From Bacteroidota bacterium (GTDB lineage Bacteria; Bacteroidota; Bacteroidia; Bacteroidales; UBA12077): DNA of 64,000 nt. The position numbers and the translations under genes are program-made. Below, in pieces: positions 1 to 64,000 of this stretch. Where the stretch lies: NCBI GenBank assembly GCA_020444275.1, contig JAHLLG010000001.1, positions 583,773-647,772 of the forward strand. Reading direction: 5' to 3'. A model generated the notes under the pieces. That model was not told the origin of the DNA and searched no databases. It worked only from the letters and a program-made list of their open reading frames with translations. Within the stretch, counting starts at the first letter, position 1, and each line of letters starts with the position of its first letter.

Positions 1-504
1 TTGTCTCAGGTTACATCGTTTGAGTTGCCTTTAACTTTAGGTGTTATTGCAATTGCTATGCAATATCAAACACTGAATATTACAGAAATTGTTGCTGCTC
101 AGCAGGGTGGATTTTTAAACTGGACAGTCATAACTAATCCTTTTGCAGCAGCTGCAATGCTAATAGCATTTCTTGGTGCTATGGGACGTTCTCCTTTTGA
201 TGTAGTTCTAGCACCACAAGAAATTCCAATTGGACCACCAACAGAATTTCATTCCGGTTTATTGGGTGTTTTGCAATTGAATCGTGCAATTTTTCCTGTT
301 GCTAAATTGATTCTTTTTATGAATCTATTATTTGGTGGAGCAACCAATTGGTTTGAGTTAATAGTAAAGACATTTTTTATTTATATGTGGTCTGTTTTTG
401 TTGGGGTTGTTTACCCACGATTCAGAGTAGACCAATCAGTGCGATGGTTTTTAACAGTACCATTAATTATTGGAATCATTGCAATTATTTTAATTCGATT
501 TTAA
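1..504 (+). CDS. NuoH/EchB/HyfC-like polytopic membrane subunit of an Ech/Ehr-type complex; C-terminal part, 5' end lies outside the window
   Basis: Open from base 1. Hydrophobic helices plus a loop ..SPFDVVLAPQEIPIGPPTEFHSG.. resembling the PFD..AE.E...G..TEYSG loop of NuoH/HycD-type subunits. Stop is 3 nt before the NuoB-like gene. Confidence 0.7.
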   Translation: MSQVTSFELPLTLGVIAIAMQYQTLNITEIVAAQQGGFLNWTVITNPFAAAAMLIAFLGAMGRSPFDVVLAPQEIPIGPPTEFHSGLLGVLQLNRAIFPVAKLILFMNLLFGGATNWFELIVKTFFIYMWSVFVGVVYPRFRVDQSVRWFLTVPLIIGIIAIILIRF

Positions 505-507
505 GAA

Positions 508-1146
508 ATGAAAGAAGATTTTAAAAAACGGACGGTAATATCACCTGATGGTAAACCGATTGAAATAGATCCTGTTAAAGATTATTTTAGTGATGCTAAG
601 CCTAAGGTATACAAACCTGCGCATCCTGTAATTGAGAAGTTTGCCAATTGGGCACGTGCTAACTCGTTGTGGGTGCTTGGATTTGGAACAGGTTGTGGTG
701 CAATTGAAATGCGTCCGCTGATGACACCCCGATTTGATGCTTACAGATATGGTATTCAGTGGAGACCAACACCAAGACAATCCTCGGTATTTGTTATTTC
801 AGGATACTTATCGGTTAAAACACTTAAACGAGTGGTTCGTACCTATGAGCAGATGCAGAATCCAAAGTTTGTAATTGCCTTGGGTAGCTGCACAATAAAT
901 GGGGGAATGTACTGGGATAGTTACAACACAATCAATCGATTGGATCATTATTTGCCTGTTGATGTGTATGTAGCAGGATGTATGCCTCGTCCGGAATCCT
1001 TATTAACAGGATTCGAAGAATTAAAGAAAATTATAAAAGAAGGTCGTGGAGAAGGTGCTAACAAGTATGCAGAAAATTTCGATTGGTACAAAGCAAACCA
1101 AAAGAAGATTATTAAAGATTGGGATATGCCGGATTATAACTGGTAG
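508..1146 (+). CDS. NuoB/EchC-like (20 kDa, hydrogenase small-subunit-like) Fe-S subunit
   Basis: Motifs FGTGCGAIEM, GSCTINGG and AGCMPRPE match the NuoB FGLACCAxEM / GxCxxxGG / GCPPRPE pattern. The second cysteine of the tandem CC is Gly here. Confidence 0.85.
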   Translation: MKEDFKKRTVISPDGKPIEIDPVKDYFSDAKPKVYKPAHPVIEKFANWARANSLWVLGFGTGCGAIEMRPLMTPRFDAYRYGIQWRPTPRQSSVFVISGYLSVKTLKRVVRTYEQMQNPKFVIALGSCTINGGMYWDSYNTINRLDHYLPVDVYVAGCMPRPESLLTGFEELKKIIKEGRGEGANKYAENFDWYKANQKKIIKDWDMPDYNW

Positions 1147-1186
1147 AAGTAAATATCTTGTAATATAAATACTTAATATTAAAAAA

Positions 1187-1714
1187 ATGAAAGACATAAT
1201 TGACCGAATAAAAACAAAATATACAATATCAGAAGTTGTTGAACAGAGGAAGAATCTAAGTTTTGTAACTGTTTCCAAAGAACAGGCTATCTCCATTATA
1301 ACATTTTTGAGAGATATTGAAGGATTTAAACATCTGGTTTTACTTACTGCAGCTGATTGGATTGAGAATGATAAATTTCAGTTAACTTATTTATTAAATA
1401 ATCCGACTGAAAAGATTGATTTAGGAGTAAGAGTTTTTATTTCCCGAGAGAATGCAAGCATGGAATCAGCTCATCATCTTTGGGAGCAGGTAGCTACTTA
1501 TCAACGTGAATTAAAAGAAATGTTTGGGATTGATTTTCCTGATAGTCCGGGTGTTGATAAACCCTTTATTTTAGAAGGTTGGGAAGATATACCACCTTAT
1601 CGACGTGATTTTGATACAAAACAATATTCTGAAGATACATATTTCCCAAGACCGGGAAGAGAATCAAATGATCCGGCAGAATATATGAAGAAAAAGCTTT
1701 ATCCGAATGAATAA
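1187..1714 (+). CDS. NuoC/EchD-like (30 kDa) subunit
   Basis: 175 aa. Lies between the B-like and D-like genes and overlaps the next gene by 8 nt. The region ..WEQVATYQRELKEMFGIDFPDSPG..PFILEGWE..PPYRRDF resembles the Complex1_30kDa core (ERE..dmfGi.f.gHP..r.il). Confidence 0.7.
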   Translation: MKDIIDRIKTKYTISEVVEQRKNLSFVTVSKEQAISIITFLRDIEGFKHLVLLTAADWIENDKFQLTYLLNNPTEKIDLGVRVFISRENASMESAHHLWEQVATYQRELKEMFGIDFPDSPGVDKPFILEGWEDIPPYRRDFDTKQYSEDTYFPRPGRESNDPAEYMKKKLYPNE

Positions 1715-2897
1715 GAAAAGATTTACCATAAACGAAGACAGATCATTATTCCCAGAAAAAAATGCTGAAGGGAAAATTGATATTGATTTAAGTTCGCATA
1801 AATATCTAAAATTGTGGCAAGGTCCGCAACATCCTGGTATAACCGGTAATATGTCGCTTGAGTTAACAGTACTTGGCGATGAAGTAATGGACTGTGAAAC
1901 ACATGTTGGATATTTACATCGTGGATTTGAAAAATTAATGGAACGACGTAAGTATATTCAATGTTTTCCAATTGTATGTCGGGTAGCTGTACCAGAACCG
2001 GATTTTAATGAGTATTGTTTTGCTTCGGCAATGGAAGAACTTGCAGGCATTGAAGTGCCTGAAATGGCTCAATGGTTAAGAACATTGGTATTGGAAATGT
2101 CTCGACTACAGTCTTATTTAATGTGGATTGGTGGTCAATCCGGTGCTTTTGGTTCCGGAATAATTGGACAATGGTCAATTTACTTACGTGATTTAGTTTT
2201 AGATCGTTTTGAAGAACTTACCGGTGGGCGCGTATATCATATGTATCAATTGCCCGGTGGAGTTCGTGGTTTGTTACCAGACGGATTTAAACAACGCATG
2301 GAAGAAACATTGCTAACCATAGAGAAATTTATGGATGATATCGATAAGGTAATGTTTAACAACGCTGTATTTAAAAAACGTTCGGTAGGAATGGGATATA
2401 TTGATCCTTCATGGGTAAATAAATTCGGAATTACTGGTCCTAATGCACGTGCTGCAGGAATACCTTTAGATGTTCGAAAAGATTATCCATATCTAAAATA
2501 TCCTGAACTGGACTTTGATGTAGTTGTTGGTAAAGATTCTGATATATATACACGTGCAGATATAAGACGAAAAGATCTATTATTAAGTGTTGACCTAATA
2601 CGCCAGATTTTTGCCAAAATGCCTGAGAAGGGTGATATTAAAGCAAAAACACCAAATGTGTTGCACTGGAAGGTGCCAAAAGGAGAAACATATAGCCGTG
2701 CCGAATGTACACGAGGTGAATATGGTTACTATATGGTTTCTGATGGCACTGAATATCCAAGAAGAATCAATGTTCGCGGACCTAGTTATACACATGCAGT
2801 TGCATTGTTAGAAAAAATGATCATTAACACAAATATAGCTGATGTAGCAGGATTAATGGTATCCTTGCATACTTATCCGCCGGAAATTGAACGATAA
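1707..2897 (+). CDS. NuoD / group-4 [NiFe]-hydrogenase large-subunit-like protein lacking NiFe ligands
   Basis: GPQHPG..G start motif, 396 aa. N-terminal R-x-C-G-x-C position reads CRVAVPEP. C-terminal DPCxxC position reads HTYPPEIER. C-terminus is NuoD-like (..GEVDR). Confidence 0.85.
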   Translation: MNKKRFTINEDRSLFPEKNAEGKIDIDLSSHKYLKLWQGPQHPGITGNMSLELTVLGDEVMDCETHVGYLHRGFEKLMERRKYIQCFPIVCRVAVPEPDFNEYCFASAMEELAGIEVPEMAQWLRTLVLEMSRLQSYLMWIGGQSGAFGSGIIGQWSIYLRDLVLDRFEELTGGRVYHMYQLPGGVRGLLPDGFKQRMEETLLTIEKFMDDIDKVMFNNAVFKKRSVGMGYIDPSWVNKFGITGPNARAAGIPLDVRKDYPYLKYPELDFDVVVGKDSDIYTRADIRRKDLLLSVDLIRQIFAKMPEKGDIKAKTPNVLHWKVPKGETYSRAECTRGEYGYYMVSDGTEYPRRINVRGPSYTHAVALLEKMIINTNIADVAGLMVSLHTYPPEIER

Positions 2898-2939
2898 GTT
2901 TATTATTCAAATCAATAAATAAACGAATAAATAGTCATT

Positions 2940-4736
2940 ATGAAACTTAAAGATATATTATCTCCATTTACCGCCTGGAAACATGTAGTAAGAGAGCCTG
3001 TTACCATAAAAGATCCTTTTTCACGCGAAGGAGCCGACAGGTATAGGGGATTTCATAAAAATGATATTGAAACATGTATTGGCTGTGGTACTTGCGAAGA
3101 TATTTGCCAAAATGCAGCTATTGATATGGTTCCCGTAGAAGGTATAGAAACAAAAGACGGTGATAGTGGATTACGTCCACAGATTGATTATGGGAGATGC
3201 TGTTGGTGTGCTTTATGCGTAGATGTTTGTACAACCAATTCATTAAGTCTTTCTAATCATTTTACCTGGGTTGATGAAGATGCTGATGTATTCAGATTCA
3301 TACCTGGTGTAGATAAAAAAGATTGGGATAACGAAGAGCGTGGTTGGAAAAAACCGGAACCAAATTATGAGCTTTACGAAAAGGAAAGAGTTCCAATGCG
3401 AGAGCTTCATCCGGAAGAAAGAGATAAATCTTTTATTGAAATGGTTAAAGGTTATTCCAAAGAAGAAGCTGAGCGCGAAGCAGACCGTTGTGTTGAATGT
3501 GGTATTTGTATTGCTACTTGTCCTGCTCACATGGGTATTCCTGAGTATATCAAGGCCGTTCGTGAAGATAATATCGAAGAAGGATTTAAAAAATTATACG
3601 AAACCAATCCATTACCGGAAATTTGTGGACGTATTTGTACTCATAAATGCGAAACAGTCTGTTCTGTAGGTCATACAGGTGATCCGCTTTCTATTCGCTG
3701 GCTAAAAAGATATATTGCTGATCAGGTTGAATCAGAAGATTATAAGAATATCTTGGGAACAGATGGAATAGAAAATAATGGAAAAAAGATTGCTATTATC
3801 GGATCAGGACCATCCGGTTTATCTGCTGCTCATTATCTTGCATTAATGGGTTATCAGGTTAAAATATTCGAAGCATTTGATAAAGCAGGTGGTATGATGC
3901 GTTATGGAATTCCAGAATATCGTTTGCCTTATGATCAAATCGATAAAGATATTAACTACATATTATCTTTAGGTGTTGAAATTCAATATAATACTAAGGT
4001 AGGAAAAGATGTTTCTTTAGCTGATCTCGAAAAAGAATATGATGCCGTATTTGCAGGAACCGGATTACATTTAGGAAGAAGTACACGTATTCCAGGATCA
4101 GATCATGAAAATGTATACTTTGCTACTGATTTGCTGCGTGAAATTACACAAGGAAAAGAAATTCATGTAGCAGAGAAGATTGTCGTAATTGGAGGTGGTA
4201 ATGTGGCAATGGATATTACTCGTTCGTTAGCACGTTTACAAAACCAGAAATATGGTAAGGTTGATGTTACTGCTACTTCATTAGAATCTGAAGATATAAT
4301 GCCTGCCGATCGCGAAGAAATTGTAGAATCTCGTGAAGAAAAAGCAATCGTTGATCCGGGATGGGGACCTACTTCCATTGAAATTGAAAATAATAAGATT
4401 AAAGGATTACATGTTCAAAAATGTACTTCTGTTTTCGATGAAGAAGGTCGTTTTAATCCTAAGTTTGACGAATCGCAAACAAAATTCTTTGAAGCAGATA
4501 TGATTGTTGAATCAATCGGTCAGGGAATGGATATTGAATATATCAGTAAAGATATTCGTGAACAAATGGAGTTTGATCCACGCGGTAGAATAATTGTTGA
4601 TGATTATTTCCAATCGGGAGCTAAGTGGTTATTTGTTGGTGGAGATATTATTCAAGGACCAGATGTGATTCATGGTATTGCTAATGGACACAGGGCAGCA
4701 ATCGGAATTGATAAGTATTTAAACGAAAAAGCTTAA
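2940..4736 (+). CDS. Fusion protein: NuoI/EchF-type 2x[4Fe-4S] domain plus GltD/NfnB/PreT-like NAD(P)H-FAD oxidoreductase
   Basis: N-terminal CIGCGTCEDIC and CCWCALCVDVC (two CxxCxxCxxxC). Then CVECGICIATCP...CGRICTHKCETVC (GltD N-terminal Fe-S region). Then IAIIGSGPSGLSAA (FAD) and VVIGGGNVAMD (NAD(P)H) Rossmann motifs. Confidence 0.8.
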   Translation: MKLKDILSPFTAWKHVVREPVTIKDPFSREGADRYRGFHKNDIETCIGCGTCEDICQNAAIDMVPVEGIETKDGDSGLRPQIDYGRCCWCALCVDVCTTNSLSLSNHFTWVDEDADVFRFIPGVDKKDWDNEERGWKKPEPNYELYEKERVPMRELHPEERDKSFIEMVKGYSKEEAEREADRCVECGICIATCPAHMGIPEYIKAVREDNIEEGFKKLYETNPLPEICGRICTHKCETVCSVGHTGDPLSIRWLKRYIADQVESEDYKNILGTDGIENNGKKIAIIGSGPSGLSAAHYLALMGYQVKIFEAFDKAGGMMRYGIPEYRLPYDQIDKDINYILSLGVEIQYNTKVGKDVSLADLEKEYDAVFAGTGLHLGRSTRIPGSDHENVYFATDLLREITQGKEIHVAEKIVVIGGGNVAMDITRSLARLQNQKYGKVDVTATSLESEDIMPADREEIVESREEKAIVDPGWGPTSIEIENNKIKGLHVQKCTSVFDEEGRFNPKFDESQTKFFEADMIVESIGQGMDIEYISKDIREQMEFDPRGRIIVDDYFQSGAKWLFVGGDIIQGPDVIHGIANGHRAAIGIDKYLNEKA

Positions 4737-4747
4737 AATAAAATAGT

Positions 4748-5728
4748 ATGATTGACCTTTCGACAGAATACATGGGTTTAAAATTAAAGAACCCAATAAT
4801 TGCAGCTAGTTCAGGTATGACTGATTCAGTTGATAAAATCAAAAAGTTAGCTGATAATGGAGTTGCTGCTGTGGTTTTAAAATCTCTTTTCGAAGAACAA
4901 ATCCGAATGGAGATTGATTCTTTGGGTATGAATAATATGTTCAATTCCTATTCAGATACAGAAAGTTATATTGCCTTTTATACCAAGCAAAACGCCGTTA
5001 GTGAATATTTAAAATTGATTCAGGTTGCAAAAAAAGCTGTTGATATTCCTGTTATTGCTAGTATAAATTGCTATTCTATGGGAGAATGGGTTGAATTTGC
5101 TGAGAAAATTGAAAAAGCAGGCGCTGATGGTATAGAGTTAAATATGTTTATTTTACCTGGAGATACTGAAACCAAAGGTGAAGAAATAGAAAAAAAATAT
5201 TTCGATATTATCGAAAATGTAACAAAACATACTAGTTTGCCGGTTTCAGTTAAGTTGAGTCATTATTTTTCCGGAATGGGAGAGATATTTAAGAGAATTT
5301 CTGAAACACGGGTTAAGGGGATGATTTTATTTAATCGCTTTTATAGTCCGGATGTGGATTTGGATAATGAGGAGATTGTTTCATCAAGAGTTCTTAGTTT
5401 ACCTGAAGAAAATTCAATGTGTATTCGCTGGATAGGAATGTTATCTAATAAAGTATCATCAGATTTATGTGCATCTACCGGAATTATGGATGGTAAGGAT
5501 GCATTAAAAAACATTCTTGTTGGAGCCAAAGCAGTGCAAGTAGCATCTACACTTTATAAAAACAAACCTGAGCAAATAGGTGTAATGTTGAAGCAAATAG
5601 AAGATTGGTTAAAACAGAAAGGATATAAATCCATAGATGAAATAAGGGGAAAACTGAATACGTCAAAACTGAATATGGAACGATACGAAAGAGCTCAATT
5701 CATGAAATATTATTCGAACTACGAATAA
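4748..5728 (+). CDS. Dihydroorotate dehydrogenase-like (DHOD/PreA-like TIM-barrel flavoprotein) protein, copy 1
   Basis: N-terminal L.L.NPII.ASSG, ..ADGIELN.., ..GI..G.DA.k.il.GA.AVQvaS typical of the class-1 DHOD/DPD FMN domain. Starts 11 nt after the GltD-like gene. Confidence 0.75.
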   Translation: MIDLSTEYMGLKLKNPIIAASSGMTDSVDKIKKLADNGVAAVVLKSLFEEQIRMEIDSLGMNNMFNSYSDTESYIAFYTKQNAVSEYLKLIQVAKKAVDIPVIASINCYSMGEWVEFAEKIEKAGADGIELNMFILPGDTETKGEEIEKKYFDIIENVTKHTSLPVSVKLSHYFSGMGEIFKRISETRVKGMILFNRFYSPDVDLDNEEIVSSRVLSLPEENSMCIRWIGMLSNKVSSDLCASTGIMDGKDALKNILVGAKAVQVASTLYKNKPEQIGVMLKQIEDWLKQKGYKSIDEIRGKLNTSKLNMERYERAQFMKYYSNYE

Positions 5729-5733
5729 GAACT

Positions 5734-5761
5734 AAACCGGCTTGGACAGTCGGTTTTTTTA
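5734..5761 (+). terminator. Rho-independent terminator ending the Ech-like operon
   Basis: Hairpin AAACCGGCU / AGUCGGUUU (loop UGGAC) followed by a U run. Confidence 0.6.
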
Positions 5762-5845
5762 TGTACCAAACATCTAATTATGTATATGTGTTGATTTGTT
5801 GTAAATTTATATGTAAATTTACTTTTCAAATAATAATTTAGTCGT

Positions 5846-6328
5846 ATGAAAGTAAGTGAAATATTAGACAAAAAGAAGGAGCAGGGTATAAACAAAATTT
5901 ATACTGTTTCTGAAGTAAGTACTGCATTCGATGCAATTTCTAAATTGGATAACTTAAAAGTGGGATCATTACTTGTTGTAGATTCGAAAGATGAAATAAT
6001 TGGAATTGTATCTGAACGTGATATTTTATATAAATGTTACAATTCCGGAATTCCATTAAAAGAACGTAACATTAAGGATTTGATGACACCAAAAGATAAC
6101 CTGATTATCGGAAAACTAGATGATAAAACCGATTATTTGAGAAGTGTGATGACCGATAGACGAATTCGTCACATACCAATTATTGATGATTCAAACCAGG
6201 TTGTTGGAATAATCTCTTCCGGAGATATTCTTAAAAATGAACTGGAAGTTACCGAAGCAGAAGCACATTTGTTAAGAGAACATATTAAAAATCCTTTTGG
6301 TGTTCATACCTATAAATCTGAAGATTAG
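5846..6328 (+). CDS. CBS domain pair protein
   Basis: 160 aa with two CBS-like units (..VGSLLVVDSKDEIIGIVSERDIL.. and ..IRHIPIIDDSNQVVGIISSGDIL..). Confidence 0.8.
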   Translation: MKVSEILDKKKEQGINKIYTVSEVSTAFDAISKLDNLKVGSLLVVDSKDEIIGIVSERDILYKCYNSGIPLKERNIKDLMTPKDNLIIGKLDDKTDYLRSVMTDRRIRHIPIIDDSNQVVGIISSGDILKNELEVTEAEAHLLREHIKNPFGVHTYKSED

Positions 6329-6353
6329 ATAAAAGTTATATATTTTTTAAACT

Positions 6354-6381
6354 AAAGCCCGGAACTAATTCGGGCTTTTTG
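6354..6381 (+). terminator. Rho-independent terminator
   Basis: AAAGCCCG / CGGGCUUU stem, 9-nt loop, U run. Confidence 0.65.
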
Positions 6382-6461
6382 CTTATGCAGCTTTTTTTGA
6401 TTAAAACATTTAATCTTTTTATCTTGTTCTATCTAAAAGTAGAAATTAAACCATAACAGAA

Positions 6462-7439
6462 ATGATAGATCTCTCAACAAATTATATGGGGTTTAAATTA
6501 GAAAACCCAATTATTGCAGCCAGCTCAGGAATGACAGATAGTGTTGATAAAATAAAAAACCTGGAAGTGAATGGAGTAGGTGCCGTAGTACTGAAATCAT
6601 TATTCGAAGAGCAAATCATGATGGAGATAGACAAAACTACGGCTCAAAACTTATATAATACATATGGTGATGCAGAGGAATACATCGAGTATTATACTCG
6701 TAAGCATAACATAGATAATTATTTACATCTGATTGAAAAGTCAAAAGCTGAAGTGGATATTCCTGTTATTGCAAGTTTAAATAGTTTCTCTGTTGGGCGT
6801 TGGGTTGATTTTGCTGAAAAAATAGAATCTGCAGGAGCGGATGGAATTGAATTGAATCTTTTTTTACTACCAGGTGATCAAAAGTTTAGCGGGCAGGAAA
6901 TAGAGAATATTTACCTGGATATTATCCGAAGCGTGAGGAAAAATACAACCTTGCCCATTGCAGTTAAGTTGAGTTCATATTTTACCGGTTTGGCCGATTC
7001 GCTCATCAAAATGTCTAAAGAGCAAGTATCAGCCATGGTATTGTTTAATCGTTTTTATAGCCCCGATGTTGATTTGGAGAATGAGCAAATTGTTTCGTCA
7101 AGAATTTTTAGCTTACCCGAAGAAAATTCAAACTGTATTCGTTGGATTGGAATACTTTCTGATAAAGTGGATTGCGATTTAGCGGCATCAACAGGAATAG
7201 TCGATGGCTACGATGCACTTAAGAATTTATTGGTTGGCGCAAAAGCGGTTCAGGTTGCATCTACACTTTATAAAAATACTGCCAAACAAATTGGTATCAT
7301 GAAACATCAAATGGAAGTTTGGATGAACGAGAAAGGATATAAATCTCTGGATGAGATTATAGGAAAACTCAGCTATAAAAAGATTGAAAAGCCAATGATT
7401 TATGAGCGTGCACAGTTTATGAAATACTTTCAGAAGTAA
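6462..7439 (+). CDS. Dihydroorotate dehydrogenase-like protein, copy 2 (paralogue of 4748-5728)
   Basis: Collinear with copy 1 over its full length (MIDLST.YMG.KL.NPIIAASSGMTDSVDKIK...). Same substituted active-site stretch. Confidence 0.75.
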   Translation: MIDLSTNYMGFKLENPIIAASSGMTDSVDKIKNLEVNGVGAVVLKSLFEEQIMMEIDKTTAQNLYNTYGDAEEYIEYYTRKHNIDNYLHLIEKSKAEVDIPVIASLNSFSVGRWVDFAEKIESAGADGIELNLFLLPGDQKFSGQEIENIYLDIIRSVRKNTTLPIAVKLSSYFTGLADSLIKMSKEQVSAMVLFNRFYSPDVDLENEQIVSSRIFSLPEENSNCIRWIGILSDKVDCDLAASTGIVDGYDALKNLLVGAKAVQVASTLYKNTAKQIGIMKHQMEVWMNEKGYKSLDEIIGKLSYKKIEKPMIYERAQFMKYFQK

Positions 7440-7463
7440 TAATTCATATGTTAATAGTTAACA

Positions 7464-7493
7464 AAAGTCAGCATGTTATTTGCTGACTTTTTA
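7464..7493 (+). terminator. Rho-independent terminator
   Basis: AAAGUCAGCA / UGCUGACUUU 10-bp stem, 7-nt loop, U run. Confidence 0.65.
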
Positions 7494-7507
7494 ATTATAT
7501 TTGTTTT

Positions 7508-8764
7508 ATGATGAAAACAATCTTATTTATAATAGTTGTTATTTTTAGTTTTATTTCTGCTCAGAGTCAGGAAGTTTTTCAAGACAAAATCTTTAATAAA
7601 AACATTAAAACAGTTTTAATGTATCTCGGTGATGATGATATGTCTTTCCCGATTTGGGATTTGGGTAGTAGCAAGCAATTAACGCTCAGTTTTGATGAGT
7701 TAAATGCAAGCGTAAAGGATTATTACTATACTATAATTCACTGCAACTCGGATTGGACAAGATCAAACCTGGATCAAAGTGAGTATATCGAAGGATATTT
7801 TGAAGATCAGATTTCTGAGTATCAATCATCGTTTAATACCACTGTAGATTATACACATTATGAGCTAAAGATTCCGAATGATTATATGCGCCCGATGATA
7901 TCCGGGAATTACGTAATTGAAGTTTTTGATAGTTCAAATCCTGATAAGGCCATATTCAGAAAACGTTTTATGGTGGTTGAGCGAAAAACCAATATCGAAA
8001 TGAAAGTAAGCAACATGAATCAGGGAGCGTATTTTTATAATGATCAGGAACTGGAAATTGTCGTAGATTATTTCCAGAATGATTTTTATGATATCAGTCA
8101 AAATCTTGAAGTTCAGGTTTTAAAAAATTACAACTGGGTACAGCTACTTGTTCTAAAACAACCAAATATAATCAAGGATAATGAGTTTACCTTTAATGAT
8201 TTTTCAAAATTAAAATTTAAAGGTGGTAACGAGTTTCATCACTTTAATACAAAGGATATCCATTATAATGCCGAAAATATTAAGAACATTAGCTTTATGG
8301 ATAATCAGTATCATTTTCAATTAGTTGAGAATAAAGATCGAACATTTGATGATTATCAGTTTGTACCCGATATTAACGGGTTATATAAAATTGATGTATC
8401 ACAAAGTGATTATCCTGAAACAGAAGCCGATTATACATATGTTTATTTTACCTTAAATATGAATGTACCTTTACAGCAGGGTGAAATGTATGTTTGGGGA
8501 GCTTTAACCAATTATGAGTTTACCAACGATAATATGTTGCGATATAATTTCGAACAAAAAGCATACGAGGGACGTTTGCTTTTAAAGCAAGGATACTATA
8601 ATTTTCAGTATGTAACTTTGGAAAAAGGAAAGCCTGATTTTACATACATTGAAGGCAATCATGCACTGACAGAAAATAGCTATACTACATTGGTATATTA
8701 TCACGATTTTAGTGGTGGATATGATCGGTTAATCGGGCATACCGAAATTTCTACAAGAGAATAA
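7508..8764 (+). CDS. Secreted DUF5103 / type IX secretion plug-like domain protein
   Basis: Signal peptide, then ..IKTVLMY..FPIWDLGSSKQLTLSFDEL...YYYTIIHCNSDWT.S.L...EYI.G......Y..S.NT..DYTHY.L.IPN....SGNYVIEVF. I recall this as the DUF5103 N-terminal signature. Confidence 0.5.
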   Translation: MMKTILFIIVVIFSFISAQSQEVFQDKIFNKNIKTVLMYLGDDDMSFPIWDLGSSKQLTLSFDELNASVKDYYYTIIHCNSDWTRSNLDQSEYIEGYFEDQISEYQSSFNTTVDYTHYELKIPNDYMRPMISGNYVIEVFDSSNPDKAIFRKRFMVVERKTNIEMKVSNMNQGAYFYNDQELEIVVDYFQNDFYDISQNLEVQVLKNYNWVQLLVLKQPNIIKDNEFTFNDFSKLKFKGGNEFHHFNTKDIHYNAENIKNISFMDNQYHFQLVENKDRTFDDYQFVPDINGLYKIDVSQSDYPETEADYTYVYFTLNMNVPLQQGEMYVWGALTNYEFTNDNMLRYNFEQKAYEGRLLLKQGYYNFQYVTLEKGKPDFTYIEGNHALTENSYTTLVYYHDFSGGYDRLIGHTEISTRE

Positions 8765-8779
8765 TTAAAAATAAATATT

Positions 8780-9694
8780 ATGTTACAAGAAATTTTTACA
8801 AAAAACTTTTGGTCAAGTATTTTGGATAATTTAATGGAATGGTTTGTAAATGTTGCACCATCCATAATTTTACTGATTATTCTGATATTTATCTCCTTAA
8901 AGTTGTTAGGAGTTCTTATTCGTAGATTAAATAAAATCCTTATTAGCAGGGCAACAAAAAATGTTAGCGTGAATACATTGGAGGCTACCAAGCGAATAAA
9001 TACTTTACTGGGCATACTTAAAGGAATAGGTAATATTATTGTATGGACCATTTTTATAATGATTTTATTAAAAAAGTTGGGAATAGACATTGGACCAATT
9101 TTGGCTGGTGCCGGAATTCTAGGTTTGGCCATTGGTTTTGGGGCACAGGAGTTAGTTCGTGATTTTATTTCAGGATTTTTTATTTTACTGGAAAACCAGG
9201 TACGTGCCGGCGATGTAGCCATTATTAACGGAACCGGAGGACTTGTAGAAAAAATCGAAATGAGAACCATGACTTTACGTGACTTTTCAGGTGTAGTTCA
9301 CGTTTTCCAAAATGGTAAGATAAATACATTGTCGAATATGACAAAAGAGTGGTCGGCTATTGTATTCGATATTGGTGTAGCTTACAAAGAAGATATTGAT
9401 CGGGTTATTAAGATTATGCAACTGGTTGGCGAAAAAATGATCAACGAAGAGGAATATAAAGAGGTAATTACTGAGCCCCTCGAAATTTTTGGATTAGATA
9501 AATTTGGCGATAGTGCTATTGTAATAAAAGCTCGTTTAAAAACTATTCCGGGCGAACAATGGCGTTTGGGAAGAGAATATCGTAAACGACTAAAGGTTGC
9601 TTTCGATAAAGAAGGTATTGAAATTCCTTTCCCACATACAACAGTTTATTGGGGTGAGAAAATCGATCCGTTAAAATTGGATGTTAAGAAATAA
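8780..9694 (+). CDS. Small-conductance mechanosensitive channel (MscS family)
   Basis: N-terminal TM helices, GAGILGLAIGFGAQELVRDFISGFFILLENQVRAGD, then a beta-domain. Classic MscS core. Confidence 0.85.
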   Translation: MLQEIFTKNFWSSILDNLMEWFVNVAPSIILLIILIFISLKLLGVLIRRLNKILISRATKNVSVNTLEATKRINTLLGILKGIGNIIVWTIFIMILLKKLGIDIGPILAGAGILGLAIGFGAQELVRDFISGFFILLENQVRAGDVAIINGTGGLVEKIEMRTMTLRDFSGVVHVFQNGKINTLSNMTKEWSAIVFDIGVAYKEDIDRVIKIMQLVGEKMINEEEYKEVITEPLEIFGLDKFGDSAIVIKARLKTIPGEQWRLGREYRKRLKVAFDKEGIEIPFPHTTVYWGEKIDPLKLDVKK

Positions 9695-9703
9695 AGATAA
9701 GTG

Positions 9704-9740
9704 AAAACCCTGTCAGGGTTTTAAATCCTGACAGGGTTAT
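9704..9740. terminator. Bidirectional terminator between convergent genes
   Basis: AACCCTGTCAGG (9706-9717) pairs with CCTGACAGGGTT (9727-9738), a 12-bp stem with A/T runs on both sides. Confidence 0.6.
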
Positions 9741-9753
9741 ATTTAATTCATAC

Positions 9754-12270
9754 TTACAAATTCTTTTCCGGATACATATCATTCCATTGTTGAGGCTGAT
9801 CTTTTAACTTCATATCGAACCACGACATAATGGTGTAATGCCATTCAATTCTTTTATGATAATCTAAAATCCAGTGTTCCTGATTATCTACCAATACCAT
9901 TTCAACCTCTTTTCCTAAGATTTTTAAAGCTGCATAGTACTGTAAACTTTCACCAACGGGCACATTCGGATCTGTTGTTCCGTGTAATAACAATATGGAA
10001 TTATTAAATTTATCTGCATTATAAATCGGGCTGTTATCAACATAAATATCTTTCCTGTTCCACGGATAGCTGAATTTAGCAGCTCCGGTATTATAAGTAT
10101 ATCCCCAATAACCTTCGCCCCAGTAACTTGTTAACGAACTAATTCCGGCATGCGAAATGGCTGTTTTAAAAATATCTGTTCGGGTTTGCAATAACATGGT
10201 GGTATATCCACCGTACGATGCACCAATGCAGCCCATATTTTCAGCATCAGCTGTTGGATGCGATTCAAGGAATTTTTTGGTTCCTTCAATAATATCATCG
10301 GTTTGATCAAAACCCCAACCATTAACATGCAGTGCTGAGAAATCCTGACCAAAACCTGTTGCACCGCTTGGTTGTAAAACATAAACAATATATCCACCGG
10401 CGGTATATACATTAATTGGATATCTGCCACCAAAAGATCGCTCAATGGGCGATGTGCCGCCATAATAATTTACAATTACAGGATACTTTTTAGAAGCATC
10501 GTAATTTGGCGGATAGTATACCCGGCCATAAATTGTTGTACCGTTTTTATTGGTGAAATTCCATGGTTCAGTTTTGCCAAACTGGATATTTTTAAATCGC
10601 TCTTTTTCTGGGAAAGCTAAAACTGTATTTATTCCTTTTTTTAGATCAATCGAATACAATTTCTTTGGAGTAGAGATGCTTGTTCCGGTATATACAGCAA
10701 CAGGCTTATTATACGCAAAATCAATATCATCAAGAACTTCTACAAGTAAGTTCACTTTACTAAACGATTTGGATTTGAGATTATACTTGTAGAGGTTACC
10801 ATAATCTCTATCGATAACAGAAACATAAATCTCATTATCATTTGTCCAAAAAGCATCACTAATGGCAGGATCAAAGTTTTTAGTTATAGGTTCAACATTT
10901 TTTGAGGCCAAATCAAAAAGATACAACTGAGAATCATACTTGTTCGGAATTCTACCTTTGCTAACATTTACACCCAAATCTCCAAAACTTTCAGGTCCAC
11001 CCTGAACTAAAAGTTTTGTTCCATCTAGTGAATACTGACAATATCCATCATAAAGTTTATCTTCCCAAATGGTATTTATCTGGAACGTGTTGATATCCAA
11101 TTCATACAGATTCTGCTTGAAAAATGGAACTTCATTATAATCCGTTTTCGAGGTCGAGAATAAAATTTTACTTCCGTCAGGTTTAATATCGTGTAAATCG
11201 GCTGATAAATTACCTGCTGTAAGCTGAGTAATCAAACCGGTTTTTGCATCAATTTTGTGCAAGAACGATCGGTTTCTAAAGTAGGGTAAACGATCTTCGT
11301 TTCCATAAATCCTTTTTAGATCACCTGGTTTTGTTGCTGTAATATGATCAGTATAAATAATATACTCTTCAGTTGGCGACCAGGCATACGATGATAGATT
11401 TTCGATTTCTTTAGCAATGCTTGTTTCTGTTCCGGCTTCAATATCATAAACCAGGATTTCTGTTTTTCCTTCGAAATCTAACGAGTAAGATAAACGGTCG
11501 GTTCTTGGTAACCAGCTTACATGATCTATGTTCTTGCTTCGTAAAATTTCAACGTTCTTTTCTTCCTCCAGGTTATAAATAACACTATATTTTTTTGTTT
11601 TGCCACTTCCGGGCACAACCTCTTTGTAATCTATTAAAACGTACTTTCCAGAAGGTGAAATGCTGGCAGCAGAGACATTTTTACCTTCCAATACATCATG
11701 AATGGTAAAATACCTTGTCGCATCCAGACTGGTTTTTGGATTACAGTCTTCATATTCTCCTGCATATTCAAAATTGGCAGCAAGCTTAATTTGCTCATCA
11801 ATGGTAATTGCTTTAATAGTAATTCGATGGTTGCCTCTGTTAAGTTTAAGGTCAATTGCAGTTTTTTCTATATCAGAATTCGATTTTGATTTAAGTTTTT
11901 CGCCATCAACATAAACGTCATATAAGGCATTCAGTGTAAGGTTTAAAGTCCCTTTAGTCCATCGGTCGACCGACAAGTTGGTTTCAAGAAAAAATAGATT
12001 GTATGCCGTTGATTGCAGAAACACAATACTATCAGCACTTAATTTTATGGTATTCCAGCTAAGATTAGCAGTGGAAGCATCGAGCTGTGTAGAATTCATC
12101 AGATTTGATACTTCAAATTCTTTTCCATCGATATTCTTCGTATCAGCAAAAGCAGGCATCTTAATTTCAGGAGTATCTGAAATCTTCCAGCTATTAAGCT
12201 GAATAGAATTTTGAGCAATTGAGAACTGTGTTGCAATTCCCAAAATGAATAGGATAATAAGTTTTTTCAT
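9754..12270 (-). CDS. S9 family serine peptidase (prolyl oligopeptidase/DPP-like) with N-terminal beta-propeller region
   Basis: Signal peptide. C-terminal alpha/beta hydrolase with nucleophile elbow GASYGGY, then ..LLLHGTTDPNV.. and ..QEHWI.. (Asp/His). Confidence 0.85.
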   Translation of the reverse strand: MKKLIILFILGIATQFSIAQNSIQLNSWKISDTPEIKMPAFADTKNIDGKEFEVSNLMNSTQLDASTANLSWNTIKLSADSIVFLQSTAYNLFFLETNLSVDRWTKGTLNLTLNALYDVYVDGEKLKSKSNSDIEKTAIDLKLNRGNHRITIKAITIDEQIKLAANFEYAGEYEDCNPKTSLDATRYFTIHDVLEGKNVSAASISPSGKYVLIDYKEVVPGSGKTKKYSVIYNLEEEKNVEILRSKNIDHVSWLPRTDRLSYSLDFEGKTEILVYDIEAGTETSIAKEIENLSSYAWSPTEEYIIYTDHITATKPGDLKRIYGNEDRLPYFRNRSFLHKIDAKTGLITQLTAGNLSADLHDIKPDGSKILFSTSKTDYNEVPFFKQNLYELDINTFQINTIWEDKLYDGYCQYSLDGTKLLVQGGPESFGDLGVNVSKGRIPNKYDSQLYLFDLASKNVEPITKNFDPAISDAFWTNDNEIYVSVIDRDYGNLYKYNLKSKSFSKVNLLVEVLDDIDFAYNKPVAVYTGTSISTPKKLYSIDLKKGINTVLAFPEKERFKNIQFGKTEPWNFTNKNGTTIYGRVYYPPNYDASKKYPVIVNYYGGTSPIERSFGGRYPINVYTAGGYIVYVLQPSGATGFGQDFSALHVNGWGFDQTDDIIEGTKKFLESHPTADAENMGCIGASYGGYTTMLLQTRTDIFKTAISHAGISSLTSYWGEGYWGYTYNTGAAKFSYPWNRKDIYVDNSPIYNADKFNNSILLLHGTTDPNVPVGESLQYYAALKILGKEVEMVLVDNQEHWILDYHKRIEWHYTIMSWFDMKLKDQPQQWNDMYPEKNL

Positions 12271-12352
12271 TCGACTTTTATTTTGAGTTTAGCTTTTGAC
12301 CTGACACTTATTGTTACGTTTAATTAAGCTATAATTGATAAATATACATGAA

Positions 12353-12360
12353 CAAAGTTA
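12353..12360 (-). promoter_or_regulatory. Candidate Bacteroidota -7 box (TAACTTTG) upstream of the S9 peptidase gene
   Basis: The minus strand reads TAACTTTG, matching TAnnTTTG, about 83 nt upstream of the ATG at 12270. Motif match only. Confidence 0.25.
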
Positions 12361-12442
12361 ACATAAATTTAATTTGCGAATCACTGAATGTTTTGTTTTC
12401 CCGGTGCATATTTTTTAAATTGTATAGCTAAAACTGGAAAAT

Positions 12443-13015
12443 ATGAAAAGGCACTTTTTTACACTGATTGTTTTGCTTGTAATCTTTTTTGAAGGCTTAT
12501 CGCAAAATGTCGATAGTATTTTAATGAATGATATTCAGAAGGTTAATCAGAAGATGGATCGTGTAATTAATTCTCTTGAAATGAAAAATGAGGTGTTACT
12601 GAAAGAAAATAATAGCTTATTAGTATGGAATAAGCAATTAATGGAAAAGCTAAACCAAATTGAAAATCAAGCAGAAAAACAATATGCAGAAAACAAAACC
12701 ATCCTGATTGAAGAAAACCAGCAGTTAAAAAATGCAATTGGGAATGTAAATAAAAATATAAAGCCCAAATTTATTGCATTATATGTTTTATTAGGTGTTG
12801 CAATTCTTCTGATTTTATACTTACTTATTATTTTAAGAATTTCCAGAAGAGAATCTATAGAATACCTATTATCACAAACAGATGGGCTAAGCAAGCAAAA
12901 TCACGAGATTATTGAAAAGGCAAAAGACCTTAAAAAGATAAAGAAAAACCTAAAAGAGCTTATTAAGCAGCAAAAGGCTGAGAAGAGCAAGAAAAAGAAG
13001 AAAAAGAAAAAGTAA
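12443..13015 (+). CDS. Hypothetical signal-peptide / coiled-coil / single-TM protein with poly-Lys C-terminus
   Basis: N-terminal signal-like helix, heptad-rich middle, TM helix FIALYVLLGVAILLILYLLIIL, tail ..KSKKKKKKKK. Confidence 0.45.
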   Translation: MKRHFFTLIVLLVIFFEGLSQNVDSILMNDIQKVNQKMDRVINSLEMKNEVLLKENNSLLVWNKQLMEKLNQIENQAEKQYAENKTILIEENQQLKNAIGNVNKNIKPKFIALYVLLGVAILLILYLLIILRISRRESIEYLLSQTDGLSKQNHEIIEKAKDLKKIKKNLKELIKQQKAEKSKKKKKKKK

Positions 13016-13016
13016 T

Positions 13017-13745
13017 CTACTGGTTGTTTGTTAGTTTATGTAATACCTTGTCTTTATAACTGCGACTTATAGGGATTTCATGTTTACCAATTCCAATGGT
13101 TTCATTAGTAAATGAGTCAACTGACTTTAATGAAATAATAAATGATCGGTGTGTTCTAATGAAATCTTTTTGAGGCAGTTTAGCTTCAATGTTTGAAATG
13201 GTTTCTCTTGTGATAACTGTATTATCTGTAAGATGGATTTTTATGTAATCACTTAAACTTTCAATGTAAGTAATTTCATCAAAATTAATTTTGATCATTT
13301 TTCGGTCTGATCGTACAAAAAAGTGATCATTTTTTTCAGGAATTATCTTATCGGGAATGCTATTTACAACAGTGGTTTCATTAAAGTACTTATTCATTGC
13401 CTGTAGCAACCGGTCGAACGATATAGGCTTTAGTAAATAATCAACAGCTTGCAGATCAAAGCCATCCACTGCATATTCTCTGTAAGCTGTAGTAAAAATA
13501 ATTTTGATATTAGTGTTAATTGATCTGGCAAAAGATAAGCCGGAAATTTCAGGCATATTAATATCCAAAAAAATGAGATCCACATGCTCTGCATTGATTT
13601 TATTAAACGCTTCGACAGCATTCTTACAGCTTCCCACAACCATTACAGAGTTAATTTTATGTAAATGATTTTCGAGAATTTCCCGTGCTGTTGGTTCATC
13701 ATCAACAATTAAGCAGTGTATTGTTTTAGTCATTTTTAATGACAT
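13017..13745 (-). CDS. LytR/AlgR (LytTR DNA-binding) family response regulator
   Basis: REC domain (LIVDDE.., DLIFLDINMP, LLKPI) plus a C-terminal LytTR-like region (..I.YIES..DYIKIH...RSFIISL). Confidence 0.9.
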   Translation of the reverse strand: MSLKMTKTIHCLIVDDEPTAREILENHLHKINSVMVVGSCKNAVEAFNKINAEHVDLIFLDINMPEISGLSFARSINTNIKIIFTTAYREYAVDGFDLQAVDYLLKPISFDRLLQAMNKYFNETTVVNSIPDKIIPEKNDHFFVRSDRKMIKINFDEITYIESLSDYIKIHLTDNTVITRETISNIEAKLPQKDFIRTHRSFIISLKSVDSFTNETIGIGKHEIPISRSYKDKVLHKLTNNQ

Positions 13746-14793
13746 TTAAGTTAGAAATCAGCAGGTTTACCGAATACCAGTTGTTTGTTGTATCATAAGT
13801 CAGCTTGTAATGATCACTATAATTTAAATCGAGTCTCTTTTTTATATTTTCCAATCCAATTCCTGGTTCTTGATTTTGGTTTTCCTTGTTAAAGGTGTTT
13901 CGAATGGTAAAATCCAGACTATTATCAGAAATTTTTATATGAATCTCGATTGATAAAAATTCATCGATAATATTGCCGTGTTTAAATGCATTTTCTACAA
14001 ACGGAATTAAAAGCATTGGAGCCACCTGAATATCATCTCTAATTTCATCTGCATTAAAAACAACTTTTAGTGTATCTTGAAAACGTATTCTTTCTAGTTC
14101 TATGTATTCTTCAATATGTAAAACTTCTTCTTTTAGGCTTACACGCGGTTTGTTGATTTGATATAAGATATAATCCAATAAATTGGAAAGCTTTAGAATA
14201 ATATCCGGAGTTTGCTTCGCTTGTTTCAATGCAAATCCATAAATGGTATTGAGTGTATTGAATAAAAAATGTGGATGAATTTGTCTTTTCAAGTAATGCA
14301 ATTCCTGCTCTTTTAATTGCAATTGCGTTTCCAGGATTTTGTTTTGCAGCTCTTTATTTCTCGAAATGGTTTTAAAATTCTGATTTAGAATACTAATGAA
14401 ACTTACCAAACCAACCACCAAATAAACCATGATTAGTATAAAAACAAAGTTCTTACTCATAGGCGGCATAATGCCAATATCCAAACTTAACAGGAATATC
14501 AGGCAACCGTAAATAATCATTACAATTAAATACGATGAAGCAACCAGTGTATAAAAACTGAATAACGCAAATCGAAGATATTGCTTGGTTAGAAGGTATT
14601 TTGGAATAAGAAAATAAACCACAAAATAAGTAGTTGCTATTGTAAGGGGTAATAACAAACTGGCAAACCAAACAGGATATTCAATGTTCTCAGAGTTGTA
14701 ATTAAAAAAATAGATAAAGAAAAACCACACAGCAATCCATAATAATACATGCATTACGGCAGTTCCGATTTTTTTATTCTTCACCAACTTCAT
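13726..14793 (-). CDS. LytS-type sensor histidine kinase
   Basis: Multi-TM N-terminus, then LKRQIHPHFLFNTLNTIY (His_kinase/LytS H-box) and an ATPase region. Overlaps the regulator gene by 20 nt. Confidence 0.85.
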   Translation of the reverse strand: MKLVKNKKIGTAVMHVLLWIAVWFFFIYFFNYNSENIEYPVWFASLLLPLTIATTYFVVYFLIPKYLLTKQYLRFALFSFYTLVASSYLIVMIIYGCLIFLLSLDIGIMPPMSKNFVFILIMVYLVVGLVSFISILNQNFKTISRNKELQNKILETQLQLKEQELHYLKRQIHPHFLFNTLNTIYGFALKQAKQTPDIILKLSNLLDYILYQINKPRVSLKEEVLHIEEYIELERIRFQDTLKVVFNADEIRDDIQVAPMLLIPFVENAFKHGNIIDEFLSIEIHIKISDNSLDFTIRNTFNKENQNQEPGIGLENIKKRLDLNYSDHYKLTYDTTNNWYSVNLLISNLNVIKND

Positions 14794-14901
14794 AAAAACA
14801 ATATTACATAAAATCGTTGAATCAACCTTTATTTATAGATGAATAACCGGATTAAAGTCTTTTTCTACAAAATAAGGGTAGTAAATTTCATTTCGTAACT
14901 T

Positions 14902-14909
14902 TATATTTG
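14902..14909 (+). promoter_or_regulatory. Candidate -7 box TATATTTG
   Basis: Matches TAnnTTTG about 99 nt upstream of the ATG at 15008. Motif match only. Confidence 0.25.
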
Positions 14910-15007
14910 TTGAAAAGCGACTTGATTTTATCATTCGTCGCAAATAAAAAAATGCAGTTCATATTCTTCATACATTTGATTTAGTATTAATTAAAAACGA
15001 AAACATT

Positions 15008-15379
15008 ATGAATCTTTTCACACAAATTATTGACAAATGTAACGAAGGAGGACCTTTCTTCACGTATCCGATTTTAATTGTACTTTTTATTATTATAGGG
15101 ATTTTTATTTATGATCTACTAAAGAAAAAAGATTACAGTAAAACAATTTCATTAATTTCTCACCTGGGTTGGTTTGCCGTTGCCTGGGGATTCTGGGGTC
15201 GGACCATAGGATTAATTGCCGCATTTGACAGTATTGAAGCTCATGGTGAAATAACCATAGGAGCATTGGCTTCGGGATTAAAAATTGCTTTACTCGATCC
15301 TGTTTTCGGAATTTTTGTATTCATTGTTGCACGAATTGGAATCATTGCACTTACCCTCATGCAAAGAAAAGAACAGTAG
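15008..15379 (+). CDS. Short MotA/TolQ/ExbB-like proton-channel family membrane protein
   Basis: 123 aa. ..WGFWGRTIGLIAAFDSI...GEITIGALASGLKIALLDPVFGIFVFIVA resembles the G..GTv.Gmi.aF..i...g......la.Gi..AL.tT..Gl core of MotA/ExbB. No ExbD/TonB gene nearby. Confidence 0.45.
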   Translation: MNLFTQIIDKCNEGGPFFTYPILIVLFIIIGIFIYDLLKKKDYSKTISLISHLGWFAVAWGFWGRTIGLIAAFDSIEAHGEITIGALASGLKIALLDPVFGIFVFIVARIGIIALTLMQRKEQ

Positions 15380-15382
15380 ATT

Positions 15383-15568
15383 TTATTGCATCGCTTTCGT
15401 TTTCCTGTTTTTCAAAACACTGTGAATTATTACACCTGAAAGGATGAAGGTTGCACCAACCAATTCTTTCGGGTTTAATGTTTCATTTATAATAAAATAT
15501 CCAAAAAGAGCAGCAAAAACCGATTCAAGAGAAAAAATAATAGCTACTTTTAAAAGCTGACCATAAAT
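15383..15568 (-). pseudogene. Remnant of the 3' end of an EamA/DMT transporter gene (duplicate of the 3' end of 16449-17294)
   Basis: 15408-15547 aligns without gaps to 16456-16595, about 122/140 identical by hand. Minus-strand frame reads ..LKVAIIFSLESVFAALFGYFIINETLKPKELVGATFILSGVIIHSVLKNRKTKAMQ*. An in-frame stop lies just upstream and there is no start codon. Confidence 0.6.
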
Positions 15569-15688
15569 TTATATAATCCTTGGTTGTTTAGCTAAATACC
15601 TAAGAACTCAGAAGCATTAACGTATAATAATAACCGGGTTTGACCAGCCATATTTCAATGGTTTTTATAGTATGTATTTGATCTGAGA

Positions 15689-16345
15689 TTATATCTTCAT
15701 CGCATTCGAGATTTCATCACTATTGAAAATATCTTCCATTTTAGCTTTAAAGAATTTACGGGTTTCTTGTTTTAAATAATCCCAGGCTTTTTTCTTCGAA
15801 AAACCCATATTCTCTTTTTCTGTATAGTCTGATTCTTCGGCAATTAGAACACCTTCTGCATCATAAACTTGAAGTACAAAATCATACTTAATATCTGCAT
15901 ATCCTCCATAACCATCAGATTGCCATTCTTTTAATGTGAGAATTACAATGAGGTCAGCATTTAATTTTTGACAATTATCCAGGACTTCTTCCGGAGTTTG
16001 CTCAATTTTTGTTTTAACAACTTTTGTATCGAATCCTTTTAGTTTAAAAGAGTTACTAAATACTTCACTCATTACGTCAGCAAGCGGTTGCTTTGATGTC
16101 GTGCTAGTGGGGTAAGCCATTCCAACAGCATTTCTAAGATAACCTGCAAAATCAGGAATCCTGGTTCCATCAAGGATGTATGGTCTTTGATCGTGAGTTG
16201 CAAATGCTATTGAATTATTTCCTGTTGCTACAATATCTAATACTATATCATTGTATTTAAATCCTTTTTCTTTAGCAGCAATAGCACTATTTAGAGGATA
16301 AATAAGAATCAACGCAAGAATTATGGCAAAAGATTTTCTTTTCAT
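15689..16345 (-). CDS. Hypothetical secreted protein
   Basis: ORF runs to 16405, but the signal peptide MKRKSFAIILALILIYPLNSAIA begins at the internal Met (16345). I recognise no family. Confidence 0.5.
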   Translation of the reverse strand: MKRKSFAIILALILIYPLNSAIAAKEKGFKYNDIVLDIVATGNNSIAFATHDQRPYILDGTRIPDFAGYLRNAVGMAYPTSTTSKQPLADVMSEVFSNSFKLKGFDTKVVKTKIEQTPEEVLDNCQKLNADLIVILTLKEWQSDGYGGYADIKYDFVLQVYDAEGVLIAEESDYTEKENMGFSKKKAWDYLKQETRKFFKAKMEDIFNSDEISNAMKI

Positions 16346-16448
16346 AGCATTGTAATTTAGGTGATTAGAAATTGAATTTAGTAAATTTAAAAGAAATATC
16401 TTCAAATGTCAACAAGGGTGTGTGATTTAAAGAATATCTTAGAGGATA

Positions 16449-17294
16449 TTATTTATTTTTCAAAACACTATGTACTATTACACCTGAAAGGATAAAGGTT
16501 GCGCCAACCAGTTCTTTCGGGTTTAATGTTTCATTAATTATGAAATAACCAAAAAGGGCAGCGAAGACAGGTTCAAGGGAAAATATAATAGCAACTTTCA
16601 GAGAGGAAACATACTTCTGCACCCAAACCATTACGAAATAGCAAAACAGAGTGCCGATCAATCCAAGGTAAAGTAAACTACTCCATGCTTTTGTGCTAAT
16701 TAGTATAGGTTCATTATTAGTTATGAGGAAAGCAGCCAAACTAACAACAGATGCCCCAAAAAACTGATATGTAACAAGAGTAACTGTATCTGTTTTTTTT
16801 ACAAACTTTCCCGCTATCACAACATGAAAAGCATAAGACACAGCCGTTATTATCGTTATCATATCACCGATATTCATACGGGTTTCAAAATCATAAGTTA
16901 GTAAGAATAGTCCCGAAAATACAATTGTTACAGCAAGAATATCTATTTTGAGCAGCTTTGCTTTAAAAAAGAGAAATAAAATAAAAGGTACTATAATTAC
17001 AGCGGAGCTTGTTATAAATGCACTATGTCCTGTGCTGGTATATTTTAAACCGATAGTTTGTGCGCCATAAGTTATTGCTAATAATAGTCCAATGGTTAAT
17101 CCATAAATAAAAGCCGTTTTGTTCATTAACTCTTTACGATTTCTAAAAAGTTGATAGATCAACATTACCAGAAAAGCCTGAAATGATCTTATGAATACAA
17201 TCAAATATTCATTAACCGTCGATACAGTGTCTTTTATAATAAAAAATGTCGATCCCCAAACAATAGTAACCAGTACAAGCCAAAATGTTTTCAT
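16449..17294 (-). CDS. EamA/DMT superfamily transporter
   Basis: 281 aa, 10 predicted TM helices in two EamA-like halves. Its start shares one base with the pgeF stop (TAATG). Confidence 0.85.
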   Translation of the reverse strand: MKTFWLVLVTIVWGSTFFIIKDTVSTVNEYLIVFIRSFQAFLVMLIYQLFRNRKELMNKTAFIYGLTIGLLLAITYGAQTIGLKYTSTGHSAFITSSAVIIVPFILFLFFKAKLLKIDILAVTIVFSGLFLLTYDFETRMNIGDMITIITAVSYAFHVVIAGKFVKKTDTVTLVTYQFFGASVVSLAAFLITNNEPILISTKAWSSLLYLGLIGTLFCYFVMVWVQKYVSSLKVAIIFSLEPVFAALFGYFIINETLNPKELVGATFILSGVIVHSVLKNK

Positions 17295-18076
17295 TATTTA
17301 TTGTTTATCATGATTCCAGATGCCAGTCGGCCACATTTCACACCATCTCTTCGGGCCGAATAAAATAGTTCGGTATTTGAATATGTACACATTTTCGCAA
17401 TTTGAATATTTTCTTCAGATAAACCTGATTCCATCAGGATTTGTTTATTGGCTTCCCAAAGATTTAACAGTGATTTATCAGAATCTTGAATTGAGGCTAA
17501 AAGATTGTTGTTAGGGAACTGTTCCTTATATTGATCAGCAACTTCTGGTCCAACCTCATATACATCTGGTCCGATAGAAGGGCCTATACCGGCAACAATA
17601 TTCTGCGGTTTAGTTCCAAATTTATGCTGCATTAATTCAATGGTTTTTTGTGATATTCTTTGGATAGTACCTTTCCAACCGGAATGAATTGCAGCAACTA
17701 CTTTTTGAACAGGATCAAAAAGTAAAACAGGTACACAATCGGCAGTACGAATTGCTATACAAATTCCGGGAATATTAGTTATTAGTGCGTCAGTATTGGG
17801 AAATGTATTTTGGTCGTTTTCAACAATTCCAATGTTTTTACTATGTGTTTGTTTTGGGAAAACGATTTTTGACTGGTTATTAGTTATAGAATTTTGGAGT
17901 AATTCTATATTTTTAGTCACGTTTTGAGGATTATCTCCAACGGTGTATCCAAGGTTAAATCCTTTAAGAATGCCCTGACTGTATCCACCTTTGCGAGTAG
18001 TGGAAAAATGTCTTAATTCCGAATACCTTAGCAGATTCTCAAATTGTAATAACTCAATACTGTTTATTTCTGACAT
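17294..18076 (-). CDS. pgeF: Peptidoglycan editing factor PgeF / YfiH (DUF152, laccase-domain) family protein
   Basis: ..HS..I..V......DALIT......I.I.TADCVPVLL.D......AA.HSGWKGT.. is the characteristic YfiH motif set. Confidence 0.85.
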   Translation of the reverse strand: MSEINSIELLQFENLLRYSELRHFSTTRKGGYSQGILKGFNLGYTVGDNPQNVTKNIELLQNSITNNQSKIVFPKQTHSKNIGIVENDQNTFPNTDALITNIPGICIAIRTADCVPVLLFDPVQKVVAAIHSGWKGTIQRISQKTIELMQHKFGTKPQNIVAGIGPSIGPDVYEVGPEVADQYKEQFPNNNLLASIQDSDKSLLNLWEANKQILMESGLSEENIQIAKMCTYSNTELFYSARRDGVKCGRLASGIMINNK

Positions 18077-18162
18077 GTAGATTACATAATTTTTCTACAA
18101 AGGAAACAATTCGTCTGATATTTTTATATTACAAAGGGTATAAAATATATTCCCGAAGTAGC

Positions 18163-18828
18163 TTATTTTTCAAAAACCAGTGAATCTGTTTCCGCACCTA
18201 AACCCTCTAATGCTTCTGTAATATTTTCTGTCATTTTTGGAGGTCCACAAACATAAAACTTTGCAGAAAAGTCATCTATATGGTCTTTAAGGAAATCCTT
18301 ATCAATAAATCGATGAATATATTGGTCTGTTTTTTCGTGGGTAATTACATTAATAAAGTTATCTCCAAGTATTTTTTCGAATTCGCTTTTTAAGATGATA
18401 TCTTGCTCTGTTTTATTTGAAAAAAACAAGGTATTACCTTTCAATTTATTCTTTTTGTCAAGATCTCTGAAAATTGCTATAAAAGGAGTAATTCCTGCAC
18501 CTCCCGCAATAAAATAACCAGGCCCTTTATAGTTAATTGCACCCCATGGCTGTTCAATAATAAGTTCATCAGACTTTTTTAACTGGCCTAATTCTTTGGT
18601 TACACCATCATGATCTGTATAAATTTTAATAATAAATTCCAAGTGGTTGTCGGAATTTAGCGAAGTAAAAGTAAAGGGACGTTTTTTATCTTTCCAGTTA
18701 TCTTTATTTATAGAAACTGTTGTAGCTTGTCCGGGTTTAAAGTTATAATTATTAGGCTTTTCTACTGTGAATTTTAATACATCATGCGTAACTTCTTCAA
18801 TATTCAGAATTTTTACAATATGTGTCAT
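18163..18828 (-). CDS. Ferredoxin/flavodoxin-NAD(P)+ reductase-like FAD-binding oxidoreductase
   Basis: RPFTFTS (FAD RxYS-type motif), GGAGITPF (NAD(P) binding), C-terminal ..YVCGPP.M. Confidence 0.7.
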   Translation of the reverse strand: MTHIVKILNIEEVTHDVLKFTVEKPNNYNFKPGQATTVSINKDNWKDKKRPFTFTSLNSDNHLEFIIKIYTDHDGVTKELGQLKKSDELIIEQPWGAINYKGPGYFIAGGAGITPFIAIFRDLDKKNKLKGNTLFFSNKTEQDIILKSEFEKILGDNFINVITHEKTDQYIHRFIDKDFLKDHIDDFSAKFYVCGPPKMTENITEALEGLGAETDSLVFEK

Positions 18829-18922
18829 GGTTTTTCTCTTTTGGTTTTATCTTTACAACAAATCATATCGAAAAGTGTTTGATTGAATTAAAGATACGAA
18901 TTAGATAAATCAATTGAAAATT

Positions 18923-19600
18923 ATGTTGGACGTTAAAATATCTAATGCACTAATATCAAAGTGGAATAAAATAGCCATTGGTTTATTGGAGGCTGATATT
19001 GTAGTAAAATCTTCTGATCACGAATTAATTGATGAGCTGGATCGGGCGTGTAATAATTTTGCTTTAAAATATAAAGTGGAAGATATATCGAAAATACAAG
19101 TTATTTCAGATTCAAGAAAAGCATATAAAGCATTTGGGAAAGATCCCGCAAGATACCGACTTTCATCAGAAGCCTTATTGCGAAGAGTTGTAAAAGAAAA
19201 AGGTATCTATCATATCAATAATATCGTAGATATCAATAATTTGATTTCAATCACTTCCTTTTATTCTATTTGCGCATTTGATAAATCTAAGCTTAAAGCT
19301 CCTATTAAATTTACCATTGGCACTAAAGAAGATGAATATTACGGAATTGGGCGAGGATTATTAAATATTGAAAATCTTCCGGTTTTTGAAGATATTGATG
19401 GAAAGTTTGGCAGCCCAACCAGTGATTCCGAGAGAGTGAAAATTACTGATGAAACCAAACAGATATCCATGAACATCATCTCTTTCAGTGGAAATCTGAA
19501 TTTAGATTATCACCTAAAAAAGCTAAAGGATAAATTAATTCAATTTGCAGAAGCAAAAAACGTTGAGACCAGGATTATTTCTTTTCAGGCACAAACTTAA
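18923..19600 (+). CDS. B3/B4 tRNA-binding-domain-like protein
   Basis: ..AYKAFGKDPARYRLSSEALLRRVVKEKGIYHINNIVDINNLIS.. resembles the PheT B3/4-domain stand-alone family. The ORF opens with TTG at 18914; first ATG is at 18923. Confidence 0.55.
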   Translation: MLDVKISNALISKWNKIAIGLLEADIVVKSSDHELIDELDRACNNFALKYKVEDISKIQVISDSRKAYKAFGKDPARYRLSSEALLRRVVKEKGIYHINNIVDINNLISITSFYSICAFDKSKLKAPIKFTIGTKEDEYYGIGRGLLNIENLPVFEDIDGKFGSPTSDSERVKITDETKQISMNIISFSGNLNLDYHLKKLKDKLIQFAEAKNVETRIISFQAQT

Positions 19601-20006
19601 GCGATATAGAATTCACACAATGTCTTGTGTTTTTGGGAGTGAATCCTTCGCCAATAAAAACATGACCTAAGTGAGCACCGCAATTAGCACATACAATCTC
19701 TGTTCTCATTCCATCAGCATCTGGCACTCGTTTTACTGCACCATCTACTTCATCGTCGAAGCTTGGCCATCCGCAATGCGAATTAAATTTGTCTTCCGAT
19801 TCGTATAAAACAGCTCCGCAACGTTTACAGGTATAAACTCCTTCTTCTTTGTTATCCAGGTATTTTCCTGTCCATGGAGCTTCGGTTCCTTTGTCTATAA
19901 TAACTCTTTTTTCAGCCGTTGTAAGTTCGTTGTATTTCATAGTGTCTTGTGCAAATGAATAGTTGATAGTTAGTATGAAAATAATTAAAATATGAAGTCT
20001 TTTCAT
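19575..20006 (-). CDS. msrB: Peptide-methionine (R)-S-oxide reductase MsrB with N-terminal signal peptide
   Basis: CKRCG...CANCG Zn site, GHVF, catalytic RHCVNS. N-terminus is MKRLHILIIFILTINYSFAQ. Confidence 0.9.
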   Translation of the reverse strand: MKRLHILIIFILTINYSFAQDTMKYNELTTAEKRVIIDKGTEAPWTGKYLDNKEEGVYTCKRCGAVLYESEDKFNSHCGWPSFDDEVDGAVKRVPDADGMRTEIVCANCGAHLGHVFIGEGFTPKNTRHCVNSISLKFVPEKK

Positions 20007-20295
20007 GGTGTTTTATTTATTAAACAAATTATAAATAATTTGGTTTAAATATAATTGCCGTATTAGAATATTGCTTAACGTGCATAAGATACCTCAACAG
20101 AATTCATACAATTTTTATCATTTAACACTTAATATTGATAAAAATTTAATATTCTCTTAAAAGGGAAATTTTAAGTACCAATAAAAGCCAGATGATACCC
20201 CTGGAAGCTATCTATTTAACCAAGAAAAATGATTGAGATAGTATTTTAAACCTTTTTTTATTTCAAGAAAATCCCCAAAATGTTAAACAAATATA

Positions 20296-20303
20296 TACAT
20301 TTG
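20296..20303 (+). promoter_or_regulatory. Candidate -7 box TACATTTG upstream of the SulP gene
   Basis: Matches TAnnTTTG, 38 nt before the ATG at 20341. Motif match only. Confidence 0.3.
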
Positions 20304-20340
20304 CAAAATTTTTCTTGCTAACCTTTTATATAATTGTCAG

Positions 20341-21998
20341 ATGTTTGTTCCTAAGTTGTTTACTGTATTTCAGGAAGGATATTCCCGATCTCAGTTTATT
20401 AAAGATCTAATTGCCGGTTTAATTGTTGGTGTAGTAGCTTTGCCTTTAGCAATAGCTTTTGCAATTGCATCTGGTGTTTCTCCTGAAAAAGGACTGGTAA
20501 CAGCTATTATTGCAGGATTTATTATTTCCGCATTTGGTGGTAGCCGGGTTCAGATTGGTGGTCCCACAGGAGCATTTATTATAATTGTTTTTGGTATAGT
20601 TGAAAAGTATGGAATTTCAGGATTAACAATTTCTACATTTATAGCTGGTTTTATCATCATAATTTTAGGATTGACCAAACTTGGATCAGTTATTAAGTTT
20701 ATTCCACAATCTGTGGTAGTAGGGTTTACAAGTGGTATTGCATTAATCATTTTTTCTACTCAAATAAAAGATTTCCTGGGACTTGAATTAGATTCTGTTC
20801 CATCTGACTTTTTAAGTAAGTGGTTATGTTACTTTAAAAATATTCATTCTCTTAATTGGTATGCGGTCTCAATAACCTTACTTACAATTATAATTTCTGT
20901 TTATTTACCAAGAGTTACAAAAAAAATTCCCGGTTCACTAGTAGCTATTATTCTGTCTACTTTAATAGTGAATTTTTCAATTTACCTGTTGAAACAATTT
21001 ATAGTAAATTTGGGGAAATACCGTCAACTTTTCCAAAACCAGAATTACCAACTATAAATTTAACAGTTATGAAGGAATTAATTGAACCGGCTTTTGCTAT
21101 AGCTTTGTTAGGTTCAATTGAATCTTTATTATCAGCTGTTGTATCTGATGGAATGATTGGTGGAAAACATCGTTCGAACATGGAATTGGTTGCTCAAGGA
21201 GCAGCGAATATTTTTTCATCTATATTTGGAGGTATCCCGGCAACAGGTGCAATTGCACGTACAGCAACAAATATTAAAAATGGAGGAAGAACTCCCATTG
21301 CAGGTATAGTCCACGCCATTACTCTGTTAATTATCATGTTGTTTGTTGGGAAATGGGCAAAACTTATTCCAATGGCTAGTTTAGCTGGAATACTAATTGT
21401 TGTTGCATATAATATGAGTGAATATAAAGCATTTATTTCATTAACAAGAGGCCCTAAAAGTGATGCAGCTATTCTTTTAATAACTTTTGGATTAACTGTC
21501 CTTGTTGATTTAACAGTAGCTTTGGAAATTGGTATGGTACTGGCAGCCTTTTTATTTATGAAAAAAATGGCCTCAATTAGCCATATATATGAAATTACTC
21601 ATGAAATAAATGATGTTAAAGATATTGAAGATCCTGAAGCTACAGGAAACTATGTAATACCTGAAGGAGTAGAAGTTTATGAAGTTAACGGACCATTGTT
21701 TTTTGGTGCAGCCTATAAGTTTAGAGATGCATTAAAGCTTTCCGACAAAAAACCAAAAATATTAATTATTCGTATGAGGCATGTTCCAACGATTGATGCC
21801 ACAGGATTACATCATTTAAAAGAAATTGTAAAAGATTTTAAACACAAAAATATTAAGGTTATTATTTCAGGTATTCAACCTGAAGTGTATAGAGAACTTG
21901 AAAAAAGTCGTATTGCTTTTCTCATAGGAAAGAAAAATATAAAAAACCACATAAAACTTGCTATAGATCGTGCTGTAGAAATTGGTAACCCGAAGTAA
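20341..21998 (+). pseudogene. SulP family anion permease with C-terminal STAS domain, interrupted by a frameshift
   Basis: ORF 20341-21057 (..GGSRVQIGGPTGAF..) and ORF 20856-21998 (..SIESLLSAVV.D......N.EL.AQG.ANI.., STAS-like end) are the N- and C-terminal parts of one SulP protein. They lie in different frames and switch at the T5 run 20973-20977. Confidence 0.8.
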
Positions 21999-22088
21999 TA
22001 AAATAAACTTTTATAATAATGATTTGTTAAACTCATTGAATCATTTCTTTTCTTTAATTTTAAAGGATGTAACCTGAGAATCTGTACT

Positions 22089-22649
22089 ATGGATTATAGA
22101 AAGTTAATTGAAGCGCTTGACTTTGCTGCATATCGTCATAAAAACCAAACAAGGAAAGGCGTTGGTAAAGTTCCTTATATAAACCATCCTGTTAAAGTAG
22201 CTAAGATATTAGCAGATGCCGGAGAAGAAGATTTACCATTATTAATCGCAGCATTATTACATGATGTAATTGAAGATACAGCAAAAGGTGAAGAAGAAAT
22301 TCAGGCACTATCCCATAGTATAGCTGATATCTTTGGGCAAGACGTATTACAGATCGTGTTGGAGGTTTCTGATGATAAATCGTTACCGGTAGAGGAAAGA
22401 AAAAGATTACAGGTAGTTCATACTCCAAATCTTTCGGATCAGGCTAAGAAACTAAAAATCGCAGATAAGATTAGCAACATTCAGGATATAGAAATTGATC
22501 CACCTGAAAGCTGGACCAAAGAGAGAAAATTAGCTTACCTTGATTGGGCCAAACAAGTTGTTGAAGGGGCAGGAGGATTAAACCATGAACTTGATCAATA
22601 TTTTAATCGGGTTTATCATGATGTTTACAGTAAACTAAATCAGCCTTAA
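22089..22649 (+). CDS. HD-domain (p)ppGpp hydrolase-like protein (Mesh1/SpoT-hydrolase-type small alarmone hydrolase)
   Basis: ..AAYRHKNQTRKG..PYINHPVKVA.IL......D..LLIAALLHDVIEDT.. matches the RelA/SpoT HD hydrolase motif. Only 186 aa, no synthetase domain. Confidence 0.7.
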   Translation: MDYRKLIEALDFAAYRHKNQTRKGVGKVPYINHPVKVAKILADAGEEDLPLLIAALLHDVIEDTAKGEEEIQALSHSIADIFGQDVLQIVLEVSDDKSLPVEERKRLQVVHTPNLSDQAKKLKIADKISNIQDIEIDPPESWTKERKLAYLDWAKQVVEGAGGLNHELDQYFNRVYHDVYSKLNQP

Positions 22650-24607
22650 TATGATCTGCCTACAAATCTTACGATTAAAAATAAGACCAACAATCCAGCT
22701 GGGAATAATATCCACGAAGAAACTCCAAAAGCCGAAGGTATAGTTCCAATTATTATTGAAACTCCGCCGACTGTAAGTGCATATGGCAGCTGCGTTCTAA
22801 CATGTTCTATATGATTACAAGAGCTTGCCAGAGAACTTAAAATTGTGGTATCAGAAATAGGAGAGCAGTGGTCGCCCAGAACTGAACCAGCCAACACGGC
22901 CGAAACCACATTATGGAATATATCTAAAGAACCTTCGTGATCTAACCCGAAATTTTGAGCAATTAACCACGATGCAGGTAAAATCAGGGGGTATAAAATA
23001 GCCATGGTTCCCCAGCTCGATCCGGTTGAGAATGCAACAAGAGCAGCAAAGATAAAGGTTAAGGCCGGAATGAACTGCGGCGAAATATTAACAGTTACTA
23101 AACTATGCGAGATAAAATCGGCAGTGTGTAAGTGTTTTGTTACCAAAGCAATAGACCAGGCTAAAACAAGTATGATAATTGCAGTTAACATGGTTCTAAA
23201 GCCATTAATTAGACTGTCTATTGTTGTTTTTAAATCTAGTATTTTCTGAACCAGGGTTAGTAGAATGGCAACTAGAACTCCTGAAATAGACGACCATAAC
23301 AAAGCTTTATACGAATCGCTATTCCCTATAATGGCAGATAACTTTGTTGAAAATGCCAATCCCGGATCATTCCAAACACTTTGATCCCAACCGGTATAAA
23401 ACAGTCCCGCTAAAGTTCCAAAAATTACTATAAAAACAGGTATCGCAGCATTATACCATTTGGGGGTAATGTGTTCGGGTATTTCGAGCTCATTGAGTTT
23501 GTTTGAGAAAGAAGTGCTGTCATCATCAGCCGGAGTATCTTTTTGTTCCCTGGCTTTCTTTTCTGCATTGAACATAGGGCCAAAGTCAACTTGTTTACGA
23601 ATCAAAATTAAAATAAACAGTAATGCAAAAATAGGATAGAAAGCATAACCCAATGAGTTGATAAAAATACCATAAGGACTCTCATCAATACCGATGGTGG
23701 TAATTCCATCCTGAATATAACTTAATTCGGCTCCAATCCATGTGGTTACAAATGCGATGGCGGCAATAGGTGCAGCAGTTGAATCTACAATATATGCTAA
23801 CTTTTCTCTCGATATTTTTAATCGGTCGGTTACAGGACGCATTGTATTACCAACCACTAATGTATTGGCATAATCATCAAAAAATATAGCAATTCCCAGT
23901 AACCAGGTAACAAATTGCCCTGATCGCGGATTATTAGCATATTTTGATAAGATATTGACAATACCTTTCATTCCTCCGTTACGGGTAATAATATTTACCA
24001 TGGCACCAATTAACATTGAAAAAATAATGATGGCCATATGGCCTCCCTCGGTTAAAGCATCTAATACATAGGTGTCGACTATTGCAAACATACCTTTAAA
24101 AATTGCCGGAATTAAAGCGGTATCCTGGTACCAGAAAATTGTTGTTGTACCTACAAGTATGCCAATGAAAAGAGCGGTAAAAACTTCTTTAAAAATAAGT
24201 GCAAATAAAATAGCAATAAGCGGAGGAATAATGGAAAACCACAAAGGTATGGGAGTTACTTTTTTTGTAAAGCTATACTCTCCCAGTGTAATATTAAAAT
24301 CTTCACTCTTTGTAAATTTATAAGTAAATGTTGCATTTCCCTTTACAACTCTAACAACAACCGGTTTATCATTAACTTTTATTGTTATGGGGTATCCTTC
24401 AAAGCGTTTTCTGAACTCCTGATCTTTAAACACAAGTTTTATATCTGTTTCAATGTTTTTTACGATAACATCGGTCATCTCAACTGAAATATCATTTTGT
24501 TTTAGCTCAGGCAATTCTGCTATATTATTGGTAAAGCCAATAGCAGCTACATTGATGATCAGAATTAAAGATAGCAGAGTTCTTTTTAATAAGGAATTCA
24601 TTAGCAA
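22646..24607 (-). CDS. NhaC-family Na+/H+ antiporter with N-terminal extracytoplasmic extension
   Basis: Twelve or more TM segments with NhaC-like stretches (..FFDDYANTLVVGNTMRP..DSTAAP..). About 110 aa of non-membrane N-terminal domain after a signal anchor. Confidence 0.75.
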   Translation of the reverse strand: MLMNSLLKRTLLSLILIINVAAIGFTNNIAELPELKQNDISVEMTDVIVKNIETDIKLVFKDQEFRKRFEGYPITIKVNDKPVVVRVVKGNATFTYKFTKSEDFNITLGEYSFTKKVTPIPLWFSIIPPLIAILFALIFKEVFTALFIGILVGTTTIFWYQDTALIPAIFKGMFAIVDTYVLDALTEGGHMAIIIFSMLIGAMVNIITRNGGMKGIVNILSKYANNPRSGQFVTWLLGIAIFFDDYANTLVVGNTMRPVTDRLKISREKLAYIVDSTAAPIAAIAFVTTWIGAELSYIQDGITTIGIDESPYGIFINSLGYAFYPIFALLFILILIRKQVDFGPMFNAEKKAREQKDTPADDDSTSFSNKLNELEIPEHITPKWYNAAIPVFIVIFGTLAGLFYTGWDQSVWNDPGLAFSTKLSAIIGNSDSYKALLWSSISGVLVAILLTLVQKILDLKTTIDSLINGFRTMLTAIIILVLAWSIALVTKHLHTADFISHSLVTVNISPQFIPALTFIFAALVAFSTGSSWGTMAILYPLILPASWLIAQNFGLDHEGSLDIFHNVVSAVLAGSVLGDHCSPISDTTILSSLASSCNHIEHVRTQLPYALTVGGVSIIIGTIPSAFGVSSWILFPAGLLVLFLIVRFVGRSY

Positions 24608-24837
24608 CTATTTTACGTAAAATTACATCTCTAAAATAGAGAAAAAAAGTATACAATCTTTCATTTTGACTTTATACCTTTCAGATAGTTTAAGATATTT
24701 TATGAAGGATCACTTTTTTACTTACAAATTTGAGCCAAATAGTAGTCTTTTATATCAGGTTAACTTGTTGTTAATATTTGTAACAGATTTTGAATTTTAT
24801 TAAAAATTATTTAATTTGTAGTTATAATATTTGAATC

Positions 24838-25431
24838 ATGGGAATGTATCTCGATTTTGATTTTCTGAACATTGAACACGAAAATCTAACTCCAAAGCAA
24901 GGTCGGATACTTATATCAGAACCACTGTTATCCGACACCTATTTTAAACGATCCGTGGTATTTATAACCGAATATTCGGATAAGGGTGCAGTGGGTTTTG
25001 TTTTAAATAAACCTGTTGATTTACCTATTAGTGAGGTTCTGGCTGACTTTCCCAACTTTAAAGCTAATGTTTATATTGGTGGCCCGGTAGCTAAAGATAC
25101 TATTCATTTTTTGCATACGCTAGGTGAGCTTGTTCCTAATTCGGTTCATGTTATTGATAATATTTACTGGGGAGGCGATTTTGATAGTTTAAAAGAGTTA
25201 ATTAACGAAGGTATTGTTCAGCCCGATCAGGTTCGGTTCTTTTTAGGTTATTCAGGGTGGAGTCCAAATCAGTTGGAGGGAGAAATTGAAGATAATGCCT
25301 GGTTAGTAGCTACAGTTGACCCATCAAGAGTTATGATGGCAGATAATGATATCTGGAAAAAAACACTTGAGCAGTTGGGAAAAAAATATAAGGTATGGTC
25401 TAATTTTCCTGAAAATCCAGCCATGAACTAA
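24838..25431 (+). CDS. YqgE/AlgH family (UPF0301) protein
   Basis: ..G.ILISEP.L.D..F.RSVVFI.E....GAVGFVLNKP.......IGGPV......FLH......W.GYSGWSP.QLE.EI..N.W is the typical family pattern. Confidence 0.8.
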   Translation: MGMYLDFDFLNIEHENLTPKQGRILISEPLLSDTYFKRSVVFITEYSDKGAVGFVLNKPVDLPISEVLADFPNFKANVYIGGPVAKDTIHFLHTLGELVPNSVHVIDNIYWGGDFDSLKELINEGIVQPDQVRFFLGYSGWSPNQLEGEIEDNAWLVATVDPSRVMMADNDIWKKTLEQLGKKYKVWSNFPENPAMN

Positions 25432-25439
25432 TCGTAACC

Positions 25440-26294
25440 TTACGAAAAAGCTTCCATATTTAATTTGTCTACAAACTGACGGGAAATATTATTAAAGTAT
25501 CTTCTGTCTTTATACGCTAATACCCAACGGATTCCTGTAATAGAGTTTGTTAAAAATACTTCATCTGCTTCTAAAAGATCCGATTCTTTAAGTGATTGTT
25601 CATGATTAACTTTTAAACCATATTTGTCCGCTATTTTAAGAATCTGCTTACGCATGATACCTGCAACAGGTCCATCTTTTAGCGGAGGTGTTGAAACAGT
25701 ATCGCCCTTTACTAAAAATAGGTTGGAACTTACTCCTTCAACCAAATGATTATGTTCGTTGAGAAGGATACAATCTCCCAGGTCTTTATTCTTAGCATAT
25801 AAGCCTGCCATAACATATAAAAGTGCATTGGCCGATTTTAAGTTGGCCAATTTATTTGCCGGCTTTTTAATATCTTTAAAAAGATCAATAACTAATCCTT
25901 TTTGATTAATTTCATAGTGATCATTCTCGATATACTCTGTTTCTGCTAGGTAAGATATAGTATTATTTTGTGGTGTATATTTTCCGCCTTCGTTTCTAAA
26001 CACGGTTAATCTGATCCGAACACCCTGGTAGAGCTTATTTTTATGTAATAGTTTGATTAACTCCTTTTCAATATGCCCTGTTTCAATTACTGAAGGTATT
26101 TCCATTTTAAGAATGTCCATACCATACATTAAACGGGTAATATGATCGCTGAAAAACTGAATTTCGGTTCCGTTACCATGCATGGTTTCGAACAGAGCAT
26201 CGCCATAGCAGAATGCCCGGTTTTTATAACTTAAACCGAATTCGTCTTTAAAATGATATTCACCATTGTACAATATAAAAGAATTAACAGCCAT
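25440..26294 (-). CDS. Class IV aminotransferase fold protein (branched-chain aminotransferase / aminodeoxychorismate lyase-like)
   Basis: ..YGD.LFET........H..RL.........N.LY..A......D..L.N....V.E..SSN.F.VK...V.TPP...G...GI.R is the class IV PLP pattern. Confidence 0.7.
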   Translation of the reverse strand: MAVNSFILYNGEYHFKDEFGLSYKNRAFCYGDALFETMHGNGTEIQFFSDHITRLMYGMDILKMEIPSVIETGHIEKELIKLLHKNKLYQGVRIRLTVFRNEGGKYTPQNNTISYLAETEYIENDHYEINQKGLVIDLFKDIKKPANKLANLKSANALLYVMAGLYAKNKDLGDCILLNEHNHLVEGVSSNLFLVKGDTVSTPPLKDGPVAGIMRKQILKIADKYGLKVNHEQSLKESDLLEADEVFLTNSITGIRWVLAYKDRRYFNNISRQFVDKLNMEAFS

Positions 26295-26301
26295 TTGGAA
26301 T

Positions 26302-26796
26302 TTATATTTGCTGATTTAAAATTAAATCGACATATCCTTTGATATTCTTGTTAATCTCAACTTTTATACCCTTAACACCAGCATTTTCAGCGCATTCTAT
26401 ATCGCGGGGTTTATCGCCTAGCATATACGACTTTTTTGGATCAATGTTAAATCGCGCCAGTGCTTTTTCAATCATCAATGAGCTTGGTTTTCTGCATAAA
26501 CATTTTTCATGAATACTATGATGAGGGCAATAATATATTTCTGCAAGTTCTGCATCTACTTTTTTTAATTCATGATGTAAATATTGATGAATTTCCTCTA
26601 CATTTTGATGCGTGTAAAGCTTTTTCGAAATTCCACCCTGATTTGTTATGAGTATTAGCAGATAACCCTTATCGTATAGTTTCTTAAGATTTTCAATAAT
26701 ACCATCGTTAAGTTTAAATTCACTCAGGTTATATGTATAATCACCGGGGTCGTGATTTATCACTCCGTCTCGATCTAAAAAAATTGCTTTATTCAT
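26302..26796 (-). CDS. gmhB: D-glycero-D-manno-heptose 1,7-bisphosphate phosphatase-like HAD-IIIA hydrolase
   Basis: AIFLDRDGVIN (DxDxT-type), ITNQGGI, Zn-type C.H....C.CRKP, GDK.RDIE.A.NAG. Confidence 0.75.
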   Translation of the reverse strand: MNKAIFLDRDGVINHDPGDYTYNLSEFKLNDGIIENLKKLYDKGYLLILITNQGGISKKLYTHQNVEEIHQYLHHELKKVDAELAEIYYCPHHSIHEKCLCRKPSSLMIEKALARFNIDPKKSYMLGDKPRDIECAENAGVKGIKVEINKNIKGYVDLILNQQI

Positions 26797-26797
26797 G

Positions 26798-27415
26798 TTA
26801 CATGTTCAAAAGTTGGCTCAAAAATACATTTATTAATTTAGGGTCGAGCAATAACGGAAATAAAAATCCGAATACAGCACCAATAAAGTGTGCATCGTGA
26901 TTAATATTATCGCCACCGCGTTTACTCATATAGTGCGAGTATCCTAAATATAATATGCCAAAAACAATTCCCGGAATTGGAATTATAAAATAGATATAAA
27001 GCATTTGCAATGGTGAGAAGAAAATATGTGTAAACAGAACTGCTGATACAGCTCCAGAAGCACCAACCGAATTGTACCAGATGTTATCTTTTTGTTTTGC
27101 AAGAGTAGTAACTGTTGCAAATACCATGCTGGCAAAATAAAGTAATACATACGTTAAAATCGGTGATTTAATAATTCCAGCAGCTGCAAGTTGTTCAAAG
27201 TTTTGTTCAACCGAAGTTCCAAAAAAATAGAGAACAAACATGTTTACAAACAAATGAACCCAGTCTGCATGCAAAAAACCATGAGTTATAAGCCTGTGCC
27301 ATTGTTTTTTATGATAAACCTGGTATGGATTGAGTTGTAATTTATCAAATACATCTTTATTTCGAAATCCTAATATTGATATAGCTGAGGTTATTACTAT
27401 TAGTAAAATTGTCAT
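26798..27415 (-). CDS. Rhomboid family intramembrane serine protease
   Basis: Six TM segments. HGFLHADWVHLFVNM and GASGAVSAVL (catalytic Ser), with a downstream His (HDAHFIGAVFG). Confidence 0.8.
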   Translation of the reverse strand: MTILLIVITSAISILGFRNKDVFDKLQLNPYQVYHKKQWHRLITHGFLHADWVHLFVNMFVLYFFGTSVEQNFEQLAAAGIIKSPILTYVLLYFASMVFATVTTLAKQKDNIWYNSVGASGAVSAVLFTHIFFSPLQMLYIYFIIPIPGIVFGILYLGYSHYMSKRGGDNINHDAHFIGAVFGFLFPLLLDPKLINVFLSQLLNM

Positions 27416-27424
27416 AATAAAACT

Positions 27425-28429
27425 TTAATGTAGAATTTTATACACTAACTCTTTTAATAATTCGCCAGGTGGAGTACTTACGTTATTGTAACCTTTCGAT
27501 TTTAAATCGTACTCACGCAACAAACTTATAATTTCTACTGTTTTTTTAGGATTATAATATTTTGCCGCTTTTTCGTAATCGCCCACAAAAAAAGGAGGCA
27601 CTTTTAAGGTTGCTGCAACACTTCTCCGGTCTCTTTTATCTTTTATAAAATGATAGGTTAATGTTTTGCTATAAAACTGATACAGCGTGGCAATAGTCAT
27701 GGTAAACGGATTATCCTTTGGGTTATGACTAAAGTAGTTAACAATACGATTGGCCTTAAGAACATTTTTTTGTCCTAACGCTTTATTTAATTCAAACACA
27801 TTATAATCTTTACTAATACCAATGTTTCGTTCGATATGAGTTGTGGTGATATTGAATTCTCCATCGGGCAGTGTAATGATTAATTTCTCTAATTCGTTGG
27901 AGATTTTCCCCAGATCGTTTCCCAGGTATTCTGTTAAAAGCATTCCTGCTCCAGGATCAATCGTTCTGTTCTTTTTCTTTAAATAGGCATTAATCCAACC
28001 AGGAACTTCATTATCATAAAGCTTTTTCGATTCAAAAAGAACCCCTTTTTGATTGATTACTTTATACAGTTTCTTTCTTTTATCTAGTGTTTTGTACTTG
28101 TAATTGATAACCAGTAATGTTGAGTTTAAAGGATTTTCGGCATAATGAATAAGATCATCAATATTTTTTATGTTTTGAGCTTCTTTTACAATTACCACCT
28201 GGTGATTTGCCATCATGGGAAAACGCTTTGCTGTATTTATTACAGTATGAATCTCGCTTTCTTTACCATAAAGTACAGTTTGGTTAAATGACTTTTCGGC
28301 ATCGGTTAAGACATTATCATGAATATATTTAGTTATTAGGTCGATGAAATAAGGCTCATCGCCTGAAAGAAAGTAAATTGGTTTATAAATTTTATTTTTT
28401 AAATCTGATATGATTTGCTCAAAACTCAT
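27425..28429 (-). CDS. holA: DNA polymerase III delta subunit
   Basis: 334 aa. N-terminus ..IYFLSGDEPYFID.. and overall delta-subunit architecture. Sits beside an HsdR_N-type gene, a neighbourhood I recall for Bacteroidota holA. Confidence 0.75.
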   Translation of the reverse strand: MSFEQIISDLKNKIYKPIYFLSGDEPYFIDLITKYIHDNVLTDAEKSFNQTVLYGKESEIHTVINTAKRFPMMANHQVVIVKEAQNIKNIDDLIHYAENPLNSTLLVINYKYKTLDKRKKLYKVINQKGVLFESKKLYDNEVPGWINAYLKKKNRTIDPGAGMLLTEYLGNDLGKISNELEKLIITLPDGEFNITTTHIERNIGISKDYNVFELNKALGQKNVLKANRIVNYFSHNPKDNPFTMTIATLYQFYSKTLTYHFIKDKRDRRSVAATLKVPPFFVGDYEKAAKYYNPKKTVEIISLLREYDLKSKGYNNVSTPPGELLKELVYKILH

Positions 28430-28441
28430 TTCAAATACTAA

Positions 28442-29212
28442 TTAAAAACGTAAGTGCTTTACCGATTCTTTATTTTCTTGAATTTCTTTTAATGCTTCAA
28501 TTCCTATTCTAACATGAGCTTCAACATATTTTTTGGTGACTAATTCGTCACTTTTCGATGTTTTAATTCCTGAAGAAATCATAGGTTGATCCGAAACTAA
28601 TAGAACGGCACCTGACGGAATTCCATTCGCAAAACCAACTGTAAAAATAGTTGCAGATTCCATGTCAATAGCCATTGATCGAGTTTTTTGCAAATATTTC
28701 TTAAAGCGGTCATCATATTCCCAAACTCTTTTATTTGTTGTGAAAACGGTCCCGGTGAAATAATCTAGCTTATGATTTCTTATAGCAGTTGAAACTGCCA
28801 TTTGCAATTTAAATGCTGGAAGAGCAGGAATCTCTGGAGGAAGATAATCATTTGAGGTTCCCTCACTTCGAATAGCAGCAATAGGTAAAATAAAGTTTCC
28901 TAATTCGTTTTTTCTTTTTAATCCACCACATTTTCCAAGGAATAAAGCAGCTTTAGGTCTTATGGCACTTAACAGGTCCATTATGGTAGCAGCATTTGCA
29001 CTTCCCATTCCAAAATTGATCATGGTTATTCCACCTGCTGTTGCACATTGCATATTTGCGCTTGGATCAACTATTTTCGTGTTGTTCCATTCTGCAAATA
29101 ATTCCAGGTAATGCGAAAAATTAGTTAACAATATATATTCACCAAAATTTTCAATTGCGCATCCGGTATATCTGGGTAACCAATCTTTAACAATTTCATC
29201 TTTAGTTTTCAT
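28442..29212 (-). CDS. Nucleoside phosphorylase-fold protein (short AMP nucleosidase-like)
   Basis: PNP_UDP_1-like ..GMGSANAAT..DLL....P.A..FLGKCGGL......G.F.LP.AAIR.EGTS..Y.......MESATIF. Confidence 0.65.
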   Translation of the reverse strand: MKTKDEIVKDWLPRYTGCAIENFGEYILLTNFSHYLELFAEWNNTKIVDPSANMQCATAGGITMINFGMGSANAATIMDLLSAIRPKAALFLGKCGGLKRKNELGNFILPIAAIRSEGTSNDYLPPEIPALPAFKLQMAVSTAIRNHKLDYFTGTVFTTNKRVWEYDDRFKKYLQKTRSMAIDMESATIFTVGFANGIPSGAVLLVSDQPMISSGIKTSKSDELVTKKYVEAHVRIGIEALKEIQENKESVKHLRF

Positions 29213-29270
29213 AGGATGGTATTTTATTGCTTTACTTTGTTATTTTTATATCTGCAAACTGGCAATTTTT

Positions 29271-29726
29271 ATGAAGAGGTTAAATTTACCAACTTATTCG
29301 TTCAATATAAAATTAATAGAACAAAGAAAACACATTTTTGATTTTATTCGAAAAAAATTTGTGATATTAACTCCTGAAGAATGGGTTCGGCAAAATTTTC
29401 TAAGATATTTGGTGGATGAAAAAAATTATCCTGCCTCATTAATAGCTATAGAGAAAGAATTTAAGTTAAATAATTTGTCTAAAAGGAGCGATGCTGTTGT
29501 GTATAATAAAATGGGAAAACCATTTTTGATTGTAGAATTTAAGGCTCCTGATGTAAAAATTGATCAAAAAGTATTTGACCAAATTGCACGTTATAACATG
29601 AAATTGAAGGTGAATTACCTTATGGTATCAAATGGTATGGAACACTATTGTTGTATGCTTGATTATTCAAAGAATTCATATGTTTTTTTAAAGGAAATTC
29701 CCAATTTCTTTGATGTTTTGGAGTAA
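29271..29726 (+). CDS. Type I restriction enzyme HsdR N-terminal-domain-only protein
   Basis: 151 aa. ..PEEWVRQNFL.YL......P..LIA.E.......KRSDAVVY......FLIVEFKAP resembles the PD-(D/E)xK-like HsdR_N domain. No R-M partner genes nearby. Confidence 0.55.
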   Translation: MKRLNLPTYSFNIKLIEQRKHIFDFIRKKFVILTPEEWVRQNFLRYLVDEKNYPASLIAIEKEFKLNNLSKRSDAVVYNKMGKPFLIVEFKAPDVKIDQKVFDQIARYNMKLKVNYLMVSNGMEHYCCMLDYSKNSYVFLKEIPNFFDVLE

Positions 29727-29729
29727 TAA

Positions 29730-29765
29730 GAAAGCCTTGCTTATTTAAGGCAAGGCTTCATTTAA
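29730..29765. terminator. Hairpin between convergent genes
   Basis: AAGCCTTGC / GCAAGGCTT 9-bp stem with a 9-nt loop. A T run follows on the + strand. Confidence 0.5.
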
Positions 29766-29780
29766 TTTGTCAAAATATTT

Positions 29781-30452
29781 TTAGCGAATTGATTTTTCTG
29801 TTGATCGTTTACTTGAAGATGATTTTTCATCTAATTCAGGAGCTACCTTATTATAGTTGTTATTTTGTAATCGAGATTCTTTATCCCTTTTTTTATCAAA
29901 AACATCAGGGCCTTTTTCTTGAGTATAGTTCTGTTTAGTACTTGAACTTGAAATATCCCTTTTAGTTTCTAGCTCTTTGTTTAAAACTTCCATGTCTTTA
30001 TCGTTTGAAGGTATGTAACTTGCAGAGGCTAGTCTATTGGTTTCGGCTGTCCTTTCTTTAAACGAAAGCGTAATTGAAGATGGATAAAAATCTCCCTGAT
30101 ATTTATTACTGGCTATGTAAGATGCCATTCCATAGTCATCTCCCGCAAAATAGTAGTATTCATAAATCTGTGGGTCTTCAAAAAGATGTCTGTATTCTTG
30201 CGTAAACCAATAATAATAATCGGCCCAGCTTTCAATGCAATAATATTCATTATTATGCACATAAAATTCTTTACCATTGAATACTTGAGAGAGTGAATCA
30301 CTGTAATATCCATATCCTTTTATAATCGGACTAGGACTTACTTTAAACGTTTCCGGATTTGACCAATTGAAATAATCAACACTTGTAGTGTTTTGACCAA
30401 TTACTAATTGGAAGGCTAATAATGCAAAGGTTAATAAACTAATTTTTTTCAT
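29781..30452 (-). CDS. Hypothetical secreted Tyr-rich protein with a charged, Ser/Lys-rich tail
   Basis: Signal peptide MKKISLLTFALLAFQLVIGQ. No family recognised. Confidence 0.45.
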   Translation of the reverse strand: MKKISLLTFALLAFQLVIGQNTTSVDYFNWSNPETFKVSPSPIIKGYGYYSDSLSQVFNGKEFYVHNNEYYCIESWADYYYWFTQEYRHLFEDPQIYEYYYFAGDDYGMASYIASNKYQGDFYPSSITLSFKERTAETNRLASASYIPSNDKDMEVLNKELETKRDISSSSTKQNYTQEKGPDVFDKKRDKESRLQNNNYNKVAPELDEKSSSSKRSTEKSIR

Positions 30453-30508
30453 AATAAATTTTTTTAGGATTTACTATGAACAAAACAAATTTGATGCCAG
30501 AAAAAGGA

Positions 30509-31063
30509 CTAATAATCTGTATTAATTAATTGAAACATAAACTCATCTTTTAGTCCTTTAGGGAATATGAGCCAGTCTCTTTTTGTTCCTATGAGTTGAA
30601 ATCCTTTCCGTTGAAAAAGCGAAAGACTATCGTCATTATCTTCGGTAATGTTGCAATACAATTGATGTAACTGGAGTGTATGGAAACTGTATTTTATTAA
30701 AGTATCCAGAGCATCTGAGGCATATCCTTTTTTACGATCTTCTTCGTTCGCAATTAATATTCCAATACCGGCGCGTTTGTGCAGTGGATCAAAATCGAAA
30801 AGATCGATTGTGCCTATCGTTTCAGTAGGGGTAGTATCGGTTTTATCAATCATTAACCGAAGTTGTTTTAACTGAAAAATATCCTGGTGTGAATTATCAA
30901 TGAATTGCTTAATTACATGTTTTGAGAAAGGTGTAAGTGTATTGCTTAACTGCCAAATGGTGCTATCATTTTCCCAGGCATAAATCAAATCAATATCATT
31001 AGGTTCTATTGCTCTTAGTTTGGTTGTTTTTCCTGTAAGTATATCTTCCTGAATTGTTCTCAA
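30509..31063 (-). CDS. GNAT family N-acetyltransferase (RimJ/RimL-like)
   Basis: ..LRAIEP.D..LIY.WEND..... then ..RKKGYASDAL..LI.Y.F..L.LHQLY..I...N..S..LF.K.GF matches the acetyl-CoA-binding motif. Confidence 0.8.
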   Translation of the reverse strand: MRTIQEDILTGKTTKLRAIEPNDIDLIYAWENDSTIWQLSNTLTPFSKHVIKQFIDNSHQDIFQLKQLRLMIDKTDTTPTETIGTIDLFDFDPLHKRAGIGILIANEEDRKKGYASDALDTLIKYSFHTLQLHQLYCNITEDNDDSLSLFQRKGFQLIGTKRDWLIFPKGLKDEFMFQLINTDY

Positions 31064-31073
31064 AACTTTGTGT

Positions 31074-32366
31074 TTAACGCTGAGCTGATATGTTTAGCTC
31101 TAATTTAACAATATCTTCCTGACCGTATCCGTTTTTGTCATATTTGGAAATGTATGCTTTTGTTCCATTCTCAACCGGATAATAAAACAGATTATCATCG
31201 GTGGTATTTACGGGATAACCCATATTGGTTGGTTTACTCCACACATTCTGCTCAATATTTTCGCTGTAAAAAATATCAAACCCTCCCATGTTATAATGTC
31301 CTTCTGAGCTAAAATACAATGTTTTATTATCCTGACACATTACAGGTGTTTCTTCATTAAACGGAGTATTGATTTCACTACCTAGATTAATTGCTACACC
31401 CCAGTCCTGTGCTTTTTCATCATATTGACTTTTATAGATATCTGTTCCACCGAATCCTCCTTTTCTGTTGCTAACAAAAAATAGTGTTTTACCATCGCAT
31501 GATAAAGAGGCGAAAGTTTCCTGAAAACGGGAATTAATGTTCTTATTCAGTTTTACAGGAGCCGACCATTTATTATTCTTAAGATAGCTCACATAGATAT
31601 CACTTGAAAAATTTTCCTCTTTATATAATAGTAAGGTTTTTCCATCTGAAGATAAAAAACATGGATAAATGTCTCCATTAGAATTAAGATCTGGTGTTAT
31701 GTTAACCGGAGTTGTCCAGGTATCATCTTTCTTCACAGTATAGAATATGGCATCGTAAAATTTGAGCTTACTCATGTAAACCATGCTTTTTTCGTTGGCA
31801 GAAATAAGCGGCCTAATATTTGGAAACTGGTCGTTAATATATTCTCCAATATTGATTTCATGTACTTCTTTAGGTTTGCTTATCAGATCTTTAGCGGCAT
31901 TACACGATTGAATTTGTTTGTAAACGTAGTCAAGATTATAGTTGTTATTGCTTGCAACTAGCTCTTCAAATTTTTTAAATGTTTCGATAGCCTTTTCCAG
32001 TTCATTATTTTGCTGGTAGGCACACGCAAGATAGAAGAGTGTTCGGTACGGTGCTTTAGTTTCTTTTATTGAACCTTCCTTAATGTCATCAGATAAATTA
32101 TTACAAGCTTCTTCAAGAAAAGGAATTGATTTTTCTTTCTGACCTGATATTTGAAGATAACACTCTCCAATCCGGTGTTTTATGTATGCGTTATCTAAAC
32201 CCTTATTATGAAGATCTATATAGAGAGCCAAAGCTTCCGGATAATCTTCGTATAAGATAAAATACTCAGCTTCTTCAAATGTTTCTTTTAAGACATCTTT
32301 ATTTTGCGAAAAGCTGATTAAATATACGAATATACTTAATACAGTAAATAATAGTTTTTTCCCCAT
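31074..32366 (-). CDS. TPR plus PD40 (TolB-like beta-propeller repeat) periplasmic/outer-membrane-associated protein, paralogue 1
   Basis: Signal peptide from the internal Met (MGKKLLFTVLSIFVYLISFSQ; ORF extends to 32414). N-terminal TPR region, then repeated ..S.DGKTL.F.SNR.GG.GG.DIY.. PD40-type units. Confidence 0.7.
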   Translation of the reverse strand: MGKKLLFTVLSIFVYLISFSQNKDVLKETFEEAEYFILYEDYPEALALYIDLHNKGLDNAYIKHRIGECYLQISGQKEKSIPFLEEACNNLSDDIKEGSIKETKAPYRTLFYLACAYQQNNELEKAIETFKKFEELVASNNNYNLDYVYKQIQSCNAAKDLISKPKEVHEINIGEYINDQFPNIRPLISANEKSMVYMSKLKFYDAIFYTVKKDDTWTTPVNITPDLNSNGDIYPCFLSSDGKTLLLYKEENFSSDIYVSYLKNNKWSAPVKLNKNINSRFQETFASLSCDGKTLFFVSNRKGGFGGTDIYKSQYDEKAQDWGVAINLGSEINTPFNEETPVMCQDNKTLYFSSEGHYNMGGFDIFYSENIEQNVWSKPTNMGYPVNTTDDNLFYYPVENGTKAYISKYDKNGYGQEDIVKLELNISAQR

Positions 32367-32444
32367 AAGACGACCAAAGTAGATTGATGATTTACGAGTA
32401 CAATTTACTGACAATTAATAAAAAAAACCAAAATAAAAAGTTAA

Positions 32445-35378
32445 TTATGACCTGTTTTTCCTGTTTTCTTTATTGCGTCTGCGATTAAAGTAAATAATAA
32501 TCCATGCCAATAAAACTCCGGAGATTGCTCCAAAAATAATCAGCCATAAATTAGTGCCTTTTTGCTTATCCTTAACTGCAACTGGCAGTTGCTCAGTATC
32601 TTTCTCAACGGATGCTTTGTTAGCTATAAGTATTCCTTCCATTATGGCAAAGATTTGCGATAATTCCTGATCGGAGTACTTACCTGACTGGATTAAATAC
32701 TTTTTAAAATCGTCGATAGATACCATGTTAATTGCAGAAGCATCAATGTTTGTTAGTATGCTTGCAATGTCTGTATTTATTAACGATTCAAGCTTTGCCA
32801 ATAGTTCTTGTGTAGATATTTCAGATTGTTTCAGATAATCTTCGAGTAAACGAATAATATCCTTATGATTATAGTTATAAGCATTGGATTGTACTTCCAA
32901 TTCCTGAATTACTTCAAGGTTTGTTTGGTAACTGCTCTGATTATTTTGAATTGAATCAAGTACAACTTTTAAATCACCTTGCGCAATATTGAGTAAGGAT
33001 GCAATAAACTGCTCTGTATTATTTGTAGAATTTATTACCAGAGCAATGATGAGTGCTTGTGCTTGTTCTTTAGATAATCCTAATGAGGCAGCTTTTTGGT
33101 AAATATGGTTTATTAATTCGTCTGCTGATTTTAATGCTATTACGTCGTTCGATTTAAGTAATTCCTGATATCCTTTGTTGTTGAAACTAACAATTCCCGT
33201 AAGCACTTGAGCGAAATTTTCGTTAACCGGTGTGTGTGATACTAGTACCTCCTGATTGGAAACATTATTGTGTTTATCTACTAATTTGAAGTTAATTTTA
33301 GATTGTTGACCTTTTGGTTCAAATTCATATATAAAACTTTCTTTACCAACATTGAACTGTTCGGTATTAACTAATTTATTATCGACATATGTTTCAACAA
33401 ATAACTTGGATCCTTTTTCTACCGATAGTTTTATTTTTACTGTTTTATTTCCATTAGCTCCTAAGCTAATAATTTTTTCAGCAATGCTTAATTCGGCTTT
33501 AGTATCTCGAGGTAGATATGAAACTGTAACCTCCTCGCTTTTTGCATTATTATTTTTGTCTACAAGTGTAAATTGAAGCTTACTTTCTCCTACCAGAGGT
33601 TTATACTCATAAATAAAATTATCCTTTTTAATATCAAACTCCTCGGTATTAATTAACTGGTCTTTATAAAAAGTATGAACTATAAGTTTATTTCCTTTTT
33701 GAAGTGAAAGTTTAATTTTAATATTTTCCTGGTCGGTTTTAACCAAATTTGTATCTAAAGATATTTCGGGCAGGGTATCTGCCAGTGCGATTTCTTTTGT
33801 TTCTTTAATCTTCGATTGAAAAACTTCTTTAACTTCATAGTCTGTAGAAATAAAGTACTGTGTTTGATTATCATCATCAAAAGTACTTTCATAAACCAAA
33901 TGATTTTTACCTAATGGTGTTCTGTACTGGTAATTTTCATTATCTGTATCAGGGTTTAATACTGCAATGGTGTCGTTTGTTGTTTGATCAATGATATTTA
34001 TGCTGAAATCTTTTTTATTGCGATCAACTTCATTATCCATGGTTAACTTACCTTCAACCAGGATATTTTCATAATCAGGTATATGAAATAACTGATAGTG
34101 ATAAATGTCCTGTCCTCCATATCCTTGCTGAGAAAACTGAGAACAGTATGCAAAACTGCCATCTTCAAATGGTACAAAGAAAATGTCATTGTCGGTGGTA
34201 TTTATTGGATATCCAATATTTACTGGTTCTGTCCAAGTCTGATTTTCTTTACGTTCTGAATAAAAAATATCATAACCACCCATTCCTTGATGACCTTCCG
34301 AACTAAAAAATAATCGTTTCCCATCCGGAGTTAGAAATGGAGTGTTTTCATTCCACTGTGAGTTAATTACTTCACCAAGGTTTTTTGCTACTCCCCAGGT
34401 GGTATCTGTTAAGCGTTCAGAAACATAAATGTCGAGATCTCCATATCCACCTTCCCGGTTACTAACAAAGTAAAGTTTGTTATTATCAGGCGATAAAGAT
34501 GCATGAGATTCCCAGTATTTTGTGTTAATATTTTCGCCAAGTTTACGAACTTTTGTCCAGATACCATTTTTTAGGTAACTTACATAAATATTGCCATCAA
34601 AATCATCGTCGCGATAAATGTATAATTCGGTACCATCATAAGAAAGCCCCGTTGTTGCACTATTATCATCAACGCCTAATTGTCCCATTAAATTTATTGG
34701 ATAACTCCACTCACCAGTGCTATCTTTTTTTGAATAAAAAATCCCATCATAAAATTGCAACGAGGCTGTAAAAACCATTGTTGATCCATCACCAGAGACT
34801 ACTGCATTAAATTCATTAAACCTTGAATTTACTTTATTTCCAACATTTTTGGCAATAAAACTAATCGGTTCGTACTGAAACTGAATTGCATTTCTACAGG
34901 CATCAAATTGGCGCTGAAGATATTCTAAATCGTATATGTCTCTATTCGCAGCTTTTTGTGTGCGCGAAATGGCATTTTGAAAACCTGAATAAGCATCAAT
35001 TGCTTCGTTAATTCGGTTATTTACTAGATATGCATTGCCCAGATAAAAAAGTGCATCTACCGGAGCATCTTTTTCGGTATAAGTATTTTTTCGGTAATTG
35101 AACGTAGTTTTATTTATCGCATTTTCAAGATAAGGAATCGATTTATGTTTCTGTCCTGGAATATGTAGGTAACAGAACCCAATTTTATACATTACATTAT
35201 AATTTAAAGAGTCGGCTTCTAATACCCTTAGAAATAGGGGTAATGCTTCTTCATAATCTTCATAAAAAAACCATGAATCTGCATCCAGAAACATTTCTTC
35301 AAGCTCGTAGTATTCCTGCGTATAGGTATTCGCTACAAAAACAATGCTTAGTATAGAGAGTATAAACAGCCTTTTCAT
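32445..35378 (-). CDS. TPR plus PD40 protein with long C-terminal extension (tandem beta-sandwich-like repeats, helical region, C-terminal TM anchor), paralogue 2
   Basis: Same N-terminal architecture as its neighbours; likely start MKRLFILSI.. (ORF extends to 35399). Then about 500 extra aa ending in LWLIIFGAISGVLLAWIIIYF-NRRRNKENRKNRS. Confidence 0.7.
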   Translation of the reverse strand: MKRLFILSILSIVFVANTYTQEYYELEEMFLDADSWFFYEDYEEALPLFLRVLEADSLNYNVMYKIGFCYLHIPGQKHKSIPYLENAINKTTFNYRKNTYTEKDAPVDALFYLGNAYLVNNRINEAIDAYSGFQNAISRTQKAANRDIYDLEYLQRQFDACRNAIQFQYEPISFIAKNVGNKVNSRFNEFNAVVSGDGSTMVFTASLQFYDGIFYSKKDSTGEWSYPINLMGQLGVDDNSATTGLSYDGTELYIYRDDDFDGNIYVSYLKNGIWTKVRKLGENINTKYWESHASLSPDNNKLYFVSNREGGYGDLDIYVSERLTDTTWGVAKNLGEVINSQWNENTPFLTPDGKRLFFSSEGHQGMGGYDIFYSERKENQTWTEPVNIGYPINTTDNDIFFVPFEDGSFAYCSQFSQQGYGGQDIYHYQLFHIPDYENILVEGKLTMDNEVDRNKKDFSINIIDQTTNDTIAVLNPDTDNENYQYRTPLGKNHLVYESTFDDDNQTQYFISTDYEVKEVFQSKIKETKEIALADTLPEISLDTNLVKTDQENIKIKLSLQKGNKLIVHTFYKDQLINTEEFDIKKDNFIYEYKPLVGESKLQFTLVDKNNNAKSEEVTVSYLPRDTKAELSIAEKIISLGANGNKTVKIKLSVEKGSKLFVETYVDNKLVNTEQFNVGKESFIYEFEPKGQQSKINFKLVDKHNNVSNQEVLVSHTPVNENFAQVLTGIVSFNNKGYQELLKSNDVIALKSADELINHIYQKAASLGLSKEQAQALIIALVINSTNNTEQFIASLLNIAQGDLKVVLDSIQNNQSSYQTNLEVIQELEVQSNAYNYNHKDIIRLLEDYLKQSEISTQELLAKLESLINTDIASILTNIDASAINMVSIDDFKKYLIQSGKYSDQELSQIFAIMEGILIANKASVEKDTEQLPVAVKDKQKGTNLWLIIFGAISGVLLAWIIIYFNRRRNKENRKNRS
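33229..33746 (-). repeat. In-frame tandem duplication (2 x about 85 aa) inside paralogue 2
   Basis: ..IKIKLSLQKGNKLIVHTFYKDQLINTEEFDIKKDNFIYEYKPLVGESKLQFTLVDKNNNAKSEEVTVSY aligns with ..VKIKLSVEKGSKLFVETYVDNKLVNTEQFNVGKESFIYEFEPKGQQSKINFKLVDKHNNVSNQEVLVSH. Confidence 0.6.
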
Positions 35379-35504
35379 AAAATCCTTATTTTCAAACACA
35401 CGAAATTAGATAAAAATAATGAAAAATTTGCGTATAGCTATGGAATAATAACTAAAATTATTTGATTCTAACTAAATATGTGACAAAGGGATAAAAATAT
35501 TAGA

Positions 35505-36842
35505 TTAATCTTCGGAGATGTAGTTTTCGTTATTATTTAACTCTTTTTCTTTCTCAGGAATATTTTCTCTTTCAAATATTTGAATTCTATAGATGTCATT
35601 GTCCCCATAACCTGTTTCCTTAAATTTGGAGTAATAGGCTATTTCTCCGTTTTTTAATGGGAAGAAGAACAAATCATCGTCTGTAGTATTAAATGGTAGT
35701 CCAAGGTTTTCAGGCTTACCCCAGTCTGTACCTTGTATTTTAGCTGTAAAGATATCGAAACCACCAATATTAAAATGGCCTTGGGAAGAAAAATATAAAG
35801 TTTCTTCGTCTTCTGTAATAAAAGGAGTAGCTTCATCAAAAACAGTATTTATGGTTGCTCCTAAATTTTCAGGCGGACCCCAATTTCCTTCATTATCGAT
35901 TCTTGACCTGTAAATATCGAAACCACCAAAACCTCCTTCTCTATTGCTTGTAAAGTAAAGCGTTAATCCATCATCAGAAACGCATGCGTGTGTTTCTGAT
36001 GCACTTGTATTAATATTGCTGTTTAATTTTACAGGAGGTCCCCATATTCCATCATTAAACCGGCTAGTGTATAAGTTAAGATCATCGTTATCGTTTCGAA
36101 CTAAGTATAATGTATTACCATCTCTTGTTAAATATACCGGAGTTAAAGGATTTTCGGAGTCAAAATCCAAGGAAATATTTCTTGCAGGTAACCAAAAACC
36201 ATCTCGCTTTTTAGATGCGAAAATTCCATCATAAAATCTTAACTGACTTACAAAAACAATAGTTTCTTCATCTTCAGAAACTAAAGGATTAATATTATTA
36301 AAAGAGCTGTTAATATTTTTTCCCAGATTTTTTTCTATAATACTCGTAGGAATTTTTGATAGTTCTAATGCATTGTTACAGGCTGTTATTTCTGCATCTA
36401 CAATTTTTTGTTGCTCCTGATCATTTGGATCAAGGAGTTCTTTATATTTTTTAAAAGCTACAATGGCTTCTTTTAATTTATTATTAACTCTGTATGCTCT
36501 GCCCAAATAAAGATAAGCCTCTATAGGCGCTTCGCGTTCGTTATAATTACCAACACTATAATTCGTATTTATGTTTTCAACAGCTTCTTCAAGATATTTA
36601 ATGGCTTTGTCTTTTTCATTGGGGATGTTTAAATAACATAAACCTATTCTGTGTTTAATGTTGGCATCTCTTCTTCCTGCATCATATAATTCTAAAAAAT
36701 AGGGTAATGCTTCGCGATATTCTTCATAGATTAAAGAAAATTCACCATTAATAAAGGCTCTTTTTAGATCCTTTTTGGTTTGGGCATTGATATTTCCAAA
36801 CAGAAATGAAATAAAAATTGATAGAATCAAGATTTTTTTCAT
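35505..36842 (-). CDS. TPR plus PD40 protein, paralogue 3
   Basis: Signal peptide MKKILILSIFISFLFGNINAQ, TPR region, PD40-like units (..S.DGLTLYFTSNREGGFGGFDIY..). Confidence 0.7.
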   Translation of the reverse strand: MKKILILSIFISFLFGNINAQTKKDLKRAFINGEFSLIYEEYREALPYFLELYDAGRRDANIKHRIGLCYLNIPNEKDKAIKYLEEAVENINTNYSVGNYNEREAPIEAYLYLGRAYRVNNKLKEAIVAFKKYKELLDPNDQEQQKIVDAEITACNNALELSKIPTSIIEKNLGKNINSSFNNINPLVSEDEETIVFVSQLRFYDGIFASKKRDGFWLPARNISLDFDSENPLTPVYLTRDGNTLYLVRNDNDDLNLYTSRFNDGIWGPPVKLNSNINTSASETHACVSDDGLTLYFTSNREGGFGGFDIYRSRIDNEGNWGPPENLGATINTVFDEATPFITEDEETLYFSSQGHFNIGGFDIFTAKIQGTDWGKPENLGLPFNTTDDDLFFFPLKNGEIAYYSKFKETGYGDNDIYRIQIFERENIPEKEKELNNNENYISED

Positions 36843-36905
36843 GGCGGTTAAATTAGTGCACGTGAAAACAAATGTAATAAATTTTCTTTAAAATCCTTAG
36901 TATAA

Positions 36906-36936
36906 ACCAAAAACACCAGCAGGTTGCTGGTGTTTT
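36906..36936 (-). terminator. Rho-independent terminator of the E2 gene
   Basis: The minus strand reads AAACACCAGC-AACCU-GCUGGUGUUU followed by UUGGUUUA. Confidence 0.6.
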
Positions 36937-36945
36937 AAATGAGAC

Positions 36946-38301
36946 TTATATATTTCTTTTTATGTCGAAATCCTCAAGATAGTCGGATATTCGTTTTAAG
37001 AACATACCACCAAGTGCACCATCAACAACCCTGTGGTCGTATGCTAACGATAGAATCATTTTATGACGAATAGCGATAGCGTCACCGGTTGGAGTTTCAA
37101 TAACTGCCGGTTTCTTTTCAATAGCGCCAACTCCTAAAATAGCAACTTGTGGCTGATTAATAATTGGTGTACCAGAGGTATTGCCAAATGTACCAAAGTT
37201 GGTTATGGTAAATGTACCACCTTGTATTTCGTCTGGTTTAAGTTTATTGTCACGAGCCCTTGTTGCTAAATCATTAACTCCTTCTGCTAATCCGATGAGG
37301 TTTAATCTATCTGCATTTCTAATAACAGGAACTATTAAATTGCCACTTGGCAGTGCAGTAGCAATTCCAACATTAATGTTTTTCTTTTTAATGATTTTAT
37401 CTTCATCAACTGAAACATTAATCATTGGATAATCTTTTAAAGCTTTAACTACTGCTTCAACAAATATCGGAGTAAATGTAATTTTAACCCCATCTTTTTC
37501 AAGGATTCTTTCTTTGTTTTTATTTCTCCAGTTAACCAGATTGGTTACGTCCGTTTCAATGAATGAAGTAACATGTGGAGATATCTGTTTGGATTGAACC
37601 ATATGTTCAGCAATTAGCTTACGCATTCGGTCCATTTCCACAATTTCGTAATCGCCCGAATATACAGCGTCTTTATTAACTGATGGTTTTGGAGCAGCAG
37701 CTGATTTTGGTTTTTCAGTAACTTTTGGTTCTGACTCGGGAGCTATACCAGAGCTTGTTCGTGTACTGATATAGTTTAATATATCATTTTTAGTTATTCT
37801 TCCTGTATTTCCGCTTCCATTAATTCTATCCAACTCATCAAGGGTAACATTTTCTTTTTCGGCAATACTTCGCACCAGTGGTGATAGGAATTTTCCACCT
37901 GGAGTTTTAGATACTGTTAAAATACTTGCTTGTTGTTCTCCCTGATCATGAGTTAAATTAACTCCGGGGATTTCTTCTGTTTTCGTTTCGGTCTGCTCTT
38001 TCTCAACATCATCTTGCTTTTCTACACTTTCTTTTTCAGTACTTTCCTCCGAATCAGCTCCATTTGTAGATAAGATGGCTATGGTGTCTCCAACTTTTGG
38101 AATATCATCTTCGTTAAAAAGTAATTTTTCAATTACACCATCTTCCGGAGCAGGGATTTCAGAATCTACCTTATCGGTTGCCACTTCAACCAACGATTGA
38201 TCTTCTTCAACTTTATCACCTTCTTTAACAAGCCATTTTGTTATTGTAGCTTCAATTATTCCTTCACCCATTGCAGGTAAAAGTATTTCAATTTTTGCCA
38301 T
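36946..38301 (-). CDS. 2-oxoacid dehydrogenase complex E2 component (dihydrolipoamide acyltransferase)
   Basis: Lipoyl domain (..VEVATDKV..), E3-binding domain (SPLVRSIA.E..V.L....GSG..GRITK.D) and catalytic domain ending ..LSLAYDHRVVDGA. Confidence 0.9.
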   Translation of the reverse strand: MAKIEILLPAMGEGIIEATITKWLVKEGDKVEEDQSLVEVATDKVDSEIPAPEDGVIEKLLFNEDDIPKVGDTIAILSTNGADSEESTEKESVEKQDDVEKEQTETKTEEIPGVNLTHDQGEQQASILTVSKTPGGKFLSPLVRSIAEKENVTLDELDRINGSGNTGRITKNDILNYISTRTSSGIAPESEPKVTEKPKSAAAPKPSVNKDAVYSGDYEIVEMDRMRKLIAEHMVQSKQISPHVTSFIETDVTNLVNWRNKNKERILEKDGVKITFTPIFVEAVVKALKDYPMINVSVDEDKIIKKKNINVGIATALPSGNLIVPVIRNADRLNLIGLAEGVNDLATRARDNKLKPDEIQGGTFTITNFGTFGNTSGTPIINQPQVAILGVGAIEKKPAVIETPTGDAIAIRHKMILSLAYDHRVVDGALGGMFLKRISDYLEDFDIKRNI

Positions 38302-38331
38302 TGTAATTTATTTTGAATGTTTTAAACTCTG

Positions 38332-40305
38332 TTAATTCTTAACCTTTCGGCCAATTTGTTTAAAACCTTTCAGAAGTATGTTTAGATCAACCCAAAAACT
38401 GTAATTTTTAGCATATGCTAAATTTGCATTTTTGATAAAAGAATCGGTTAATTCTTTTTTTGATCCAGCAACAAGTGGAGTTAAAATTCCTCCCTTAATT
38501 TTTGGAAGTTGAACAGCATTAACCGCACTTCCTGTTGCATACCCTATCCAGGTTTTATTTCCTAACAAAACATTTACCGAATTGTTTATTAAGTTAAGGG
38601 GTATTTTAAAGAAAAGCAATATTAAGGGACTGAATATTAGAATTAACAGTGAGGTAATTATGTCAAATAATCTTTTGTTTCGAATGTTTTTTGTATTTGT
38701 AATCGAATTGATTTCAACGGTGTAAAGCTCTCCGGTTGTTTCAATAGAATTACTTCCGATTACCGTTAATGTATCTGGCTGAGCAATTTTATAATCGAGG
38801 TTATAATTTGCTAAGCGAAGCATATTGGAAATAATCTGGTTTGATGGAATATCTTTAGCACAAAAAACAATTTCATCAACTTTGTGAATCTTGATCATCT
38901 CTTCCAGTTGATTAATCGACCCGATATGGTATTTCTGCTCTTTCTGGTTGTTTGGCGAAACATAGCCTACAATTAAAGGGCTAACCTCGGCTTCATCAAT
39001 AATCTTTTTAATCCGATTAATTTCATCTGTAAAGCCTACTATAATTATTCTTAATCTTCTTCGGGGTTTAAATTTCTGAGGAATGAAATGTATAAAATGA
39101 ACAATGAATCGATTTAAAGTACTTAGAATGATTGTTAGAAATGCACCTGCTATGATTAGTGCGCGAGAGAATCTTAACGTTTCAGGGAGCAGTGCATAAA
39201 CTGCCAGTATAAAAATAGTTCCTACGCCTATTCCTCTTAAAAGTTTAAGAAACCGAATGTGTTTTGAATATCCACCATTAAACCAAATGCTAATAATCCA
39301 GATTAAAATATATGACGGAACTACATATTTTAAAAATTCATCGGGATATTGTCCGCTACCCTGAAACTTATAATTTTCCCAAACAGGTTCAATAAAAAAG
39401 TAGGCCAGAAAAATAGTCACAAAATCGACAATTGGAAGAAAAGCATTTTTTATAAATCGTGAAACTATAGCTAAAAGTGCTCTGAAATAAATTGCAATGT
39501 TAATAATTAAAGAGAAAGCCTTTGCATTTTTTTGCGAGAAATGCTTTTGTGCAAAAATGATCATGGCTTTGTAAAAAACATACACATAATTCAGGCTACC
39601 CTTTTTGGTGCTTTCTCCTTTGTAATGAATGATGGTGCTTTCGGGGTAGTAATAATTTTTATAGCCAGCTTGTTTAATTCTATATGACAAGTCGATATCT
39701 TCGCCATACATAAAATAATCTTCGTCAAGAAGTCCGATTTTGACTAATGTCTCTTTTCTAAGAAACATAAACGCTCCGGGTAAAATTTCTATTTCGTTGG
39801 TGTCATTTTCGCTTAAATGCCCTAAATAATATTTGGCATATCGTTTTGATTTAGGAAACAATCGTGCAAAACCAAATATTTTATAAAACGAAACAATAGG
39901 TGTAGGCAGGGCTCTTTTTGATTCGGGTAGAAAATTTCCTTTGCCATCGATCATTCGTACAGTAAGCCCTCCTGCATCAGAGTTAGAATCCATAAACTGC
40001 AAACATTTCTCGAATGTGTTTTCCTCGACAACCGTATCTGGATTTAAAAGCAGAATGTATTCTCCTGAAGCCTTTTGTATGGCCTGGTTATTGGCAGAGC
40101 TAAATCCAACATTCTTTTTATTTTCTATAAGAGTAACCTGCGGGAATCTTTCCTTAATCATTGCACATGAGCCATCAACCGAATTGTTATCTACAACAAA
40201 AACTTCTGTATTTATATTGCCACTGGCATTAAACACAGAAATTAAGCACTGCTCAAGAAAGTGCCTGACATTATAATTTACTATAATAATGGAAAGTTTC
40301 GTCAT
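38332..40305 (-). CDS. Family 2 glycosyltransferase fused to a polytopic membrane / sugar-transferase-like C-terminal region
   Basis: N-terminus LSIIIVNYN......CL.S.........E..VVDN.S.DGS and the DxD region ..EDIDLS.R are the GT2 signature. Followed by several TM helices and ..KRLFDIITSLLILIFSPLILL.. Confidence 0.7.
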   Translation of the reverse strand: MTKLSIIIVNYNVRHFLEQCLISVFNASGNINTEVFVVDNNSVDGSCAMIKERFPQVTLIENKKNVGFSSANNQAIQKASGEYILLLNPDTVVEENTFEKCLQFMDSNSDAGGLTVRMIDGKGNFLPESKRALPTPIVSFYKIFGFARLFPKSKRYAKYYLGHLSENDTNEIEILPGAFMFLRKETLVKIGLLDEDYFMYGEDIDLSYRIKQAGYKNYYYPESTIIHYKGESTKKGSLNYVYVFYKAMIIFAQKHFSQKNAKAFSLIINIAIYFRALLAIVSRFIKNAFLPIVDFVTIFLAYFFIEPVWENYKFQGSGQYPDEFLKYVVPSYILIWIISIWFNGGYSKHIRFLKLLRGIGVGTIFILAVYALLPETLRFSRALIIAGAFLTIILSTLNRFIVHFIHFIPQKFKPRRRLRIIIVGFTDEINRIKKIIDEAEVSPLIVGYVSPNNQKEQKYHIGSINQLEEMIKIHKVDEIVFCAKDIPSNQIISNMLRLANYNLDYKIAQPDTLTVIGSNSIETTGELYTVEINSITNTKNIRNKRLFDIITSLLILIFSPLILLFFKIPLNLINNSVNVLLGNKTWIGYATGSAVNAVQLPKIKGGILTPLVAGSKKELTDSFIKNANLAYAKNYSFWVDLNILLKGFKQIGRKVKN

Positions 40306-40351
40306 ATCCTGAATACAAATATAACGAAATGTAAGAAGTGTTATTTGATTA

Positions 40352-40386
40352 TGAAAATAAAAAAGGGCTGTTTATTTCAGCCCTTT
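40352..40386 (-). terminator. Rho-independent terminator of the aminotransferase gene
   Basis: The minus strand reads AAAGGGCUG-AAAUAAA-CAGCCCUUU followed by a U-rich run. Confidence 0.6.
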
Positions 40387-40392
40387 CTGATT

Positions 40393-41607
40393 TTATTCAA
40401 TTCCCATTTCTTCTTTAATGGCTTTTGCCAATCGTTTAACTCCTTCGGTTGTTTTATCTTTAGGCATATACGAGAAGTTAATTCTCATGGTGTTTTTTCC
40501 GCTACCATCGCAGTGGAAAACGCTGCCTAATACAAATGCAACATTATTTTCGATTGCTTTGTGAAATAAGTTTTCGGCATCCATGCCTTCGGGTAAGGTA
40601 AGGAATAAGAATAATCCACCTTCAGGCTCGGTCCATTTTACTCCTTCCGGCATATAATCTCTGAATGCCGTAAGCATATTATCTCTTTTTTCATGATACT
40701 GCTTGATGATTTCTTTTAAGTTTTCATCAAAATATCCTTTTTCAATGTATTTATGGGCAATTTTTTGATTTAATGTTGGAGTACATAAATCCGTTGATTG
40801 TTTTGCAACAACAAATTTATCAACGATTGCCTCGTGGGCAACAACCCAACCAATTCTAAAACCGGGAACGAAAATTTTTGAGAAAGTTCCTAATAAAATT
40901 ACATGGCCGCTTCCATCCAGTTCGAAAATTGTTCGTTGAGCTTTTCCTTCAAAACGTACCTCACGATATGGGCTATCTTCAACAATTAGCACATCGTACT
41001 TTTTAGCAATATCAATAATTTCTAATCTTCGCGACTCTGGCATGGTAATACCTGCAGGGTTCTGAAAATCAGGAATAATATATATGAATTTTGGTTTTAT
41101 CCCTTGAGACTTTAGTTCACCTAGTTTTTCATCTAATAAATCGGCACGCATTCCCTGTTCGTCGAACTTAATACCAATCATTTCGGCACCATACGAATTG
41201 AATGCTCCTAAACCACCTAAGTATGAAGGTAATCCGCAAATAACTTTATCGCCACGGTTAATAAAGATTTTAGCTAATAAATCTAATCCTTGTTGCGAAG
41301 ATGTTGTAATTACCAGGTTTTTCAATTCAATGTTCATCCCTTGAGCATTGTATCGGTCAACCATTAATTGACGTAATTCTGTTACTCCTTCAGTAGCGCC
41401 ATATTGCAACGCAGCTGGACCGTCCTGATCAAGTACCTCACAGGATATTTCTTTAAGTTGTTCAATTGGGAATGATTCAGGTGCTGGTAATCCTCCCGCG
41501 AAAGAAATAATTTCAGGTCGCTGGGTTAGTTTAAGAAGTTCGCGAATTGCAGACTTCTTCATTCCTTTAATATTGGTTGAATAAATTTGTTCTAAATCAC
41601 TTATCAT
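40393..41607 (-). CDS. Class I/II PLP-dependent aminotransferase (2-aminoadipate/aromatic aminotransferase-like)
   Basis: ..ISFAGG.P.PE.FP.....Y....G...LR......Y.IPDFQNP.G......RR..........ED.PY..L.F....GTFSK...PG.R.GW is the fold-type I pattern with the SK Lys. Confidence 0.85.
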   Translation of the reverse strand: MISDLEQIYSTNIKGMKKSAIRELLKLTQRPEIISFAGGLPAPESFPIEQLKEISCEVLDQDGPAALQYGATEGVTELRQLMVDRYNAQGMNIELKNLVITTSSQQGLDLLAKIFINRGDKVICGLPSYLGGLGAFNSYGAEMIGIKFDEQGMRADLLDEKLGELKSQGIKPKFIYIIPDFQNPAGITMPESRRLEIIDIAKKYDVLIVEDSPYREVRFEGKAQRTIFELDGSGHVILLGTFSKIFVPGFRIGWVVAHEAIVDKFVVAKQSTDLCTPTLNQKIAHKYIEKGYFDENLKEIIKQYHEKRDNMLTAFRDYMPEGVKWTEPEGGLFLFLTLPEGMDAENLFHKAIENNVAFVLGSVFHCDGSGKNTMRINFSYMPKDKTTEGVKRLAKAIKEEMGIE

Positions 41608-41811
41608 TATGTTTTTCCTCCTAATTATATTTTGTTTGTACGAAGTTGATGCGAATTTCCGAAAACCATTTTAGATTTACAAGAAAAGCAAGCTGTTGTA
41701 CAATACAATGTTCTGTGTGTATTATATATATTATATATTGAATTGTTGGATGTGATTATATTTTTTTTGTAAATTCAACAAAAATATAGTGGAAGCTTAA
41801 TAGTTTATTAG

Positions 41812-44580
41812 ATGGATCTTTCTAAAAACGATTTTTACTCAGATAGTTTCATGCAATTAATTAGCTCTAATATCTTAAGAGTTATTGATGATAGTATAAT
41901 TGCAACCAATTTAAATGGTAAGATTGTTTACTGGAGTAAAGGTGCGGAAAGAATTTTTGGATATTCTGCAAAGGAAATGTTGGGTAAATCTCCTGTAATA
42001 CTATATCCGGATATGAATGAAGAAATGCTAAAGGTAGATCTGGAAAAAATAATTAATGGAGAAGATTATATAGGAGAGTGGAAGGGAAAAAGAAAAAACG
42101 GGAAAGATGTTTGGATAAGCATTCACACAACAGTAATGAAGAATGCCGAAGGTGAGATTACCGGTTTTATTGGTGTTTCACAAGATATTACTGAAAGAAA
42201 AAGATTGTCAGCTTATCGTGCTGAGCTGGCCAATATCATTGAAAACTCAGATGACGCCATTGAAAGTATGGATTTGGAAGGAAATATTCTAAGTTGGAAT
42301 AGAGCTGCTGAGAAAATTTATGGCTACACTGCAAAGGAAATGATTGGCAAAAATGCAAGTATTTTATACACTAAAACAAGTAAAGATGAGTTAAATGGAA
42401 ATTTGCTAAAAATTAAATCTGGCAAATCGATCAAAAATCTTGAGACTAAACGAAAAAATAAAAACGGAGAAATAATCCATGTTCTAATTAGTTTTTCCCC
42501 ACTGAAAGATGAAAATAACACAATAATAGGAGTATCGGTAATTACACGTGATTTAACTGAACATAAACAAACGGTTAAGGAGCTGCTCGAGAGTGAAATA
42601 AAGTATCAGGCTATATTTGAAAATAGTGGTGAAGGACTATTGTTAATGACAGATTCATTTATAGACTGCAATAAGAGATTATGCGATATGTGGGAGTGCA
42701 CAAAGAAAGATATTATCGGGAAAAACCCAGGAGAATTTTCACCTAAATTTCAAGCAGATGGATTACTATCAGAACAGAAAGCAAAGCAATATATTGAAGA
42801 AGCATACCGAACAGGTTACCAAAGTTTCTACTGGCAACATTTAACCAAAAAAGGGAATAAACTGGAAACTAAAATTACCCTGAGTAGAATTAAGATTAAA
42901 GGGGATCAGCACCTTATTGCGGTTGTACAAGATTTAACAGAAATGTTTAAATATCAGAATAAGCTAAAAACTAAATCAAAAGAGTTACTCGAACACAACG
43001 AAGAAATAAACCAACTTAACGATGAACTCAATGAAAGTAATCTTCGATTAAAAATAATTAACAAACAAATCGATTTAAGCGAAAAAAAATTTAGAGCGGC
43101 TTTTAAAACAAGCCCCGATGCCATAAATATAAATCGCTTAAATGATGGGGCATATATAGAAATTAACAGTGGTTTTACTAAAATGACAGGATTTACCGAT
43201 GAAGATGTTCTTCATAAAAATCCGTATACAATTAATATTTGGTACAATGATAAGGATCGAGAACGGTTAATTAACGATCTAAAAAAGAAGAAGGAACTTA
43301 CTAATTACGAAATAAATTATAAGACCAAAAACGGTGATGTAAAGACCGGTCTTTTATCTGCAAGTATTATAGAAATAGATGGTGTTGAACATTATATTTC
43401 TATAACCCGGGATATTTCAGAACGTAAGGAGTACGAAGAAAAACTTAAAGAAGCCCGAAAAAAGGCTGAAGAAAGCGACATGTTAAAATCAGCTTTTTTA
43501 GCAAATATGTCGCATGAGATCAGAACTCCGATGAATGCTATTCTGGGATTTGGACAATTGCTTAGAGAAAAAAAACTTGATAGAGAAAAGCAAAATAAAT
43601 TTTTAGATATCATTGTGGTTCGTTCAAAAAACTTATTGCAAATTATAAATGATATTATCGATATTTCAAAGATAGAGGCAAACCAGCTAAATCTTGAGAT
43701 ACGGCAGTTTTCATTAAACAAGGTTTTATACGAACTTTTCTCAAGCTTTGAAGCCGAGCTGGCAGCTCAAAATAAAGAAGGATTAAAGTTAGAATTTAAA
43801 GCTGAGTTGGATAGGGATGCCAGTCATATTGAATCCGATGAGGTTCGGCTAAAGCAAATCCTAACTAATTTAATTAGTAATGCCATAAAATTTACAGAAA
43901 AAGGCAAAATAGAGTTTGGTTATAAGGTAGAAAAAGAAGTGCTTCACTTCTTTGTTCAAGATACCGGAATTGGGATTCCCCAAAGTGCAATGAAACATAT
44001 ATTCGAAAGGTTTAGACAGGCTGATGATTCGAACACAAGACAGTTTGGAGGAACCGGTCTTGGATTATCTATAAGCAAACAATTGGTTCAAATGATGGGA
44101 GGTGAAATTTGGGTTGAATCAGAGGAAAATAAAGGATCGGTATTTCATTTTACGATACCATTTAATCCGGTTAACAAGAACTTAGAAACAGAAAAGATGA
44201 AACAAGAAGAGCTTGATCTTTCTAAAAAGTGTTTTATGTTGGTTGAAGATGACACCATTAGTATGGCTTATCTTGAAGAGATCTTACAACCTACAAAAGT
44301 AAAAATTATAAAAGCTTTTGATGGTGAGCAGGCCGTTGAAAAATTCAGAACCGAAGAAGTTGATCTAATATTAATGGATATCCATTTGCCCAAAATGAGC
44401 GGAAATACGGCTACTAAGGAGATAAGAAAAATAGATAAATCAATACCTATTATAGCTCAATCAGCTTTTGCAATGCCTGGTGATAAAAAAGAAAGCTTTG
44501 AACATGGTTGTGATGAATATATAACAAAACCTATAGACAGCAGGCTACTATTTTCAACAATTAAAAAACTCTTAATTTAA
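41812..44580 (+). CDS. Hybrid sensor histidine kinase/response regulator with four PAS domains
   Basis: Four PAS-like units (..IVYWSKGAERIFGYSAKEMLGKS.., ..ILSWNRAAEKIYGYTAKEMIGKN.., ..CNKRLCDMWECTKKDIIGKN.., ..INSGFTKMTGFTDEDVL..). H-box FLANMSHEIRTPMNAI, N/G boxes (..NAIKFT.., DTGIGI, GGTGLGL). C-terminal REC (LVEDD, LILMDIHLP, ITKPI). Confidence 0.9.
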   Translation: MDLSKNDFYSDSFMQLISSNILRVIDDSIIATNLNGKIVYWSKGAERIFGYSAKEMLGKSPVILYPDMNEEMLKVDLEKIINGEDYIGEWKGKRKNGKDVWISIHTTVMKNAEGEITGFIGVSQDITERKRLSAYRAELANIIENSDDAIESMDLEGNILSWNRAAEKIYGYTAKEMIGKNASILYTKTSKDELNGNLLKIKSGKSIKNLETKRKNKNGEIIHVLISFSPLKDENNTIIGVSVITRDLTEHKQTVKELLESEIKYQAIFENSGEGLLLMTDSFIDCNKRLCDMWECTKKDIIGKNPGEFSPKFQADGLLSEQKAKQYIEEAYRTGYQSFYWQHLTKKGNKLETKITLSRIKIKGDQHLIAVVQDLTEMFKYQNKLKTKSKELLEHNEEINQLNDELNESNLRLKIINKQIDLSEKKFRAAFKTSPDAININRLNDGAYIEINSGFTKMTGFTDEDVLHKNPYTINIWYNDKDRERLINDLKKKKELTNYEINYKTKNGDVKTGLLSASIIEIDGVEHYISITRDISERKEYEEKLKEARKKAEESDMLKSAFLANMSHEIRTPMNAILGFGQLLREKKLDREKQNKFLDIIVVRSKNLLQIINDIIDISKIEANQLNLEIRQFSLNKVLYELFSSFEAELAAQNKEGLKLEFKAELDRDASHIESDEVRLKQILTNLISNAIKFTEKGKIEFGYKVEKEVLHFFVQDTGIGIPQSAMKHIFERFRQADDSNTRQFGGTGLGLSISKQLVQMMGGEIWVESEENKGSVFHFTIPFNPVNKNLETEKMKQEELDLSKKCFMLVEDDTISMAYLEEILQPTKVKIIKAFDGEQAVEKFRTEEVDLILMDIHLPKMSGNTATKEIRKIDKSIPIIAQSAFAMPGDKKESFEHGCDEYITKPIDSRLLFSTIKKLLI

Positions 44581-44667
44581 TCAATGCAAAACAATTGCTT
44601 ATCAAATAACTATGTTTTGTAAATAAAAAAAACTTACCTTTAATAAAATTCATAAAGCAATACATTA

Positions 44668-45636
44668 ATGAGAAAAATCTTATTAATTGAATCTAACAAA
44701 CAATTACTTGATAAAACGATAAAATTTTTAACGGATAATAATTACAATGTAATTGTTACAACAGAGGGTACCGCCGGAATACAAAAGGCATTAGAGTTTT
44801 TACCTGATCTTATCTTATGTGATTCAGAGGTTCCCGGATTAAACGGGTATGAGATTTTTAATACATTACTTCAAATTAATTCAACTGCAATTATTCCTTT
44901 TGTTTTTCTTCTAAATCAAGCAACAAATGAGGATGTTCGGGCAGCTATGAACCTTGGTGCCGACGATTATCTTGAAATACCTTTTAATAATAATGACTTG
45001 TTAAAACTAATTGAAATTCGATTAGAAAAGCAAGAGAAAATTATGAGCCTGGCCGATGAGAAATTCAACACGCTAATGGAGCACTCTAGCGATGGAGTAT
45101 TTATATATCAGGATGAAAAACTTTCATATGTGAATAAAAAGTTTTGCGATTTAATGTCGTATTCAAAAAGAGAACTTATAGGTATGAATCTGGTTAATAT
45201 TATTTACAAAGATGATATTCATCTGGTAATTGATAAAATCAGCAGGCTTCAAAAGGGAATTCATAAAGATTTTCAATCTAACTTTAGAGCAATAACCGGA
45301 GATCAGAAAATTAGTAATTTTATACTTTCAGGTAACAGTATAAATGTAAATGGTAAGAAAAGTATTGTTGGTACGATAAAACTGCAGGAAGAAAATACTA
45401 ATCAAGGCTTTGTTCCAAAAGAATGTGATATAAAAATTACCGAACGTGAGTCAGAAGTGCTAGAACTTATATGTCTCGGATATTCCAATTCGGAAATTGC
45501 CAAGGAACTTAATATCAGCGATAGAACAGTAGAAGGACACAGAGCGAATTTACTCAATAAAACCGGATCCAGAAACACTGCAAGCTTGGCTATCTTCGCA
45601 GTAAAATATGGTTTTTTTCAAATAAAAGATGAATAA
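44668..45636 (+). CDS. REC-PAS-LuxR(GerE HTH) transcriptional regulator with a degenerate receiver
   Basis: REC-like N-terminus (DLILCDSEVPGLNG), a central PAS-like unit (..YVNKKFCDLMSYSKRELIGMN..). C-terminus LTERESEVLELICLGYSNSEIAKELNISDRTVEGHRANLLNKTG is a LuxR/FixJ HTH. Confidence 0.85.
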   Translation: MRKILLIESNKQLLDKTIKFLTDNNYNVIVTTEGTAGIQKALEFLPDLILCDSEVPGLNGYEIFNTLLQINSTAIIPFVFLLNQATNEDVRAAMNLGADDYLEIPFNNNDLLKLIEIRLEKQEKIMSLADEKFNTLMEHSSDGVFIYQDEKLSYVNKKFCDLMSYSKRELIGMNLVNIIYKDDIHLVIDKISRLQKGIHKDFQSNFRAITGDQKISNFILSGNSINVNGKKSIVGTIKLQEENTNQGFVPKECDIKITERESEVLELICLGYSNSEIAKELNISDRTVEGHRANLLNKTGSRNTASLAIFAVKYGFFQIKDE

Positions 45637-45640
45637 ATAC

Positions 45641-45652
45641 ACGTATTTATAC
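45641..45652 (+). promoter_or_regulatory. Conserved 12-mer ACGTATTTATAC, copy 1 (embedded in the palindrome ATAAATA-CACG-TATTTAT)
   Basis: Exact 12-mer. Starts 5 nt after the stop of the LuxR-type regulator gene. Confidence 0.35.
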
Positions 45653-45748
45653 GTACTCGCATGCAGGATTTACATAAATTGTTCATTAATAATTAATCTT
45701 AATAGCTGTTAATCAGATTTATAAACAACTGGTTTTAATTCCACACAT

Positions 45749-45760
45749 ACGTATTTATAC
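45749..45760 (+). promoter_or_regulatory. Conserved 12-mer ACGTATTTATAC, copy 2
   Basis: Exact 12-mer ending 83 nt upstream of the ATG at 45843. Confidence 0.35.
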
Positions 45761-45811
45761 CTATTTTAATATTTAGGTATTAATCCTGTACCTAGAATTT
45801 TCTAAGATAAA

Positions 45812-45819
45812 TATCTTTG
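45812..45819 (+). promoter_or_regulatory. Candidate -7 box TATCTTTG
   Basis: Matches TAnnTTTG, 24 nt upstream of the ATG at 45843. Motif match only. Confidence 0.3.
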
Positions 45820-45842
45820 AATACAGTAGAATGTAAGATAAG

Positions 45843-46232
45843 ATGAAAAGGAAAATACTAATCATAGATGAACTATCACCTTATACATACTTTATAAAAA
45901 GAGTATTAAGCAATGAAGGTTACGAGGTAGGTGTTGCTGAAATATTACCAGATCATTTGCACGAATTAGATCAGAACAGAGTTGATTTAATTTTATTGGA
46001 TATTAAGATTGATAACGGACAGGGATTAAACTACCTCAAACAAATTTCACAAAATATTAATCTCGATATACCGGTAATCGTAATTTCAGATAGTAAAAAT
46101 TTAACTGAAATAGAAAATGCATTTAAGAGTGGAGCTTATGATTATTTAATAAAACCTATTAATTTAAGAGATATGAAAAATAAAATAGAGCATGCATTTA
46201 AAAGTAAATATATCAAAAAGGCAAGATCTTAA
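45843..46232 (+). CDS. Stand-alone receiver (CheY-like) protein
   Basis: 129 aa, REC only: IIDE, DLILLDIKI, VIVISD, YLIKPI. Confidence 0.85.
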   Translation: MKRKILIIDELSPYTYFIKRVLSNEGYEVGVAEILPDHLHELDQNRVDLILLDIKIDNGQGLNYLKQISQNINLDIPVIVISDSKNLTEIENAFKSGAYDYLIKPINLRDMKNKIEHAFKSKYIKKARS

Positions 46233-46251
46233 TTGTAATAATTCTCAATAG

Positions 46252-46701
46252 ATGAAAAAAAATACCTACCTGACATATAAAATTGAAAAGTGGTTATTTG
46301 CATCAAACTCAAAAGAAGTTCGACGTATTTTGGATATTAAATATTTAGAATCGTTAAAAAAACATCAAGGTAACAGAAGTTATGAGGCTGAAATAATTGA
46401 AAAAATTAAACTTATCAAAAACATTGACCATGCAAAAACTGAAGATGGCAAAAATAATTGTTTATTGATTTTAGAATCTAAAGGATTAGTGAATCAGCAG
46501 GTTGGAGTTGCTGTTACTAAAGTAAATAAATTAATTGATGAGGATGAATTGACATATATTGAGAAACCTCAAATTGGGATATTATATGATGATTATTTCG
46601 TAGAAAAATATGCTATGTTAGATAACGAAATAATTGGCATAATAGATGTAAATAGAATTGTTAATAAAAACATCCAATGTAAGCGGAGGACGCAACTATA
46701 A
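46252..46701 (+). CDS. Divergent CheW-like domain protein
   Basis: YLTYKIEKWLFASNSKEVRRILD.. / ..CLLILESKG..QQVGVAVTKVNKLIDEDELTYIEKP.. / ..IIGIIDVNRIVN aligns by eye to the CheW blocks [21 protein letters not shown] / [25 protein letters not shown]....I.P.P / LILVNIEKLLN. The central RG.i.PvvDL block is not conserved. Confidence 0.4.
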   Translation: MKKNTYLTYKIEKWLFASNSKEVRRILDIKYLESLKKHQGNRSYEAEIIEKIKLIKNIDHAKTEDGKNNCLLILESKGLVNQQVGVAVTKVNKLIDEDELTYIEKPQIGILYDDYFVEKYAMLDNEIIGIIDVNRIVNKNIQCKRRTQL

Positions 46702-46807
46702 ACAAAAATTACAGAATAATTATTTAATCAAATATGTGGTTAAAAATAATTATGAGTAAAGAAAAAATTATATATTTAGCGGAAGAGCAGATGTTTAAAT
46801 ATTAAGT

Positions 46808-47191
46808 ATGGATGAAAAGGCACATATAAACTGGAGTGAAAAAAGAATATTAGTAGTTGAAGATGATCTTTTTAGTGCAGAATATTTGGTAGAAGTATTA
46901 TCGGACACCAAAGTCGATGTTGTTTTAACAAAAGATGGCAGTGATGCGGTACAAAAAGTTAAAAACGAGAAATTCGATTTAGTATTAATGGATATACAAT
47001 TACCTGGTATTAGCGGCGACAAAGCTACACAGTTGATACGAGAGTTTAATCAATCCATACCAATTATTGCTCAAACAGCTCATGCCATGTCAAATGATCG
47101 GGAAAAGTATTTAAAAGCCGGATGTAATGATTACCTGGCAAAACCTATATTAATAACCGACCTTTTAATGATATTAAAAAAATATCTTTAG
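46808..47191 (+). CDS. Stand-alone receiver (CheY-like) protein, closest to the kinase's own REC domain
   Basis: ILVVEDD, DLVLMDIQLPGISG, IPIIAQTAHAM, DYLAKPI. Collinear with the hybrid kinase C-terminus (LVEDD..LILMDIHLPKMSG..IPIIAQSAFAM..EYITKPI). Confidence 0.85.
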   Translation: MDEKAHINWSEKRILVVEDDLFSAEYLVEVLSDTKVDVVLTKDGSDAVQKVKNEKFDLVLMDIQLPGISGDKATQLIREFNQSIPIIAQTAHAMSNDREKYLKAGCNDYLAKPILITDLLMILKKYL

Positions 47192-47340
47192 ATACTCTAC
47201 AACTTCTAAAGTGTTGACCTATGTTAAATTATTTGTTAGTATAATTTATAGCAAATTAATTCTTTCAAAAAAAATAACTACCTTCGTAAGTATAAAAAAG
47301 TTAAACCAAGTTTAGCTTATTTATTAGTTTGTTGTTGTTT

Positions 47341-47368
47341 AAGGAGGTCGTTAGGCCTCCTTTTTTTT
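47341..47368 (+). terminator. Strong Rho-independent terminator with no CDS directly upstream (orphan)
   Basis: AAGGAGGUC-GUUA-GGCCUCCUU, a 9-bp stem including one U.G pair, followed by U8. The nearest upstream stop codon is 150 nt away (47191). Confidence 0.6.
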
Positions 47369-47375
47369 ATAAATC

Positions 47376-47387
47376 ACGTATTTATAC
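47376..47387 (+). promoter_or_regulatory. Conserved 12-mer ACGTATTTATAC, copy 3 (within TATAAAT-CACGT-ATTTATA)
   Basis: Exact 12-mer ending 85 nt upstream of the ATG at 47472. An A10 run follows. Confidence 0.35.
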
Positions 47388-47471
47388 TTAAAAAAAAAAG
47401 AATAAAAATTTGTTTATTTGTTTCGATGATAGTTAAATTGATGTAAACAGGTATTAAATATAAAGCTATTT

Positions 47472-47855
47472 ATGGCTACACATGGTAAAATTCTTATTGT
47501 TGATGATATCTCAACACATTTATTGCTTCTTCAAACAATTTTACACGACGAGGGCTATCAAACTAAAATAACTGATGATTCTAAACGTGTTGTTGATATT
47601 TTATTAAAAGAAGAATTTCAGGTTGTGCTATTGGATATTATGATGCCGGGACTAGATGGTATACAGGTTCTGGAGAAGATTAAATCAAACGAAAAGCTCT
47701 CCTCAATTAATGTTATTGTAATTTCTGCTAAAACCGATTCATGGAGTATAAAAAATGCCATGGATAAAGGGGCATTTGATTATATTACGAAACCGATAAA
47801 TATTCAAGATGTACGGAATAAAGTAAAATCCGCTATGATTGAATCAATATTATAG
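47472..47855 (+). CDS. Stand-alone receiver (CheY-like) protein
   Basis: ILIVDD, VVLLDIMMPGLDG, VIVISA, YITKPI. Confidence 0.85.
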   Translation: MATHGKILIVDDISTHLLLLQTILHDEGYQTKITDDSKRVVDILLKEEFQVVLLDIMMPGLDGIQVLEKIKSNEKLSSINVIVISAKTDSWSIKNAMDKGAFDYITKPINIQDVRNKVKSAMIESIL

Positions 47856-47991
47856 TGTAATTTTGGGATTAGGAATTCATGAAAAGAATTAGGGGTTTAG
47901 GCACTAGATCTCTGATTTTTTTTGATTTTAATCCTTTTTTTATAATTTGGAAATTAACAATTAAAACTAGTATTAAGCAAAACTTAAACGT

Positions 47992-49218
47992 ATGAAAAGA
48001 TTTACATTTTTATTCATTCTGATTTTTTTAATGCCCTATTTTATCACAGCTCAGGATCAGCCGGAAAAACTTAGTGTTAATTTTAGTGGATATGTAGGTT
48101 ATAGTTTTTACTTCGACACCTATGAATCTGCTACAACTCGAGATGGACTGGTTTATTTATATCCATTGGCCGAAAATCTAGATGCAAATAACGATGATTT
48201 AAATAAAAACTTTCAGTCACAGATGTTGTCTGTTGAATCCAGAGCAAGATTAACTGCATCTGGCATATCAGCATTTGGAGCCAAATCAAAAGCCGTAATA
48301 GAAGGTGATTTTCTTGGAACAGGTCAACCTTCTACCAGATTGTTCAGACTTAGGCATGCTTTTGCGCAATTAGATTGGGAAAATTCACAATTAATTGTAG
48401 GTCAAACATGGCACCCACTATTTGTTACCGGATGTTTTCCCGGAGTTTTTTCATTTGGAGCAGGAGCTCCTTTTAATCCGCTAAACCGAGCACCACAAAT
48501 TAGATTTACATATAATCCAACTGCTAATTTGGATCTTATGGGAGCATTACTAATGCATGGTGATTTTAAAAGCTCAGGACCAGCCAATGCATTGCAAAAT
48601 TCGGGATTACCCGATATGCAGTTTCAATTCCGTTTTCACAATGATTTAGTATATACAGGATTTACTGCCGGATACAAAGTTTTACAACCCAGAACAGTAA
48701 CTGATAATGGAATTAAAACAGACGAAACCATCGGAAGTTATAATTTTCAAGCATTTGCAAAATTTACCACAAATCCGGTAATTGTAAAAGTACAGGGAAT
48801 TTATGGAGAAAATTTATCACACCTTGTTATGATTGGTGGTTATGGCGCTGATATGGGCGATATAGTTGCTGCAGAAGATGATTATTCATATGTTAATCTT
48901 AAAACATTCTCAATGTGGAGTGAGGTTGCAACTAATTTTAAAAAGCTAAACGGAGCTGTTTTCTTTGGTTATTCGCAGAATCTGGGTGCATCTGATGATT
49001 ATGTGTCGTTAGGATATGCCCGTGGTGAGAACTTACATAGTATCACAAGAATTTCGCCACGTGTGCAGTATACTTCAGGTAAATTAACTTTCATATTAGA
49101 ACATATGATGACAACTGCCATTTATGGCGAAACATTTGATACCAAACAGAAAGCTGACACAAAGGCTGATCCAACCATAAATCATCGTATCCAGCTTGGA
49201 GCTAAATATGCTTTTTAA
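47992..49218 (+). CDS. Putative outer-membrane beta-barrel porin
   Basis: Signal peptide MKRFTFLFILIFLMPYFITAQ, alternating amphipathic beta-strand pattern, C-terminal ..LGAKYAF (aromatic terminal residue). Confidence 0.5.
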   Translation: MKRFTFLFILIFLMPYFITAQDQPEKLSVNFSGYVGYSFYFDTYESATTRDGLVYLYPLAENLDANNDDLNKNFQSQMLSVESRARLTASGISAFGAKSKAVIEGDFLGTGQPSTRLFRLRHAFAQLDWENSQLIVGQTWHPLFVTGCFPGVFSFGAGAPFNPLNRAPQIRFTYNPTANLDLMGALLMHGDFKSSGPANALQNSGLPDMQFQFRFHNDLVYTGFTAGYKVLQPRTVTDNGIKTDETIGSYNFQAFAKFTTNPVIVKVQGIYGENLSHLVMIGGYGADMGDIVAAEDDYSYVNLKTFSMWSEVATNFKKLNGAVFFGYSQNLGASDDYVSLGYARGENLHSITRISPRVQYTSGKLTFILEHMMTTAIYGETFDTKQKADTKADPTINHRIQLGAKYAF

Positions 49219-49245
49219 TGAAACACAATAAATATTAAAGTAGAA

Positions 49246-49275
49246 AAAGGAGAGTTTTGCTCTCCTTTTATATTT
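49246..49275. terminator. Hairpin terminator between convergent genes
   Basis: AAAGGAGAG-UUUUG-CUCUCCUUU followed by U-rich sequence. Confidence 0.55.
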
Positions 49276-49288
49276 TGAATGAAATAGT

Positions 49289-50035
49289 TTATTGATTTTT
49301 TAACTTGATACAATGTGTAATAACCATTCTACAAGCATTTGTATTACCTAATTCACATGCTTTGTGAAAATCATCACATGCTTCTGCATCTTTAACTTGT
49401 TTTAGATGTATCATCCCACGATTGTAATATGCAAAAGGATTTTCAGGATCGATCTCTATAACAATGTTAAAATCTCTTAAAGCTTCTTCATATTCGTTGG
49501 TTTTATAAAACAAATAACCTCGGTAAAGAAAAACATTTGGATTATTGTCGTTAAGCTGAATAGCCTTTGAATAATCACTTAAAGCAGCATCGTATTTTAA
49601 TAATTTCTGATAAGCTGCTCCTCTGTTAACATAAATTTTATTTTCCAGGAGTTTGTCGTTCGAACCTTTCGATAAATCAAGTGCCCTGTTTAAATCATCA
49701 ATGGCATCTTCGTATTTATCCTTATGAATAAGTATTTTCCCACGAGTAAGATAAAAATGAGGATAATCAGAGTTCTTTTTTATAGCATCATCAATTAGTT
49801 TCCCGGCAGCTTTATAATCTTCGAGCATAATTAGTAAATTGGCCTTACCGTCAATGGCTGGTGCGTATGACGGCAAATAATCTAAAGCTTCGTTGTATTT
49901 TTCAAGAGCTTCTTCAAACCGTTTGAGTTTTACCAGATCTTCGGCTATGCCAGTTATTGATCCCACATCGGCTTGCGCATGTCCGGTGAAATTCAGAGTA
50001 ACTATGAAAGAAAGTATTAGAAGAAGATGCTTCAT
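49289..50035 (-). CDS. TPR repeat protein (secreted)
   Basis: Signal peptide from the internal Met (MKHLLLILSFIVTLNFTGHAQ; ORF extends to 50119). Six or more TPR-like 34-aa units (..A...Y..A..L.P.....Y..RG..). Confidence 0.75.
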   Translation of the reverse strand: MKHLLLILSFIVTLNFTGHAQADVGSITGIAEDLVKLKRFEEALEKYNEALDYLPSYAPAIDGKANLLIMLEDYKAAGKLIDDAIKKNSDYPHFYLTRGKILIHKDKYEDAIDDLNRALDLSKGSNDKLLENKIYVNRGAAYQKLLKYDAALSDYSKAIQLNDNNPNVFLYRGYLFYKTNEYEEALRDFNIVIEIDPENPFAYYNRGMIHLKQVKDAEACDDFHKACELGNTNACRMVITHCIKLKNQ

Positions 50036-50102
50036 TTTGCAGAATTTTATCTTTACATGCTTTATGTGGTGAAAATAATAAATATTTTTCAAATATGTAA
50101 GC

Positions 50103-50723
50103 TTATATCGAAGATTCAAACAAAGTTCTGTTTACGATTGATCTTCCCAGTGTAATTTCGTCGGCATATTCTAACTCATCGCCAATAGCTACTCCACGAG
50201 CTAATGTAGTTATTTTAATGTCGTGTTGTTTAAATTTTTTATAGATATAAAAATTGGTTGTGTCACCTTCCATGGTAGTACTTAGAGCTAATATAAGTTC
50301 TTTTGCTTCGCCGTTTTCAATTTTTTTCTGTAGAGAATCTATTTTTAAATCATTAGGACCTATTCCATCCATAGGAGAAATAATTCCGCCAAGCACATGG
50401 TAAATGCCATTAAACTGGTGCGTGTTTTCAATAGACATTACGTCGCGTGCATTTTCAACCACGCATATTAAAGAATGATCGCGCGATTGATTACTACAAA
50501 TATTGCATATGTCCGTGTCGGATATGGTATTGCAACTTTTGCAATGTTTTATCTCATTGCGCAACTTTATAATGGTTTCCCCAAAATGATTCACATCTTC
50601 TTTATCCTGGTTAAGCAAATGTAGAACTAATCGTAGCGCGGTTTTACGTCCAATTCCCGGAAGTTTGGCAAACTCATCAACAGCACTTTCTAATAGTTTA
50701 GATGTAAAACTTTGTATATTCAT
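50103..50723 (-). CDS. recR: Recombination protein RecR
   Basis: ..L..LPGIG.KTA.RL..HLL......C..C........C.IC....RD....CVVE...D....E....F.G.YHVLGG..SP..GIGP is the canonical RecR HhH / Zn finger / Toprim pattern. Confidence 0.95.
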
Positions 50724-50843
50724 TAGTTGAGATTATTTCGGTACTTAATTCTGCTCAAAATTAATATCAAATAGAGCGATTAGCAATTTTTTGTTCAAAT
50801 TGTTTTTAGTATCCTTGCATTTATTCATTATAATTTTAGTGCT

Positions 50844-52292
50844 ATGTCTCCATATCTGGTTATATTCATTGTTGTAGCATATTTTTTAGTTCTTATTTCA
50901 ATATCCTATTTTACAAGTAGAAATGCCAATAACGAGGCTTTTTTCCTCGGGAACCGAAAGTCGCCCTGGTTTATTGTTGCCTTTGGAATGATCAGTGCAT
51001 CACTTTCGGGTGTTACTTTTATTTCTGTTCCGGGTTGGGTGGTCGATAGCAATTTTTCATATATGCAAATGGTGTTGGGCTATTTGTTGGGCTATGCAAT
51101 TATTGCAAATGTACTAATGCCCATGTATTACCGTTTAAATTTAACTTCAATATATACTTATTTAGGACAACGATTTGGAAAACACTCCTACAAAACAGGT
51201 GCATCATTTTTCTTGTTATCAAGGGTTATTGGAGCTTCGTTTCGGTTGTTTTTGGTAGCCAATGTGCTTCAAATCACGGTTTTTAATGCACTGGGAATTC
51301 CATTTTGGGTTACCGTGGTTATTACAATCCTGTTAATATGGCTGTATACTTTTAAAGGAGGAATAAAAACTATTATCTGGACAGATAGTTTGCAAACTGT
51401 TTTTATGCTTGCCGCAGTAGGTGTTTCAATAGTTTTAATCAGCAAACAGCTTAATCTTGATTTTAATGGATTAGTTCAAACCGTTGTCGAAAGCAAGCAT
51501 TCAAAATTATTTTACTTTGATGATTTTAGGGGAGCGAATTTCTTTTTTAAGCAGTTTTTTGCCGGCGCATTTATTGCTGTGGTTATGACAGGTCTTGATC
51601 AGGATATGATGCAGAAAAATCTTAGTTGCCGGAATATTCATGAAGCGAAAAAGAATATGTATTGGATGAGTATTTCGTTAGTGCCGGTAAATTTATTGTT
51701 CATGTCGCTTGGAGTGTTGTTAGTTGTGTTTGCACACCAGAATGGGATAGCCATTCCTGAACGTACCGATGATTTATTTCCTTTGATAGCCACACAAGGT
51801 TATTTAAGTCCTGTAGTTGCTGTATTTTTTATTATTGGGTTGGTTGCAGCAGCTTACAGCAGTGCCGATTCAGCATTAACGGCATTAACCACTTCATTTA
51901 CTGTTGATATATTAAACCCTCAAAATAAGACCGAAAAGCAACTAAAAGCTATCAGGAAAAAAGTGCACATTGGTGTTTCAGCAGCCTTAGTTGTGGTGAT
52001 TTTGATTTTTAATGCTATCAATGATGAAAGCGTGATTAGTGCGATTTTTAGAGTAGCTGGATATACGTATGGTCCATTATTAGGAATGTATACTTTTGGA
52101 ATGTTTACCAAACTTAAAACAAAAGATAAATATGTTCCTTTTGTTGCTCTTGCATCGCCTGTTATATGTTATGTGTTAAGTAGTTATTCCAGGGAATTAT
52201 TTAATGGATATGTTTTTGGTTTTGAGTTGGTTATTCTTAATGGATTTATAACATTTACAGGCTTGTGGTTAACAAGAATCCGAAAAAATTAG
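50844..52292 (+). CDS. Sodium:solute symporter (SSS) family transporter
   Basis: 482 aa, about 13 TM segments. ..FFLGNRKSPWF..ASLSGVTFISVPG.. and ..GGIKTIIWTDSLQ.. are typical SSS motifs. Confidence 0.85.
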   Translation: MSPYLVIFIVVAYFLVLISISYFTSRNANNEAFFLGNRKSPWFIVAFGMISASLSGVTFISVPGWVVDSNFSYMQMVLGYLLGYAIIANVLMPMYYRLNLTSIYTYLGQRFGKHSYKTGASFFLLSRVIGASFRLFLVANVLQITVFNALGIPFWVTVVITILLIWLYTFKGGIKTIIWTDSLQTVFMLAAVGVSIVLISKQLNLDFNGLVQTVVESKHSKLFYFDDFRGANFFFKQFFAGAFIAVVMTGLDQDMMQKNLSCRNIHEAKKNMYWMSISLVPVNLLFMSLGVLLVVFAHQNGIAIPERTDDLFPLIATQGYLSPVVAVFFIIGLVAAAYSSADSALTALTTSFTVDILNPQNKTEKQLKAIRKKVHIGVSAALVVVILIFNAINDESVISAIFRVAGYTYGPLLGMYTFGMFTKLKTKDKYVPFVALASPVICYVLSSYSRELFNGYVFGFELVILNGFITFTGLWLTRIRKN

Positions 52293-52336
52293 CATTGAAA
52301 GTATTGATTAAAATTAAAAAGCAATAAAAACACCTC

Positions 52337-54205
52337 TTATTCAGAGGCATTTTTCTTTATGGTATTTTTTATTCCATTCGTAATAGTAGTTACTGAGAAC
52401 CTTGATTTTTTAACGTTTGTTTGTTGTTTCTTTTCATGCTGATAGATCTCGGAAATAATATCAGCATATTTTTCATACACCACATTACGCTTTAACTTTT
52501 GCGTAGGAGATAGTTCGCCGGTTTGCGGGCTCCACTCTTCACACACTAACCGGAATCGTTTTATCTTTTCTGTTTCGCCCAATTCCTGGTTAAACTTGTT
52601 AATTTCTTTTTGGTACCGCGCTACAACTTCTGGTAGTTGAACTAACTCCTTGTTATCGCGATATTGAACCTTATGAATGGTACACCAATCGTGAAGAAAT
52701 TTAAAGTTAGGAGATATAAGCGCACTGGCAAATTTTTCGTTTTCGCCAATAACCATTAACTGCTCAATAAAGAACGATTCTTTCAATTTATTTTCAATAA
52801 CCTGCGGAGCAATGTACTTTCCACCAGATGTTTTAAACATCTCTTTTTTACGATCGGTAATTTTCAGGAATCCGTCTTTATCAATATAACCAATATCTCC
52901 GGTATGGAAATATCCGTCTTCATCGATAGCTTCTTGAGTTAACTCGGGTGCTTTATAGTATCCAAGCATGATATTTGGACCTTTTGCCAGGATCTCTCCA
53001 TCATCATCAATTTTAACATCAACATTTTCAAGTACTGGTCCTACAGTTCCAAATTTGCAGATTTTAGGTGTGTAAAAGTTAACGGCGATAACCGGAGCAG
53101 TTTCTGTTAATCCGTAACCTTCAAGAACCGGCATGCCTGCTGCCCAGAATATTTTTGATAATCTTTCTTGTAATGCGGCTCCTCCCGAAACAATTAATAG
53201 ATCTTCTCCACCAAGCGCTTCTTTCCATTTACTGAAAATAAGTTTTCGGGCAATTTTTAGTTTAATGTTATAAAAAAACCTGTATTTAGTGTTTAATTTA
53301 TACCTCAATCCAAGATTTACAGCCCAAAAGAATATCTGTTTTTTAACTCCCGATAAATTTCTTCCTTTTCCAATGATACCATCGTATACTTTTTCAAGTA
53401 ATCGAGGGACTGTATTAAAAATATGGGGTTTTACATCTTTAATGTCTGATGTAATGGTACCAAGGTTTTCAGCGTAGTAAATGCTTATTCCTTTATATTG
53501 AAAGTGATAATTCATCATCCGCTCATAAACATGACAAAGAGGTAAGAAACTCAATGTTCTGTGTCCATATCCTAAACCATGAGCTTTCGATGTGCTTATA
53601 AAATTGGTAACAAGGTTGTTGTGAGATAGCATTACACCTTTTGAATTTCCGGTTGTTCCTGAAGTATAAATAAGCGTAATCATCTCATGCTTATCGATTC
53701 CAGCTTTTATTTGCAACACTTCGTCTCTGTATTTATTTTCATTCTTTTTACCTTCTTCAATAATAATTTCCCAAGAAGGTAATTCTTCAAAATCATTGAA
53801 TGCATAAGCAGACTGGATGGAATCAACTGCTTCAACTACAGAACTTATCTTGTTCCAGATTAACTTACTGGATACAATTACTGCTTTAACTTCGGAGTGA
53901 TGTAGAATATAACTATACTCTTCAGAACTTATGGTTGGATAAATTGGAACATGAATAACTCCAATTTGGGCTAATCCCATATCTACAAAGTTCCATTCAG
54001 GTCGGTTATTTGATATGGTTGCTATCTTATCACCTTTTTTAAAACCAAGTGCTAATAAACCATAACTAAACCAATTTGCATAATTTATATAATCTTGCGT
54101 GCTATATTTAAACCACTCTCCATTTTTTTTACCCGACAATGCGGCTTCCAAAGGATATAATTCCTTATATCTATCTAATAAATCAAAAGTTCTTGTTATC
54201 TGCAT
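52337..54205 (-). CDS. Long-chain fatty acid-CoA ligase (AMP-binding enzyme)
   Basis: LIYTSGTTGNSKGVMLSH (AMP-binding motif), ..GYGLTET.., ..TGDIGYIDKDGFLKITDRKKE.FK.SGGKYI.P.. Start placed at MQITRTFDLL; ORF extends to 54235. Confidence 0.85.
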   Translation of the reverse strand: MQITRTFDLLDRYKELYPLEAALSGKKNGEWFKYSTQDYINYANWFSYGLLALGFKKGDKIATISNNRPEWNFVDMGLAQIGVIHVPIYPTISSEEYSYILHHSEVKAVIVSSKLIWNKISSVVEAVDSIQSAYAFNDFEELPSWEIIIEEGKKNENKYRDEVLQIKAGIDKHEMITLIYTSGTTGNSKGVMLSHNNLVTNFISTSKAHGLGYGHRTLSFLPLCHVYERMMNYHFQYKGISIYYAENLGTITSDIKDVKPHIFNTVPRLLEKVYDGIIGKGRNLSGVKKQIFFWAVNLGLRYKLNTKYRFFYNIKLKIARKLIFSKWKEALGGEDLLIVSGGAALQERLSKIFWAAGMPVLEGYGLTETAPVIAVNFYTPKICKFGTVGPVLENVDVKIDDDGEILAKGPNIMLGYYKAPELTQEAIDEDGYFHTGDIGYIDKDGFLKITDRKKEMFKTSGGKYIAPQVIENKLKESFFIEQLMVIGENEKFASALISPNFKFLHDWCTIHKVQYRDNKELVQLPEVVARYQKEINKFNQELGETEKIKRFRLVCEEWSPQTGELSPTQKLKRNVVYEKYADIISEIYQHEKKQQTNVKKSRFSVTTITNGIKNTIKKNASE

Positions 54206-54379
54206 AAATACATATGATTGATTCAGAGCATCCAAATATACGAAATTTTATCTTTACGATTATGGCTTTTTAACCTGCTGATTTTTTAATACTTAAGAAG
54301 GATTCAATAAATCTTTATGTAAGTTGTAATTGTATAAAAAAAGTTAATAAATTAGTCGGTCAAAAAAACAAATAATAAA

Positions 54380-55678
54380 ATGAAGAAAATAGTTGTAATC
54401 ACCTTGCTTATTGGATTGATTTCATGTCAAACCAAAACAAATTATAATGATGCTTTAAACACAATAGCAGAAGAATATGTAAAATTAGTTCTGGAAGTTG
54501 GCTTGTACGATTCGTATTATGTAGATGCATATTACGGACCTGAGGAATGGAAGCCTGAACCTCTAACTGAAGAAAATAAAACAATTCCTACAGAAGAGCT
54601 TCTGGTAAAAGTTGAAAAGTTAAGTTTAGAATTAGAGAAAATAGATCGGCAGAAATTAGAAAAGGAGATACAATTGCGACACACATACCTCCTTAAACAA
54701 CTGCGAGCTGTAAAAGGCAGAATTCAATATCTTGGAGGTAAACAATTTACTTTCGACGAAGAAACAGAAGTTTTTTATGATGTTGTAACACCTAATTACA
54801 GTCTTGAGCATTTTCAAGAGTTAATTGATGAATTAGATCAGCTTTTAACTGGCGAAGGAGATTTAACAGATCGATTAACGAAGTTTAAGAGCGACTTTAT
54901 CATTCCAAAAGATAAATTGGAACCTGTATTTAATGCTGCAATAACTGAAGCAAAGGAGCGAACAAAAAAGCATATCCAACTTCCGGAAAATGAAAATTTC
55001 GTTTTGGAGTTTGTTTCGGATAAACCCTGGGGAGGATATAATTGGTATAAAGGAAATAATTTTAGCTTAATCCAAATTAATACAGATTTGCCAATATATA
55101 TCGATAGGGCAATAGATCTGGCGGCTCATGAAGGATATCCGGGGCATCACGTATACAATAGCTTGCTTGAAACAAATATGGTAAAAAAGAATAACTGGGT
55201 TGAGTTTTCAGTTTATCCTTTATATAGTCCCCAATCTTTGATTGCAGAGGGAACTGCAAATTATGGAATTGAAATGGTTTTTCCTGGCGAAGAAAGGATA
55301 AAATTTGAGAAAGAGGTATTATTCCCACTGGCTGGATTAGATTCAAGTAAAGCTGAAAAATTTTATAAGGTGTTAGAGCTGGAAGCAAAAATTAGTTATG
55401 TGAGAAATGCTGCAGCAGAAGCCTATCTTAACAAAGAGAAAACCAAAGAAGAGACCATCGACTGGCTTGTTAAGTATGCATTAAGAAGCAGAAAACGTGC
55501 AGAGCAAAGTCTTAAATTTATTGAAGCGTACCGCAGTTATATTATCAATTATAATGTAGGAGAAGATATGATTAGAAATTATGTTGAAACTAATGCCGGG
55601 GAAAGTAATGATAAAAAGTGGGAATTATTTACCTATTTAATTTCAACTCCTCAGGTACCTTCAAACCTAGTAGAATAA
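54380..55678 (+). CDS. Lipoprotein, DUF885-like (putative metallopeptidase-fold) protein
   Basis: Lipobox LISC. ..AAHEGYPGHHVYN.. resembles the HE..PGHH motif I associate with DUF885. Confidence 0.45.
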   Translation: MKKIVVITLLIGLISCQTKTNYNDALNTIAEEYVKLVLEVGLYDSYYVDAYYGPEEWKPEPLTEENKTIPTEELLVKVEKLSLELEKIDRQKLEKEIQLRHTYLLKQLRAVKGRIQYLGGKQFTFDEETEVFYDVVTPNYSLEHFQELIDELDQLLTGEGDLTDRLTKFKSDFIIPKDKLEPVFNAAITEAKERTKKHIQLPENENFVLEFVSDKPWGGYNWYKGNNFSLIQINTDLPIYIDRAIDLAAHEGYPGHHVYNSLLETNMVKKNNWVEFSVYPLYSPQSLIAEGTANYGIEMVFPGEERIKFEKEVLFPLAGLDSSKAEKFYKVLELEAKISYVRNAAAEAYLNKEKTKEETIDWLVKYALRSRKRAEQSLKFIEAYRSYIINYNVGEDMIRNYVETNAGESNDKKWELFTYLISTPQVPSNLVE

Positions 55679-55688
55679 AAAATCACAC

Positions 55689-55739
55689 TTCGACATGCTC
55701 AGTGTGACAATAGAAAGTTGTCATGTTGAGCTTGTCGAA
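55689..55739 (+). repeat. REP-like imperfect palindrome / terminator hairpin between convergent genes
   Basis: 22-nt arms 55689-55710 and 55718-55739 with a 7-nt loop: 18 Watson-Crick pairs, 3 G.U pairs (plus-strand RNA only) and 1 mismatch. GC-richer than the flanks. Confidence 0.5.
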
Positions 55740-55772
55740 ACATTAACAACTTTCTAATAATTCTTTCAATGA

Positions 55773-58391
55773 TTATTGTATAAGCTCTTTAACCTTTTCA
55801 ATAGCAGCTTCAATGCCTTCCGGATTTTTCCCTCCGGCAGTTGCGTAAAATGGCTGTCCGCCTCCGCCACCCTGGATTTCTTTTGCGGCTTCGCGTATGA
55901 TTTGTGATGCATTCCAGCCTTTATCTTTCACCAACGACTCGGAAATCATAATAGATAAATTCGCTTTTTGATTTATCTCAGCGCCTAAAACTAAAACCAG
56001 ATTGTCTATTTCATTCTTCATTTGAAAAGCCAAATCCTTAATTGCACCGGCAGAATTCAATCCAACTTTATATCCAATAAAATGAACACCATTAATTTCC
56101 TGAATCTGTTCTTTCAAGTGCTTCTTAATTGCTTGCGCCTGTTCTTTGGTCATTTCATCAATCTGCTTATTAAGATTAGCAATTTCATCAAACAACGATT
56201 TTACGCTATCAACAATATTTTTAGGATTTTTAAATAACGATTTCACCTCATTTAATTCCTGCATTTGGTTAAAAACATACTCAACAACCTTTTCGCCTGT
56301 TATGGCTTCAATTCTTCGAATACCTGCAGCAATTGATCCTTCACTCATAATTTTGAAAAAACCGATCTGGCCTGTGTGCGACACATGTGTTCCACCACAC
56401 AATTCAACCGAATCATCAAACTTGATAACACGCACTGTGTCACCATATTTTTCGCCAAATAGTGCAATAGCTCCCATGTCCGATGCAGCTTTCATCGGAA
56501 TATTCCTATGTTCGTCAACCGTAATGTTTTGTCTTATCTTTTCATTTACCAGTATCTCAATCTCTCTGATTTCTTCATCGGTTAATTTCTGGAAATGACT
56601 GAAATCAAAGCGTAAATAATCAGGATGAACCAATGATCCTTTCTGCTCAACGTGCTCGCCCAGCACTTTTCGCAATGCATTATGCAGCAAGTGGGTTGCG
56701 GTATGGTTATTTGCTGTGGCTACTCTTTTACCTGTGTCAACTACAGCTTTAAACGTAGCTTTTGGATCAATGGGTAATTTATCTGTAATATGAATATTCA
56801 GGTTATTTTCCTTAATCGTATTTAGAATACGAACTTTCTCTCCATTGGCTTCAATATAACCCTGATCCCCAACTTGTCCACCACTTTCGGCATAAAATGG
56901 AGAAATGTTAAATACAAGCTGATAAAGTTCTTTTTTCTTTTGCTTTACCTTTCTATATCGTGTTATTTTTACTTCAGTTTCTAAATAGTCATAACCTACA
57001 AATTCTTCAACATCATCTTTTAAAAGCTCCACCCAGTCTTCCGTATCAATAGTTGCTGCACTTCTTGATCTGTTCTTCTGGTTTTCCATTTCTTCTTCAA
57101 ACTCCTTTTTATTAACAGCCAGATCGTTTTCACGTGCAATCAATTCGGTTAAGTCGAAAGGGAAACCATAGGTGTCGTAAAGTTCAAATGCAACTTTGCC
57201 GGGTATAACATTGTATTCTTGCTCTTTTGTGTTTTTTATGATTTTATCGAGTAAACGAATTCCTGTTTCCAGTGTTTTTAAGAATGATGTTTCCTCTTCC
57301 AGAATTACCTTTTCAATCAGCTCACGTTGATTGACTAATTCAGGATATGCCTCACCTAAAACATCAATAAGTACAGGTAACAGTTTGTACATGAAAGGAT
57401 CATTAAAGTTTAGGAAAGTATATCCATAACGCACTGCTCGACGTAAAATTCTCCGGATAACATATCCTGCTTTTACATTCGAAGGTAGCTGTCCATCGGC
57501 TATCGAAAAACTAATAGCTCTTAGGTGATCAGAAATAACTCGCATCGCAATATCTGCCTGCTCATTATTACCATACGTTTTACCACATGCTTTTGCAATA
57601 GCTTGGATTAAAGGTTGAAAAACATCGGTATCGTAGTTCGACTGCTTGCCTTGCAATACCATACAAAGTCGTTCAAAACCCATTCCTGTATCTACGTGCT
57701 TGTTAGGCAATAAAATTAATGAACCATTTGCTTTTCTATTATATTGTATAAATACAAGGTTCCAGATTTCAATTACCAATGGGTGATCTTGATTTACCAA
57801 TTTATCACCTGATAACTTTGTACGTTCTTCTTCACTTCTTAAATCAACATGCACTTCTGAACAGGGGCCGCATGGTCCTGTATCGCCCATTTCCCAGAAA
57901 TTATCTTTTTTCGATCCATGTAAAATACGGTCTTGAGGCAAGAATTTTTCCCAGTGTTTTTTTGCTTCATTGTCAAGTTCTAAATTATCTTCTTTGCTAC
58001 CTTCAAAAACTGTAGCATAAAGTCGATCCGGATCAATTCCCATCTCCTTTACAAGGAATTCATATGCCCATTCAATGGCTTCTTTTTTAAAGTAATCACC
58101 AAAGGACCAGTTGCCCAACATTTCAAACATGGTATGATGATAGGTGTCATGACCAACTTCTTCCAGGTCGTTATGTTTACCCGATACTCTCAAACATTTT
58201 TGTGAATCGGCTACTCTGGCATTTTGGGCAGAACTATTTCCTAAGAAAATATCTTTAAATTGATTCATCCCTGCATTAGTAAACATAAGGGTTGGATCGT
58301 TTTTAATTACCATTGGAGCTGATGGCACTATAGCGTGTTGTTTTGTTTCAAAAAAGCTTAAAAACTTACTTCTGATTTCTTTCGAATTCAT
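55773..58391 (-). CDS. alaS: Alanine-tRNA ligase
   Basis: 872 aa. N-terminus ..IR..FL.FF....H..V.S.P.......L.F.NAGM..FK..FLG, editing-domain HxxxH/CGGTHV and a C-terminal DHHA1-like region. Unmistakable AlaRS. Confidence 0.97.
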
Positions 58392-58487
58392 AAAAACCTA
58401 TTTTAAAAACAGTTAAAAGTTATTATTTAAAATATAAAATAAGATTGTTTTTATATTTTCAGGCTTGTAAAATTAATTTATTTAAGT

Positions 58488-58495
58488 TAGATTTG
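58488..58495 (+). promoter_or_regulatory. Candidate -7 box TAGATTTG
   Basis: Matches TAnnTTTG, 47 nt upstream of the ATG at 58542. A CTTG lies about 21 nt further upstream. Motif match only. Confidence 0.3.
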
Positions 58496-58541
58496 TCGCT
58501 AACGTTGTGTTTTTTTTAATATATAGATTAAGTTTATTAAT

Positions 58542-59513
58542 ATGCCTAAGATCAAATACCATTTTGATTCGAAAACGCTTACATTTAAAAAAGTTAAACT
58601 TGTATGGAAAGAAAAGGTTAAAAGAATATTAGCTTTTCTTTTAGTTACAGGTTCTACAGCTGTTTTAATTAATTTTGTATTTACCTCTTTTTATAAAACA
58701 CCAAAGGAAATTAATCTTGAAGAAGAAAGAGAGGTACTTTTATCAAAATATGACGGATTAAATAACCGACTTGGTGAACTAAACTTAATCATTGATGACA
58801 TACAGCAAAGAGACGATTATTTTTACCGATCAATCTTCGAATTAGAACCTATTCCTCCAACCGTTAGAGAAGCGGGTTTTGGTGGTACAAATCGTTATTT
58901 AGATCTGGAAGGATACGAAAACTCTGAAGTGATTATTGGTACAGCTAAGAAATTAGATGTGATTTCAAAGAAGATTTATGTTCAGTCTAAATCGTTTGAT
59001 ACGGTTATAGAACTTGCCAGAAATAAAGAAAAGATGATTGCCAGTATACCGGCAATTCAGCCTGTTGCTTTAAAGGATTTTACCAGGATAAGCGATTATT
59101 TTGGTGTTCGAAATGATCCGTTTACCGGAAAGAAACGTATGCATTATGGTATGGACTTTACAGGACCTGAGGGATCTGATATATTCGTTACCGGCGATGG
59201 AGTTGTCATTGAAGCCGGATATTCTATTTACGGATATGGTAACCGGGTAGTGATAGATCATGGTTATGGATATAAAACTATCTATGCACATCTTGAAAAA
59301 GTTCTTGTAGATGAGGGACAAAAAGTTAAACGTGGAGATGTGCTTGGAACATTAGGTAATACAGGGCGATCTACAGGAGCTCATTTGCATTACGAAATAA
59401 AACTAAACAGAAGACCAGTTAACCCAATTAACTACTATTTTAATGATATTAGTGAAGAAGAGTATGAATTAATGGTTGAAGCTTGCTCAAAAAGACGTAC
59501 TCCAATGGATTAG
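58542..59513 (+). CDS. M23 family metallopeptidase with N-terminal membrane anchor, copy 1
   Basis: TM helix near the N-terminus, coiled region. HYGMDF (HxxxD) and GAHLHYEI (HxH) catalytic motifs. Confidence 0.85.
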   Translation: MPKIKYHFDSKTLTFKKVKLVWKEKVKRILAFLLVTGSTAVLINFVFTSFYKTPKEINLEEEREVLLSKYDGLNNRLGELNLIIDDIQQRDDYFYRSIFELEPIPPTVREAGFGGTNRYLDLEGYENSEVIIGTAKKLDVISKKIYVQSKSFDTVIELARNKEKMIASIPAIQPVALKDFTRISDYFGVRNDPFTGKKRMHYGMDFTGPEGSDIFVTGDGVVIEAGYSIYGYGNRVVIDHGYGYKTIYAHLEKVLVDEGQKVKRGDVLGTLGNTGRSTGAHLHYEIKLNRRPVNPINYYFNDISEEEYELMVEACSKRRTPMD

Positions 59514-59529
59514 TTTTAAAATAATTCCT

Positions 59530-59537
59530 TATATTTG
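59530..59537 (+). promoter_or_regulatory. Candidate -7 box TATATTTG
   Basis: Matches TAnnTTTG, 21 nt upstream of the ATG at 59558. Motif match only. Confidence 0.3.
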
Positions 59538-59557
59538 ACCCGTAAATAACTGTATTT

Positions 59558-60529
59558 ATGGCGAAAGTAAAGTATAAATTTGATCACAACTCACTTAAAT
59601 ACGATAAAATTGTCTTAACCGGAAAACAAAAGTTTTATCGATTTCTTACTTACTTTACTGCTACACTTCTTATTGCTGTTATATATAATGTGATATTTGT
59701 TGTATTTTTTGATACTCCAAAAGAGAAGGGGCTCATTAGAGAAAATCAACAATTAGCAACACAGTATAAGATTCTGAACAATCGTTTTGATTTAATTGAA
59801 AAGACCCTTGAAGATTTACAAAAGCGTGATGACAATATTTATCGTGTAATTTTTGAAGCAGAGCCTATCCCACCTTCAGTTAGATCTGCTGGTTTTGGAG
59901 GAACAAACAGATATTTAGATCTTCAAGGATATAAAAACTCCGATTTGGTTATTGAAACAGCTCAGCGCCTGGATAGAATTACTAAAAAATTATATGTACA
60001 GTCAAAATCGTACGACGAAGTTATTGAGTTGGCAAAGAATAAAGAGCGAATGGTTGCTTGTGTGCCGGCAATTATGCCTATATCAAATAAAGATTTAAGA
60101 AGAACTGCTTCTGGTTGGGGATGGAGAATTCATCCGATATATAAGATTAGAAAATTTCATTATGGAATGGATTTTACTGCACCTACCGGAACAGAAGTTT
60201 ATGCTACGGGTGATGGAGTTGTTGAAATTGTAGAAAACTCTTTAAGAGGTTATGGTAAAAGGATTATCATTGATCACGGTTTTGGTTATAAAACATTGTA
60301 TGCACATTTGAACGGGTTTAATGTACGACGTGGACAAAAAGTAAAACGAGGTGAAGTGATAGGTTTTGTTGGATCAACGGGAACTTCTACAGCGCCACAT
60401 CTGCATTATGAAGTACTGAAAAATAACAAGAAAGTAAATCCTGTACACTACTATTTTAATGATTTAACACCAGAAGAGTTTGATAAGATGATTTTTATTT
60501 CATCAAATAGTGGACAGTCATTTGATTAA
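59558..60529 (+). CDS. M23 family metallopeptidase with N-terminal membrane anchor, copy 2
   Basis: Same length (323 aa) and collinear with copy 1. HYGMDF and APHLHYEV motifs intact. Confidence 0.85.
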   Translation: MAKVKYKFDHNSLKYDKIVLTGKQKFYRFLTYFTATLLIAVIYNVIFVVFFDTPKEKGLIRENQQLATQYKILNNRFDLIEKTLEDLQKRDDNIYRVIFEAEPIPPSVRSAGFGGTNRYLDLQGYKNSDLVIETAQRLDRITKKLYVQSKSYDEVIELAKNKERMVACVPAIMPISNKDLRRTASGWGWRIHPIYKIRKFHYGMDFTAPTGTEVYATGDGVVEIVENSLRGYGKRIIIDHGFGYKTLYAHLNGFNVRRGQKVKRGEVIGFVGSTGTSTAPHLHYEVLKNNKKVNPVHYYFNDLTPEEFDKMIFISSNSGQSFD

Positions 60530-60539
60530 AATACTTTAC

Positions 60540-62054
60540 ATGAAAATATTAACATTCATACTTTTTCCCCTGTTCTTGGGGAATTTTTTTTACACTCAGG
60601 CACAATCTGATACTACAAAACAAGTGCTTGCCCATTCTGTTAAGGCGATTAATGCTTCAATAGAACAACCAGATACTTGCACATATCCGCTTATTCAAAC
60701 ATTTTTGGGTAACTGGCAAAGAAATTATTATGGCGAAAATGCGCCAGATACTTTAGGGCTGGTTTGGAAGCATTATCTGGGTAAAGGAGAAACAGTAATA
60801 TCCCGGCGAATTGGAACAAAACTCTGGGCAGGTGCAGGCTGGACAGGTCAGCCACTTTTGGTTAAAGAAAAGGACAGCCTTTATTTAATACAAGGTGCTT
60901 ATGATCATCATTTGAAAAAGATTAATGCAGAGACCGGCGAGTTAATTTGGCAATATCAGTTCGACGATGTAATTAAAGGAACAGGAACAATATGGGTAAA
61001 TCATCATGCCGATGAACCGGAAAACCGGATAGTAATACTGCAGGGAAGCAGATTGGGTGTTGGTAATTATTTAGATACAAAACATATTCCAAGCTATAGA
61101 GCTATTTCATATTTTACCGGTAAGGAATTGTGGCGTATGGATCAGAAGTGGACACACAGCTATTCAAGAGATGTTGACGGATCGGCACTAATTTTAAACG
61201 ATACAGCCTATTTAGGTCTGGAGAATTCTTACTTTACTGTTTTTGATCCGGATTATAAAAATGGTAGAATGATTAATGGAATGTTCCAACCCAAAATAAT
61301 TCAGGAACGAAAGCTATATACAATGGATGATGTATATAAGCATAAAAATAATGTGGTTACAGAATCGTCTCCATCATTATTGAATCATCGGATTTATGTT
61401 GCTTCTGGTGCTGGCCATGTTTGGGGATATAATCTTAAAAAGAGAGAACTTGACTGGGATTTCTATATCGGATCAGACATGGATGGTTCTGCAATAGTTA
61501 CCAAGGATAGTTGTCTACTTGTGTCTGTTGAAAAGCAATATATTAAAGGTAAAGGTGGAGCTTTTAAGTTAAATCCATCCCGTGATCCTGAACATGCTGT
61601 ACTGTGGTATTTTCCGGTTGAGGATAATGATTTCGCAGGTTGGGAAGGAGGCATCATTGGTTCAATTGGTATTAGTGATAGCTATATTGATGAAAACCAA
61701 ACCCATTTGGCTGCCTTTGTCGGAATCGACAAGTATTTATATGTAGTTGATCATCGAAGAATTGATTCCACTGAACAAGTGCTTGGACCCGATAGTATAG
61801 CAGTATATAACAAACCAAACCTTATATTTAAATATAAAACCGGGCCATCTATTTCTACTCCAGTATTTGTCGATAATAAATTAATTGTAGCAGGGTATTG
61901 GGGAGTTTATCTTTTCGAATACGATGAGAATAATCATTTTAAATTATTAGATAAAAGAAATGGCTCATTTGAGTCAACACCAATTGTTTGGGCAGGGAAA
62001 GTATATATTGCCTCTCGCGATGGTTATTTATATTGTTTTGGATTCAAGAATTAA
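60540..62054 (+). CDS. Secreted PQQ-like / BamB-like beta-propeller repeat protein
   Basis: Signal peptide MKILTFILFPLFLGNFFYTQAQ (ORF opens at 60510). Repeated ..G.LIW.Y......G.. and ..DG.LYCF.. blade-like units. Confidence 0.55.
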   Translation: MKILTFILFPLFLGNFFYTQAQSDTTKQVLAHSVKAINASIEQPDTCTYPLIQTFLGNWQRNYYGENAPDTLGLVWKHYLGKGETVISRRIGTKLWAGAGWTGQPLLVKEKDSLYLIQGAYDHHLKKINAETGELIWQYQFDDVIKGTGTIWVNHHADEPENRIVILQGSRLGVGNYLDTKHIPSYRAISYFTGKELWRMDQKWTHSYSRDVDGSALILNDTAYLGLENSYFTVFDPDYKNGRMINGMFQPKIIQERKLYTMDDVYKHKNNVVTESSPSLLNHRIYVASGAGHVWGYNLKKRELDWDFYIGSDMDGSAIVTKDSCLLVSVEKQYIKGKGGAFKLNPSRDPEHAVLWYFPVEDNDFAGWEGGIIGSIGISDSYIDENQTHLAAFVGIDKYLYVVDHRRIDSTEQVLGPDSIAVYNKPNLIFKYKTGPSISTPVFVDNKLIVAGYWGVYLFEYDENNHFKLLDKRNGSFESTPIVWAGKVYIASRDGYLYCFGFKN

Positions 62055-62117
62055 CTTGGTTTAAACCATTTTATTTTTTAATTTTAGAGGTTAATCCATT
62101 GTAAAATAGAATTTATT

Positions 62118-62453
62118 ATGCCCTATAAAGAAAAGCGCGTTGAGAAACTATATTATAGTATAGGCGAAGTTGCGGAGATGTTTAATGTGAACACCTCACT
62201 CGTTAGATACTGGGAAAAAGAGTTTGATGTAATCAAACCTAAAAAAAATAAGAAAGGAAACAGATATTTTACCATCGAGGATATTGAAAACTTTCATATA
62301 ATTTACTACTTGGTTAAAGAGCTTGGTTTAACGCTCAAAGGGGCCAAGAAGAAACTCAAGGAAAACAAGGAGGGGACAAAGAATAATTTTGAAGTGGTGA
62401 AATCCCTGAAGGAGATAAAATCACTACTTTTGGAAATACGTGAGGATCTTTAA
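62118..62453 (+). CDS. MerR family transcriptional regulator (short)
   Basis: YSIGEVAEMFNVNTSLVRYWEKEF is the MerR-type wHTH N-terminus. 111 aa. Confidence 0.8.
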   Translation: MPYKEKRVEKLYYSIGEVAEMFNVNTSLVRYWEKEFDVIKPKKNKKGNRYFTIEDIENFHIIYYLVKELGLTLKGAKKKLKENKEGTKNNFEVVKSLKEIKSLLLEIREDL

Positions 62454-62467
62454 TCTCACGTTTTTTA
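62438..62467 (+). terminator. Hairpin overlapping the MerR stop codon (terminator/attenuator)
   Basis: ACGUGAG-10 nt-CUCACGU followed by U6. Confidence 0.45.
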
Positions 62468-62495
62468 TATACTATCAATCCTAATTTTTTAGATT

Positions 62496-63590
62496 ATGAA
62501 ACTAAAAGAACTTACTTCTTATATAGAATCAGTTGTGCCATTGGCATTTCAGGAAGATTATGATAATGCTGGTTTGATTGTTGGCAATCCTGATATGGAA
62601 TTAACGGGAACAATCCTTACTGTAGATGTTACAGAAGATGTTGTTGATGAAGCTGTTCAAAAAGGTGCAAATTTAATTCTTGCTCATCATCCAATTGTGT
62701 TTGCAGGATTAAAAAAGATTACCGGGAAGAATTATATTGAAAGAATAATTATTAAAGCGATAAAGAATGATATTGCAATTTATGCAGCACACACGAATTT
62801 AGATAGTATTTGGGGTGGTGTTAGCCATAAAATAGCCGATAAAATAGGTCTTGAAAATCAGAAGATATTAGCTCCAGCAACTAACCATCTTATGAAGTTA
62901 GTATACTTTGTTCCGACAGCACAGGCCGATGATACCCGCAAGGCTGTTTTTGAAGCAGGAGCCGGACATATAGGCGAGTACGATATGTGTAGTTATAACC
63001 TGGAAGGGAAAGGATCATTCCGGCCAGGCGAAAGCACCAATCCATTTGTTGGTAGTAAAGGCGAAATACACTTTGAAAATGAAACAAGGATAGAAACGAT
63101 CTTTCCAAAGCATCTGAAAAACAAGATTATAAGTGCTTTAATAAAATCTCATCCATACGAAGAGGTGGCATATGATATTTACCCGTTGGAAAATGCATAC
63201 GATAAAGCAGGATTTGGGGTCGTAGGCGAATTAGAGAAAGAGATTGATGAGATAGATTTTCTAAAAAAGTTAAAAAACATTTTTTCAGCTCAATGTGTTA
63301 GATACACAAGACTATTGAACAAACCAATTAAAAAAGTTGCAGTTTGTGGTGGTAGTGGTAGCTTTTTATTAAAAAATGCAATTCGTGAAAAGGCAGATGT
63401 TTTTGTGTCGGGTGATTTTAAATATCACCAATTTTTCGATGCTGAAGGGAAAATTGTAATTGCAGATATTGGGCATTTTGAAACAGAACAAATTACAAAA
63501 GAACTTTTTTATGAATTACTTACAAAAAAATTCCCTAAATTTGCAGTTCATTTGACAGAAATAAATTCGAATCCGATAAATTATTTATAA
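62496..63590 (+). CDS. Nif3-like dinuclear metal centre protein (YqfO/YbgI family, long form with PII-like insert)
   Basis: ..A.ED.DN.GL.VG.........L...D.T..V..EA...GA.LI..HHP..F..LK.I.......AHTNLD....G is the family signature. C-terminal ..GD.KYH.. block. Confidence 0.85.
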   Translation: MKLKELTSYIESVVPLAFQEDYDNAGLIVGNPDMELTGTILTVDVTEDVVDEAVQKGANLILAHHPIVFAGLKKITGKNYIERIIIKAIKNDIAIYAAHTNLDSIWGGVSHKIADKIGLENQKILAPATNHLMKLVYFVPTAQADDTRKAVFEAGAGHIGEYDMCSYNLEGKGSFRPGESTNPFVGSKGEIHFENETRIETIFPKHLKNKIISALIKSHPYEEVAYDIYPLENAYDKAGFGVVGELEKEIDEIDFLKKLKNIFSAQCVRYTRLLNKPIKKVAVCGGSGSFLLKNAIREKADVFVSGDFKYHQFFDAEGKIVIADIGHFETEQITKELFYELLTKKFPKFAVHLTEINSNPINYL

Positions 63591-63594
63591 AAAA

Positions 63595-64000
63595 ATGGCT
63601 AAAGTAAAGGAAAACACAGACTTAACTGTTGAGGAAAAATTAAAAGCTTTGTTTGAACTACAGATGGTAGATTCAAAGATTGATGATATAAAAAGATTAC
63701 GTGGAGAGCTTCCTCTTGAGGTTCAGGATTTGGAAGATGAAATTGAAGGGTTACAAACTCGAATTCAGAATTACGAAGAAGATCTAGTTAAGCTTGAGGA
63801 ATCGATAAGTAATAAAAAGAATGAGATTAAAGAAGCACAAGCTTTAATTAAGAAGTATACTGAGCAACAAAATAATGTTCGTAACAACCGTGAGTTTGAT
63901 TCTTTATCAAAGGAAATTGAATATCAAACACTGGAAATTGAGTTGTGCGAAAAAAGAATTAAAGAGTACACTGCAAAAATTGAGGAGAAGAAAGCTGTTA
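63595..64000 (+). CDS. Coiled-coil / C4 zinc-ribbon (DUF164-like) protein, 3' truncated by window edge
   Basis: ATG at 63595, open to the window end: MAKVKENTDLTVEEKLKALFELQMVDSKIDDIKRLRGELPLEVQDLEDEI... This family commonly follows nif3. It is not in the supplied ORF track. Confidence 0.55.
   Translation, partial: MAKVKENTDLTVEEKLKALFELQMVDSKIDDIKRLRGELPLEVQDLEDEIEGLQTRIQNYEEDLVKLEESISNKKNEIKEAQALIKKYTEQQNNVRNNREFDSLSKEIEYQTLEIELCEKRIKEYTAKIEEKKAV

Follow-up and report, generated by a model that had tools for sequence, protein, structure and literature searches.

The 3' end of a putative MBS/Mbx-type respiratory operon from a Bacteroidota bacterium, with a fused NfnB/GltD-type flavoprotein

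In the archaeal MBS complex, ferredoxin docks on free MbsN. The proximal cluster of MbsJ, which is held by C28, C93 and C123 only, is the polysulfide-reducing site, and in every characterised relative coupling takes place at the chamber of MbsJ, MbsL and MbsM (PMC7684303). In Thermotoga and proteobacteria, mbx-like operons have a gltD-related flavoprotein in place of NuoI, and operons with this gltD-type subunit often end in rubrerythrin (Degli Esposti 2015, PMC4758237). The T. maritima mbxA gene was 4.4-fold upregulated with S0 (PMC9431562).

The window analysed here is a 64,000-nucleotide stretch of DNA from a Bacteroidota bacterium, and its positions 1-5761 very probably hold, as judged from sequence matches, the 3' end of a respiratory operon of the bacterial Mbx/MBS type, belonging to the Mrp-Mbh class of complex-I relatives. 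The features of this region and of the genes that follow it are:

1-504, + strand: MbsM/NuoH-like membrane anchor, C-terminal 167 residues (Pfam NADHdh, profile 134-297 of 298); gene cut by the window edge
508-1146, + strand: MbsJ/NuoB-like subunit with proximal [4Fe-4S] cluster and three cysteines, C63/C128/C158 (best PDB match 6u8y_J)
1187-1714, + strand: MbsK/NuoC-like subunit (Pfam Complex1_30kDa, 88 bits), in the same place in all loci
1707-2897, + strand: MbsL/NuoD-like large subunit without NiFe cysteines or quinone ligands (best PDB match 6u8y_L)
2940-4736, + strand: fusion of an MbsN/NuoI-like 2x[4Fe-4S] domain to an NfnB/GltD-type 2x[4Fe-4S]/FAD/NAD(P)H flavoprotein (NCBIfam PRK13984 and PDB matches)
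2952-3365, + strand: MbsN-like ferredoxin domain, fusion residues 5-142 (Cys 46/49/52/56 and 87 or 88/90/93/97)
3423-3737, + strand: Fer4_20 domain, fusion residues 162-266 (Pfam PF14691, 104 bits; Cys 184/187/190/194 and 229/233/237/241)
3786-4673, + strand: FAD and NAD(P)H-binding domain, fusion residues 283-578 (Pfam Pyr_redox_2)
4748-5728, + strand: DHOD-like barrel protein of the PRK07565 family, without catalytic Cys or Fe-S motifs (NCBIfam NF005741)
5734-5761, + strand: terminator-like hairpin (5734-5756) and T run, closing the unit that runs from the mbx genes to the DHOD-like gene
5846-6328, + strand: CBS-pair protein (Pfam CBS), followed by an additional hairpin, its own terminator, at 6354-6378
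6462-7439, + strand: second DHOD-like paralogue, 66% identical to the first, followed by another additional hairpin, a separate terminator, at 7463-7491

A sequence-only reading of positions 1-5761 had described six + strand open reading frames with intergenic gaps of 3, 40, -8, 42 and 11 nt and a closing terminator, all of which were found as stated, and its domain calls were borne out by Pfam and NCBIfam, which gave NuoH, NuoB, NuoC, NuoD-like, 2x[4Fe-4S] with Fer4_20 and Pyr_redox_2, and DHO_dh/PRK07565. It had also proposed a NuoI-like subunit fused to a GltD-like flavoprotein, which the PRK13984 and PDB matches confirm, and a single operon reaching upstream of the window. The first open reading frame is indeed a fragment that shares 96% identity with residues 143-309 of a NuoH/MbsM-like protein, 309 aa long, in a close relative (L001, large subunit 98% identical), and as it matches only the C-terminal part of that protein the operon extends upstream. 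The CBS-pair gene and the second DHOD-like paralogue had not been part of that reading.

The genes upstream of MbsM were read in relatives, outside this window. A 12-gene cluster, conserved in the 98%-identical relative and in about 100 other loci, has its genes arranged as in the mbx/mbs operon of Pyrococcus: mrpE-F-G, mbsD, mbsE/mnhB, a nuoK-like gene, fused MbsH+H', MbsM, J, K, L and N. In L001 this reads as mrpE-F-G, mbhD, mbhE/mnhB, nuoK-like, a double antiporter gene, nuoH, B, C, D and the fusion gene, and the identical order was found in loci labelled Bacteroidales, Marinimicrobia, Cloacimonadota, Spirochaetes, Gamma- and Betaproteobacteria and Magnetococcales. The double antiporter, matched as it stands in L001, is a 1045-aa protein composed of MbsH (residues 7-316, 171 bits) and MbsH' (468-1039, 212 bits). 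For four subunits (J, L, N and H/H') the MBS structure 6U8Y is a far closer match than either complex I or MBH; the large subunit scored 316.7 bits against 6u8y_L, compared with 206 for Nqo4, 120.7 for MbhL and 96.9 for HycE, the MbsJ-like subunit 217 bits against 6u8y_J (at most 130 for NDH-1 or complex I) and the MbsN-like domain 84.5 bits against 6u8y_N (otherwise at most 42). The antiporter-like genes that the sequence-only reading had suggested looking for upstream are thus present in relatives, and its hydrogenase-related, complex-I-like module without NiFe cysteines agrees with the family matches. Its assignment to the Ech type fails on the upstream Mrp-type module, on the two fused antiporter-like subunits and on L, J and N being nearer to 6U8Y than to complex I, MBH or formate hydrogenlyase; 'Ehr-type' holds loosely, since some authors place Mbx among the Ehr complexes, but not in any stricter sense. 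The accompanying remark that no characterised complex has this composition is correct biochemically, but the architecture had already been described (PMC4758237; NCBIfam PRK13984).

At the predicted catalytic site, the MbsJ-like subunit has exactly three cysteines, which align with the MbsJ cluster ligands, and its motif FGTGCGAIEM, as opposed to FCTGCGGIEM in MbsJ, places Gly60 at the position of MbsJ C25; the single-Cys motif is kept in 68 of 69 relatives. The NiFe cysteines are absent from the large subunit, as had been claimed, with the two that Pyrococcus MbsL retains, C85 and C385, replaced by Ala94 and Tyr390 (43 of 80 relatives retain C85). Where Nqo4 has its quinone ligands H38 and Y87, the subunit has Thr46 and Val95, and Thr and Val are invariant at these positions across 80 relatives. 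Between phyla the large subunit is 70-98% identical, with its motifs invariant.

The fusion protein matched NCBIfam PRK13984 over its full length (904 bits, cutoff 946), and among PDB chains its residues 148-597 scored 260-272 bits with NfnA/NfnB-type chains, 182 with GltD and 118 with DPD. All 16 cluster cysteines, sufficient for four clusters, and both dinucleotide motifs are conserved. Residue alignments to 9n5u_A, 8oh5_C, 9bov_A and 4ylf_B placed S447-L448-E449 at the Y-R-R position of NfnB/GltD-type proteins, and a T[SAC]LE motif was present in all 71 homologues, from 114 scanned, in which the motif search could place the position. An acidic residue at the nucleotide-binding position of a Rossmann fold favours NADH, and the change of the NADPH-binding Arg pair to Leu-Glu makes this the likelier nucleotide. 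It is likely that a pyridine nucleotide is donor or acceptor through the fused flavoprotein, and we lean towards NADH rather than NADPH.

The gene after the fusion encodes a DHOD-fold barrel, as the sequence-only reading had it. Its product scored 406.7 bits with NCBIfam NF005741 (cutoff 303), with PyrD and PreA models well under their cutoffs (PreA 87, cutoff 335), and an AF2 model (pLDDT 79, pTM 0.82) found its nearest fold in L. lactis DHODA (TM 0.65-0.71, 1DOR-type entries). Sequence alignment and profile models revealed no catalytic Cys or Ser and no Fe-S domain, with ELNMFILPGD in place of ELNLSCPNVPG and hence Ile135 for Cys130. The protein probably binds FMN; residues that are invariant in the family alignment may correspond to the FMN-site Lys45, Asn132 and Asn196.

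The neighbours of the cluster vary between lineages. A CBS-pair gene lies downstream in Bacteroidales, Marinimicrobia and one gammaproteobacterial locus, and the retrieved proteobacterial loci end in a rubrerythrin-family gene, matching the published description (PMC4758237). Two loci (L097/L101) carry the DHOD-like gene in addition to the rubrerythrin-like gene. A gene for a Rex NADH/NAD+ sensor stands immediately upstream of the cluster in three Marinimicrobia loci, in line with NADH as the nucleotide, Nqr is encoded next door in the relatives L001 and L016, and a DHOD-like gene of the second-paralogue type was observed beside T9SS-plug and MscS genes, without an mbx cluster, in L085/L086.

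Taken together, these data moderately favour an NADH-linked, ion-translocating oxidoreductase of the MBS type whose acceptor is probably sulfane sulfur; sulfane sulfur as the substrate of the membrane site, considered by itself, is a tentative proposal. The complete complex, as reconstructed from relatives, would comprise a Na+/H+ Mrp-like module (MrpE, F, G, MbsD, MbsE/MnhB and a NuoK-like subunit), two antiporter-like pumps joined in the one MbsH+H' protein, the anchor MbsM and the arm MbsJ/K/L/N. Electrons from a pyridine nucleotide, probably NADH, would pass to FAD, then along four clusters, two in the Fer4_20 domain and two of the MbsN type, and on to the proximal [4Fe-4S] cluster of MbsJ, which with three Cys ligands would have an open iron, as in the MBS that cleaves the S-S bonds of polysulfide, in a chamber lacking the quinone ligands found in complex I. 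The reaction there would drive, or be driven by, H+/Na+ translocation through the MbsH/H'/Mrp arm, with a sulfane-sulfur compound such as polysulfide or persulfide as the likeliest acceptor, and the DHOD-like, CBS and (in other phyla) rubrerythrin-like proteins are probably accessory partners outside the core. Some points weigh against this reading. A non-Cys fourth ligand on the proximal cluster is compatible with the sequence; the window contains no sulfur-metabolism genes, and neither of the downstream companions (DHOD-like and rubrerythrin-like) is a recognised one; and with NADH at about -320 mV and polysulfide at about -260 mV, the energy released would be scant for a pump that has three ion paths, so that the true acceptor may lie at a higher potential or the enzyme may work in the opposite direction.

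The DHOD-like protein would offer a different site of chemistry, and the sequence-only reading had likened its pairing with the flavoprotein to a split dihydropyrimidine dehydrogenase. An Ech/Ehr-type module with an obligate pair of PreT-like fusion and PreA-like DHOD-fold FMN protein, the FMN site turning over a soluble substrate, would account for the DHOD-like gene lying 11 nt past the fusion gene within one terminated unit and directly after it in 13 of 14 Bacteroidales-type loci found via the large subunit. The same adjacency to the mbx cluster was seen in 30 of the 66 loci with readable upstream DNA that were retrieved via the DHOD-like protein; a family member in L164 follows an unfused NfnA/NfnB-like pair, a second and independent link to an NfnB-type flavoprotein, and the domain list (ferredoxin-type 2x[4Fe-4S], Fer4_20, FAD/NAD(P)H and DHOD-fold barrel) is formally that of DPD. 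We nevertheless consider such an obligate pair improbable. In none of the roughly 40 loci outside Bacteroidales, which have a rubrerythrin-like gene at that position, nor in the close relative L004, did a DHOD-like gene follow the fusion gene; this adjacency is confined to Bacteroidota-type loci. The remaining 36 of the 66 family members have no adjoining mbx cluster (15 of them adjoin yggS, with rplS next in L160, the single one inspected), and no fusions of the domain to any partner occurred among the top 150 cluster representatives. The flavoprotein is nearest to the NfnB type, not PreT/DPD, the barrel lacks the PreA Fe-S domain and catalytic Cys, and the membrane module is of the Mbx/MBS type. 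The DHOD-like gene is thus a Bacteroidota-only add-on to the fusion gene, of which we found no published mention in the mbx-like operons of Bacteroidota, and its product is probably accessory rather than core, although the 11-nt spacing and its recurrence argue against a mere passenger in this phylum.

Two further alternatives keep the pyridine nucleotide and differ in its partner. Were the complex an alternative complex I, NADH would reduce menaquinone, which Bacteroidota make, in the MbsL/J/M chamber, with the NfnB/GltD-type flavoprotein replacing NuoEFG; on established potentials this couple should supply enough energy for three ion paths. The large subunit exceeds the NCBIfam NuoD cutoff (387.5 vs 360), the NuoB subunit passes its subfamily model and in MBS the chamber equals the quinone chamber of complex I in width (PMC7684303). 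This reading is unlikely given that both quinone head-group ligands are replaced in every homologue, that the tandem Cys-Cys of the N2 cluster is reduced to a single Cys, that MbsL and MbsJ are much closer in sequence than any homologue that reduces quinone and that two relatives already have the adjoining Nqr. An Rnf-analogous ferredoxin:NAD(P)+ oxidoreductase, in which ferredoxin would supply electrons to the clusters of MbsN while NAD(P)+ would be reduced at the fused flavoprotein and ions translocated in a coupled manner, is the role assigned to mbx-like complexes by Degli Esposti (PMC4758237), and in Nfn it is the NfnB-type subunit that handles ferredoxin and NADPH; many host lineages are presumably fermenters or autotrophs in need of ferredoxin-NAD(P) exchange. 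It would, however, leave the MbsJ/L/M chamber without chemistry, though this is the best-conserved part, and the fused domain probably covers the MbsN surface used by ferredoxin. The corresponding proposal for Pyrococcus Mbx has since been replaced by sulfane reduction (PMC7684303, PMC9431562), and we regard this role as improbable for the bacterial complex.

Among known systems, Ech-type group 4 [NiFe] hydrogenases share the H-B-C-D-I gene order of the peripheral arm, but have one antiporter-like subunit and no Mrp module, unlike the seven Mrp/antiporter-type genes upstream in relatives, and hydrogenase models matched at about 1e-5 only (NCBIfam); Ehr complexes in the broad sense are defined by having lost the NiFe ligands, a trait shared here. 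DPD (PreT/PreA; pig DPD) has a formally equal list of cofactor domains and class 1 dihydroorotate dehydrogenases share the barrel fold, but the catalytic Cys is Ile in the DHOD-like protein, the active-site loop is shorter and there is no C-terminal Fe-S domain, and the flavoprotein scored 118 bits with DPD against about 270 with Nfn-type chains. With NfnB-type subunits of NfnAB (T. maritima 4YLF_B, P. furiosus NfnI 5JCA_L) and GltD the C-terminal 450 residues share the Fer4_20 2x[4Fe-4S], FAD and NAD(P)H domains; unlike Nfn, there is no NfnA partner, an MbsN-type ferredoxin domain is fused N-terminally and the Y-R-R motif for the 2'-phosphate of NADPH is S-L-E. The mbx-like operons of Thermotoga and proteobacteria (PMC4758237) have the same partial nuo/mbx operon, Mrp module and gltD-related flavoprotein at the NuoI position and form one family with the window, and the T. 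maritima MBX transcript is induced by S0; the Bacteroidota branch differs in its DHOD-like gene (two paralogues here), which replaces or joins the rubrerythrin-like gene. P. furiosus MBS (formerly MBX; PDB 6U8Y) shares the order mrp module, H, H', M, J, K, L, N, the Mrp-type Na+ module, the three-Cys proximal cluster and the lack of quinone ligands, and is the best sequence match for L, J, N, H and H'. Here, unlike in P. furiosus, the host is a mesophilic bacterium with a predicted complex, MbsH and H' are fused (in relatives' clusters), MbsJ C25 and the two vestigial NiFe cysteines of MbsL (C85, C385) are lost, and MbsN is fused to an NfnB/GltD-type FAD/NAD(P)H flavoprotein, which makes a pyridine nucleotide, not free ferredoxin, the likely partner.

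Annotation of the 3' end of the operon with Pfam and NCBIfam profiles reproduced the six open reading frames of the sequence-only reading at their positions, with their intergenic spacings (3, 40, -8, 42 and 11 nt) and with the terminator (a hairpin followed by a T run). The operon does go on upstream, as that reading had claimed, since the first ORF is a fragment of a gene that is complete in L001, an uncultured Bacteroidales MAG (96% identity to residues 143-309 of the 309-residue L001 protein). The features, of which the six ORFs were assigned by both Pfam and NCBIfam, are:

1-504, + strand: C-terminal half of a NuoH-like subunit (M, partial; gene fragment)
508-1146, + strand: NuoB family subunit (J)
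1187-1714, + strand: NuoC subunit (K)
1707-2897, + strand: NuoD-like large subunit (L)
2940-4736, + strand: fusion of a NuoI-type 2x[4Fe-4S] domain, Fer4_20 and a pyridine-nucleotide-disulphide oxidoreductase
4748-5728, + strand: DHO_dh-fold protein, PRK07565 'dihydroorotate dehydrogenase-like' (DHOD-like)
5734-5756 and onward: terminator-like hairpin, then a T run
5846-6328, + strand: CBS-pair gene between the two DHOD-like genes, with its own terminator-like hairpin
6462-7439, + strand: second DHOD-like paralogue, 66% identical to the first, with its own terminator-like hairpin
7508-12270: T9SS plug, MscS-type channel and S9 peptidase, in the order found in L085, which speaks for a Bacteroidota origin of the window
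31074-36842, - strand: three successive PD40/WD40-like beta-propeller protein genes (446, 984 and 445 aa)

The CBS-pair gene (5846-6328) and the second DHOD-like paralogue (6462-7439) had been missing from the sequence-only reading. A scan of the rest of the window (9-64 kb) found no sulfur or respiratory genes, only housekeeping genes.

To place the operon in a family, the subunits of the window were compared with all PDB sequences, and the top match of the large subunit, the J subunit and the N-terminal domain of the fusion was each time a chain of 6U8Y, the membrane-bound sulfane reductase (MBS, formerly Mbx) of Pyrococcus furiosus. The large subunit scored 316.7 bits with MbsL, against 206 with Thermus thermophilus Nqo4, 120.7 with MbhL and 96.9 with HycE. 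Similarly, the J subunit scored 217 bits with MbsJ (second-best at most 130), and the N-terminal domain of the fusion scored 84.5 bits with MbsN (next NuoI-type chain at most 42). The large and J subunits also passed the NuoD model NF004739 (387.5, cutoff 360) and the NuoB model NF005012 (201.4, cutoff 116), both of them generic models that capture Mbx-type proteins too, and hydrogenase models matched the large subunit at about 1e-5 only. From these scores we assign the operon, with high confidence, to the Mbx/MBS family, as a predicted pyridine-nucleotide-linked bacterial variant. The large subunit shows kinship to group 4 hydrogenases without having their NiFe ligands, and Mbx is counted as Ehr by some authors; the earlier description of a hydrogenase-related module without NiFe ligands therefore stands, with the module being of Mbx/MBS type rather than Ech.

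The proximal cluster of MBS is bound by only three MbsJ cysteines (C28, C93 and C123), C25 being too distant (Yu et al., PMC7684303), and polysulfide is reduced at this open-iron cluster; MbsL retains two vestigial NiFe cysteines, C85 and C385, which are dispensable for activity (PMC7684303). The J protein of the window contains exactly three cysteines (C63, C128 and C158), which align with MbsJ C28, C93 and C123, and has Gly at the position of C25, so matching the open-iron pattern of MBS in its predicted ligation. Its motif GTGCGAIEM has one Cys, not the tandem Cys-Cys of N2 type, and the single-Cys motif [FY][GA][TS]GCG.IE[ML] was present in 68/69 of the relatives' J subunits. Judged by these alignments, the complete loss of the fourth J-subunit Cys across the bacterial clade is a new element. 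In the large subunit, MbsL C85 and C385 are replaced by Ala94 and Tyr390; Tyr is universal in relatives at the latter position, and the former is occupied by Cys in 43 of the 80 relatives, with the Bacteroidales branch having Ala. Large subunits of group 4 [NiFe] hydrogenases have four ligand Cys, in the motifs L1 (RxCGxCxxxH) and L2 (DPCxxCxxH/R). The corresponding regions here, RVAVPEPD and HTYPPEIER, have no Cys at the ligand positions, and with Ala94 and Tyr390 the original statement that NiFe cysteines are absent was correct. The quinone ligands H38 and Y87 of Nqo4 are replaced by Thr46 and Val95 (alignment to 2FUG_4), residues that are invariant in 80 homologues. This replacement, together with the missing tandem Cys-Cys of NuoB N2, ruled out canonical complex I. 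With three J cysteines and with both the NiFe and the quinone ligands gone, the site resembles that of MBS, not a quinone or hydrogenase site.

Of the complex, the window itself shows M (in part), J, K, L and N. Exact-sequence searches with its large subunit, fusion protein and DHOD-like protein hit no contig on record, and upstream gene content was read in relatives, chiefly in L001, whose large subunit is 98% identical; a large-subunit scan with one genome per species yielded 80 loci. The L001 cluster genes all lie in one direction and encode MrpE, MrpF, MrpG, MbhD, MbhE/MnhB, a NuoK-like protein and a 1045-residue protein with two antiporter domains, which correspond to MbsH (residues 7-316) and then MbsH' (468-1039) of Pyrococcus MBS, followed by NuoH, B, C, D, the fusion, the DHOD-like protein, the CBS protein and the second DHOD-like protein. 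The Mrp-derived module, H/H' and M-J-K-L-N occur as one operon in L001 and more than 60 further loci, and the 12-gene core from mrpE to the fusion gene had an identical order wherever the locus was long enough. Loci with this order were labelled Bacteroidales, Prolixibacter, Marinimicrobia, Cloacimonadota, Spirochaetes, Chromatiales, Sedimenticola, Thiohalocapsa, Dechloromonas, Gallionellaceae, Magnetovibrio and Magnetococcales, and the large subunit shares 70-98% identity among at least seven labelled lineages. The antiporter-type genes that the sequence-only reading had suggested looking for are thus present in relatives, where seven Mrp/antiporter-type genes lie upstream of the peripheral-arm genes. 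That reading had taken the H-B-C-D-I order as a sign of Ech; the order is common to Ech and Mbx, so this cue was unable to separate them. Ech is built of six subunits, of which one alone (EchA) is antiporter-like, and the P. furiosus mbx/mbs operon runs A-B-C-D-E-G-H-H'-M-J-K-L-N. Since the relatives carry a Mrp module and two antiporter-like subunits in mbx/mbs order, the Ech-type order and module were given up, and an Ech-type hydrogenase was ruled out by the absent NiFe cysteines and by the seven Mrp/antiporter-type genes against one.

Some irregularities were seen among the relatives. A '23S rRNA intervening sequence protein' gene (PF05635) lies between the large-subunit and fusion genes in several Bacteroidales relatives (L001, 11324-11710; L081-L084, 5719-6075), and unannotated gaps of about that size at this point in L002, L004 and L016 may contain it as well; the gap in the window is 42 nt. 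On one metagenome contig (L084, 6117-7995) the fusion gene was called as two ORFs of 95 and 539 aa, which is probably a frameshift or assembly error and not a natural split. MAGs labelled Caldisericales, Clostridia and Thiohalospira (loci L006 and L019, both on short contigs, and proteins P0139 and P0236) encode proteins that share 75-83% identity with those of Bacteroidales, probably through contamination in binning, and the taxon labels of loci are accordingly to be taken with care.

The 598-residue fusion contains two CxxCxxCxxxC motifs in its MbsN-like part, eight more Cys in the Fer4_20 part, a GxGxxG motif for FAD at residue 288 and a GGGNVA motif at residue 418. The Cys motifs and both dinucleotide motifs are conserved in relatives, and there is room for up to four [4Fe-4S] clusters and an FAD. 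NCBIfam has a model for the whole fusion, PRK13984 'putative oxidoreductase'; the protein aligned with its positions 7-609 (of 611) and scored 904.4 bits, slightly below the equivalog cutoff of 946. The best matches of the flavoprotein part were 9N5U_A (272 bits), Thermotoga maritima NfnB (4YLF_B, 267) and P. furiosus NfnI (260), with GltD (182) and dihydropyrimidine dehydrogenase (DPD, 118) lower. In residue-by-residue alignments S447-L448-E449 stands opposite the Y-R-R of NfnB/GltD-type proteins, whose Arg pair binds the 2'-phosphate of NADPH, and a T[SAC]LE motif was found in 71/71 homologues where the motif search could place it (114 scanned). An acidic residue that ends the second strand of a Rossmann fold favours NADH, and by this rule the fusion flavoprotein is predicted to prefer NADH, a specificity that would be a further new element. 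The sequence-only reading had likened the flavoprotein to PreT, and the Fer4_20, FAD and nucleotide domains are indeed present; the likeness was abandoned as the basic pair is replaced by Leu-Glu and the protein scores about 270 bits with Nfn-type chains vs 118 with DPD.

The DHOD-like protein has a DHOD fold (AlphaFold AF2 model; pLDDT 79, pTM 0.82), and its top Foldseek matches were class 1A DHODs (Lactococcus lactis DHODA, 1DOR-type; E 4e-17, TM 0.65-0.71), with DPD domain IV close behind; by this modelled fold the barrel would bind FMN. The two paralogues scored 406.7 and 402.3 bits with PRK07565 (cutoff 303). The PyrD model PRK07259 gave 109.6 (cutoff 269) and the PreA model 87.1 (cutoff 335). 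The active-site loop, ELNMFILP vs ELNLSCPN, is two residues shorter, the catalytic base (Cys130 of DHODA, or Ser) is replaced by Ile135, and the 326-aa protein has three scattered Cys and no Fe-S domain. A true PyrD or PreA was excluded by the missing catalytic Cys, the missing Fe-S domain and the sub-cutoff profile scores, and with Ile at the catalytic position and no C-terminal 2x[4Fe-4S] the protein is not the PreA-like FMN barrel that had been supposed. The invariant, family-specific motifs KSLFEEQ, LFNRFY, RW and YERAQFMKY point to a distinct function; no function for the PRK07565 family was found in the literature. The protein of the window is 100% identical to the protein P0121. The second-paralogue type lies beside T9SS-plug and MscS genes in L085 and L086, away from any mbx cluster.

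In the set of loci retrieved with the large subunit, a DHOD-like gene was immediately 3' of the fusion gene in 13/14 of Bacteroidales type and in 0 of about 40 others; the close relative L004 has the fusion, CBS and T9SS-plug genes in this order, without it. At the DHOD-like position, other phyla have a rubrerythrin-family protein of 145-170 residues (four examples Pfam-checked). A census of this position gave 47 DHOD-like, 33 rubrerythrin-like and 6 neither (5 labelled Spirochaetes), the DHOD-like count being inflated because the sample was partly selected through the DHOD-like protein. In two metagenome loci (L097 and L101) fusion, DHOD-like and rubrerythrin-like genes stand in a row. This alternation 3' of the fusion gene is a new element, and no mention of a DHOD-like companion of mbx-like operons was found in the literature. 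Conservation of the neighbourhood therefore holds across phyla for the 12-gene core with the fusion, and for the DHOD-like gene in Bacteroidales-type loci only. Bacteroidales, Marinimicrobia (L020, L028, L062) and one gammaproteobacterium (L078) have a CBS gene just 3' of the cluster, and the CBS-pair protein may regulate the complex by sensing nucleotides.

Upstream DNA could be read at 66 loci from a metagenome scan that used the DHOD-like family as its seed; there the gene followed the mbx fusion gene in 30, followed yggS in 15 (with rplS on its 3' side in L160, the sole yggS locus inspected), adjoined only a rubrerythrin-like gene in 3 and followed an unfused NfnA/NfnB-like pair in 1; 17 had none of these neighbours. 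Outside mbx clusters, a rubrerythrin-family gene lies just upstream of the DHOD-like gene in L132 and L137, where the arrangement was inspected, and also in L120, which suggests a link between the two companion families themselves, besides the one to the complex. The locus with the unfused pair (L164, 415-3798) has PyrK/NfnA-like, NfnB/GltD-like (with the Y-R-R NADPH motif) and DHOD-like genes in a row, and is a second kind of link, of the DHOD-like family to NfnB-type flavoproteins.

A further reading, which we consider very unlikely, is that in Bacteroidota the DHOD-like FMN protein is a true subunit seated on the MbsN::NfnB fusion, which would make a flavin-based bifurcating module hard-wired to a complex-I-type pump. 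The peripheral arm would then resemble the electron wire of DPD and have three redox ports, for NADH (at FAD), for a soluble substrate (at FMN) and at the three-Cys cluster of the membrane chamber, and the NfnB-type flavin could split or merge electron pairs between the soluble and ion-pumping sites. The DHOD-like family comprises 655 cluster representatives at E<=1e-30, and the best 150 of them are all single-domain proteins (227-413 aa, mostly about 320-340) with no fusions to GltD/NfnB, MbsN or rubrerythrin domains, so a physical partnership is without gene-fusion support. Overall, the DHOD-like protein keeps recurring as a lineage-specific companion and shows some affinity for NfnB-type flavoproteins and for rubrerythrin-like proteins, without being a subunit that defines the complex; its part in a 'split DPD' is a formal likeness only. 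The unprecedented DPD-like electron input of the sequence-only reading was accordingly not upheld, the flavoprotein being of Nfn type and the DHOD-like protein neither PreA nor constant.

Clustering of the upstream regions of non-Bacteroidales loci, in a search for conserved sulfur genes, found none; the recurrent genes were regulators only, of FNR type in Bacteroidales and Rex in Marinimicrobia. A divergently transcribed Crp/Fnr-family gene with an FNR-like Cys pattern (C-x2-C-x5-C and a later Cys) is found in 12 Bacteroidales loci, among them L001, where it lies at 1388-2119 on the - strand (YCSECKSMSPC and a later Cys), upstream of what corresponds to the window edge. This pattern suggests anaerobic (oxygen-responsive) control of the operon. 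In the Marinimicrobia loci L028, L038 and L068 mrpE is directly preceded, at a distance of about 109 nt and on the same strand, by a Rex gene (NF003995, 212 bits), and Rex, as an NADH/NAD+ sensor, fits the predicted NADH preference. Beside the regulator in L001 and L016, nqrA (Nqr subunit A, 495 bits) lies on the minus strand about 1.2 kb upstream of mrpE, so these organisms already own Nqr, the Na+-translocating NADH:quinone reductase.

In the Mbx/MBS-type enzyme, electrons would pass from NADH to FAD, through the two Fer4_20 clusters and the two MbsN clusters to the three-Cys cluster of MbsJ, and from there to a substrate in the MbsL/J/M chamber, with turnover presumably coupled to H+ or Na+ movement via MbsM, MbsH/H' and the Mrp module. 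Homology and T. maritima transcripts make a sulfane-sulfur compound the likeliest candidate for the membrane-site substrate; mbxA of T. maritima is 4.4-fold up with elemental sulfur, for which the authors propose sulfur reduction (PMC9431562). The main weakness of a NADH-to-polysulfide model is its poor energetics. Potentials of about -320 mV for NADH and about -260 mV for polysulfide give about 12 kJ per electron pair, a yield far below that of the ferredoxin-driven archaeal MBS. This would call for a low stoichiometry, for reverse running in sulfur oxidisers, where ion flow would drive the reduction of NAD+ by sulfide or polysulfide, or for a different acceptor, and it is the reason why sulfane sulfur is put forward tentatively, as somewhat short of probable, while the family is assigned with little doubt.

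If sulfane sulfur is the substrate, the enzyme would link NADH to sulfur cycling and ion gradients in many sulfidic habitats, and low-cost reverse electron flow would be possible in sulfur oxidisers; if it is not, a widespread respiratory enzyme is still without a known substrate. One host, Prolixibacter bellariivorans (L005), is in culture, so that this can be put to the test. The bacterial branch is very highly conserved in hosts that include anaerobes (Bacteroidales, Marinimicrobia) as well as Proteobacteria that oxidise sulfur or iron, and its pump would be wired straight to the pyridine-nucleotide pool.

The fusion-bearing mbx-like architecture is already known: the one paper found on mbx-like operons notes it (Degli Esposti 2015, PMC4758237). 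No biochemical characterisation of any bacterial member was found in the literature; the remark in the sequence-only reading that it knew of no characterised complex of this composition stands, and the core architecture is known from comparative genomics but uncharacterised. The operon thus encodes a widespread, very conserved respiratory enzyme, not a categorically new system. MBS is regarded as an ancestor-like relative of complex I, and to our knowledge the archaeal ferredoxin-driven enzyme alone has been studied among those of MBS type. The gene order of its operon in P. furiosus matches the bacterial 12-gene core. In MBS a free-standing MbsN takes electrons from ferredoxin, whereas here the MbsN-like domain is the N-terminus of the 598-aa fusion.

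Follow-up and report, generated by a model that had tools for sequence, protein, structure and literature searches.

In the complex I/hydrogenase superfamily, MBS (formerly Mbx) is a solved type without equivalents of the residues His38 and Tyr87 or of MbhL-E21 (PMC7684303). Its chemistry has been proposed to take place at the three-Cys proximal 4Fe-4S cluster of the small subunit, and mutants carrying MbsL C85A/C385A or MbsJ C25A are still active (PMC7684303). In bacteria, "mbx-like" operons that include a gltD-related subunit were described for Thermotoga and Proteobacteria by Degli Esposti 2015 (PMC4758237), where a ferredoxin:NAD(P)+ function was assumed before the biochemistry of MBS became available. 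The umbrella term Ehr, in its broad sense, denotes hydrogenase-like subunits without NiFe ligands combined with Mrp antiporter-like subunits, and includes Mbx (PMC6349859).

Here we describe an operon of this kind at the start of a window of 64,000 nucleotides from a Bacteroidota bacterium (GenBank assembly GCA_020444275.1, contig JAHLLG010000001.1, positions 583,773 to 647,772), the window being the whole stretch of DNA that was analysed. A search of the literature returned nothing specific on this clade in Bacteroidota, Marinimicrobia or Sedimenticola.

Family and operon of the large subunit

The large-subunit gene encodes 396 amino acids, and the upstream MbsK-like gene overlaps its start by 8 nt, as in translationally coupled genes. 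The best PDB match of the protein was P. furiosus MbsL (6u8y_L; E = 1.7e-93, 316.7 bits), followed by the weaker matches Nqo4 (E = 5.4e-60) and MbhL (E = 5.6e-34). An AlphaFold2 monomer model (pLDDT 80.9, pTM 0.84) was compared by Foldseek, and 6u8y_L was a near-top structural match (TM 0.82/0.87, 42% identity); Foldseek E-values do not separate MBS from complex I, whereas sequence scores do. Three pocket segments of the model (41-47, 69-94 and 394-396) are unreliable, and the lining of the cavity was deduced from alignment only. The signatures VPEPD and PP[DE]I[DE]R are common to the window protein and MbsL. Owing to its membership in Pfam PF00346 (202.5 bits) and in the NuoD model NCBIfam NF004739 (387.5 bits, cut-off 360), the protein is named NuoD in public records; this membership says nothing on the substrate.

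Table 1. Operon features in the window and motifs within the large-subunit gene.
Feature	Position (nt)	Strand	Basis
Membrane-anchor subunit, MbsM/NuoH-like, 3' part, cut by window start	1..504	+	Pfam PF00146, profile positions 134-297
Small subunit, MbsJ/NuoB-like, proximal 4Fe-4S cluster	508..1146	+	best PDB match 6u8y_J, E = 2.4e-63
MbsK/NuoC-like subunit	1187..1714	+	Pfam PF00329
Large subunit, MbsL/MbxL-like, NuoD fold	1707..2897	+	PDB matches, AlphaFold2 model, Foldseek, dN/dS
Beta1-beta2 loop motif GPQHPGITGNM, aa 39-49	1821..1853	+	T46 at Nqo4 His38 position; alignment to Nqo4 and MbsL
Remnant of first NiFe-ligand motif, V-C-R-V-A-V-P-E-P-D	1974..2003	+	HMMER alignment
Chamber region (complex I: T135, D139, F146)	2130..2168	+	here G142-G143...A147...G154; ungapped HMMER alignment to Nqo4
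C334-T-R336, directly before conserved RGE	2706..2714	+	homologue alignments
Remnant of second NiFe-ligand motif, H-T-Y-P-P-E-I-E-R, aa 388-396	2868..2894	+	HMMER alignment
Fusion subunit, MbsN/NuoI-like + NfnB/GltD-like	2940..4736	+	Pfam Fer4_7, Fer4_20, Pyr_redox_2
Dihydroorotate-dehydrogenase (DHOD)-like FMN protein	4748..5728	+	Pfam PF01180, NCBIfam NF005741 "DHOD-like protein"
Terminator-like hairpin with T-run	5734..5756	+	consensus scan only

The neighbouring genes gave a consistent picture, as each subunit that was compared with the PDB (L, J, the N-terminal domain of the fusion subunit, M and the antiporter) had its own MBS chain as best match. The J subunit contains exactly three Cys residues, C63, C128 and C158, which align with MbsJ C28, C93 and C123. 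In the same alignment G60 takes the position of MbsJ C25, and G64 that of the second Cys in the "CC" pair of complex I (NdhK C-C). The single-Cys motif G-T-G-C-G was present in 72 of 72 orthologues, and the first hydrogenase-type Cys was replaced by Gly in all 72 as well. The M gene is truncated by the window start; its full-length orthologue in locus L001 matched 6u8y_M best (E = 5.8e-43), ahead of MbhM (9e-15) and Nqo8 (7e-9).

Directly 3' of the large-subunit gene, in nearly every locus of sufficient extent, lies the gene for a fusion subunit that matches NCBIfam NF010590 from end to end (904 bits). Its N-terminal domain is MbsN/NuoI-like and carries two 4Fe-4S clusters, and a further two, together with FAD and a site for NAD(P)H, belong to the NfnB/GltD-like remainder; aa 5-142 matched 6u8y_N, and aa 148-597 matched NfnA (9n5u), NfnB (4ylf_B) and NfnI (5jca_L). 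Sixteen Cys residues make up the four cluster motifs, and the motifs GSGPSG and GGGNVA are also present. With its gltD-related flavoprotein at the NuoI position, the window operon is of the known "mbx-like + gltD" type. The fusion of MbsN-like and NfnB/GltD-like parts suggests NAD(P)H as electron partner, either instead of ferredoxin or besides it.

Of the 17 Bacteroidota loci, 15 have a homologue of the DHOD-like gene next after the fusion gene, as the last gene of the operon. When the product of the window gene was aligned to L. lactis DHODA, the catalytic S-C-P-N motif of the latter fell in a gap. A rubrerythrin-like gene takes this place in Proteobacteria, and was seen in proteobacterial loci only, while loci from Marinimicrobia, Spirochaetes and Cloacimonadota have neither gene. 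The hairpin listed in Table 1 probably marks the operon end, and an Rfam scan of the window detected no RNA family. No sulfur-metabolism genes adjoined the operon in the loci inspected; the flanking genes in these loci offered no clue to the substrate beyond a Crp/Fnr-type regulator.

Complete operons were available from relatives. The MBS order A-B-C-D-E-G-H-H'-M-J-K-L-N was found in L001 and L005 (92-98% identical), L003, L087 and L088, of which the window holds the segment from partial M to N. The 1045-aa antiporter subunit of a 92% identical relative represents MbsH and MbsH' fused, and its best PDB matches are MBS chains. Given that MbsL is the best match of the large subunit, that the VPEPD/PPxIxR signatures are shared, that J has three Cys and that M and the antiporter match MBS chains, we assign the complex to the MBS type. 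As far as family and architecture are concerned, we are highly confident that this is the L-subunit gene of a bacterial complex that is linked to NAD(P)H and related to the sulfur-reducing MBS (Mbx) of archaea.

The pocket and its conservation

Next we examined the pocket positions. At the four NiFe-ligand positions (RxCGxC and DPCxxC of hydrogenase-like representatives), HMMER alignment placed A94, E97, Y390 and E393. In the remnant of the first motif, A94 stands for MbsL C85, V95 for Nqo4 Tyr87 and E97 for the second ligand Cys; in the remnant of the second, H388 is found at the position of Nqo4 D401 and MbsL D383, Y390 replaces MbsL C385 and E393 the last ligand Cys. The alignment to T. thermophilus Nqo4 (2fug_4, from which the Nqo4 residue numbers were counted) further equated His38 with T46, D86 with A94, D139 with A147 and F146 with G154, R84 being retained as R92. 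With these residues the large subunit cannot bind a NiFe centre, and the quinone-headgroup His and Tyr of complex I are, by alignment, missing from their canonical positions.

Most of these substitutions had been pointed out in an earlier, sequence-only reading of the gene. The stretch CRVAVPEP (aa 91-98) lies exactly where that reading had put it, at nt 1977-2000, and HMMER alignment confirmed the exchange of the NiFe Cys for Ala and Glu and of the Tyr for Val. The replacement of the second His of GPQHPxxHG by Thr, and of the C-terminal ligand Cys by Tyr and Glu, likewise held. This second His had also been described as a conserved hydrogenase residue, but it is a feature of complex I; hydrogenase-like representatives have a Glu one residue further on. 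The C-terminal sequence HTYPPEIER was correct, but the coordinates given for it (2871-2897) were 3 nt off and included the stop codon, the true ones being 2868-2894, and the C-terminus resembles SLDNCPPDIDR of MbsL more closely than the NuoD ending to which it had been likened. Finally, the statement that the pocket matches neither known chemistry is right in that there are no NiFe ligands and no His38/Tyr87, but it overlooked MBS as a third solved type. The odd pocket is real, and is largely explained by MBS membership.

Two familiar identities were considered for the protein and rejected. For a classical group 4 hydrogenase, the four ligand positions hold A94, E97, Y390 and E393, and J is without the CxxC pair. 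For a classical NuoD, T46/V95/A147 stand in place of His38/Tyr87/D139, and J is without tandem Cys.

Conservation was evaluated in two sets, the best 120 database homologues listed and a locus set of 83 sequences (the window protein and 82 species-level loci). The substituted residues, whose conservation among orthologues the sequence-only reading had raised, were invariant or nearly so in both. T46 was found in 119 of the 120 closest homologues and in 83/83 sequences of the locus set. H388, Y390 and E393 were each present in 120/120 closest homologues; in the locus set, H388 occurred in 82 of 83 sequences and the other two in all. C334 was conserved throughout (120/120 and 83/83), the sister subclade having Ser and MbsL Ala at this position, and VPEPD was invariant in the homologue sets. 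Position 94 held Cys in each of the 35 loci from Proteobacteria, and the 17 from Bacteroidota all had Ala, Thr or Ser there; a Cys at position 90 or 91 was seen throughout the locus set. Like the window protein, the Bacteroidota members examined (17/17) have no Cys at any ligand position.

The pocket motifs were invariant over Bacteroidota, Marinimicrobia, Spirochaetes, Cloacimonadota and Proteobacteria, and the subclade is present in at least five phyla, presumably through horizontal transfer. Relatives were found in at least 315 species-level genomes. In a search of representatives clustered at 50% identity, which was used for the wider motif landscape, the whole subclade was covered by one full-length representative. 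Comparison with L005 (98% amino-acid identity, dS ~1.4) yielded a dN/dS of 0.014, within an overall range of 0.014-0.04; the large-subunit gene is under strong purifying selection. Over 240 homologues from two subclades, 122 positions were at least 98% identical, and only four positions (142, 334, 356 and 390) strictly separated the window subclade from its sister. Because the sister subclade keeps both leftover Cys residues, the pocket is remodelled, not lost.

Candidate reactions of the complex

The explanation that we place first, tentatively and with somewhat less than even confidence when taken as a whole with its sulfane substrate, is an ion-pumping complex made up of an Mrp-like membrane arm, fused MbsH-MbsH', M, J, K, L and the fusion of MbsN-like and NfnB/GltD-like parts. 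L would contain neither a metal centre nor a quinone site of the complex I type. Below the proximal 4Fe-4S cluster it would build, with J and M, a hydrophobic chamber; its conserved beta1-beta2 loop would relay redox events to the pumps. Electrons would move, in either direction, between NAD(P)H, FAD, the four 4Fe-4S clusters of the fusion subunit and the three-Cys cluster in J. Catalysis would take place at the free iron of the latter, in line with the proposal for P. furiosus MBS, and the partner substrate would most likely be sulfane sulfur (polysulfide), with quinone as the main rival. Since the potential gap between NAD(P)H and polysulfide is small, the reaction should be readily reversible. 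In sulfidic anaerobes the complex could serve as an electron sink or, in sulfur oxidisers, it could use the ion gradient to drive NAD(P)+ reduction.

Induction by S0 has been reported for more distant bacterial MBS homologues, those of T. maritima (PMC9431562) and strain 3DAC (PMC10356935). T. maritima MbxL was not among the best 120 homologues listed. Many hosts are sulfur oxidisers or come from sulfidic habitats (Sedimenticola, Thiolinea, Thiohalocapsa, Sulfuritalea, Magnetococcus). What speaks against sulfane sulfur is the energy yield: with potentials of about -320 mV for NAD(P)H and about -260 mV for polysulfide, electron transfer from the former to the latter provides only about 12 kJ per 2 e-. 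A membrane arm of MBS size has been linked to about 41 kJ by Yu et al. (PMC8165549). Against sulfane sulfur there is also the lack of adjoining sulfur-metabolism genes in the loci inspected. Moreover, the subclade's own invariant H388, Y390 and C334, which are absent from MbsL, point to a modified pocket chemistry.

The same energetic argument would favour quinone. Transfer from NAD(P)H to menaquinone would yield about 47 kJ per 2 e-, a far better fit to an MBS-sized arm (as deduced from PMC8165549). The complex would then work as an NAD(P)H:quinone oxidoreductase, a kind of NADPH-linked alternative to complex I, in which Y390 and H388 take over the headgroup and protonation roles of Tyr87 and His38. 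Over about 200 orthologues Y390 is invariant and H388 invariant or nearly so, and in MBS and complex I both positions lie where the chamber ends. Nqo4 D401, with which H388 aligns, is among the quinone-chamber residues (PMC4758237), the chamber entrance of MBS is as wide as that of complex I (PMC7684303), and the switch from C390 to Tyr sets the window subclade apart from its Cys-retaining sister. However, every named residue of the quinone site (His38, Tyr87, D139, F146 and D401) is missing. The subclade also occurs in MAGs of Spirochaetes and Cloacimonadota, groups that are often without quinones. In addition, J lacks the tandem-Cys N2 motif that accompanies reactivity with quinone or phenazine (PMC4758237). 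On balance we regard quinone as unlikely, while giving it serious weight.

A somewhat less likely option is a different substrate, such as an organic persulfide, a disulfide or another small oxidant, for which the relocated thiols C334 and C90/91, jointly with Y390 and H388, would be proton donors; this would amount to a new catalytic class. Three of the four positions that separate the subclades lie in or beside chamber-forming regions, C334 appears exactly where C390 is lost, and the accessory last gene varies by phylum, being DHOD-like or rubrerythrin-like. Set against this, a sister subclade with the same operon and fusion subunit makes a similar function the simpler assumption.

Improbable, in our estimate, is the function assigned by the original Mbx model, that of a ferredoxin:NAD(P)+ oxidoreductase; electrons would then run from ferredoxin through the NuoI-like clusters to the GltD-like flavin, and the L/J chamber would serve coupling only. 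Such a function was proposed for gltD-bearing mbx-like operons by Degli Esposti 2015 (PMC4758237), and NfnB, which the C-terminal part resembles, is the subunit of Nfn enzymes that binds NADP(H) and is linked to ferredoxin. Yet the Mbx model was replaced once MBS had been shown to reduce sulfane sulfur (PMC7684303, PMC8165549), and every characterised machine of the complex I type couples via chamber chemistry by the proximal cluster, through which electrons on their way from ferredoxin to FAD would not pass. An idle site is also hard to square with chamber residues and a three-Cys cluster that are so strongly conserved. Lastly, the idea that the gene is a hydrogenase or NuoD relic, decaying or without function, would fit the missing NiFe ligands and quinone-site residues, and a pseudogene was named by the sequence-only reading as a refuting case. 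This idea merits practically no credence, being refuted by a dN/dS of 0.014 at dS ~1.4, by invariant motifs and the 122 positions conserved in 240 homologues, by an intact frame that overlaps the upstream gene and by an operon conserved among 315 species-level genomes.

Returning to the MBS-type complex as such, it is conceivable, although we lean against it, that the "HTY" subclade constitutes a fourth catalytic type of the complex I/hydrogenase superfamily: NAD(P)H-linked, ion-translocating, and with a chamber for a substrate other than H+, classically bound quinone or polysulfide. Candidates could be quinone bound via a relocated Tyr/His pair, or a sulfur or thiol substrate whose conversion depends on protonation. 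The carriers include sulfur- and iron-oxidising Proteobacteria, in which reverse electron flow through the complex might then supply NAD(P)H.

Comparison with known systems

The label "NADH-quinone oxidoreductase subunit D" is assigned by public records and NF004739, yet the protein belongs to the MBS/Mbx branch, and metabolic reconstructions of at least 315 carrier genomes probably enter as complex I what is a different complex. In effect, the window genes are natural MbsL C85A/C385A and MbsJ C25A mutants under strong selection, which lends independent support to the view that MBS-type catalysis needs none of these Cys residues and relies on the three-Cys cluster. In this clade an NfnB-like flavoprotein would connect NAD(P)H with a pump of the Mrp type. 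With Prolixibacter, Magnetococcus marinus MC-1, Thiohalocapsa marina and Magnetovibrio blakemorei among the carriers in culture, direct testing is possible.

Of the described systems, P. furiosus MBS shares with the window type the Thr at the His38 position and the Val at the Tyr87 position, VPEPD, PPxIxR and the three-Cys J, as well as the operon order, the Mrp-like subunits and two antiporter-like pumps. The two differ in that MbsL C85 is A94 in the window protein, C385 is Y390 and D383 is H388, with C334 as a new invariant residue; MbsJ C25 is Gly, MbsH and MbsH' are fused in the relatives and a DHOD-like subunit is added. MbsN of MBS stands alone and accepts electrons from ferredoxin, whereas the MbsN-like domain of the window is fused to an NfnB/GltD-like flavoprotein. 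MBS hosts are hyperthermophilic archaea and window-type hosts mesophilic bacteria.

Among bacterial systems, Magnetococcus marinus MC-1 has an MbxL that is 73% identical, with the HTY motif, three-Cys J and NuoI-GltD fusion as in the window. The operons of Degli Esposti 2015 have leftover Cys in their NuoD homologues and often a terminal rubrerythrin, in contrast to the window operon with no ligand-position Cys and a DHOD-like end (PMC4758237). The sister subclade (P0121 group; Bacteroidota and Chlorobi MAGs; ~67% identity) has the GltD-fusion operon and the single-Cys J motif in common with the window, and a DHOD-like gene was present in one of the two loci inspected. Where the window subclade has Y390, C334 and H388, it has C390, S334 and, at 388, Q or A; C94 is retained as well.

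With NuoD/Nqo4/49 kDa subunits the protein shares the fold (TM about 0.8) and R92, the counterpart of Nqo4 R84. It differs from complex I in the replacement of His38, Tyr87, D139, F146 and D401, and the complex has no tandem-Cys N2 motif, a membrane arm of the Mrp/MBS type and no NuoEFG. Group 4 [NiFe] hydrogenases (MbhL, EchE, HycE) have ancestry and fold in common with it, their motifs being traceable as R-x-A-V-P-E and H-T-Y-P-P-E-x-x-R, but the four ligand Cys are absent and G47 is found where hydrogenases have a conserved Glu. By its ligand alignment and the membrane-arm genes of its relatives, the window complex falls within Ehr in the broad sense.

Family and operon of the large subunit

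In a search of all solved structures, the best match of the large subunit L was MbsL of the P. furiosus sulfur-reducing complex MBS (formerly Mbx; chain 6u8y_L, E = 1.7e-93, 316.7 bits), followed by weaker matches to T. thermophilus Nqo4 (complex I; 5.4e-60), mitochondrial 49-kDa subunits (≈1e-56) and the hydrogenase subunit MbhL (5.6e-34). L has its local signatures in common with MbsL, in which they read GPQHMA-TENF, RICVPEPD and SLDNCPPDIDR. An AlphaFold2 model of L (pLDDT 80.9, pTM 0.84) superposed on 6u8y_L with TM scores of 0.82/0.87, and complex I 49-kDa subunits scored similarly, so that sequence, not fold, discriminates between the two. The small subunit J best matched MbsJ (E = 2.4e-63), and the N-terminal 140 aa encoded by the gene after L matched MbsN. 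In the relative's locus L001 (L 92% identical), the NuoH-like subunit matched MbsM (E = 5.8e-43, versus 9e-15 for MbhM), and the antiporter protein (1045 aa) is an MbsH-MbsH' fusion. The full operon in relatives comprises MnhE, MrpF, MnhG, MbhD, MnhB, NuoK-like, H-H', M, J, K, L and N; the first nucleotides of the window fall within M. We consider this family and architecture, those of an MBS-type, NAD(P)H-linked complex, highly probable.

Features of the window
Feature	Window position (nt)	Strand	Protein position	Remarks
Small subunit J	508-1146			
L gene	1707-2897	+		ORF, 396 aa
GPQHPGITGNM motif of L			aa 39-49	
CRVAVPEP motif of L	1977-2000		aa 91-98	
HTYPPEIER motif of L	2868-2894		aa 388-396	
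Fusion subunit	2940-4736			NuoI/MbsN-like and NfnB/GltD-like domains
DHOD-like FMN protein	4748-5728			last operon gene, Bacteroidota; lacks catalytic Cys motif; terminator-like hairpin after
CBS-pair protein	5846-6328	+		downstream of operon; own terminator-like hairpin 6354-6378
Second DHOD-like paralogue	6462-7439	+		downstream of operon; NCBIfam NF005741, 402 bits; own terminator-like hairpin 7463-7491
Type 9 secretion plug domain gene (PF17116)	7508-8764	+		downstream of operon
SulP-family sulfate permease, first ORF	20341-21057	+		Pfam profile 1-218
SulP-family sulfate permease, second ORF	20856-21998	+		Pfam profile 217-380 and STAS domain
Three successive PD40/WD40-like beta-propeller repeat genes	31074-36842	-		446, 984, 445 aa

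All three L motifs quoted in the sequence-only reading were found in the translated ORF, CRVAVPEP exactly where placed and the C-terminal motif 3 nt off, the stop codon having been counted in. In a HMMER alignment with Nqo4, ungapped in these regions, T46, R92 and V95 correspond to His38, R84 and Tyr87, and A147, G154 and H388 to D139, F146 and D401. By comparison with the motifs of hydrogenase-like representatives, the four NiFe-ligand Cys positions are A94, E97, Y390 and E393. The proposed absence of both the NiFe ligands and the complex I His/Tyr pair was thus borne out, and these positions rule out a hydrogenase or classical NuoD identity, as that reading had rightly held. The second His of GPQHPxxHG, taken there for a hydrogenase residue, marks complex I; in hydrogenase-like sequences a Glu stands one residue later. 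The pocket, said to match neither known chemistry, is typical of MBS/Mbx, a branch already known. L is widely annotated as NuoD, and its function is probably misnamed.

Electron input module and gene neighbourhood

In nearly all loci extending far enough, the gene directly 3' of L encodes the fusion subunit, which matches NCBIfam NF010590 end to end. Its NuoI/MbsN-like domain carries two CxxCxxCxxxC motifs, and its NfnB/GltD-like domain two more 4Fe-4S motifs plus folds for FAD (GSGPSG) and NAD(P)H (GGGNVA). Electrons would pass from NAD(P)H through FAD and four clusters to the proximal cluster. This joining of an NAD(P)H module to an Mrp-type pump is one source of interest in the system. 'Mbx-like' operons of Thermotoga and Proteobacteria with a gltD-related flavoprotein instead of NuoI, often with a terminal rubrerythrin, have been described (Degli Esposti 2015, PMC4758237), and the system type is therefore already known from comparative genomics; literature searches found no biochemical study of the 'mbx-like + gltD' type. 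The window system is a new member of this described, biochemically uncharacterised bacterial variant.

The last operon gene differs between lineages: proteobacterial operons end in a rubrerythrin-like gene, and loci of Marinimicrobia, Spirochaetes and Cloacimonadota have neither this nor the DHOD-like gene. The rubrerythrin-like protein, encoded at L003 12972-13478 and in about 30 proteobacterial loci, contains two EExxH motifs; its 167 aa seem too few to include a rubredoxin domain as well. We speculate that it might shield an oxygen-labile three-Cys cluster in microaerophiles. Directly upstream of the operon, a region preceding the start of the window, three Bacteroidota relatives from both subclades encode a Crp/Fnr-family regulator (cNMP_binding and HTH_Crp_2; L001 1419-2075, L085 498-1193, L088 1439-2134), which hints at redox or oxygen control. 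Downstream, the CBS and second DHOD-like genes have the same arrangement in L005, and a CBS gene also follows in L020 and L008. A PF17116 gene also stands directly after the operon in L086 (12441-13784), a sister-subclade locus of a MAG labelled Chlorobi, suggesting conserved local synteny. The two SulP ORFs overlap in different frames: either the gene carries a frameshift or is a pseudogene, or the sequence contains an error.

The three-Cys cluster, its conservation and candidate substrates

According to Yu et al. (PMC7684303), MBS has no counterpart to Nqo4 His38, Nqo4 Tyr87 or MbhL E21; of the four NiFe Cys, MbsL keeps just C85 and C385, and C85A/C385A and MbsJ C25A enzymes are still active. 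The proximal 4Fe-4S cluster of MBS has three Cys ligands only (MbsJ C28, C93, C123); one iron therefore remains free and is proposed to be the site of catalysis (PMC7684303). Window J contains exactly three Cys (C63, C128, C158), aligned with these ligands, and has Gly in place of both MbsJ C25 and the second Cys of the complex I 'CC' pair. With the MbsL Cys positions also replaced, the window genes carry natural equivalents of the three point mutations made in MBS. They appear to retain the one feature defining MBS chemistry, the three-Cys cluster, and the loss of both leftover Cys in L is consistent with the published mutagenesis. A further Cys lies right before the conserved R92 (window 1974-1979); constant in the window subclade, at 90 ('CV') or 91 ('VC'), and sometimes missing in the sister subclade, it could conceivably touch the proximal cluster.

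T46 occurs in 119 of the 120 database homologues nearest to L (71-92% identity), and all 120 have V95-P-E-P-D, C334, H388, Y390 and E393; at position 94, 59 carry Ala, 51 Cys, 8 Thr and 2 Ser. Relatives are encoded by 315 of the species-representative genomes scanned, the best 80 belonging to Bacteroidales, Marinimicrobia, Cloacimonadota, Spirochaetes, Gamma- and Betaproteobacteria, Magnetococcales and others. The species-level locus set repeated the conservation pattern: the single-Cys motif of J was present in 72/72 recovered sequences, and position 94 was Cys in 35/35 proteobacterial and Ala, Thr or Ser in 17/17 Bacteroidota loci. Relative to L005 (an uncultured Bacteroidales MAG, 98% aa identity), dN/dS of the L gene was 0.014 (dS ≈1.4). 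Conservation of the substituted residues among orthologues, the check proposed earlier, together with this ratio excludes a decaying pseudogene.

The evidence best supports an MBS-type, NAD(P)H-linked oxidoreductase that translocates ions; in it, a cofactor-free L would form a chamber and link redox events to the pumps, with chemistry at the three-Cys cluster. By homology the substrate may be sulfane sulfur, an assignment we make tentatively. Sulfane sulfur is favoured by the S0-induced expression of more distant bacterial MBS homologues in T. maritima (PMC9431562) and strain 3DAC (PMC10356935), and by the many hosts that oxidise sulfur or come from sulfidic habitats. Against it counts that NAD(P)H to polysulfide would yield only ≈12 kJ per 2 e-, whereas an MBS-sized membrane arm goes with ≈41 kJ (PMC8165549); with so small a yield the reaction would run near equilibrium, or in reverse. 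These energetics favour keeping the main rival, a quinone-reducing role, which we judge unlikely, as does the invariant Tyr/His pair, predicted to lie at the chamber tip. Some other substrate is rather improbable, and the older idea of a ferredoxin:NAD(P)+ function, which leaves the conserved chamber without a job, is very doubtful.

The pocket compared with the sister subclade and MBS

The window subclade (Y390, H388, C334) spans Bacteroidales to Proteobacteria at identities of at least about 70%, the next full-length relatives lying at ≈44%, and collapses to a single full-length representative in a library clustered at 50% identity, a pattern that fits strong constraint together with recent horizontal spread. 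The sister subclade (Bacteroidota and Chlorobi MAGs, ≈67% identity) has the same operon, single-Cys J and fusion subunit, but C94 and C390 are both kept in all 120 members listed; position 334 is Ser there, and 388 is Gln or Ala. Under strict thresholds only four positions divide the subclades: 142 (G/P), within the segment carrying T135 and D139 in complex I; 334 (C/S), two residues ahead of the conserved Arg of the RGE motif; 356 (V/L); and 390 (Y/C), a former NiFe ligand. Tyr in place of Cys at 390 thus goes together with a newly gained Cys at 334 and, more loosely, with His 388. The AlphaFold2 model is unreliable precisely in the pocket loops; the residues themselves point to a pocket remodelled rather than empty. 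The specificity of Y390, H388 and C334 for the window subclade is a second source of interest, and this remodelling is the main reason against equating the enzyme with MBS.

Follow-up and report, generated by a model that had tools for sequence, protein, structure and literature searches.

The window analysed here is a 64,000-nucleotide stretch of a Bacteroidales genome. It begins inside an operon for a complex-I-like membrane enzyme, whose peripheral-arm genes lead into an open reading frame that encodes an iron-sulfur subunit and a flavoprotein as a single protein. The features discussed below all lie on the + strand:

1-504, +: NuoH/MbsM-like membrane anchor gene, 3' part, cut by the window start (Pfam NADHdh, E=6e-29)
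508-1146, +: NuoB/MbsJ-like subunit, with a predicted proximal [4Fe-4S] cluster and three cysteines, C63, C128 and C158 (6u8y_J, E=2.4e-63)
1187-1714, +: NuoC/MbsK-like subunit (Pfam Complex1_30kDa, E=9e-25)
1707-2897, +: NuoD/MbsL-like subunit without quinone and without [NiFe] ligands (6u8y_L, E=1.7e-93)
2940-4736, +: the fusion, 598 aa, ATG start, one frame, zero internal stops
2940-3320, +: NuoI/MbsN-like domain of the fusion, aa 1-127 (6u8y_N, E=1e-23 over aa 5-127)
3321-3380, +: short charged linker, aa 128-147, the gap between the MbsN-like and NfnB-like alignments
3381-4736, +: NfnB/GltD-type unit, aa 148-598, with Fer4_20, FAD fold and NAD(P)H fold
4278-4286, +: S-L-E, aa 447-449, at the end of beta-2 in the NAD(P)H fold (alignments to 9n5u_A, 9bov_A and 4ylf_B)
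4748-5728, +: DHO_dh-like FMN-barrel gene (PRK07565 family), which probably ends the operon (NF005741, 407 bits, cutoff 303)
5734-5756, +: terminator-like hairpin followed by a T-run, just 3' of the DHO_dh-like gene (terminator scan)
5846-6328, +: CBS-pair protein (Pfam CBS, E=2e-18)
6462-7439, +: another DHO_dh-like gene, a paralogue of the first (66% identity), with a separate terminator-like site (7463-7491)

The open reading frame of the fusion is as given in a preliminary description of this DNA, and most of the motifs reported there were recovered. In the N-terminal domain, a scripted motif search places CxxCxxCxxxC at aa 46-56, as described, and at aa 87-97 rather than 86-97; an extra cysteine at aa 88 lies inside the second motif. 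The same script locates CxxCxxCxxxC-P at aa 184-195 and Cx3Cx3Cx3C at aa 229-241 in the Fer4_20 region, where two further [4Fe-4S] sites are predicted (C184-194 and C229-241). The dinucleotide motifs are GSGPSG in the FAD fold (aa 288-293) and GGGNVA in the NAD(P)H fold (aa 418-423). Pfam matches to Fer4_7 (aa 45-100, E=1.8e-9), Fer4_20 (aa 162-266, E=4e-30) and Pyr_redox_2 (aa 283-578, E=5e-24) far exceed chance. The linker had been described as charged and about 70 residues long. The charge holds, with 17 D/E and 11 K/R in the 60 residues from aa 106 to 165; the length does not, as the homology to MbsN ends at aa 127 and that to NfnB begins near aa 148, leaving only about 20 residues. In an AlphaFold2 model of the fusion, pLDDT is below 50 over the N-terminal ~150 residues (the N-like domain and linker, including aa 89-149), and the model is thus uninformative on how the Fer4_20 clusters lie relative to those of the N-terminal domain.

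The fusion is genuine and widely conserved. For the best 120 database homologues, compared with it for length and coverage, the lengths are 594-610 aa and the coverage 99-100%. Fused homologues come from many independent assemblies and from cultured organisms or isolates, including Prolixibacter, Tenuifilum, Thermotoga, Thermosipho, Fervidobacterium and Petrotoga. The fusion at one locus (L004, OY762280.1) is identical over the N-terminal 185 aa and 96% identical over the whole protein, and at the other extreme the fusion is present in at least 12 clusters at less than 50% identity. Both halves are in one frame in 82 of 83 loci. The fusion occurs commonly among anaerobic Bacteroidales, Thermotogota, spirochaetes and other groups. 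A curated NCBIfam model, NF010590/PRK13984 (611 aa), also spans both halves: aa 2-597 align with model positions 7-609 at 904.4 bits. This score is below the equivalog cutoff of 946, which only the Thermosipho representative, of the Thermotogae type, passes (1195 bits). With the same architecture but a score under the cutoff, the window protein belongs to a sister lineage of the equivalog. An assembly or frameshift artefact joining two genes, the first of two outcomes that the preliminary description had named as fatal to its reading, is ruled out by hundreds of in-frame homologues and has a negligible probability; we found no support for it, and the one exception among the 83 loci, an interrupted copy (L081), illustrates what a broken version looks like.

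The idea of the fusion is not new, since it is known from Thermotoga and has a curated model; the Bacteroidales member is new. The combination of an I subunit with Fer4_20 and Pyr_redox_2 exists elsewhere: such a fusion is the final gene in the mbx operon of Thermotoga, where all 13 genes follow the Mbx/MBS order. A 2015 account noted a gltD-related flavoprotein in the place of NuoI and read it as an NAD(P)+ site (PMC4758237). The mbxA gene of T. maritima is induced 4.4-fold by S0 (PMC9431562), and later work identified the Mbx of P. furiosus as a sulfane reductase (PMC7684303). Our literature search found no biochemical work on a fused-type complex, and nothing useful on Mbx in Bacteroidetes, on the NfnB fusion or on Mbx in other Thermotogae.

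The terminal subunit of T. maritima MBX (NF010590/PRK13984; P0295, P0135) shares the architecture of the window protein over its full length: N-like domain, Fer4_20 and FAD/NAD(P)H folds. Its gene likewise comes after that of the L subunit in a 13-gene operon of Mrp-like module plus peripheral arm, and it has the same S-L-E type of nucleotide site, with an inserted loop. The two fusions are about 54% identical. Unlike in Thermotoga, H and H' are joined in Bacteroidales as one protein of 1045 aa, the Bacteroidales J subunit lacks Cys25, the window's lineage has lost the cysteine pair of the L subunit, and a DHO_dh-like gene is an addition.

Judged by its sequence, the N-terminal domain is a genuine member of the NuoI subunit family. 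Its motifs align with the MbsN cluster ligands C61/64/67/106 and C71/96/99/102 (as listed in PMC8165549), and all eight cysteines are invariant or nearly so in family alignments A1-A3. The alignment with P. furiosus MbsN (6u8y_N) ends at residue 127 and starts at residue 5, so it covers the pre-ferredoxin segment that is specific to the NuoI/MbsN family. Models for NuoI, FpoI and NdhI match from about aa 4-14 with E=1e-28 to 1e-12, all under their full-length cutoffs. In size the protein departs from the NuoI/MbsN family, whose members stand alone at about 130-210 aa; it has 598 aa, with a 450-aa flavoprotein at the C-terminus. The second outcome named as fatal, a generic ferredoxin unrelated to NuoI/EchF, was also considered and is excluded, as the MbsN/NuoI match reaches outside the cluster motifs; compared with PsaC, PorD or a polyferredoxin, MbsN/NuoI is the better match by more than 10 orders of magnitude. 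The position and context are those of the I/F subunit, as first described: the NuoD-like gene ends 42 nt upstream of the fusion, and the arrangement is the same in nearly all of the 83 loci.

What changes is the kind of complex. The preliminary description had spoken of a NuoI/EchF-type subunit, with Nuo, Ech and Mbh as its reference complexes, but the sequence relationships assign the host complex to the Mbx/MBS type, neither Nuo nor Ech nor Mbh. Mbx/MBS operons have 13 genes: those of an Mrp-like module come first (A, B, C, D, E/F, G, H, H'), then M, J, K, L and N; the window begins inside the M-like gene. The upstream part can be read from a 97%-identical relative (L001), in which the full NuoH/MbsM-like gene encodes 303 aa and is preceded by MnhE, MrpF, MnhG, MbhD, MbhE/MnhB, a NuoK-like gene and a 1045-aa antiporter-like gene. 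This relative and Prolixibacter (L002) both have the complete order, H and H' being joined in a single gene. For each of the N-, J- and L-like parts, P. furiosus MBS (6u8y) gives the best match, by a wide margin over complex I, NDH, MBH and FHL. For the J-like subunit the next matches after 6u8y_J are at about 1e-37, and for the L-like subunit the match to 6u8y_L compares with 5e-60 for Nqo4 and 6e-34 for MbhL.

The catalytic site has the same character. In the MBS type, the proximal [4Fe-4S] cluster of J is held by three cysteines instead of four (PMC7684303, PMC8165549). The J-like protein of the window has exactly three, as does the J core of 72 of 75 orthologues, and its G-T-G-C-G is invariant in all 74 related operons. 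In the L-like subunit, the Nqo4 quinone ligands H38 and Y87 align with Thr46 and a Val, respectively, with Thr at the H38 position in 81 of 83 orthologues. A quinone-reducing enzyme of complex I/NDH type is excluded, since neither the tandem cysteines of NuoB nor the ligands H38 and Y87 are present; a hydrogenase (Mbh or Ech) is excluded, with no [NiFe] cysteines and a weak match to MbhL. Both vestigial cysteines of MbsL are kept in 50 of 83 related operons and lost in the window (C85 to Ala94, C385 to Tyr390); in P. furiosus they are dispensable for activity (PMC7684303). P. furiosus MBS (6u8y; PMC7684303) has the same gene order and three-Cys proximal cluster, and likewise no quinone ligands and no [NiFe] site. 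Its MbsN, however, is a separate protein (208 aa) and receives electrons from ferredoxin, and in the window fusion the 450-aa NAD(P)H flavoprotein stands in place of the part after about residue 140.

The preliminary description's claim of a complete GltD-type unit is borne out. The C-terminal unit matches NfnB/GltD at E ~1e-78 with 36% identity, and its fold matches 5jca_L with a TM score of 0.87 (on the target) and an rmsd of 2.5 A. It has the Fer4_20 region with eight cysteines, the FAD fold with GxGxxG and the NAD(P)H fold with GxGxxA. These features are shared with NfnB/NfnI-L (4ylf_B, 5jca_L); the window fusion differs from them in its additional N-terminal NuoI-family domain, in an operon without an NfnA partner and in its nucleotide site. 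There, the Y-R-R of NADPH-dependent NfnB-type proteins is replaced by S-L-E. By the general Rossmann-fold rule, Y-R-R would be the site for the 2'-phosphate of NADPH, and the replacement suggests that the substrate in the window's clade is probably NADH. All 78 loci of this clade have [S/A/C]-L-E at the end of beta-2; Y-R-R is kept in other fused clusters (P0127, P0128, P0134, P0175 and P0138). In the window, L001, L002 and L084, no gene for an NfnA/PyrK-like or GltB partner was found within the operon or beside it, and a glutamate synthase or a true Nfn is excluded on that basis. The solved structures closest to the flavoprotein are all of bifurcating enzymes (NfnI-L, Xfn, T. maritima NfnB, NfnABC and StnABC).

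The gene that follows begins 11 nt after the stop codon of the fusion. A terminator scan, which gave 7 hairpin/T-run sites in the region as against 2.9 +/- 1.7 in shuffled sequence, places none between the two, and the DHO_dh-like gene is probably co-transcribed with the fusion. An Rfam scan of the window gave no matches. A DHO_dh-like gene lies directly downstream of the fusion in 38 of 67 loci. In others the place is taken by a CBS-pair gene (11/67), which is often found 3' of the DHO_dh-like gene too, or by a rubrerythrin-like gene (about 9/67). Rubrerythrin is also found fused to the C-terminus of the fusion itself, in proteins of 748-764 aa, and one locus (L086) has two SOD genes, a rubrerythrin gene and a nitroreductase gene just downstream.

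The DHO_dh-like protein (326 aa) has three cysteines and no Fe-S domain. It scores 87 bits against the PreA model (cutoff 335), is 16-19% identical to DHOD or DPD, and has Ile at the position of the class 1 DHOD catalytic Cys in an alignment that is weak. A fold search with its model returns DHOD class 1A and DPD domain IV both at a TM score of about 0.6, which does not separate them, and a literature search on the PRK07565 family found nothing useful. DPD and PreT-PreA offer a likeness: a GltD-like Fer4_20-FAD-NADPH unit, an adjacent DHO_dh-type FMN barrel and a domain with two [4Fe-4S] clusters. In PreA, however, the ferredoxin domain is C-terminal and of Fer4_21 type, whereas that of the window fusion is N-terminal on the flavoprotein and of the NuoI family. 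In the window, moreover, the DHO_dh-like protein has no Fe-S domain and seemingly no catalytic Cys, and the gene set is embedded in a membrane-pump operon.

The function that we propose, with a confidence somewhat better than even, is that the fusion is the N subunit of an Mbx/MBS-type pump with a built-in NAD(P)H dehydrogenase module of NfnB/GltD type, which feeds a three-cluster wire. NAD(P)H, in the window's clade probably NADH, would give hydride to FAD. Single electrons would travel on by way of the two [4Fe-4S] clusters of Fer4_20, cross the N-like domain over its distal and medial clusters and arrive in the J-like subunit at its three-Cys proximal cluster. A non-quinone acceptor, by homology perhaps sulfane or polysulfide sulfur, would be reduced in the chamber of the L, J and M subunits, and the Mrp-like arm would be driven by this to translocate H+/Na+. 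The window's complex and P. furiosus MBS may not share an acceptor; the window's lineage has lost the vestigial cysteine pair of MbsL. That electrons reach the proximal cluster can be argued from the conservation of the catalytic-site signature in fused-type operons. The preliminary description had proposed a pyridine-nucleotide site hard-wired to the membrane module. Because the N-terminal domain is assigned to the NuoI family and the NfnB/GltD unit is complete, this is the reading that the sequence best supports.

In complex I and in F420H2 dehydrogenase, soluble dehydrogenase modules (NuoEFG and FpoF, respectively) feed the NuoI-NuoB cluster wire. The flavoprotein of the window fusion would have an analogous role, built from unrelated proteins: NuoF uses FMN, whereas the window module is a GltD/NfnB fold containing FAD. 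It is covalently joined to the I subunit rather than docked via NuoG, and the acceptor site of the complex is of MBS type rather than a quinone site.

Energetics count against the proposed NAD(P)H dehydrogenase function. From NAD(P)H at about -320 mV to polysulfide at about -260 mV, the drop under standard conditions leaves little energy to pump ions. By established redox values, more would be available to an Rnf-like ferredoxin:NAD(P)+ oxidoreductase, in which reduced ferredoxin passes electrons to the N-like clusters, the flavoprotein reduces NAD(P)+, and an ion gradient stores the energy. Mbx was formerly viewed in this way, and PMC4758237 reads it so; the NfnB-type module is reversible in Nfn (PMC6405883). 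Electrons entering from ferredoxin and going by the N clusters to FAD, however, would not visit the proximal cluster or the L/J/M chamber, which together form the coupling site of every complex-I-like enzyme (PMC8165549). Fused-type operons nevertheless strictly conserve the three-Cys proximal site and the features of the L subunit, and the sulfane reductase activity of P. furiosus Mbx (PMC7684303) also speaks against such a reversal, which we regard as unlikely.

The bifurcating relatives of the flavoprotein raise another alternative: its FAD might bifurcate or confurcate, with one branch to the membrane complex and the other to the DHO_dh-like FMN protein, rubrerythrin or ferredoxin. This would imply a membrane-bound, ion-coupled bifurcating enzyme, or a DPD-like enzyme with three centres. 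The frequency with which a redox-type partner follows the fusion fits, as do the rubrerythrin-fused proteins and the resemblance of GltD-like unit, DHO_dh-like protein and two-[4Fe-4S] domain to the DPD/PreTA cofactor set. Against it, GltD and DPD share the fold without bifurcation, the operons seen encode no NfnA/PyrK-like [2Fe-2S] flavoprotein, and the partner differs between lineages and is absent at many loci, the Thermotoga operon keeping the fusion without one. The DHO_dh-like protein, with only three cysteines, no Fe-S domain and the catalytic Cys missing in the weak alignment, is also a poor fit. We consider bifurcation quite improbable.

A more specific idea, which we offer as a long shot, concerns the Bacteroidales proteins: the fusion and the DHO_dh-like FMN protein might form a DPD- or Nfn-like multi-centre module docked on the MBS-type pump, linking NADH, the acceptor at the membrane site and, at the FMN site, a substrate that is organic or a second redox compound, maybe by bifurcation or confurcation coupled to ion translocation. 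The 11-nt gap without a terminator, the linkage in 38 of 67 loci and the bifurcating relatives are compatible with such a module, and the Thermotoga operon without the partner gene weakens it. The DHO_dh-like gene is the likeliest place for something new.

A role in oxidative-stress defence or redox balancing, with NAD(P)H electrons going to rubrerythrin-type peroxidases or O2 and the membrane arm otherwise used or adjusting the ion gradient, is suggested by the rubrerythrin-like proteins fused to or adjoining the flavoprotein in several lineages, by the neighbours of the fusion in L086 and by the report that mbx-like operons often end with rubrerythrin (PMC4758237); it is very unlikely, given that a rubrerythrin gene is missing from the operons of both the window and Thermotoga and that detoxification alone leaves the conserved 13-gene pump and its catalytic-site signature unexplained.

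Complex-I-like pumps have gained electron-input modules several times, as NuoEFG, FpoF and ferredoxin-binding subunits illustrate. As an NAD(P)H dehydrogenase module, the fusion would be another independent solution, in which an NfnB/GltD flavoprotein is joined to the I/N subunit of an MBS-type complex. The question was already open before the finding in the window, the fusion being on record; the new testable points are the predicted NADH and NADPH subtypes, the unambiguous three-Cys J subunit and the variable accessory partners (DHO_dh-like protein, CBS-pair protein and rubrerythrin). If NADH is oxidised, the ferredoxin-dependent model of sulfur reduction by T. maritima MBX would need revising, and the fermenters that carry the fusion would gain a previously uncounted ion-pumping route for the disposal of NADH.

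The feature under study is a single ATG-started reading frame of 598 aa. The preliminary description of its domains and motifs agrees with what Pfam and a motif script locate, apart from the linker between the two halves.

Features of the fusion ORF (domains from Pfam, motifs located by script)
Window 2940-4736, + strand: fusion ORF, ATG start, 598 aa, without internal stop
Fusion aa 45-100: Fer4_7
Fusion aa 46-56: CxxCxxCxxxC
Fusion aa 87-97: second CxxCxxCxxxC
Fusion aa 162-266: Fer4_20 (E=4e-30)
Fusion aa 184-195: CxxCxxCxxxC-P
Fusion aa 229-241: Cx3Cx3Cx3C
Fusion aa 283-578: Pyr_redox_2 (E=5e-24)
Fusion aa 288-293: GSGPSG
Fusion aa 418-423: GGGNVA

The linker had been described as charged and about 70 aa long. 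The stretch around it is indeed very charged, but only about 20 residues are unassigned, because homology to MbsN extends to aa 127 and homology to NfnB begins at about aa 148.

A domain-architecture search and the distribution of the architecture, suggested earlier as a check, show that the fusion is real. The best 120 homologues in the database have lengths of 594-610 aa, align over 99-100% of the query and come from many independent assemblies; Prolixibacter bellariivorans and Tenuifilum osseticum are examples of cultured isolates among their sources. When aa 1-165 alone served as query in an exhaustive search of cluster representatives (50% identity), at least 12 divergent clusters of 580-620 aa had the same full architecture, and a scan of species-representative genomes gave at least 597 loci. 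Both halves lie in one frame in 82 of the 83 loci examined for this (80 from the scan and three others); the sole exception is one locus, L081, in which the fusion is interrupted. The 611-aa NCBIfam model NF010590 (PRK13984) aligns to aa 2-597. A different fusion involving this subunit family is seen in P0228 (668 aa), a single protein in which NuoB-like sequence comes straight after a NuoI-like domain.

The nearest sequence relatives of the flavoprotein half are Nfn large subunits and NfnABC/StnABC proteins (E about 1e-78 to 1e-74), with GltD (1e-53) and DPD (1e-33) as more distant matches. The AlphaFold2 model is confident over aa 170-598, and its flavoprotein half superimposes on P. furiosus NfnI-L with a TM score of 0.87 and an rmsd of 2.5 A; pLDDT is <50 for the N-terminal 150 residues, and the relative placement of the halves is not given by the model. 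Where beta-2 of the NADPH fold ends, NADPH-dependent relatives have Y-R-R and the window protein has S-L-E (aa 447-449, after an inserted loop). All 78 loci of the window's clade have the motif [S/A/C]-L-E, as does the Thermosipho protein P0135, while other fused clusters keep Y-R-R. By the usual Rossmann-fold guide to NADH versus NADPH preference, this difference predicts that the fused family splits into NADH-preferring (S-L-E) and NADPH-preferring (Y-R-R, P0127-like) subtypes.

The genes upstream of the fusion encode NuoH-like (cut by the window start), NuoB-like, NuoC-like and NuoD-like subunits, here called M, J, K and L. The complete operon is present in a relative with 97% identity (L001) and in Prolixibacter (L002), behind a divergent gene for a Crp/Fnr-type regulator, in the order MnhE, MrpF, MnhG, MbhD, MbhE/MnhB, NuoK-like, 1045-aa antiporter-like, M, J, K, L, fusion, which is the gene order of Mbx/MBS. 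For all peripheral subunits, the best solved relative is P. furiosus MBS (6u8y).

Matches of peripheral subunits to solved complexes (E-values)
L-like subunit: MBS 1.7e-93; next Nqo4 5e-60; MbhL 6e-34
J-like subunit: MBS 2.4e-63; next about 1e-37
N-like domain of the fusion: MBS 1e-23; next NdhI/NuoI 1e-11 to 1e-8; MbhN 2e-6

In MBS, three cysteines ligate the proximal cluster, and the L subunit is without equivalents of Nqo4 H38 and Y87 and without a [NiFe] site (PMC7684303, PMC8165549). The window J-like protein has three cysteines in total; in the L-like protein, H38 aligns to Thr46 and Y87 to Val, and [NiFe] cysteines are absent. Across related operons, G-T-G-C-G is found in 74/74 J-like subunits, exactly three core cysteines in 72 of 75 J-like proteins, and Thr at the H38 position in 81 of 83 L-like proteins. 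With these signatures and the matches to 6u8y, the complex is therefore assigned from sequence to the MBS/Mbx type, not Nuo, Ech or Mbh.

The subunits vary among fused-type operons. Thermotoga and spirochaete J-like proteins (L084 7845-8381; L085 5339-5911) have Y-C-T-G-C-G versus the G-T-G-C-G of Bacteroidales (window 508-1146). The Thermotoga protein has four cysteines, at 25, 28, 93 and 123, matching C25, C93 and C123 of P. furiosus MbsJ; the Bacteroidales form, with exactly three, therefore cannot ligate its proximal cluster through a fourth cysteine. The Thermotoga L subunit (L084 8882-9988) has His at the H38 position (GPNHPGMHGN) versus Thr in 81/83 other fused-type operons, and still has Val at the Y87 position. 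The vestigial [NiFe] cysteines of MbsL, C85 and C385 (aa 94 and 390 of the window L-like protein, 1707-2897), co-vary across 83 related operons: C-C in 50, [A/S/T]-Y in 28, C-Y in five and A-C never, with Ala-Tyr in the window. That both are lost together suggests a paired role for these residues, although in P. furiosus they are dispensable for DMTS reduction (PMC7684303). The H and H' antiporter-like subunits form one protein of 1043-1045 aa in Bacteroidales (L001 3418-6555; L002 3558-6689) and are encoded by separate genes in Thermotoga (L084 3664-6946; 466 and 626 aa).

Such a fusion is already on record in Thermotoga. The representative that scores above the PRK13984 cutoff is P0135 (Thermosipho melanesiensis, 1195 bits), and its family contains the Thermotoga maritima MSB8 protein. 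In a Thermotoga genome encoding that same protein (CP000969.1, L084), the 615-aa fusion closes the mbx operon as its thirteenth gene. Earlier work assigned the gltD-related subunit as the NAD(P)+ site, noted rubrerythrin as the frequent last gene of such operons, and described the flavoprotein as a substitution for NuoI (PMC4758237). The sequence differs from that wording: the NuoI-type domain is retained and fused, so the term 'fusion' in the preliminary description is more exact. In T. maritima, mbxA is induced 4.4-fold by S0, and MBX has been modeled as a ferredoxin-dependent sulfur reductase, with the flavoprotein half unmentioned (PMC9431562, 2022). The literature searched contained no biochemical study of any fused complex.

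Directly 3' of the fusion is a gene of the PRK07565 family, followed by a CBS-pair gene and a paralogue of the first.

Features downstream of the fusion
Window 4748-5728: DHO_dh-like gene 1 (PRK07565 family), starting 11 nt after the fusion stop
Window 5734-5756: hairpin and T-run, 3' of DHO_dh-like gene 1
Window 5846-6328: CBS-pair gene, with its own terminator-like site
Window 6462-7439: DHO_dh-like gene 2, 66% identical to the first, with its own terminator-like site

A scan for terminator-like sites gave none between the fusion and DHO_dh-like gene 1, and the two are probably co-transcribed. Further 3', a T9SS-plug, MscS and S9-peptidase block (window 7508-12270) is syntenic with L089 11936-14990, a locus where a DHO_dh-like gene stands alone beside an IS element, without an mbx operon nearby.

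Among 67 loci with enough downstream sequence, the next gene is DHO_dh-like in 38, CBS-pair in 11 and rubrerythrin-like (~150 aa) in about nine (including L021, L044, L048, L062 and L063). In many others, the CBS-pair gene follows the DHO_dh-like gene (for example, L086 and L087); its product might regulate the complex by sensing nucleotides. In spirochaete-type proteins (748-764 aa; P0132, and P0350 at L085 7608-9854), a rubrerythrin domain is joined to the fusion C-terminus. The L085 locus itself is rearranged, with peripheral-arm genes ahead of Mrp-like genes. The Thermotoga operon has no partner gene after the fusion, and the DHO_dh-like family gene is absent there.

Small genes of mobile type, encoding 23S rRNA intervening-sequence proteins and a HepT/MNT toxin-antitoxin pair, lie between operon genes in some relatives (L086 2763-3152, 4947-5333 and 7308-7935; L087 4719-5075), with the operon's own gene order kept. 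Just downstream in L086 are two SOD genes, a rubrerythrin and a nitroreductase.

The literature searched yielded no characterised PRK07565 member. The DHO_dh-like protein is equally similar to class 1A DHOD and to DPD domain IV (TM about 0.6, 16-19% identity); it is without an Fe-S domain, and the catalytic Cys is missing in a weak alignment. With such partners of the fusion, a DPD-like or bifurcating arrangement is conceivable.

The earlier idea that the fusion hard-wires a pyridine-nucleotide site to the membrane module gains support from the domains, ligands, operon, conservation and MBS-type site established here. An older reading, in which the complex runs from ferredoxin to NAD(P)+, is unlikely: that path would skip the proximal cluster and coupling chamber, and it is disfavoured because these bypassed sites are strictly conserved in fused-type operons. 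For the hard-wired complex, we infer the path order, direction, acceptor and coupling as follows. NAD(P)H, here most likely NADH, would reduce the FAD; electrons would then cross the two Fer4_20 clusters, the distal and medial clusters of the N-like domain and the three-Cys proximal cluster of J, and would reduce a non-quinone acceptor, by homology sulfane sulfur, in the L/J/M chamber, with ions pumped by the Mrp-like arm. The chief weakness of this mechanism is thermodynamic: under standard conditions, little driving force is available between NAD(P)H and polysulfide. What the window encodes here is a Bacteroidales representative of an already known fused family, for which this function is predicted.
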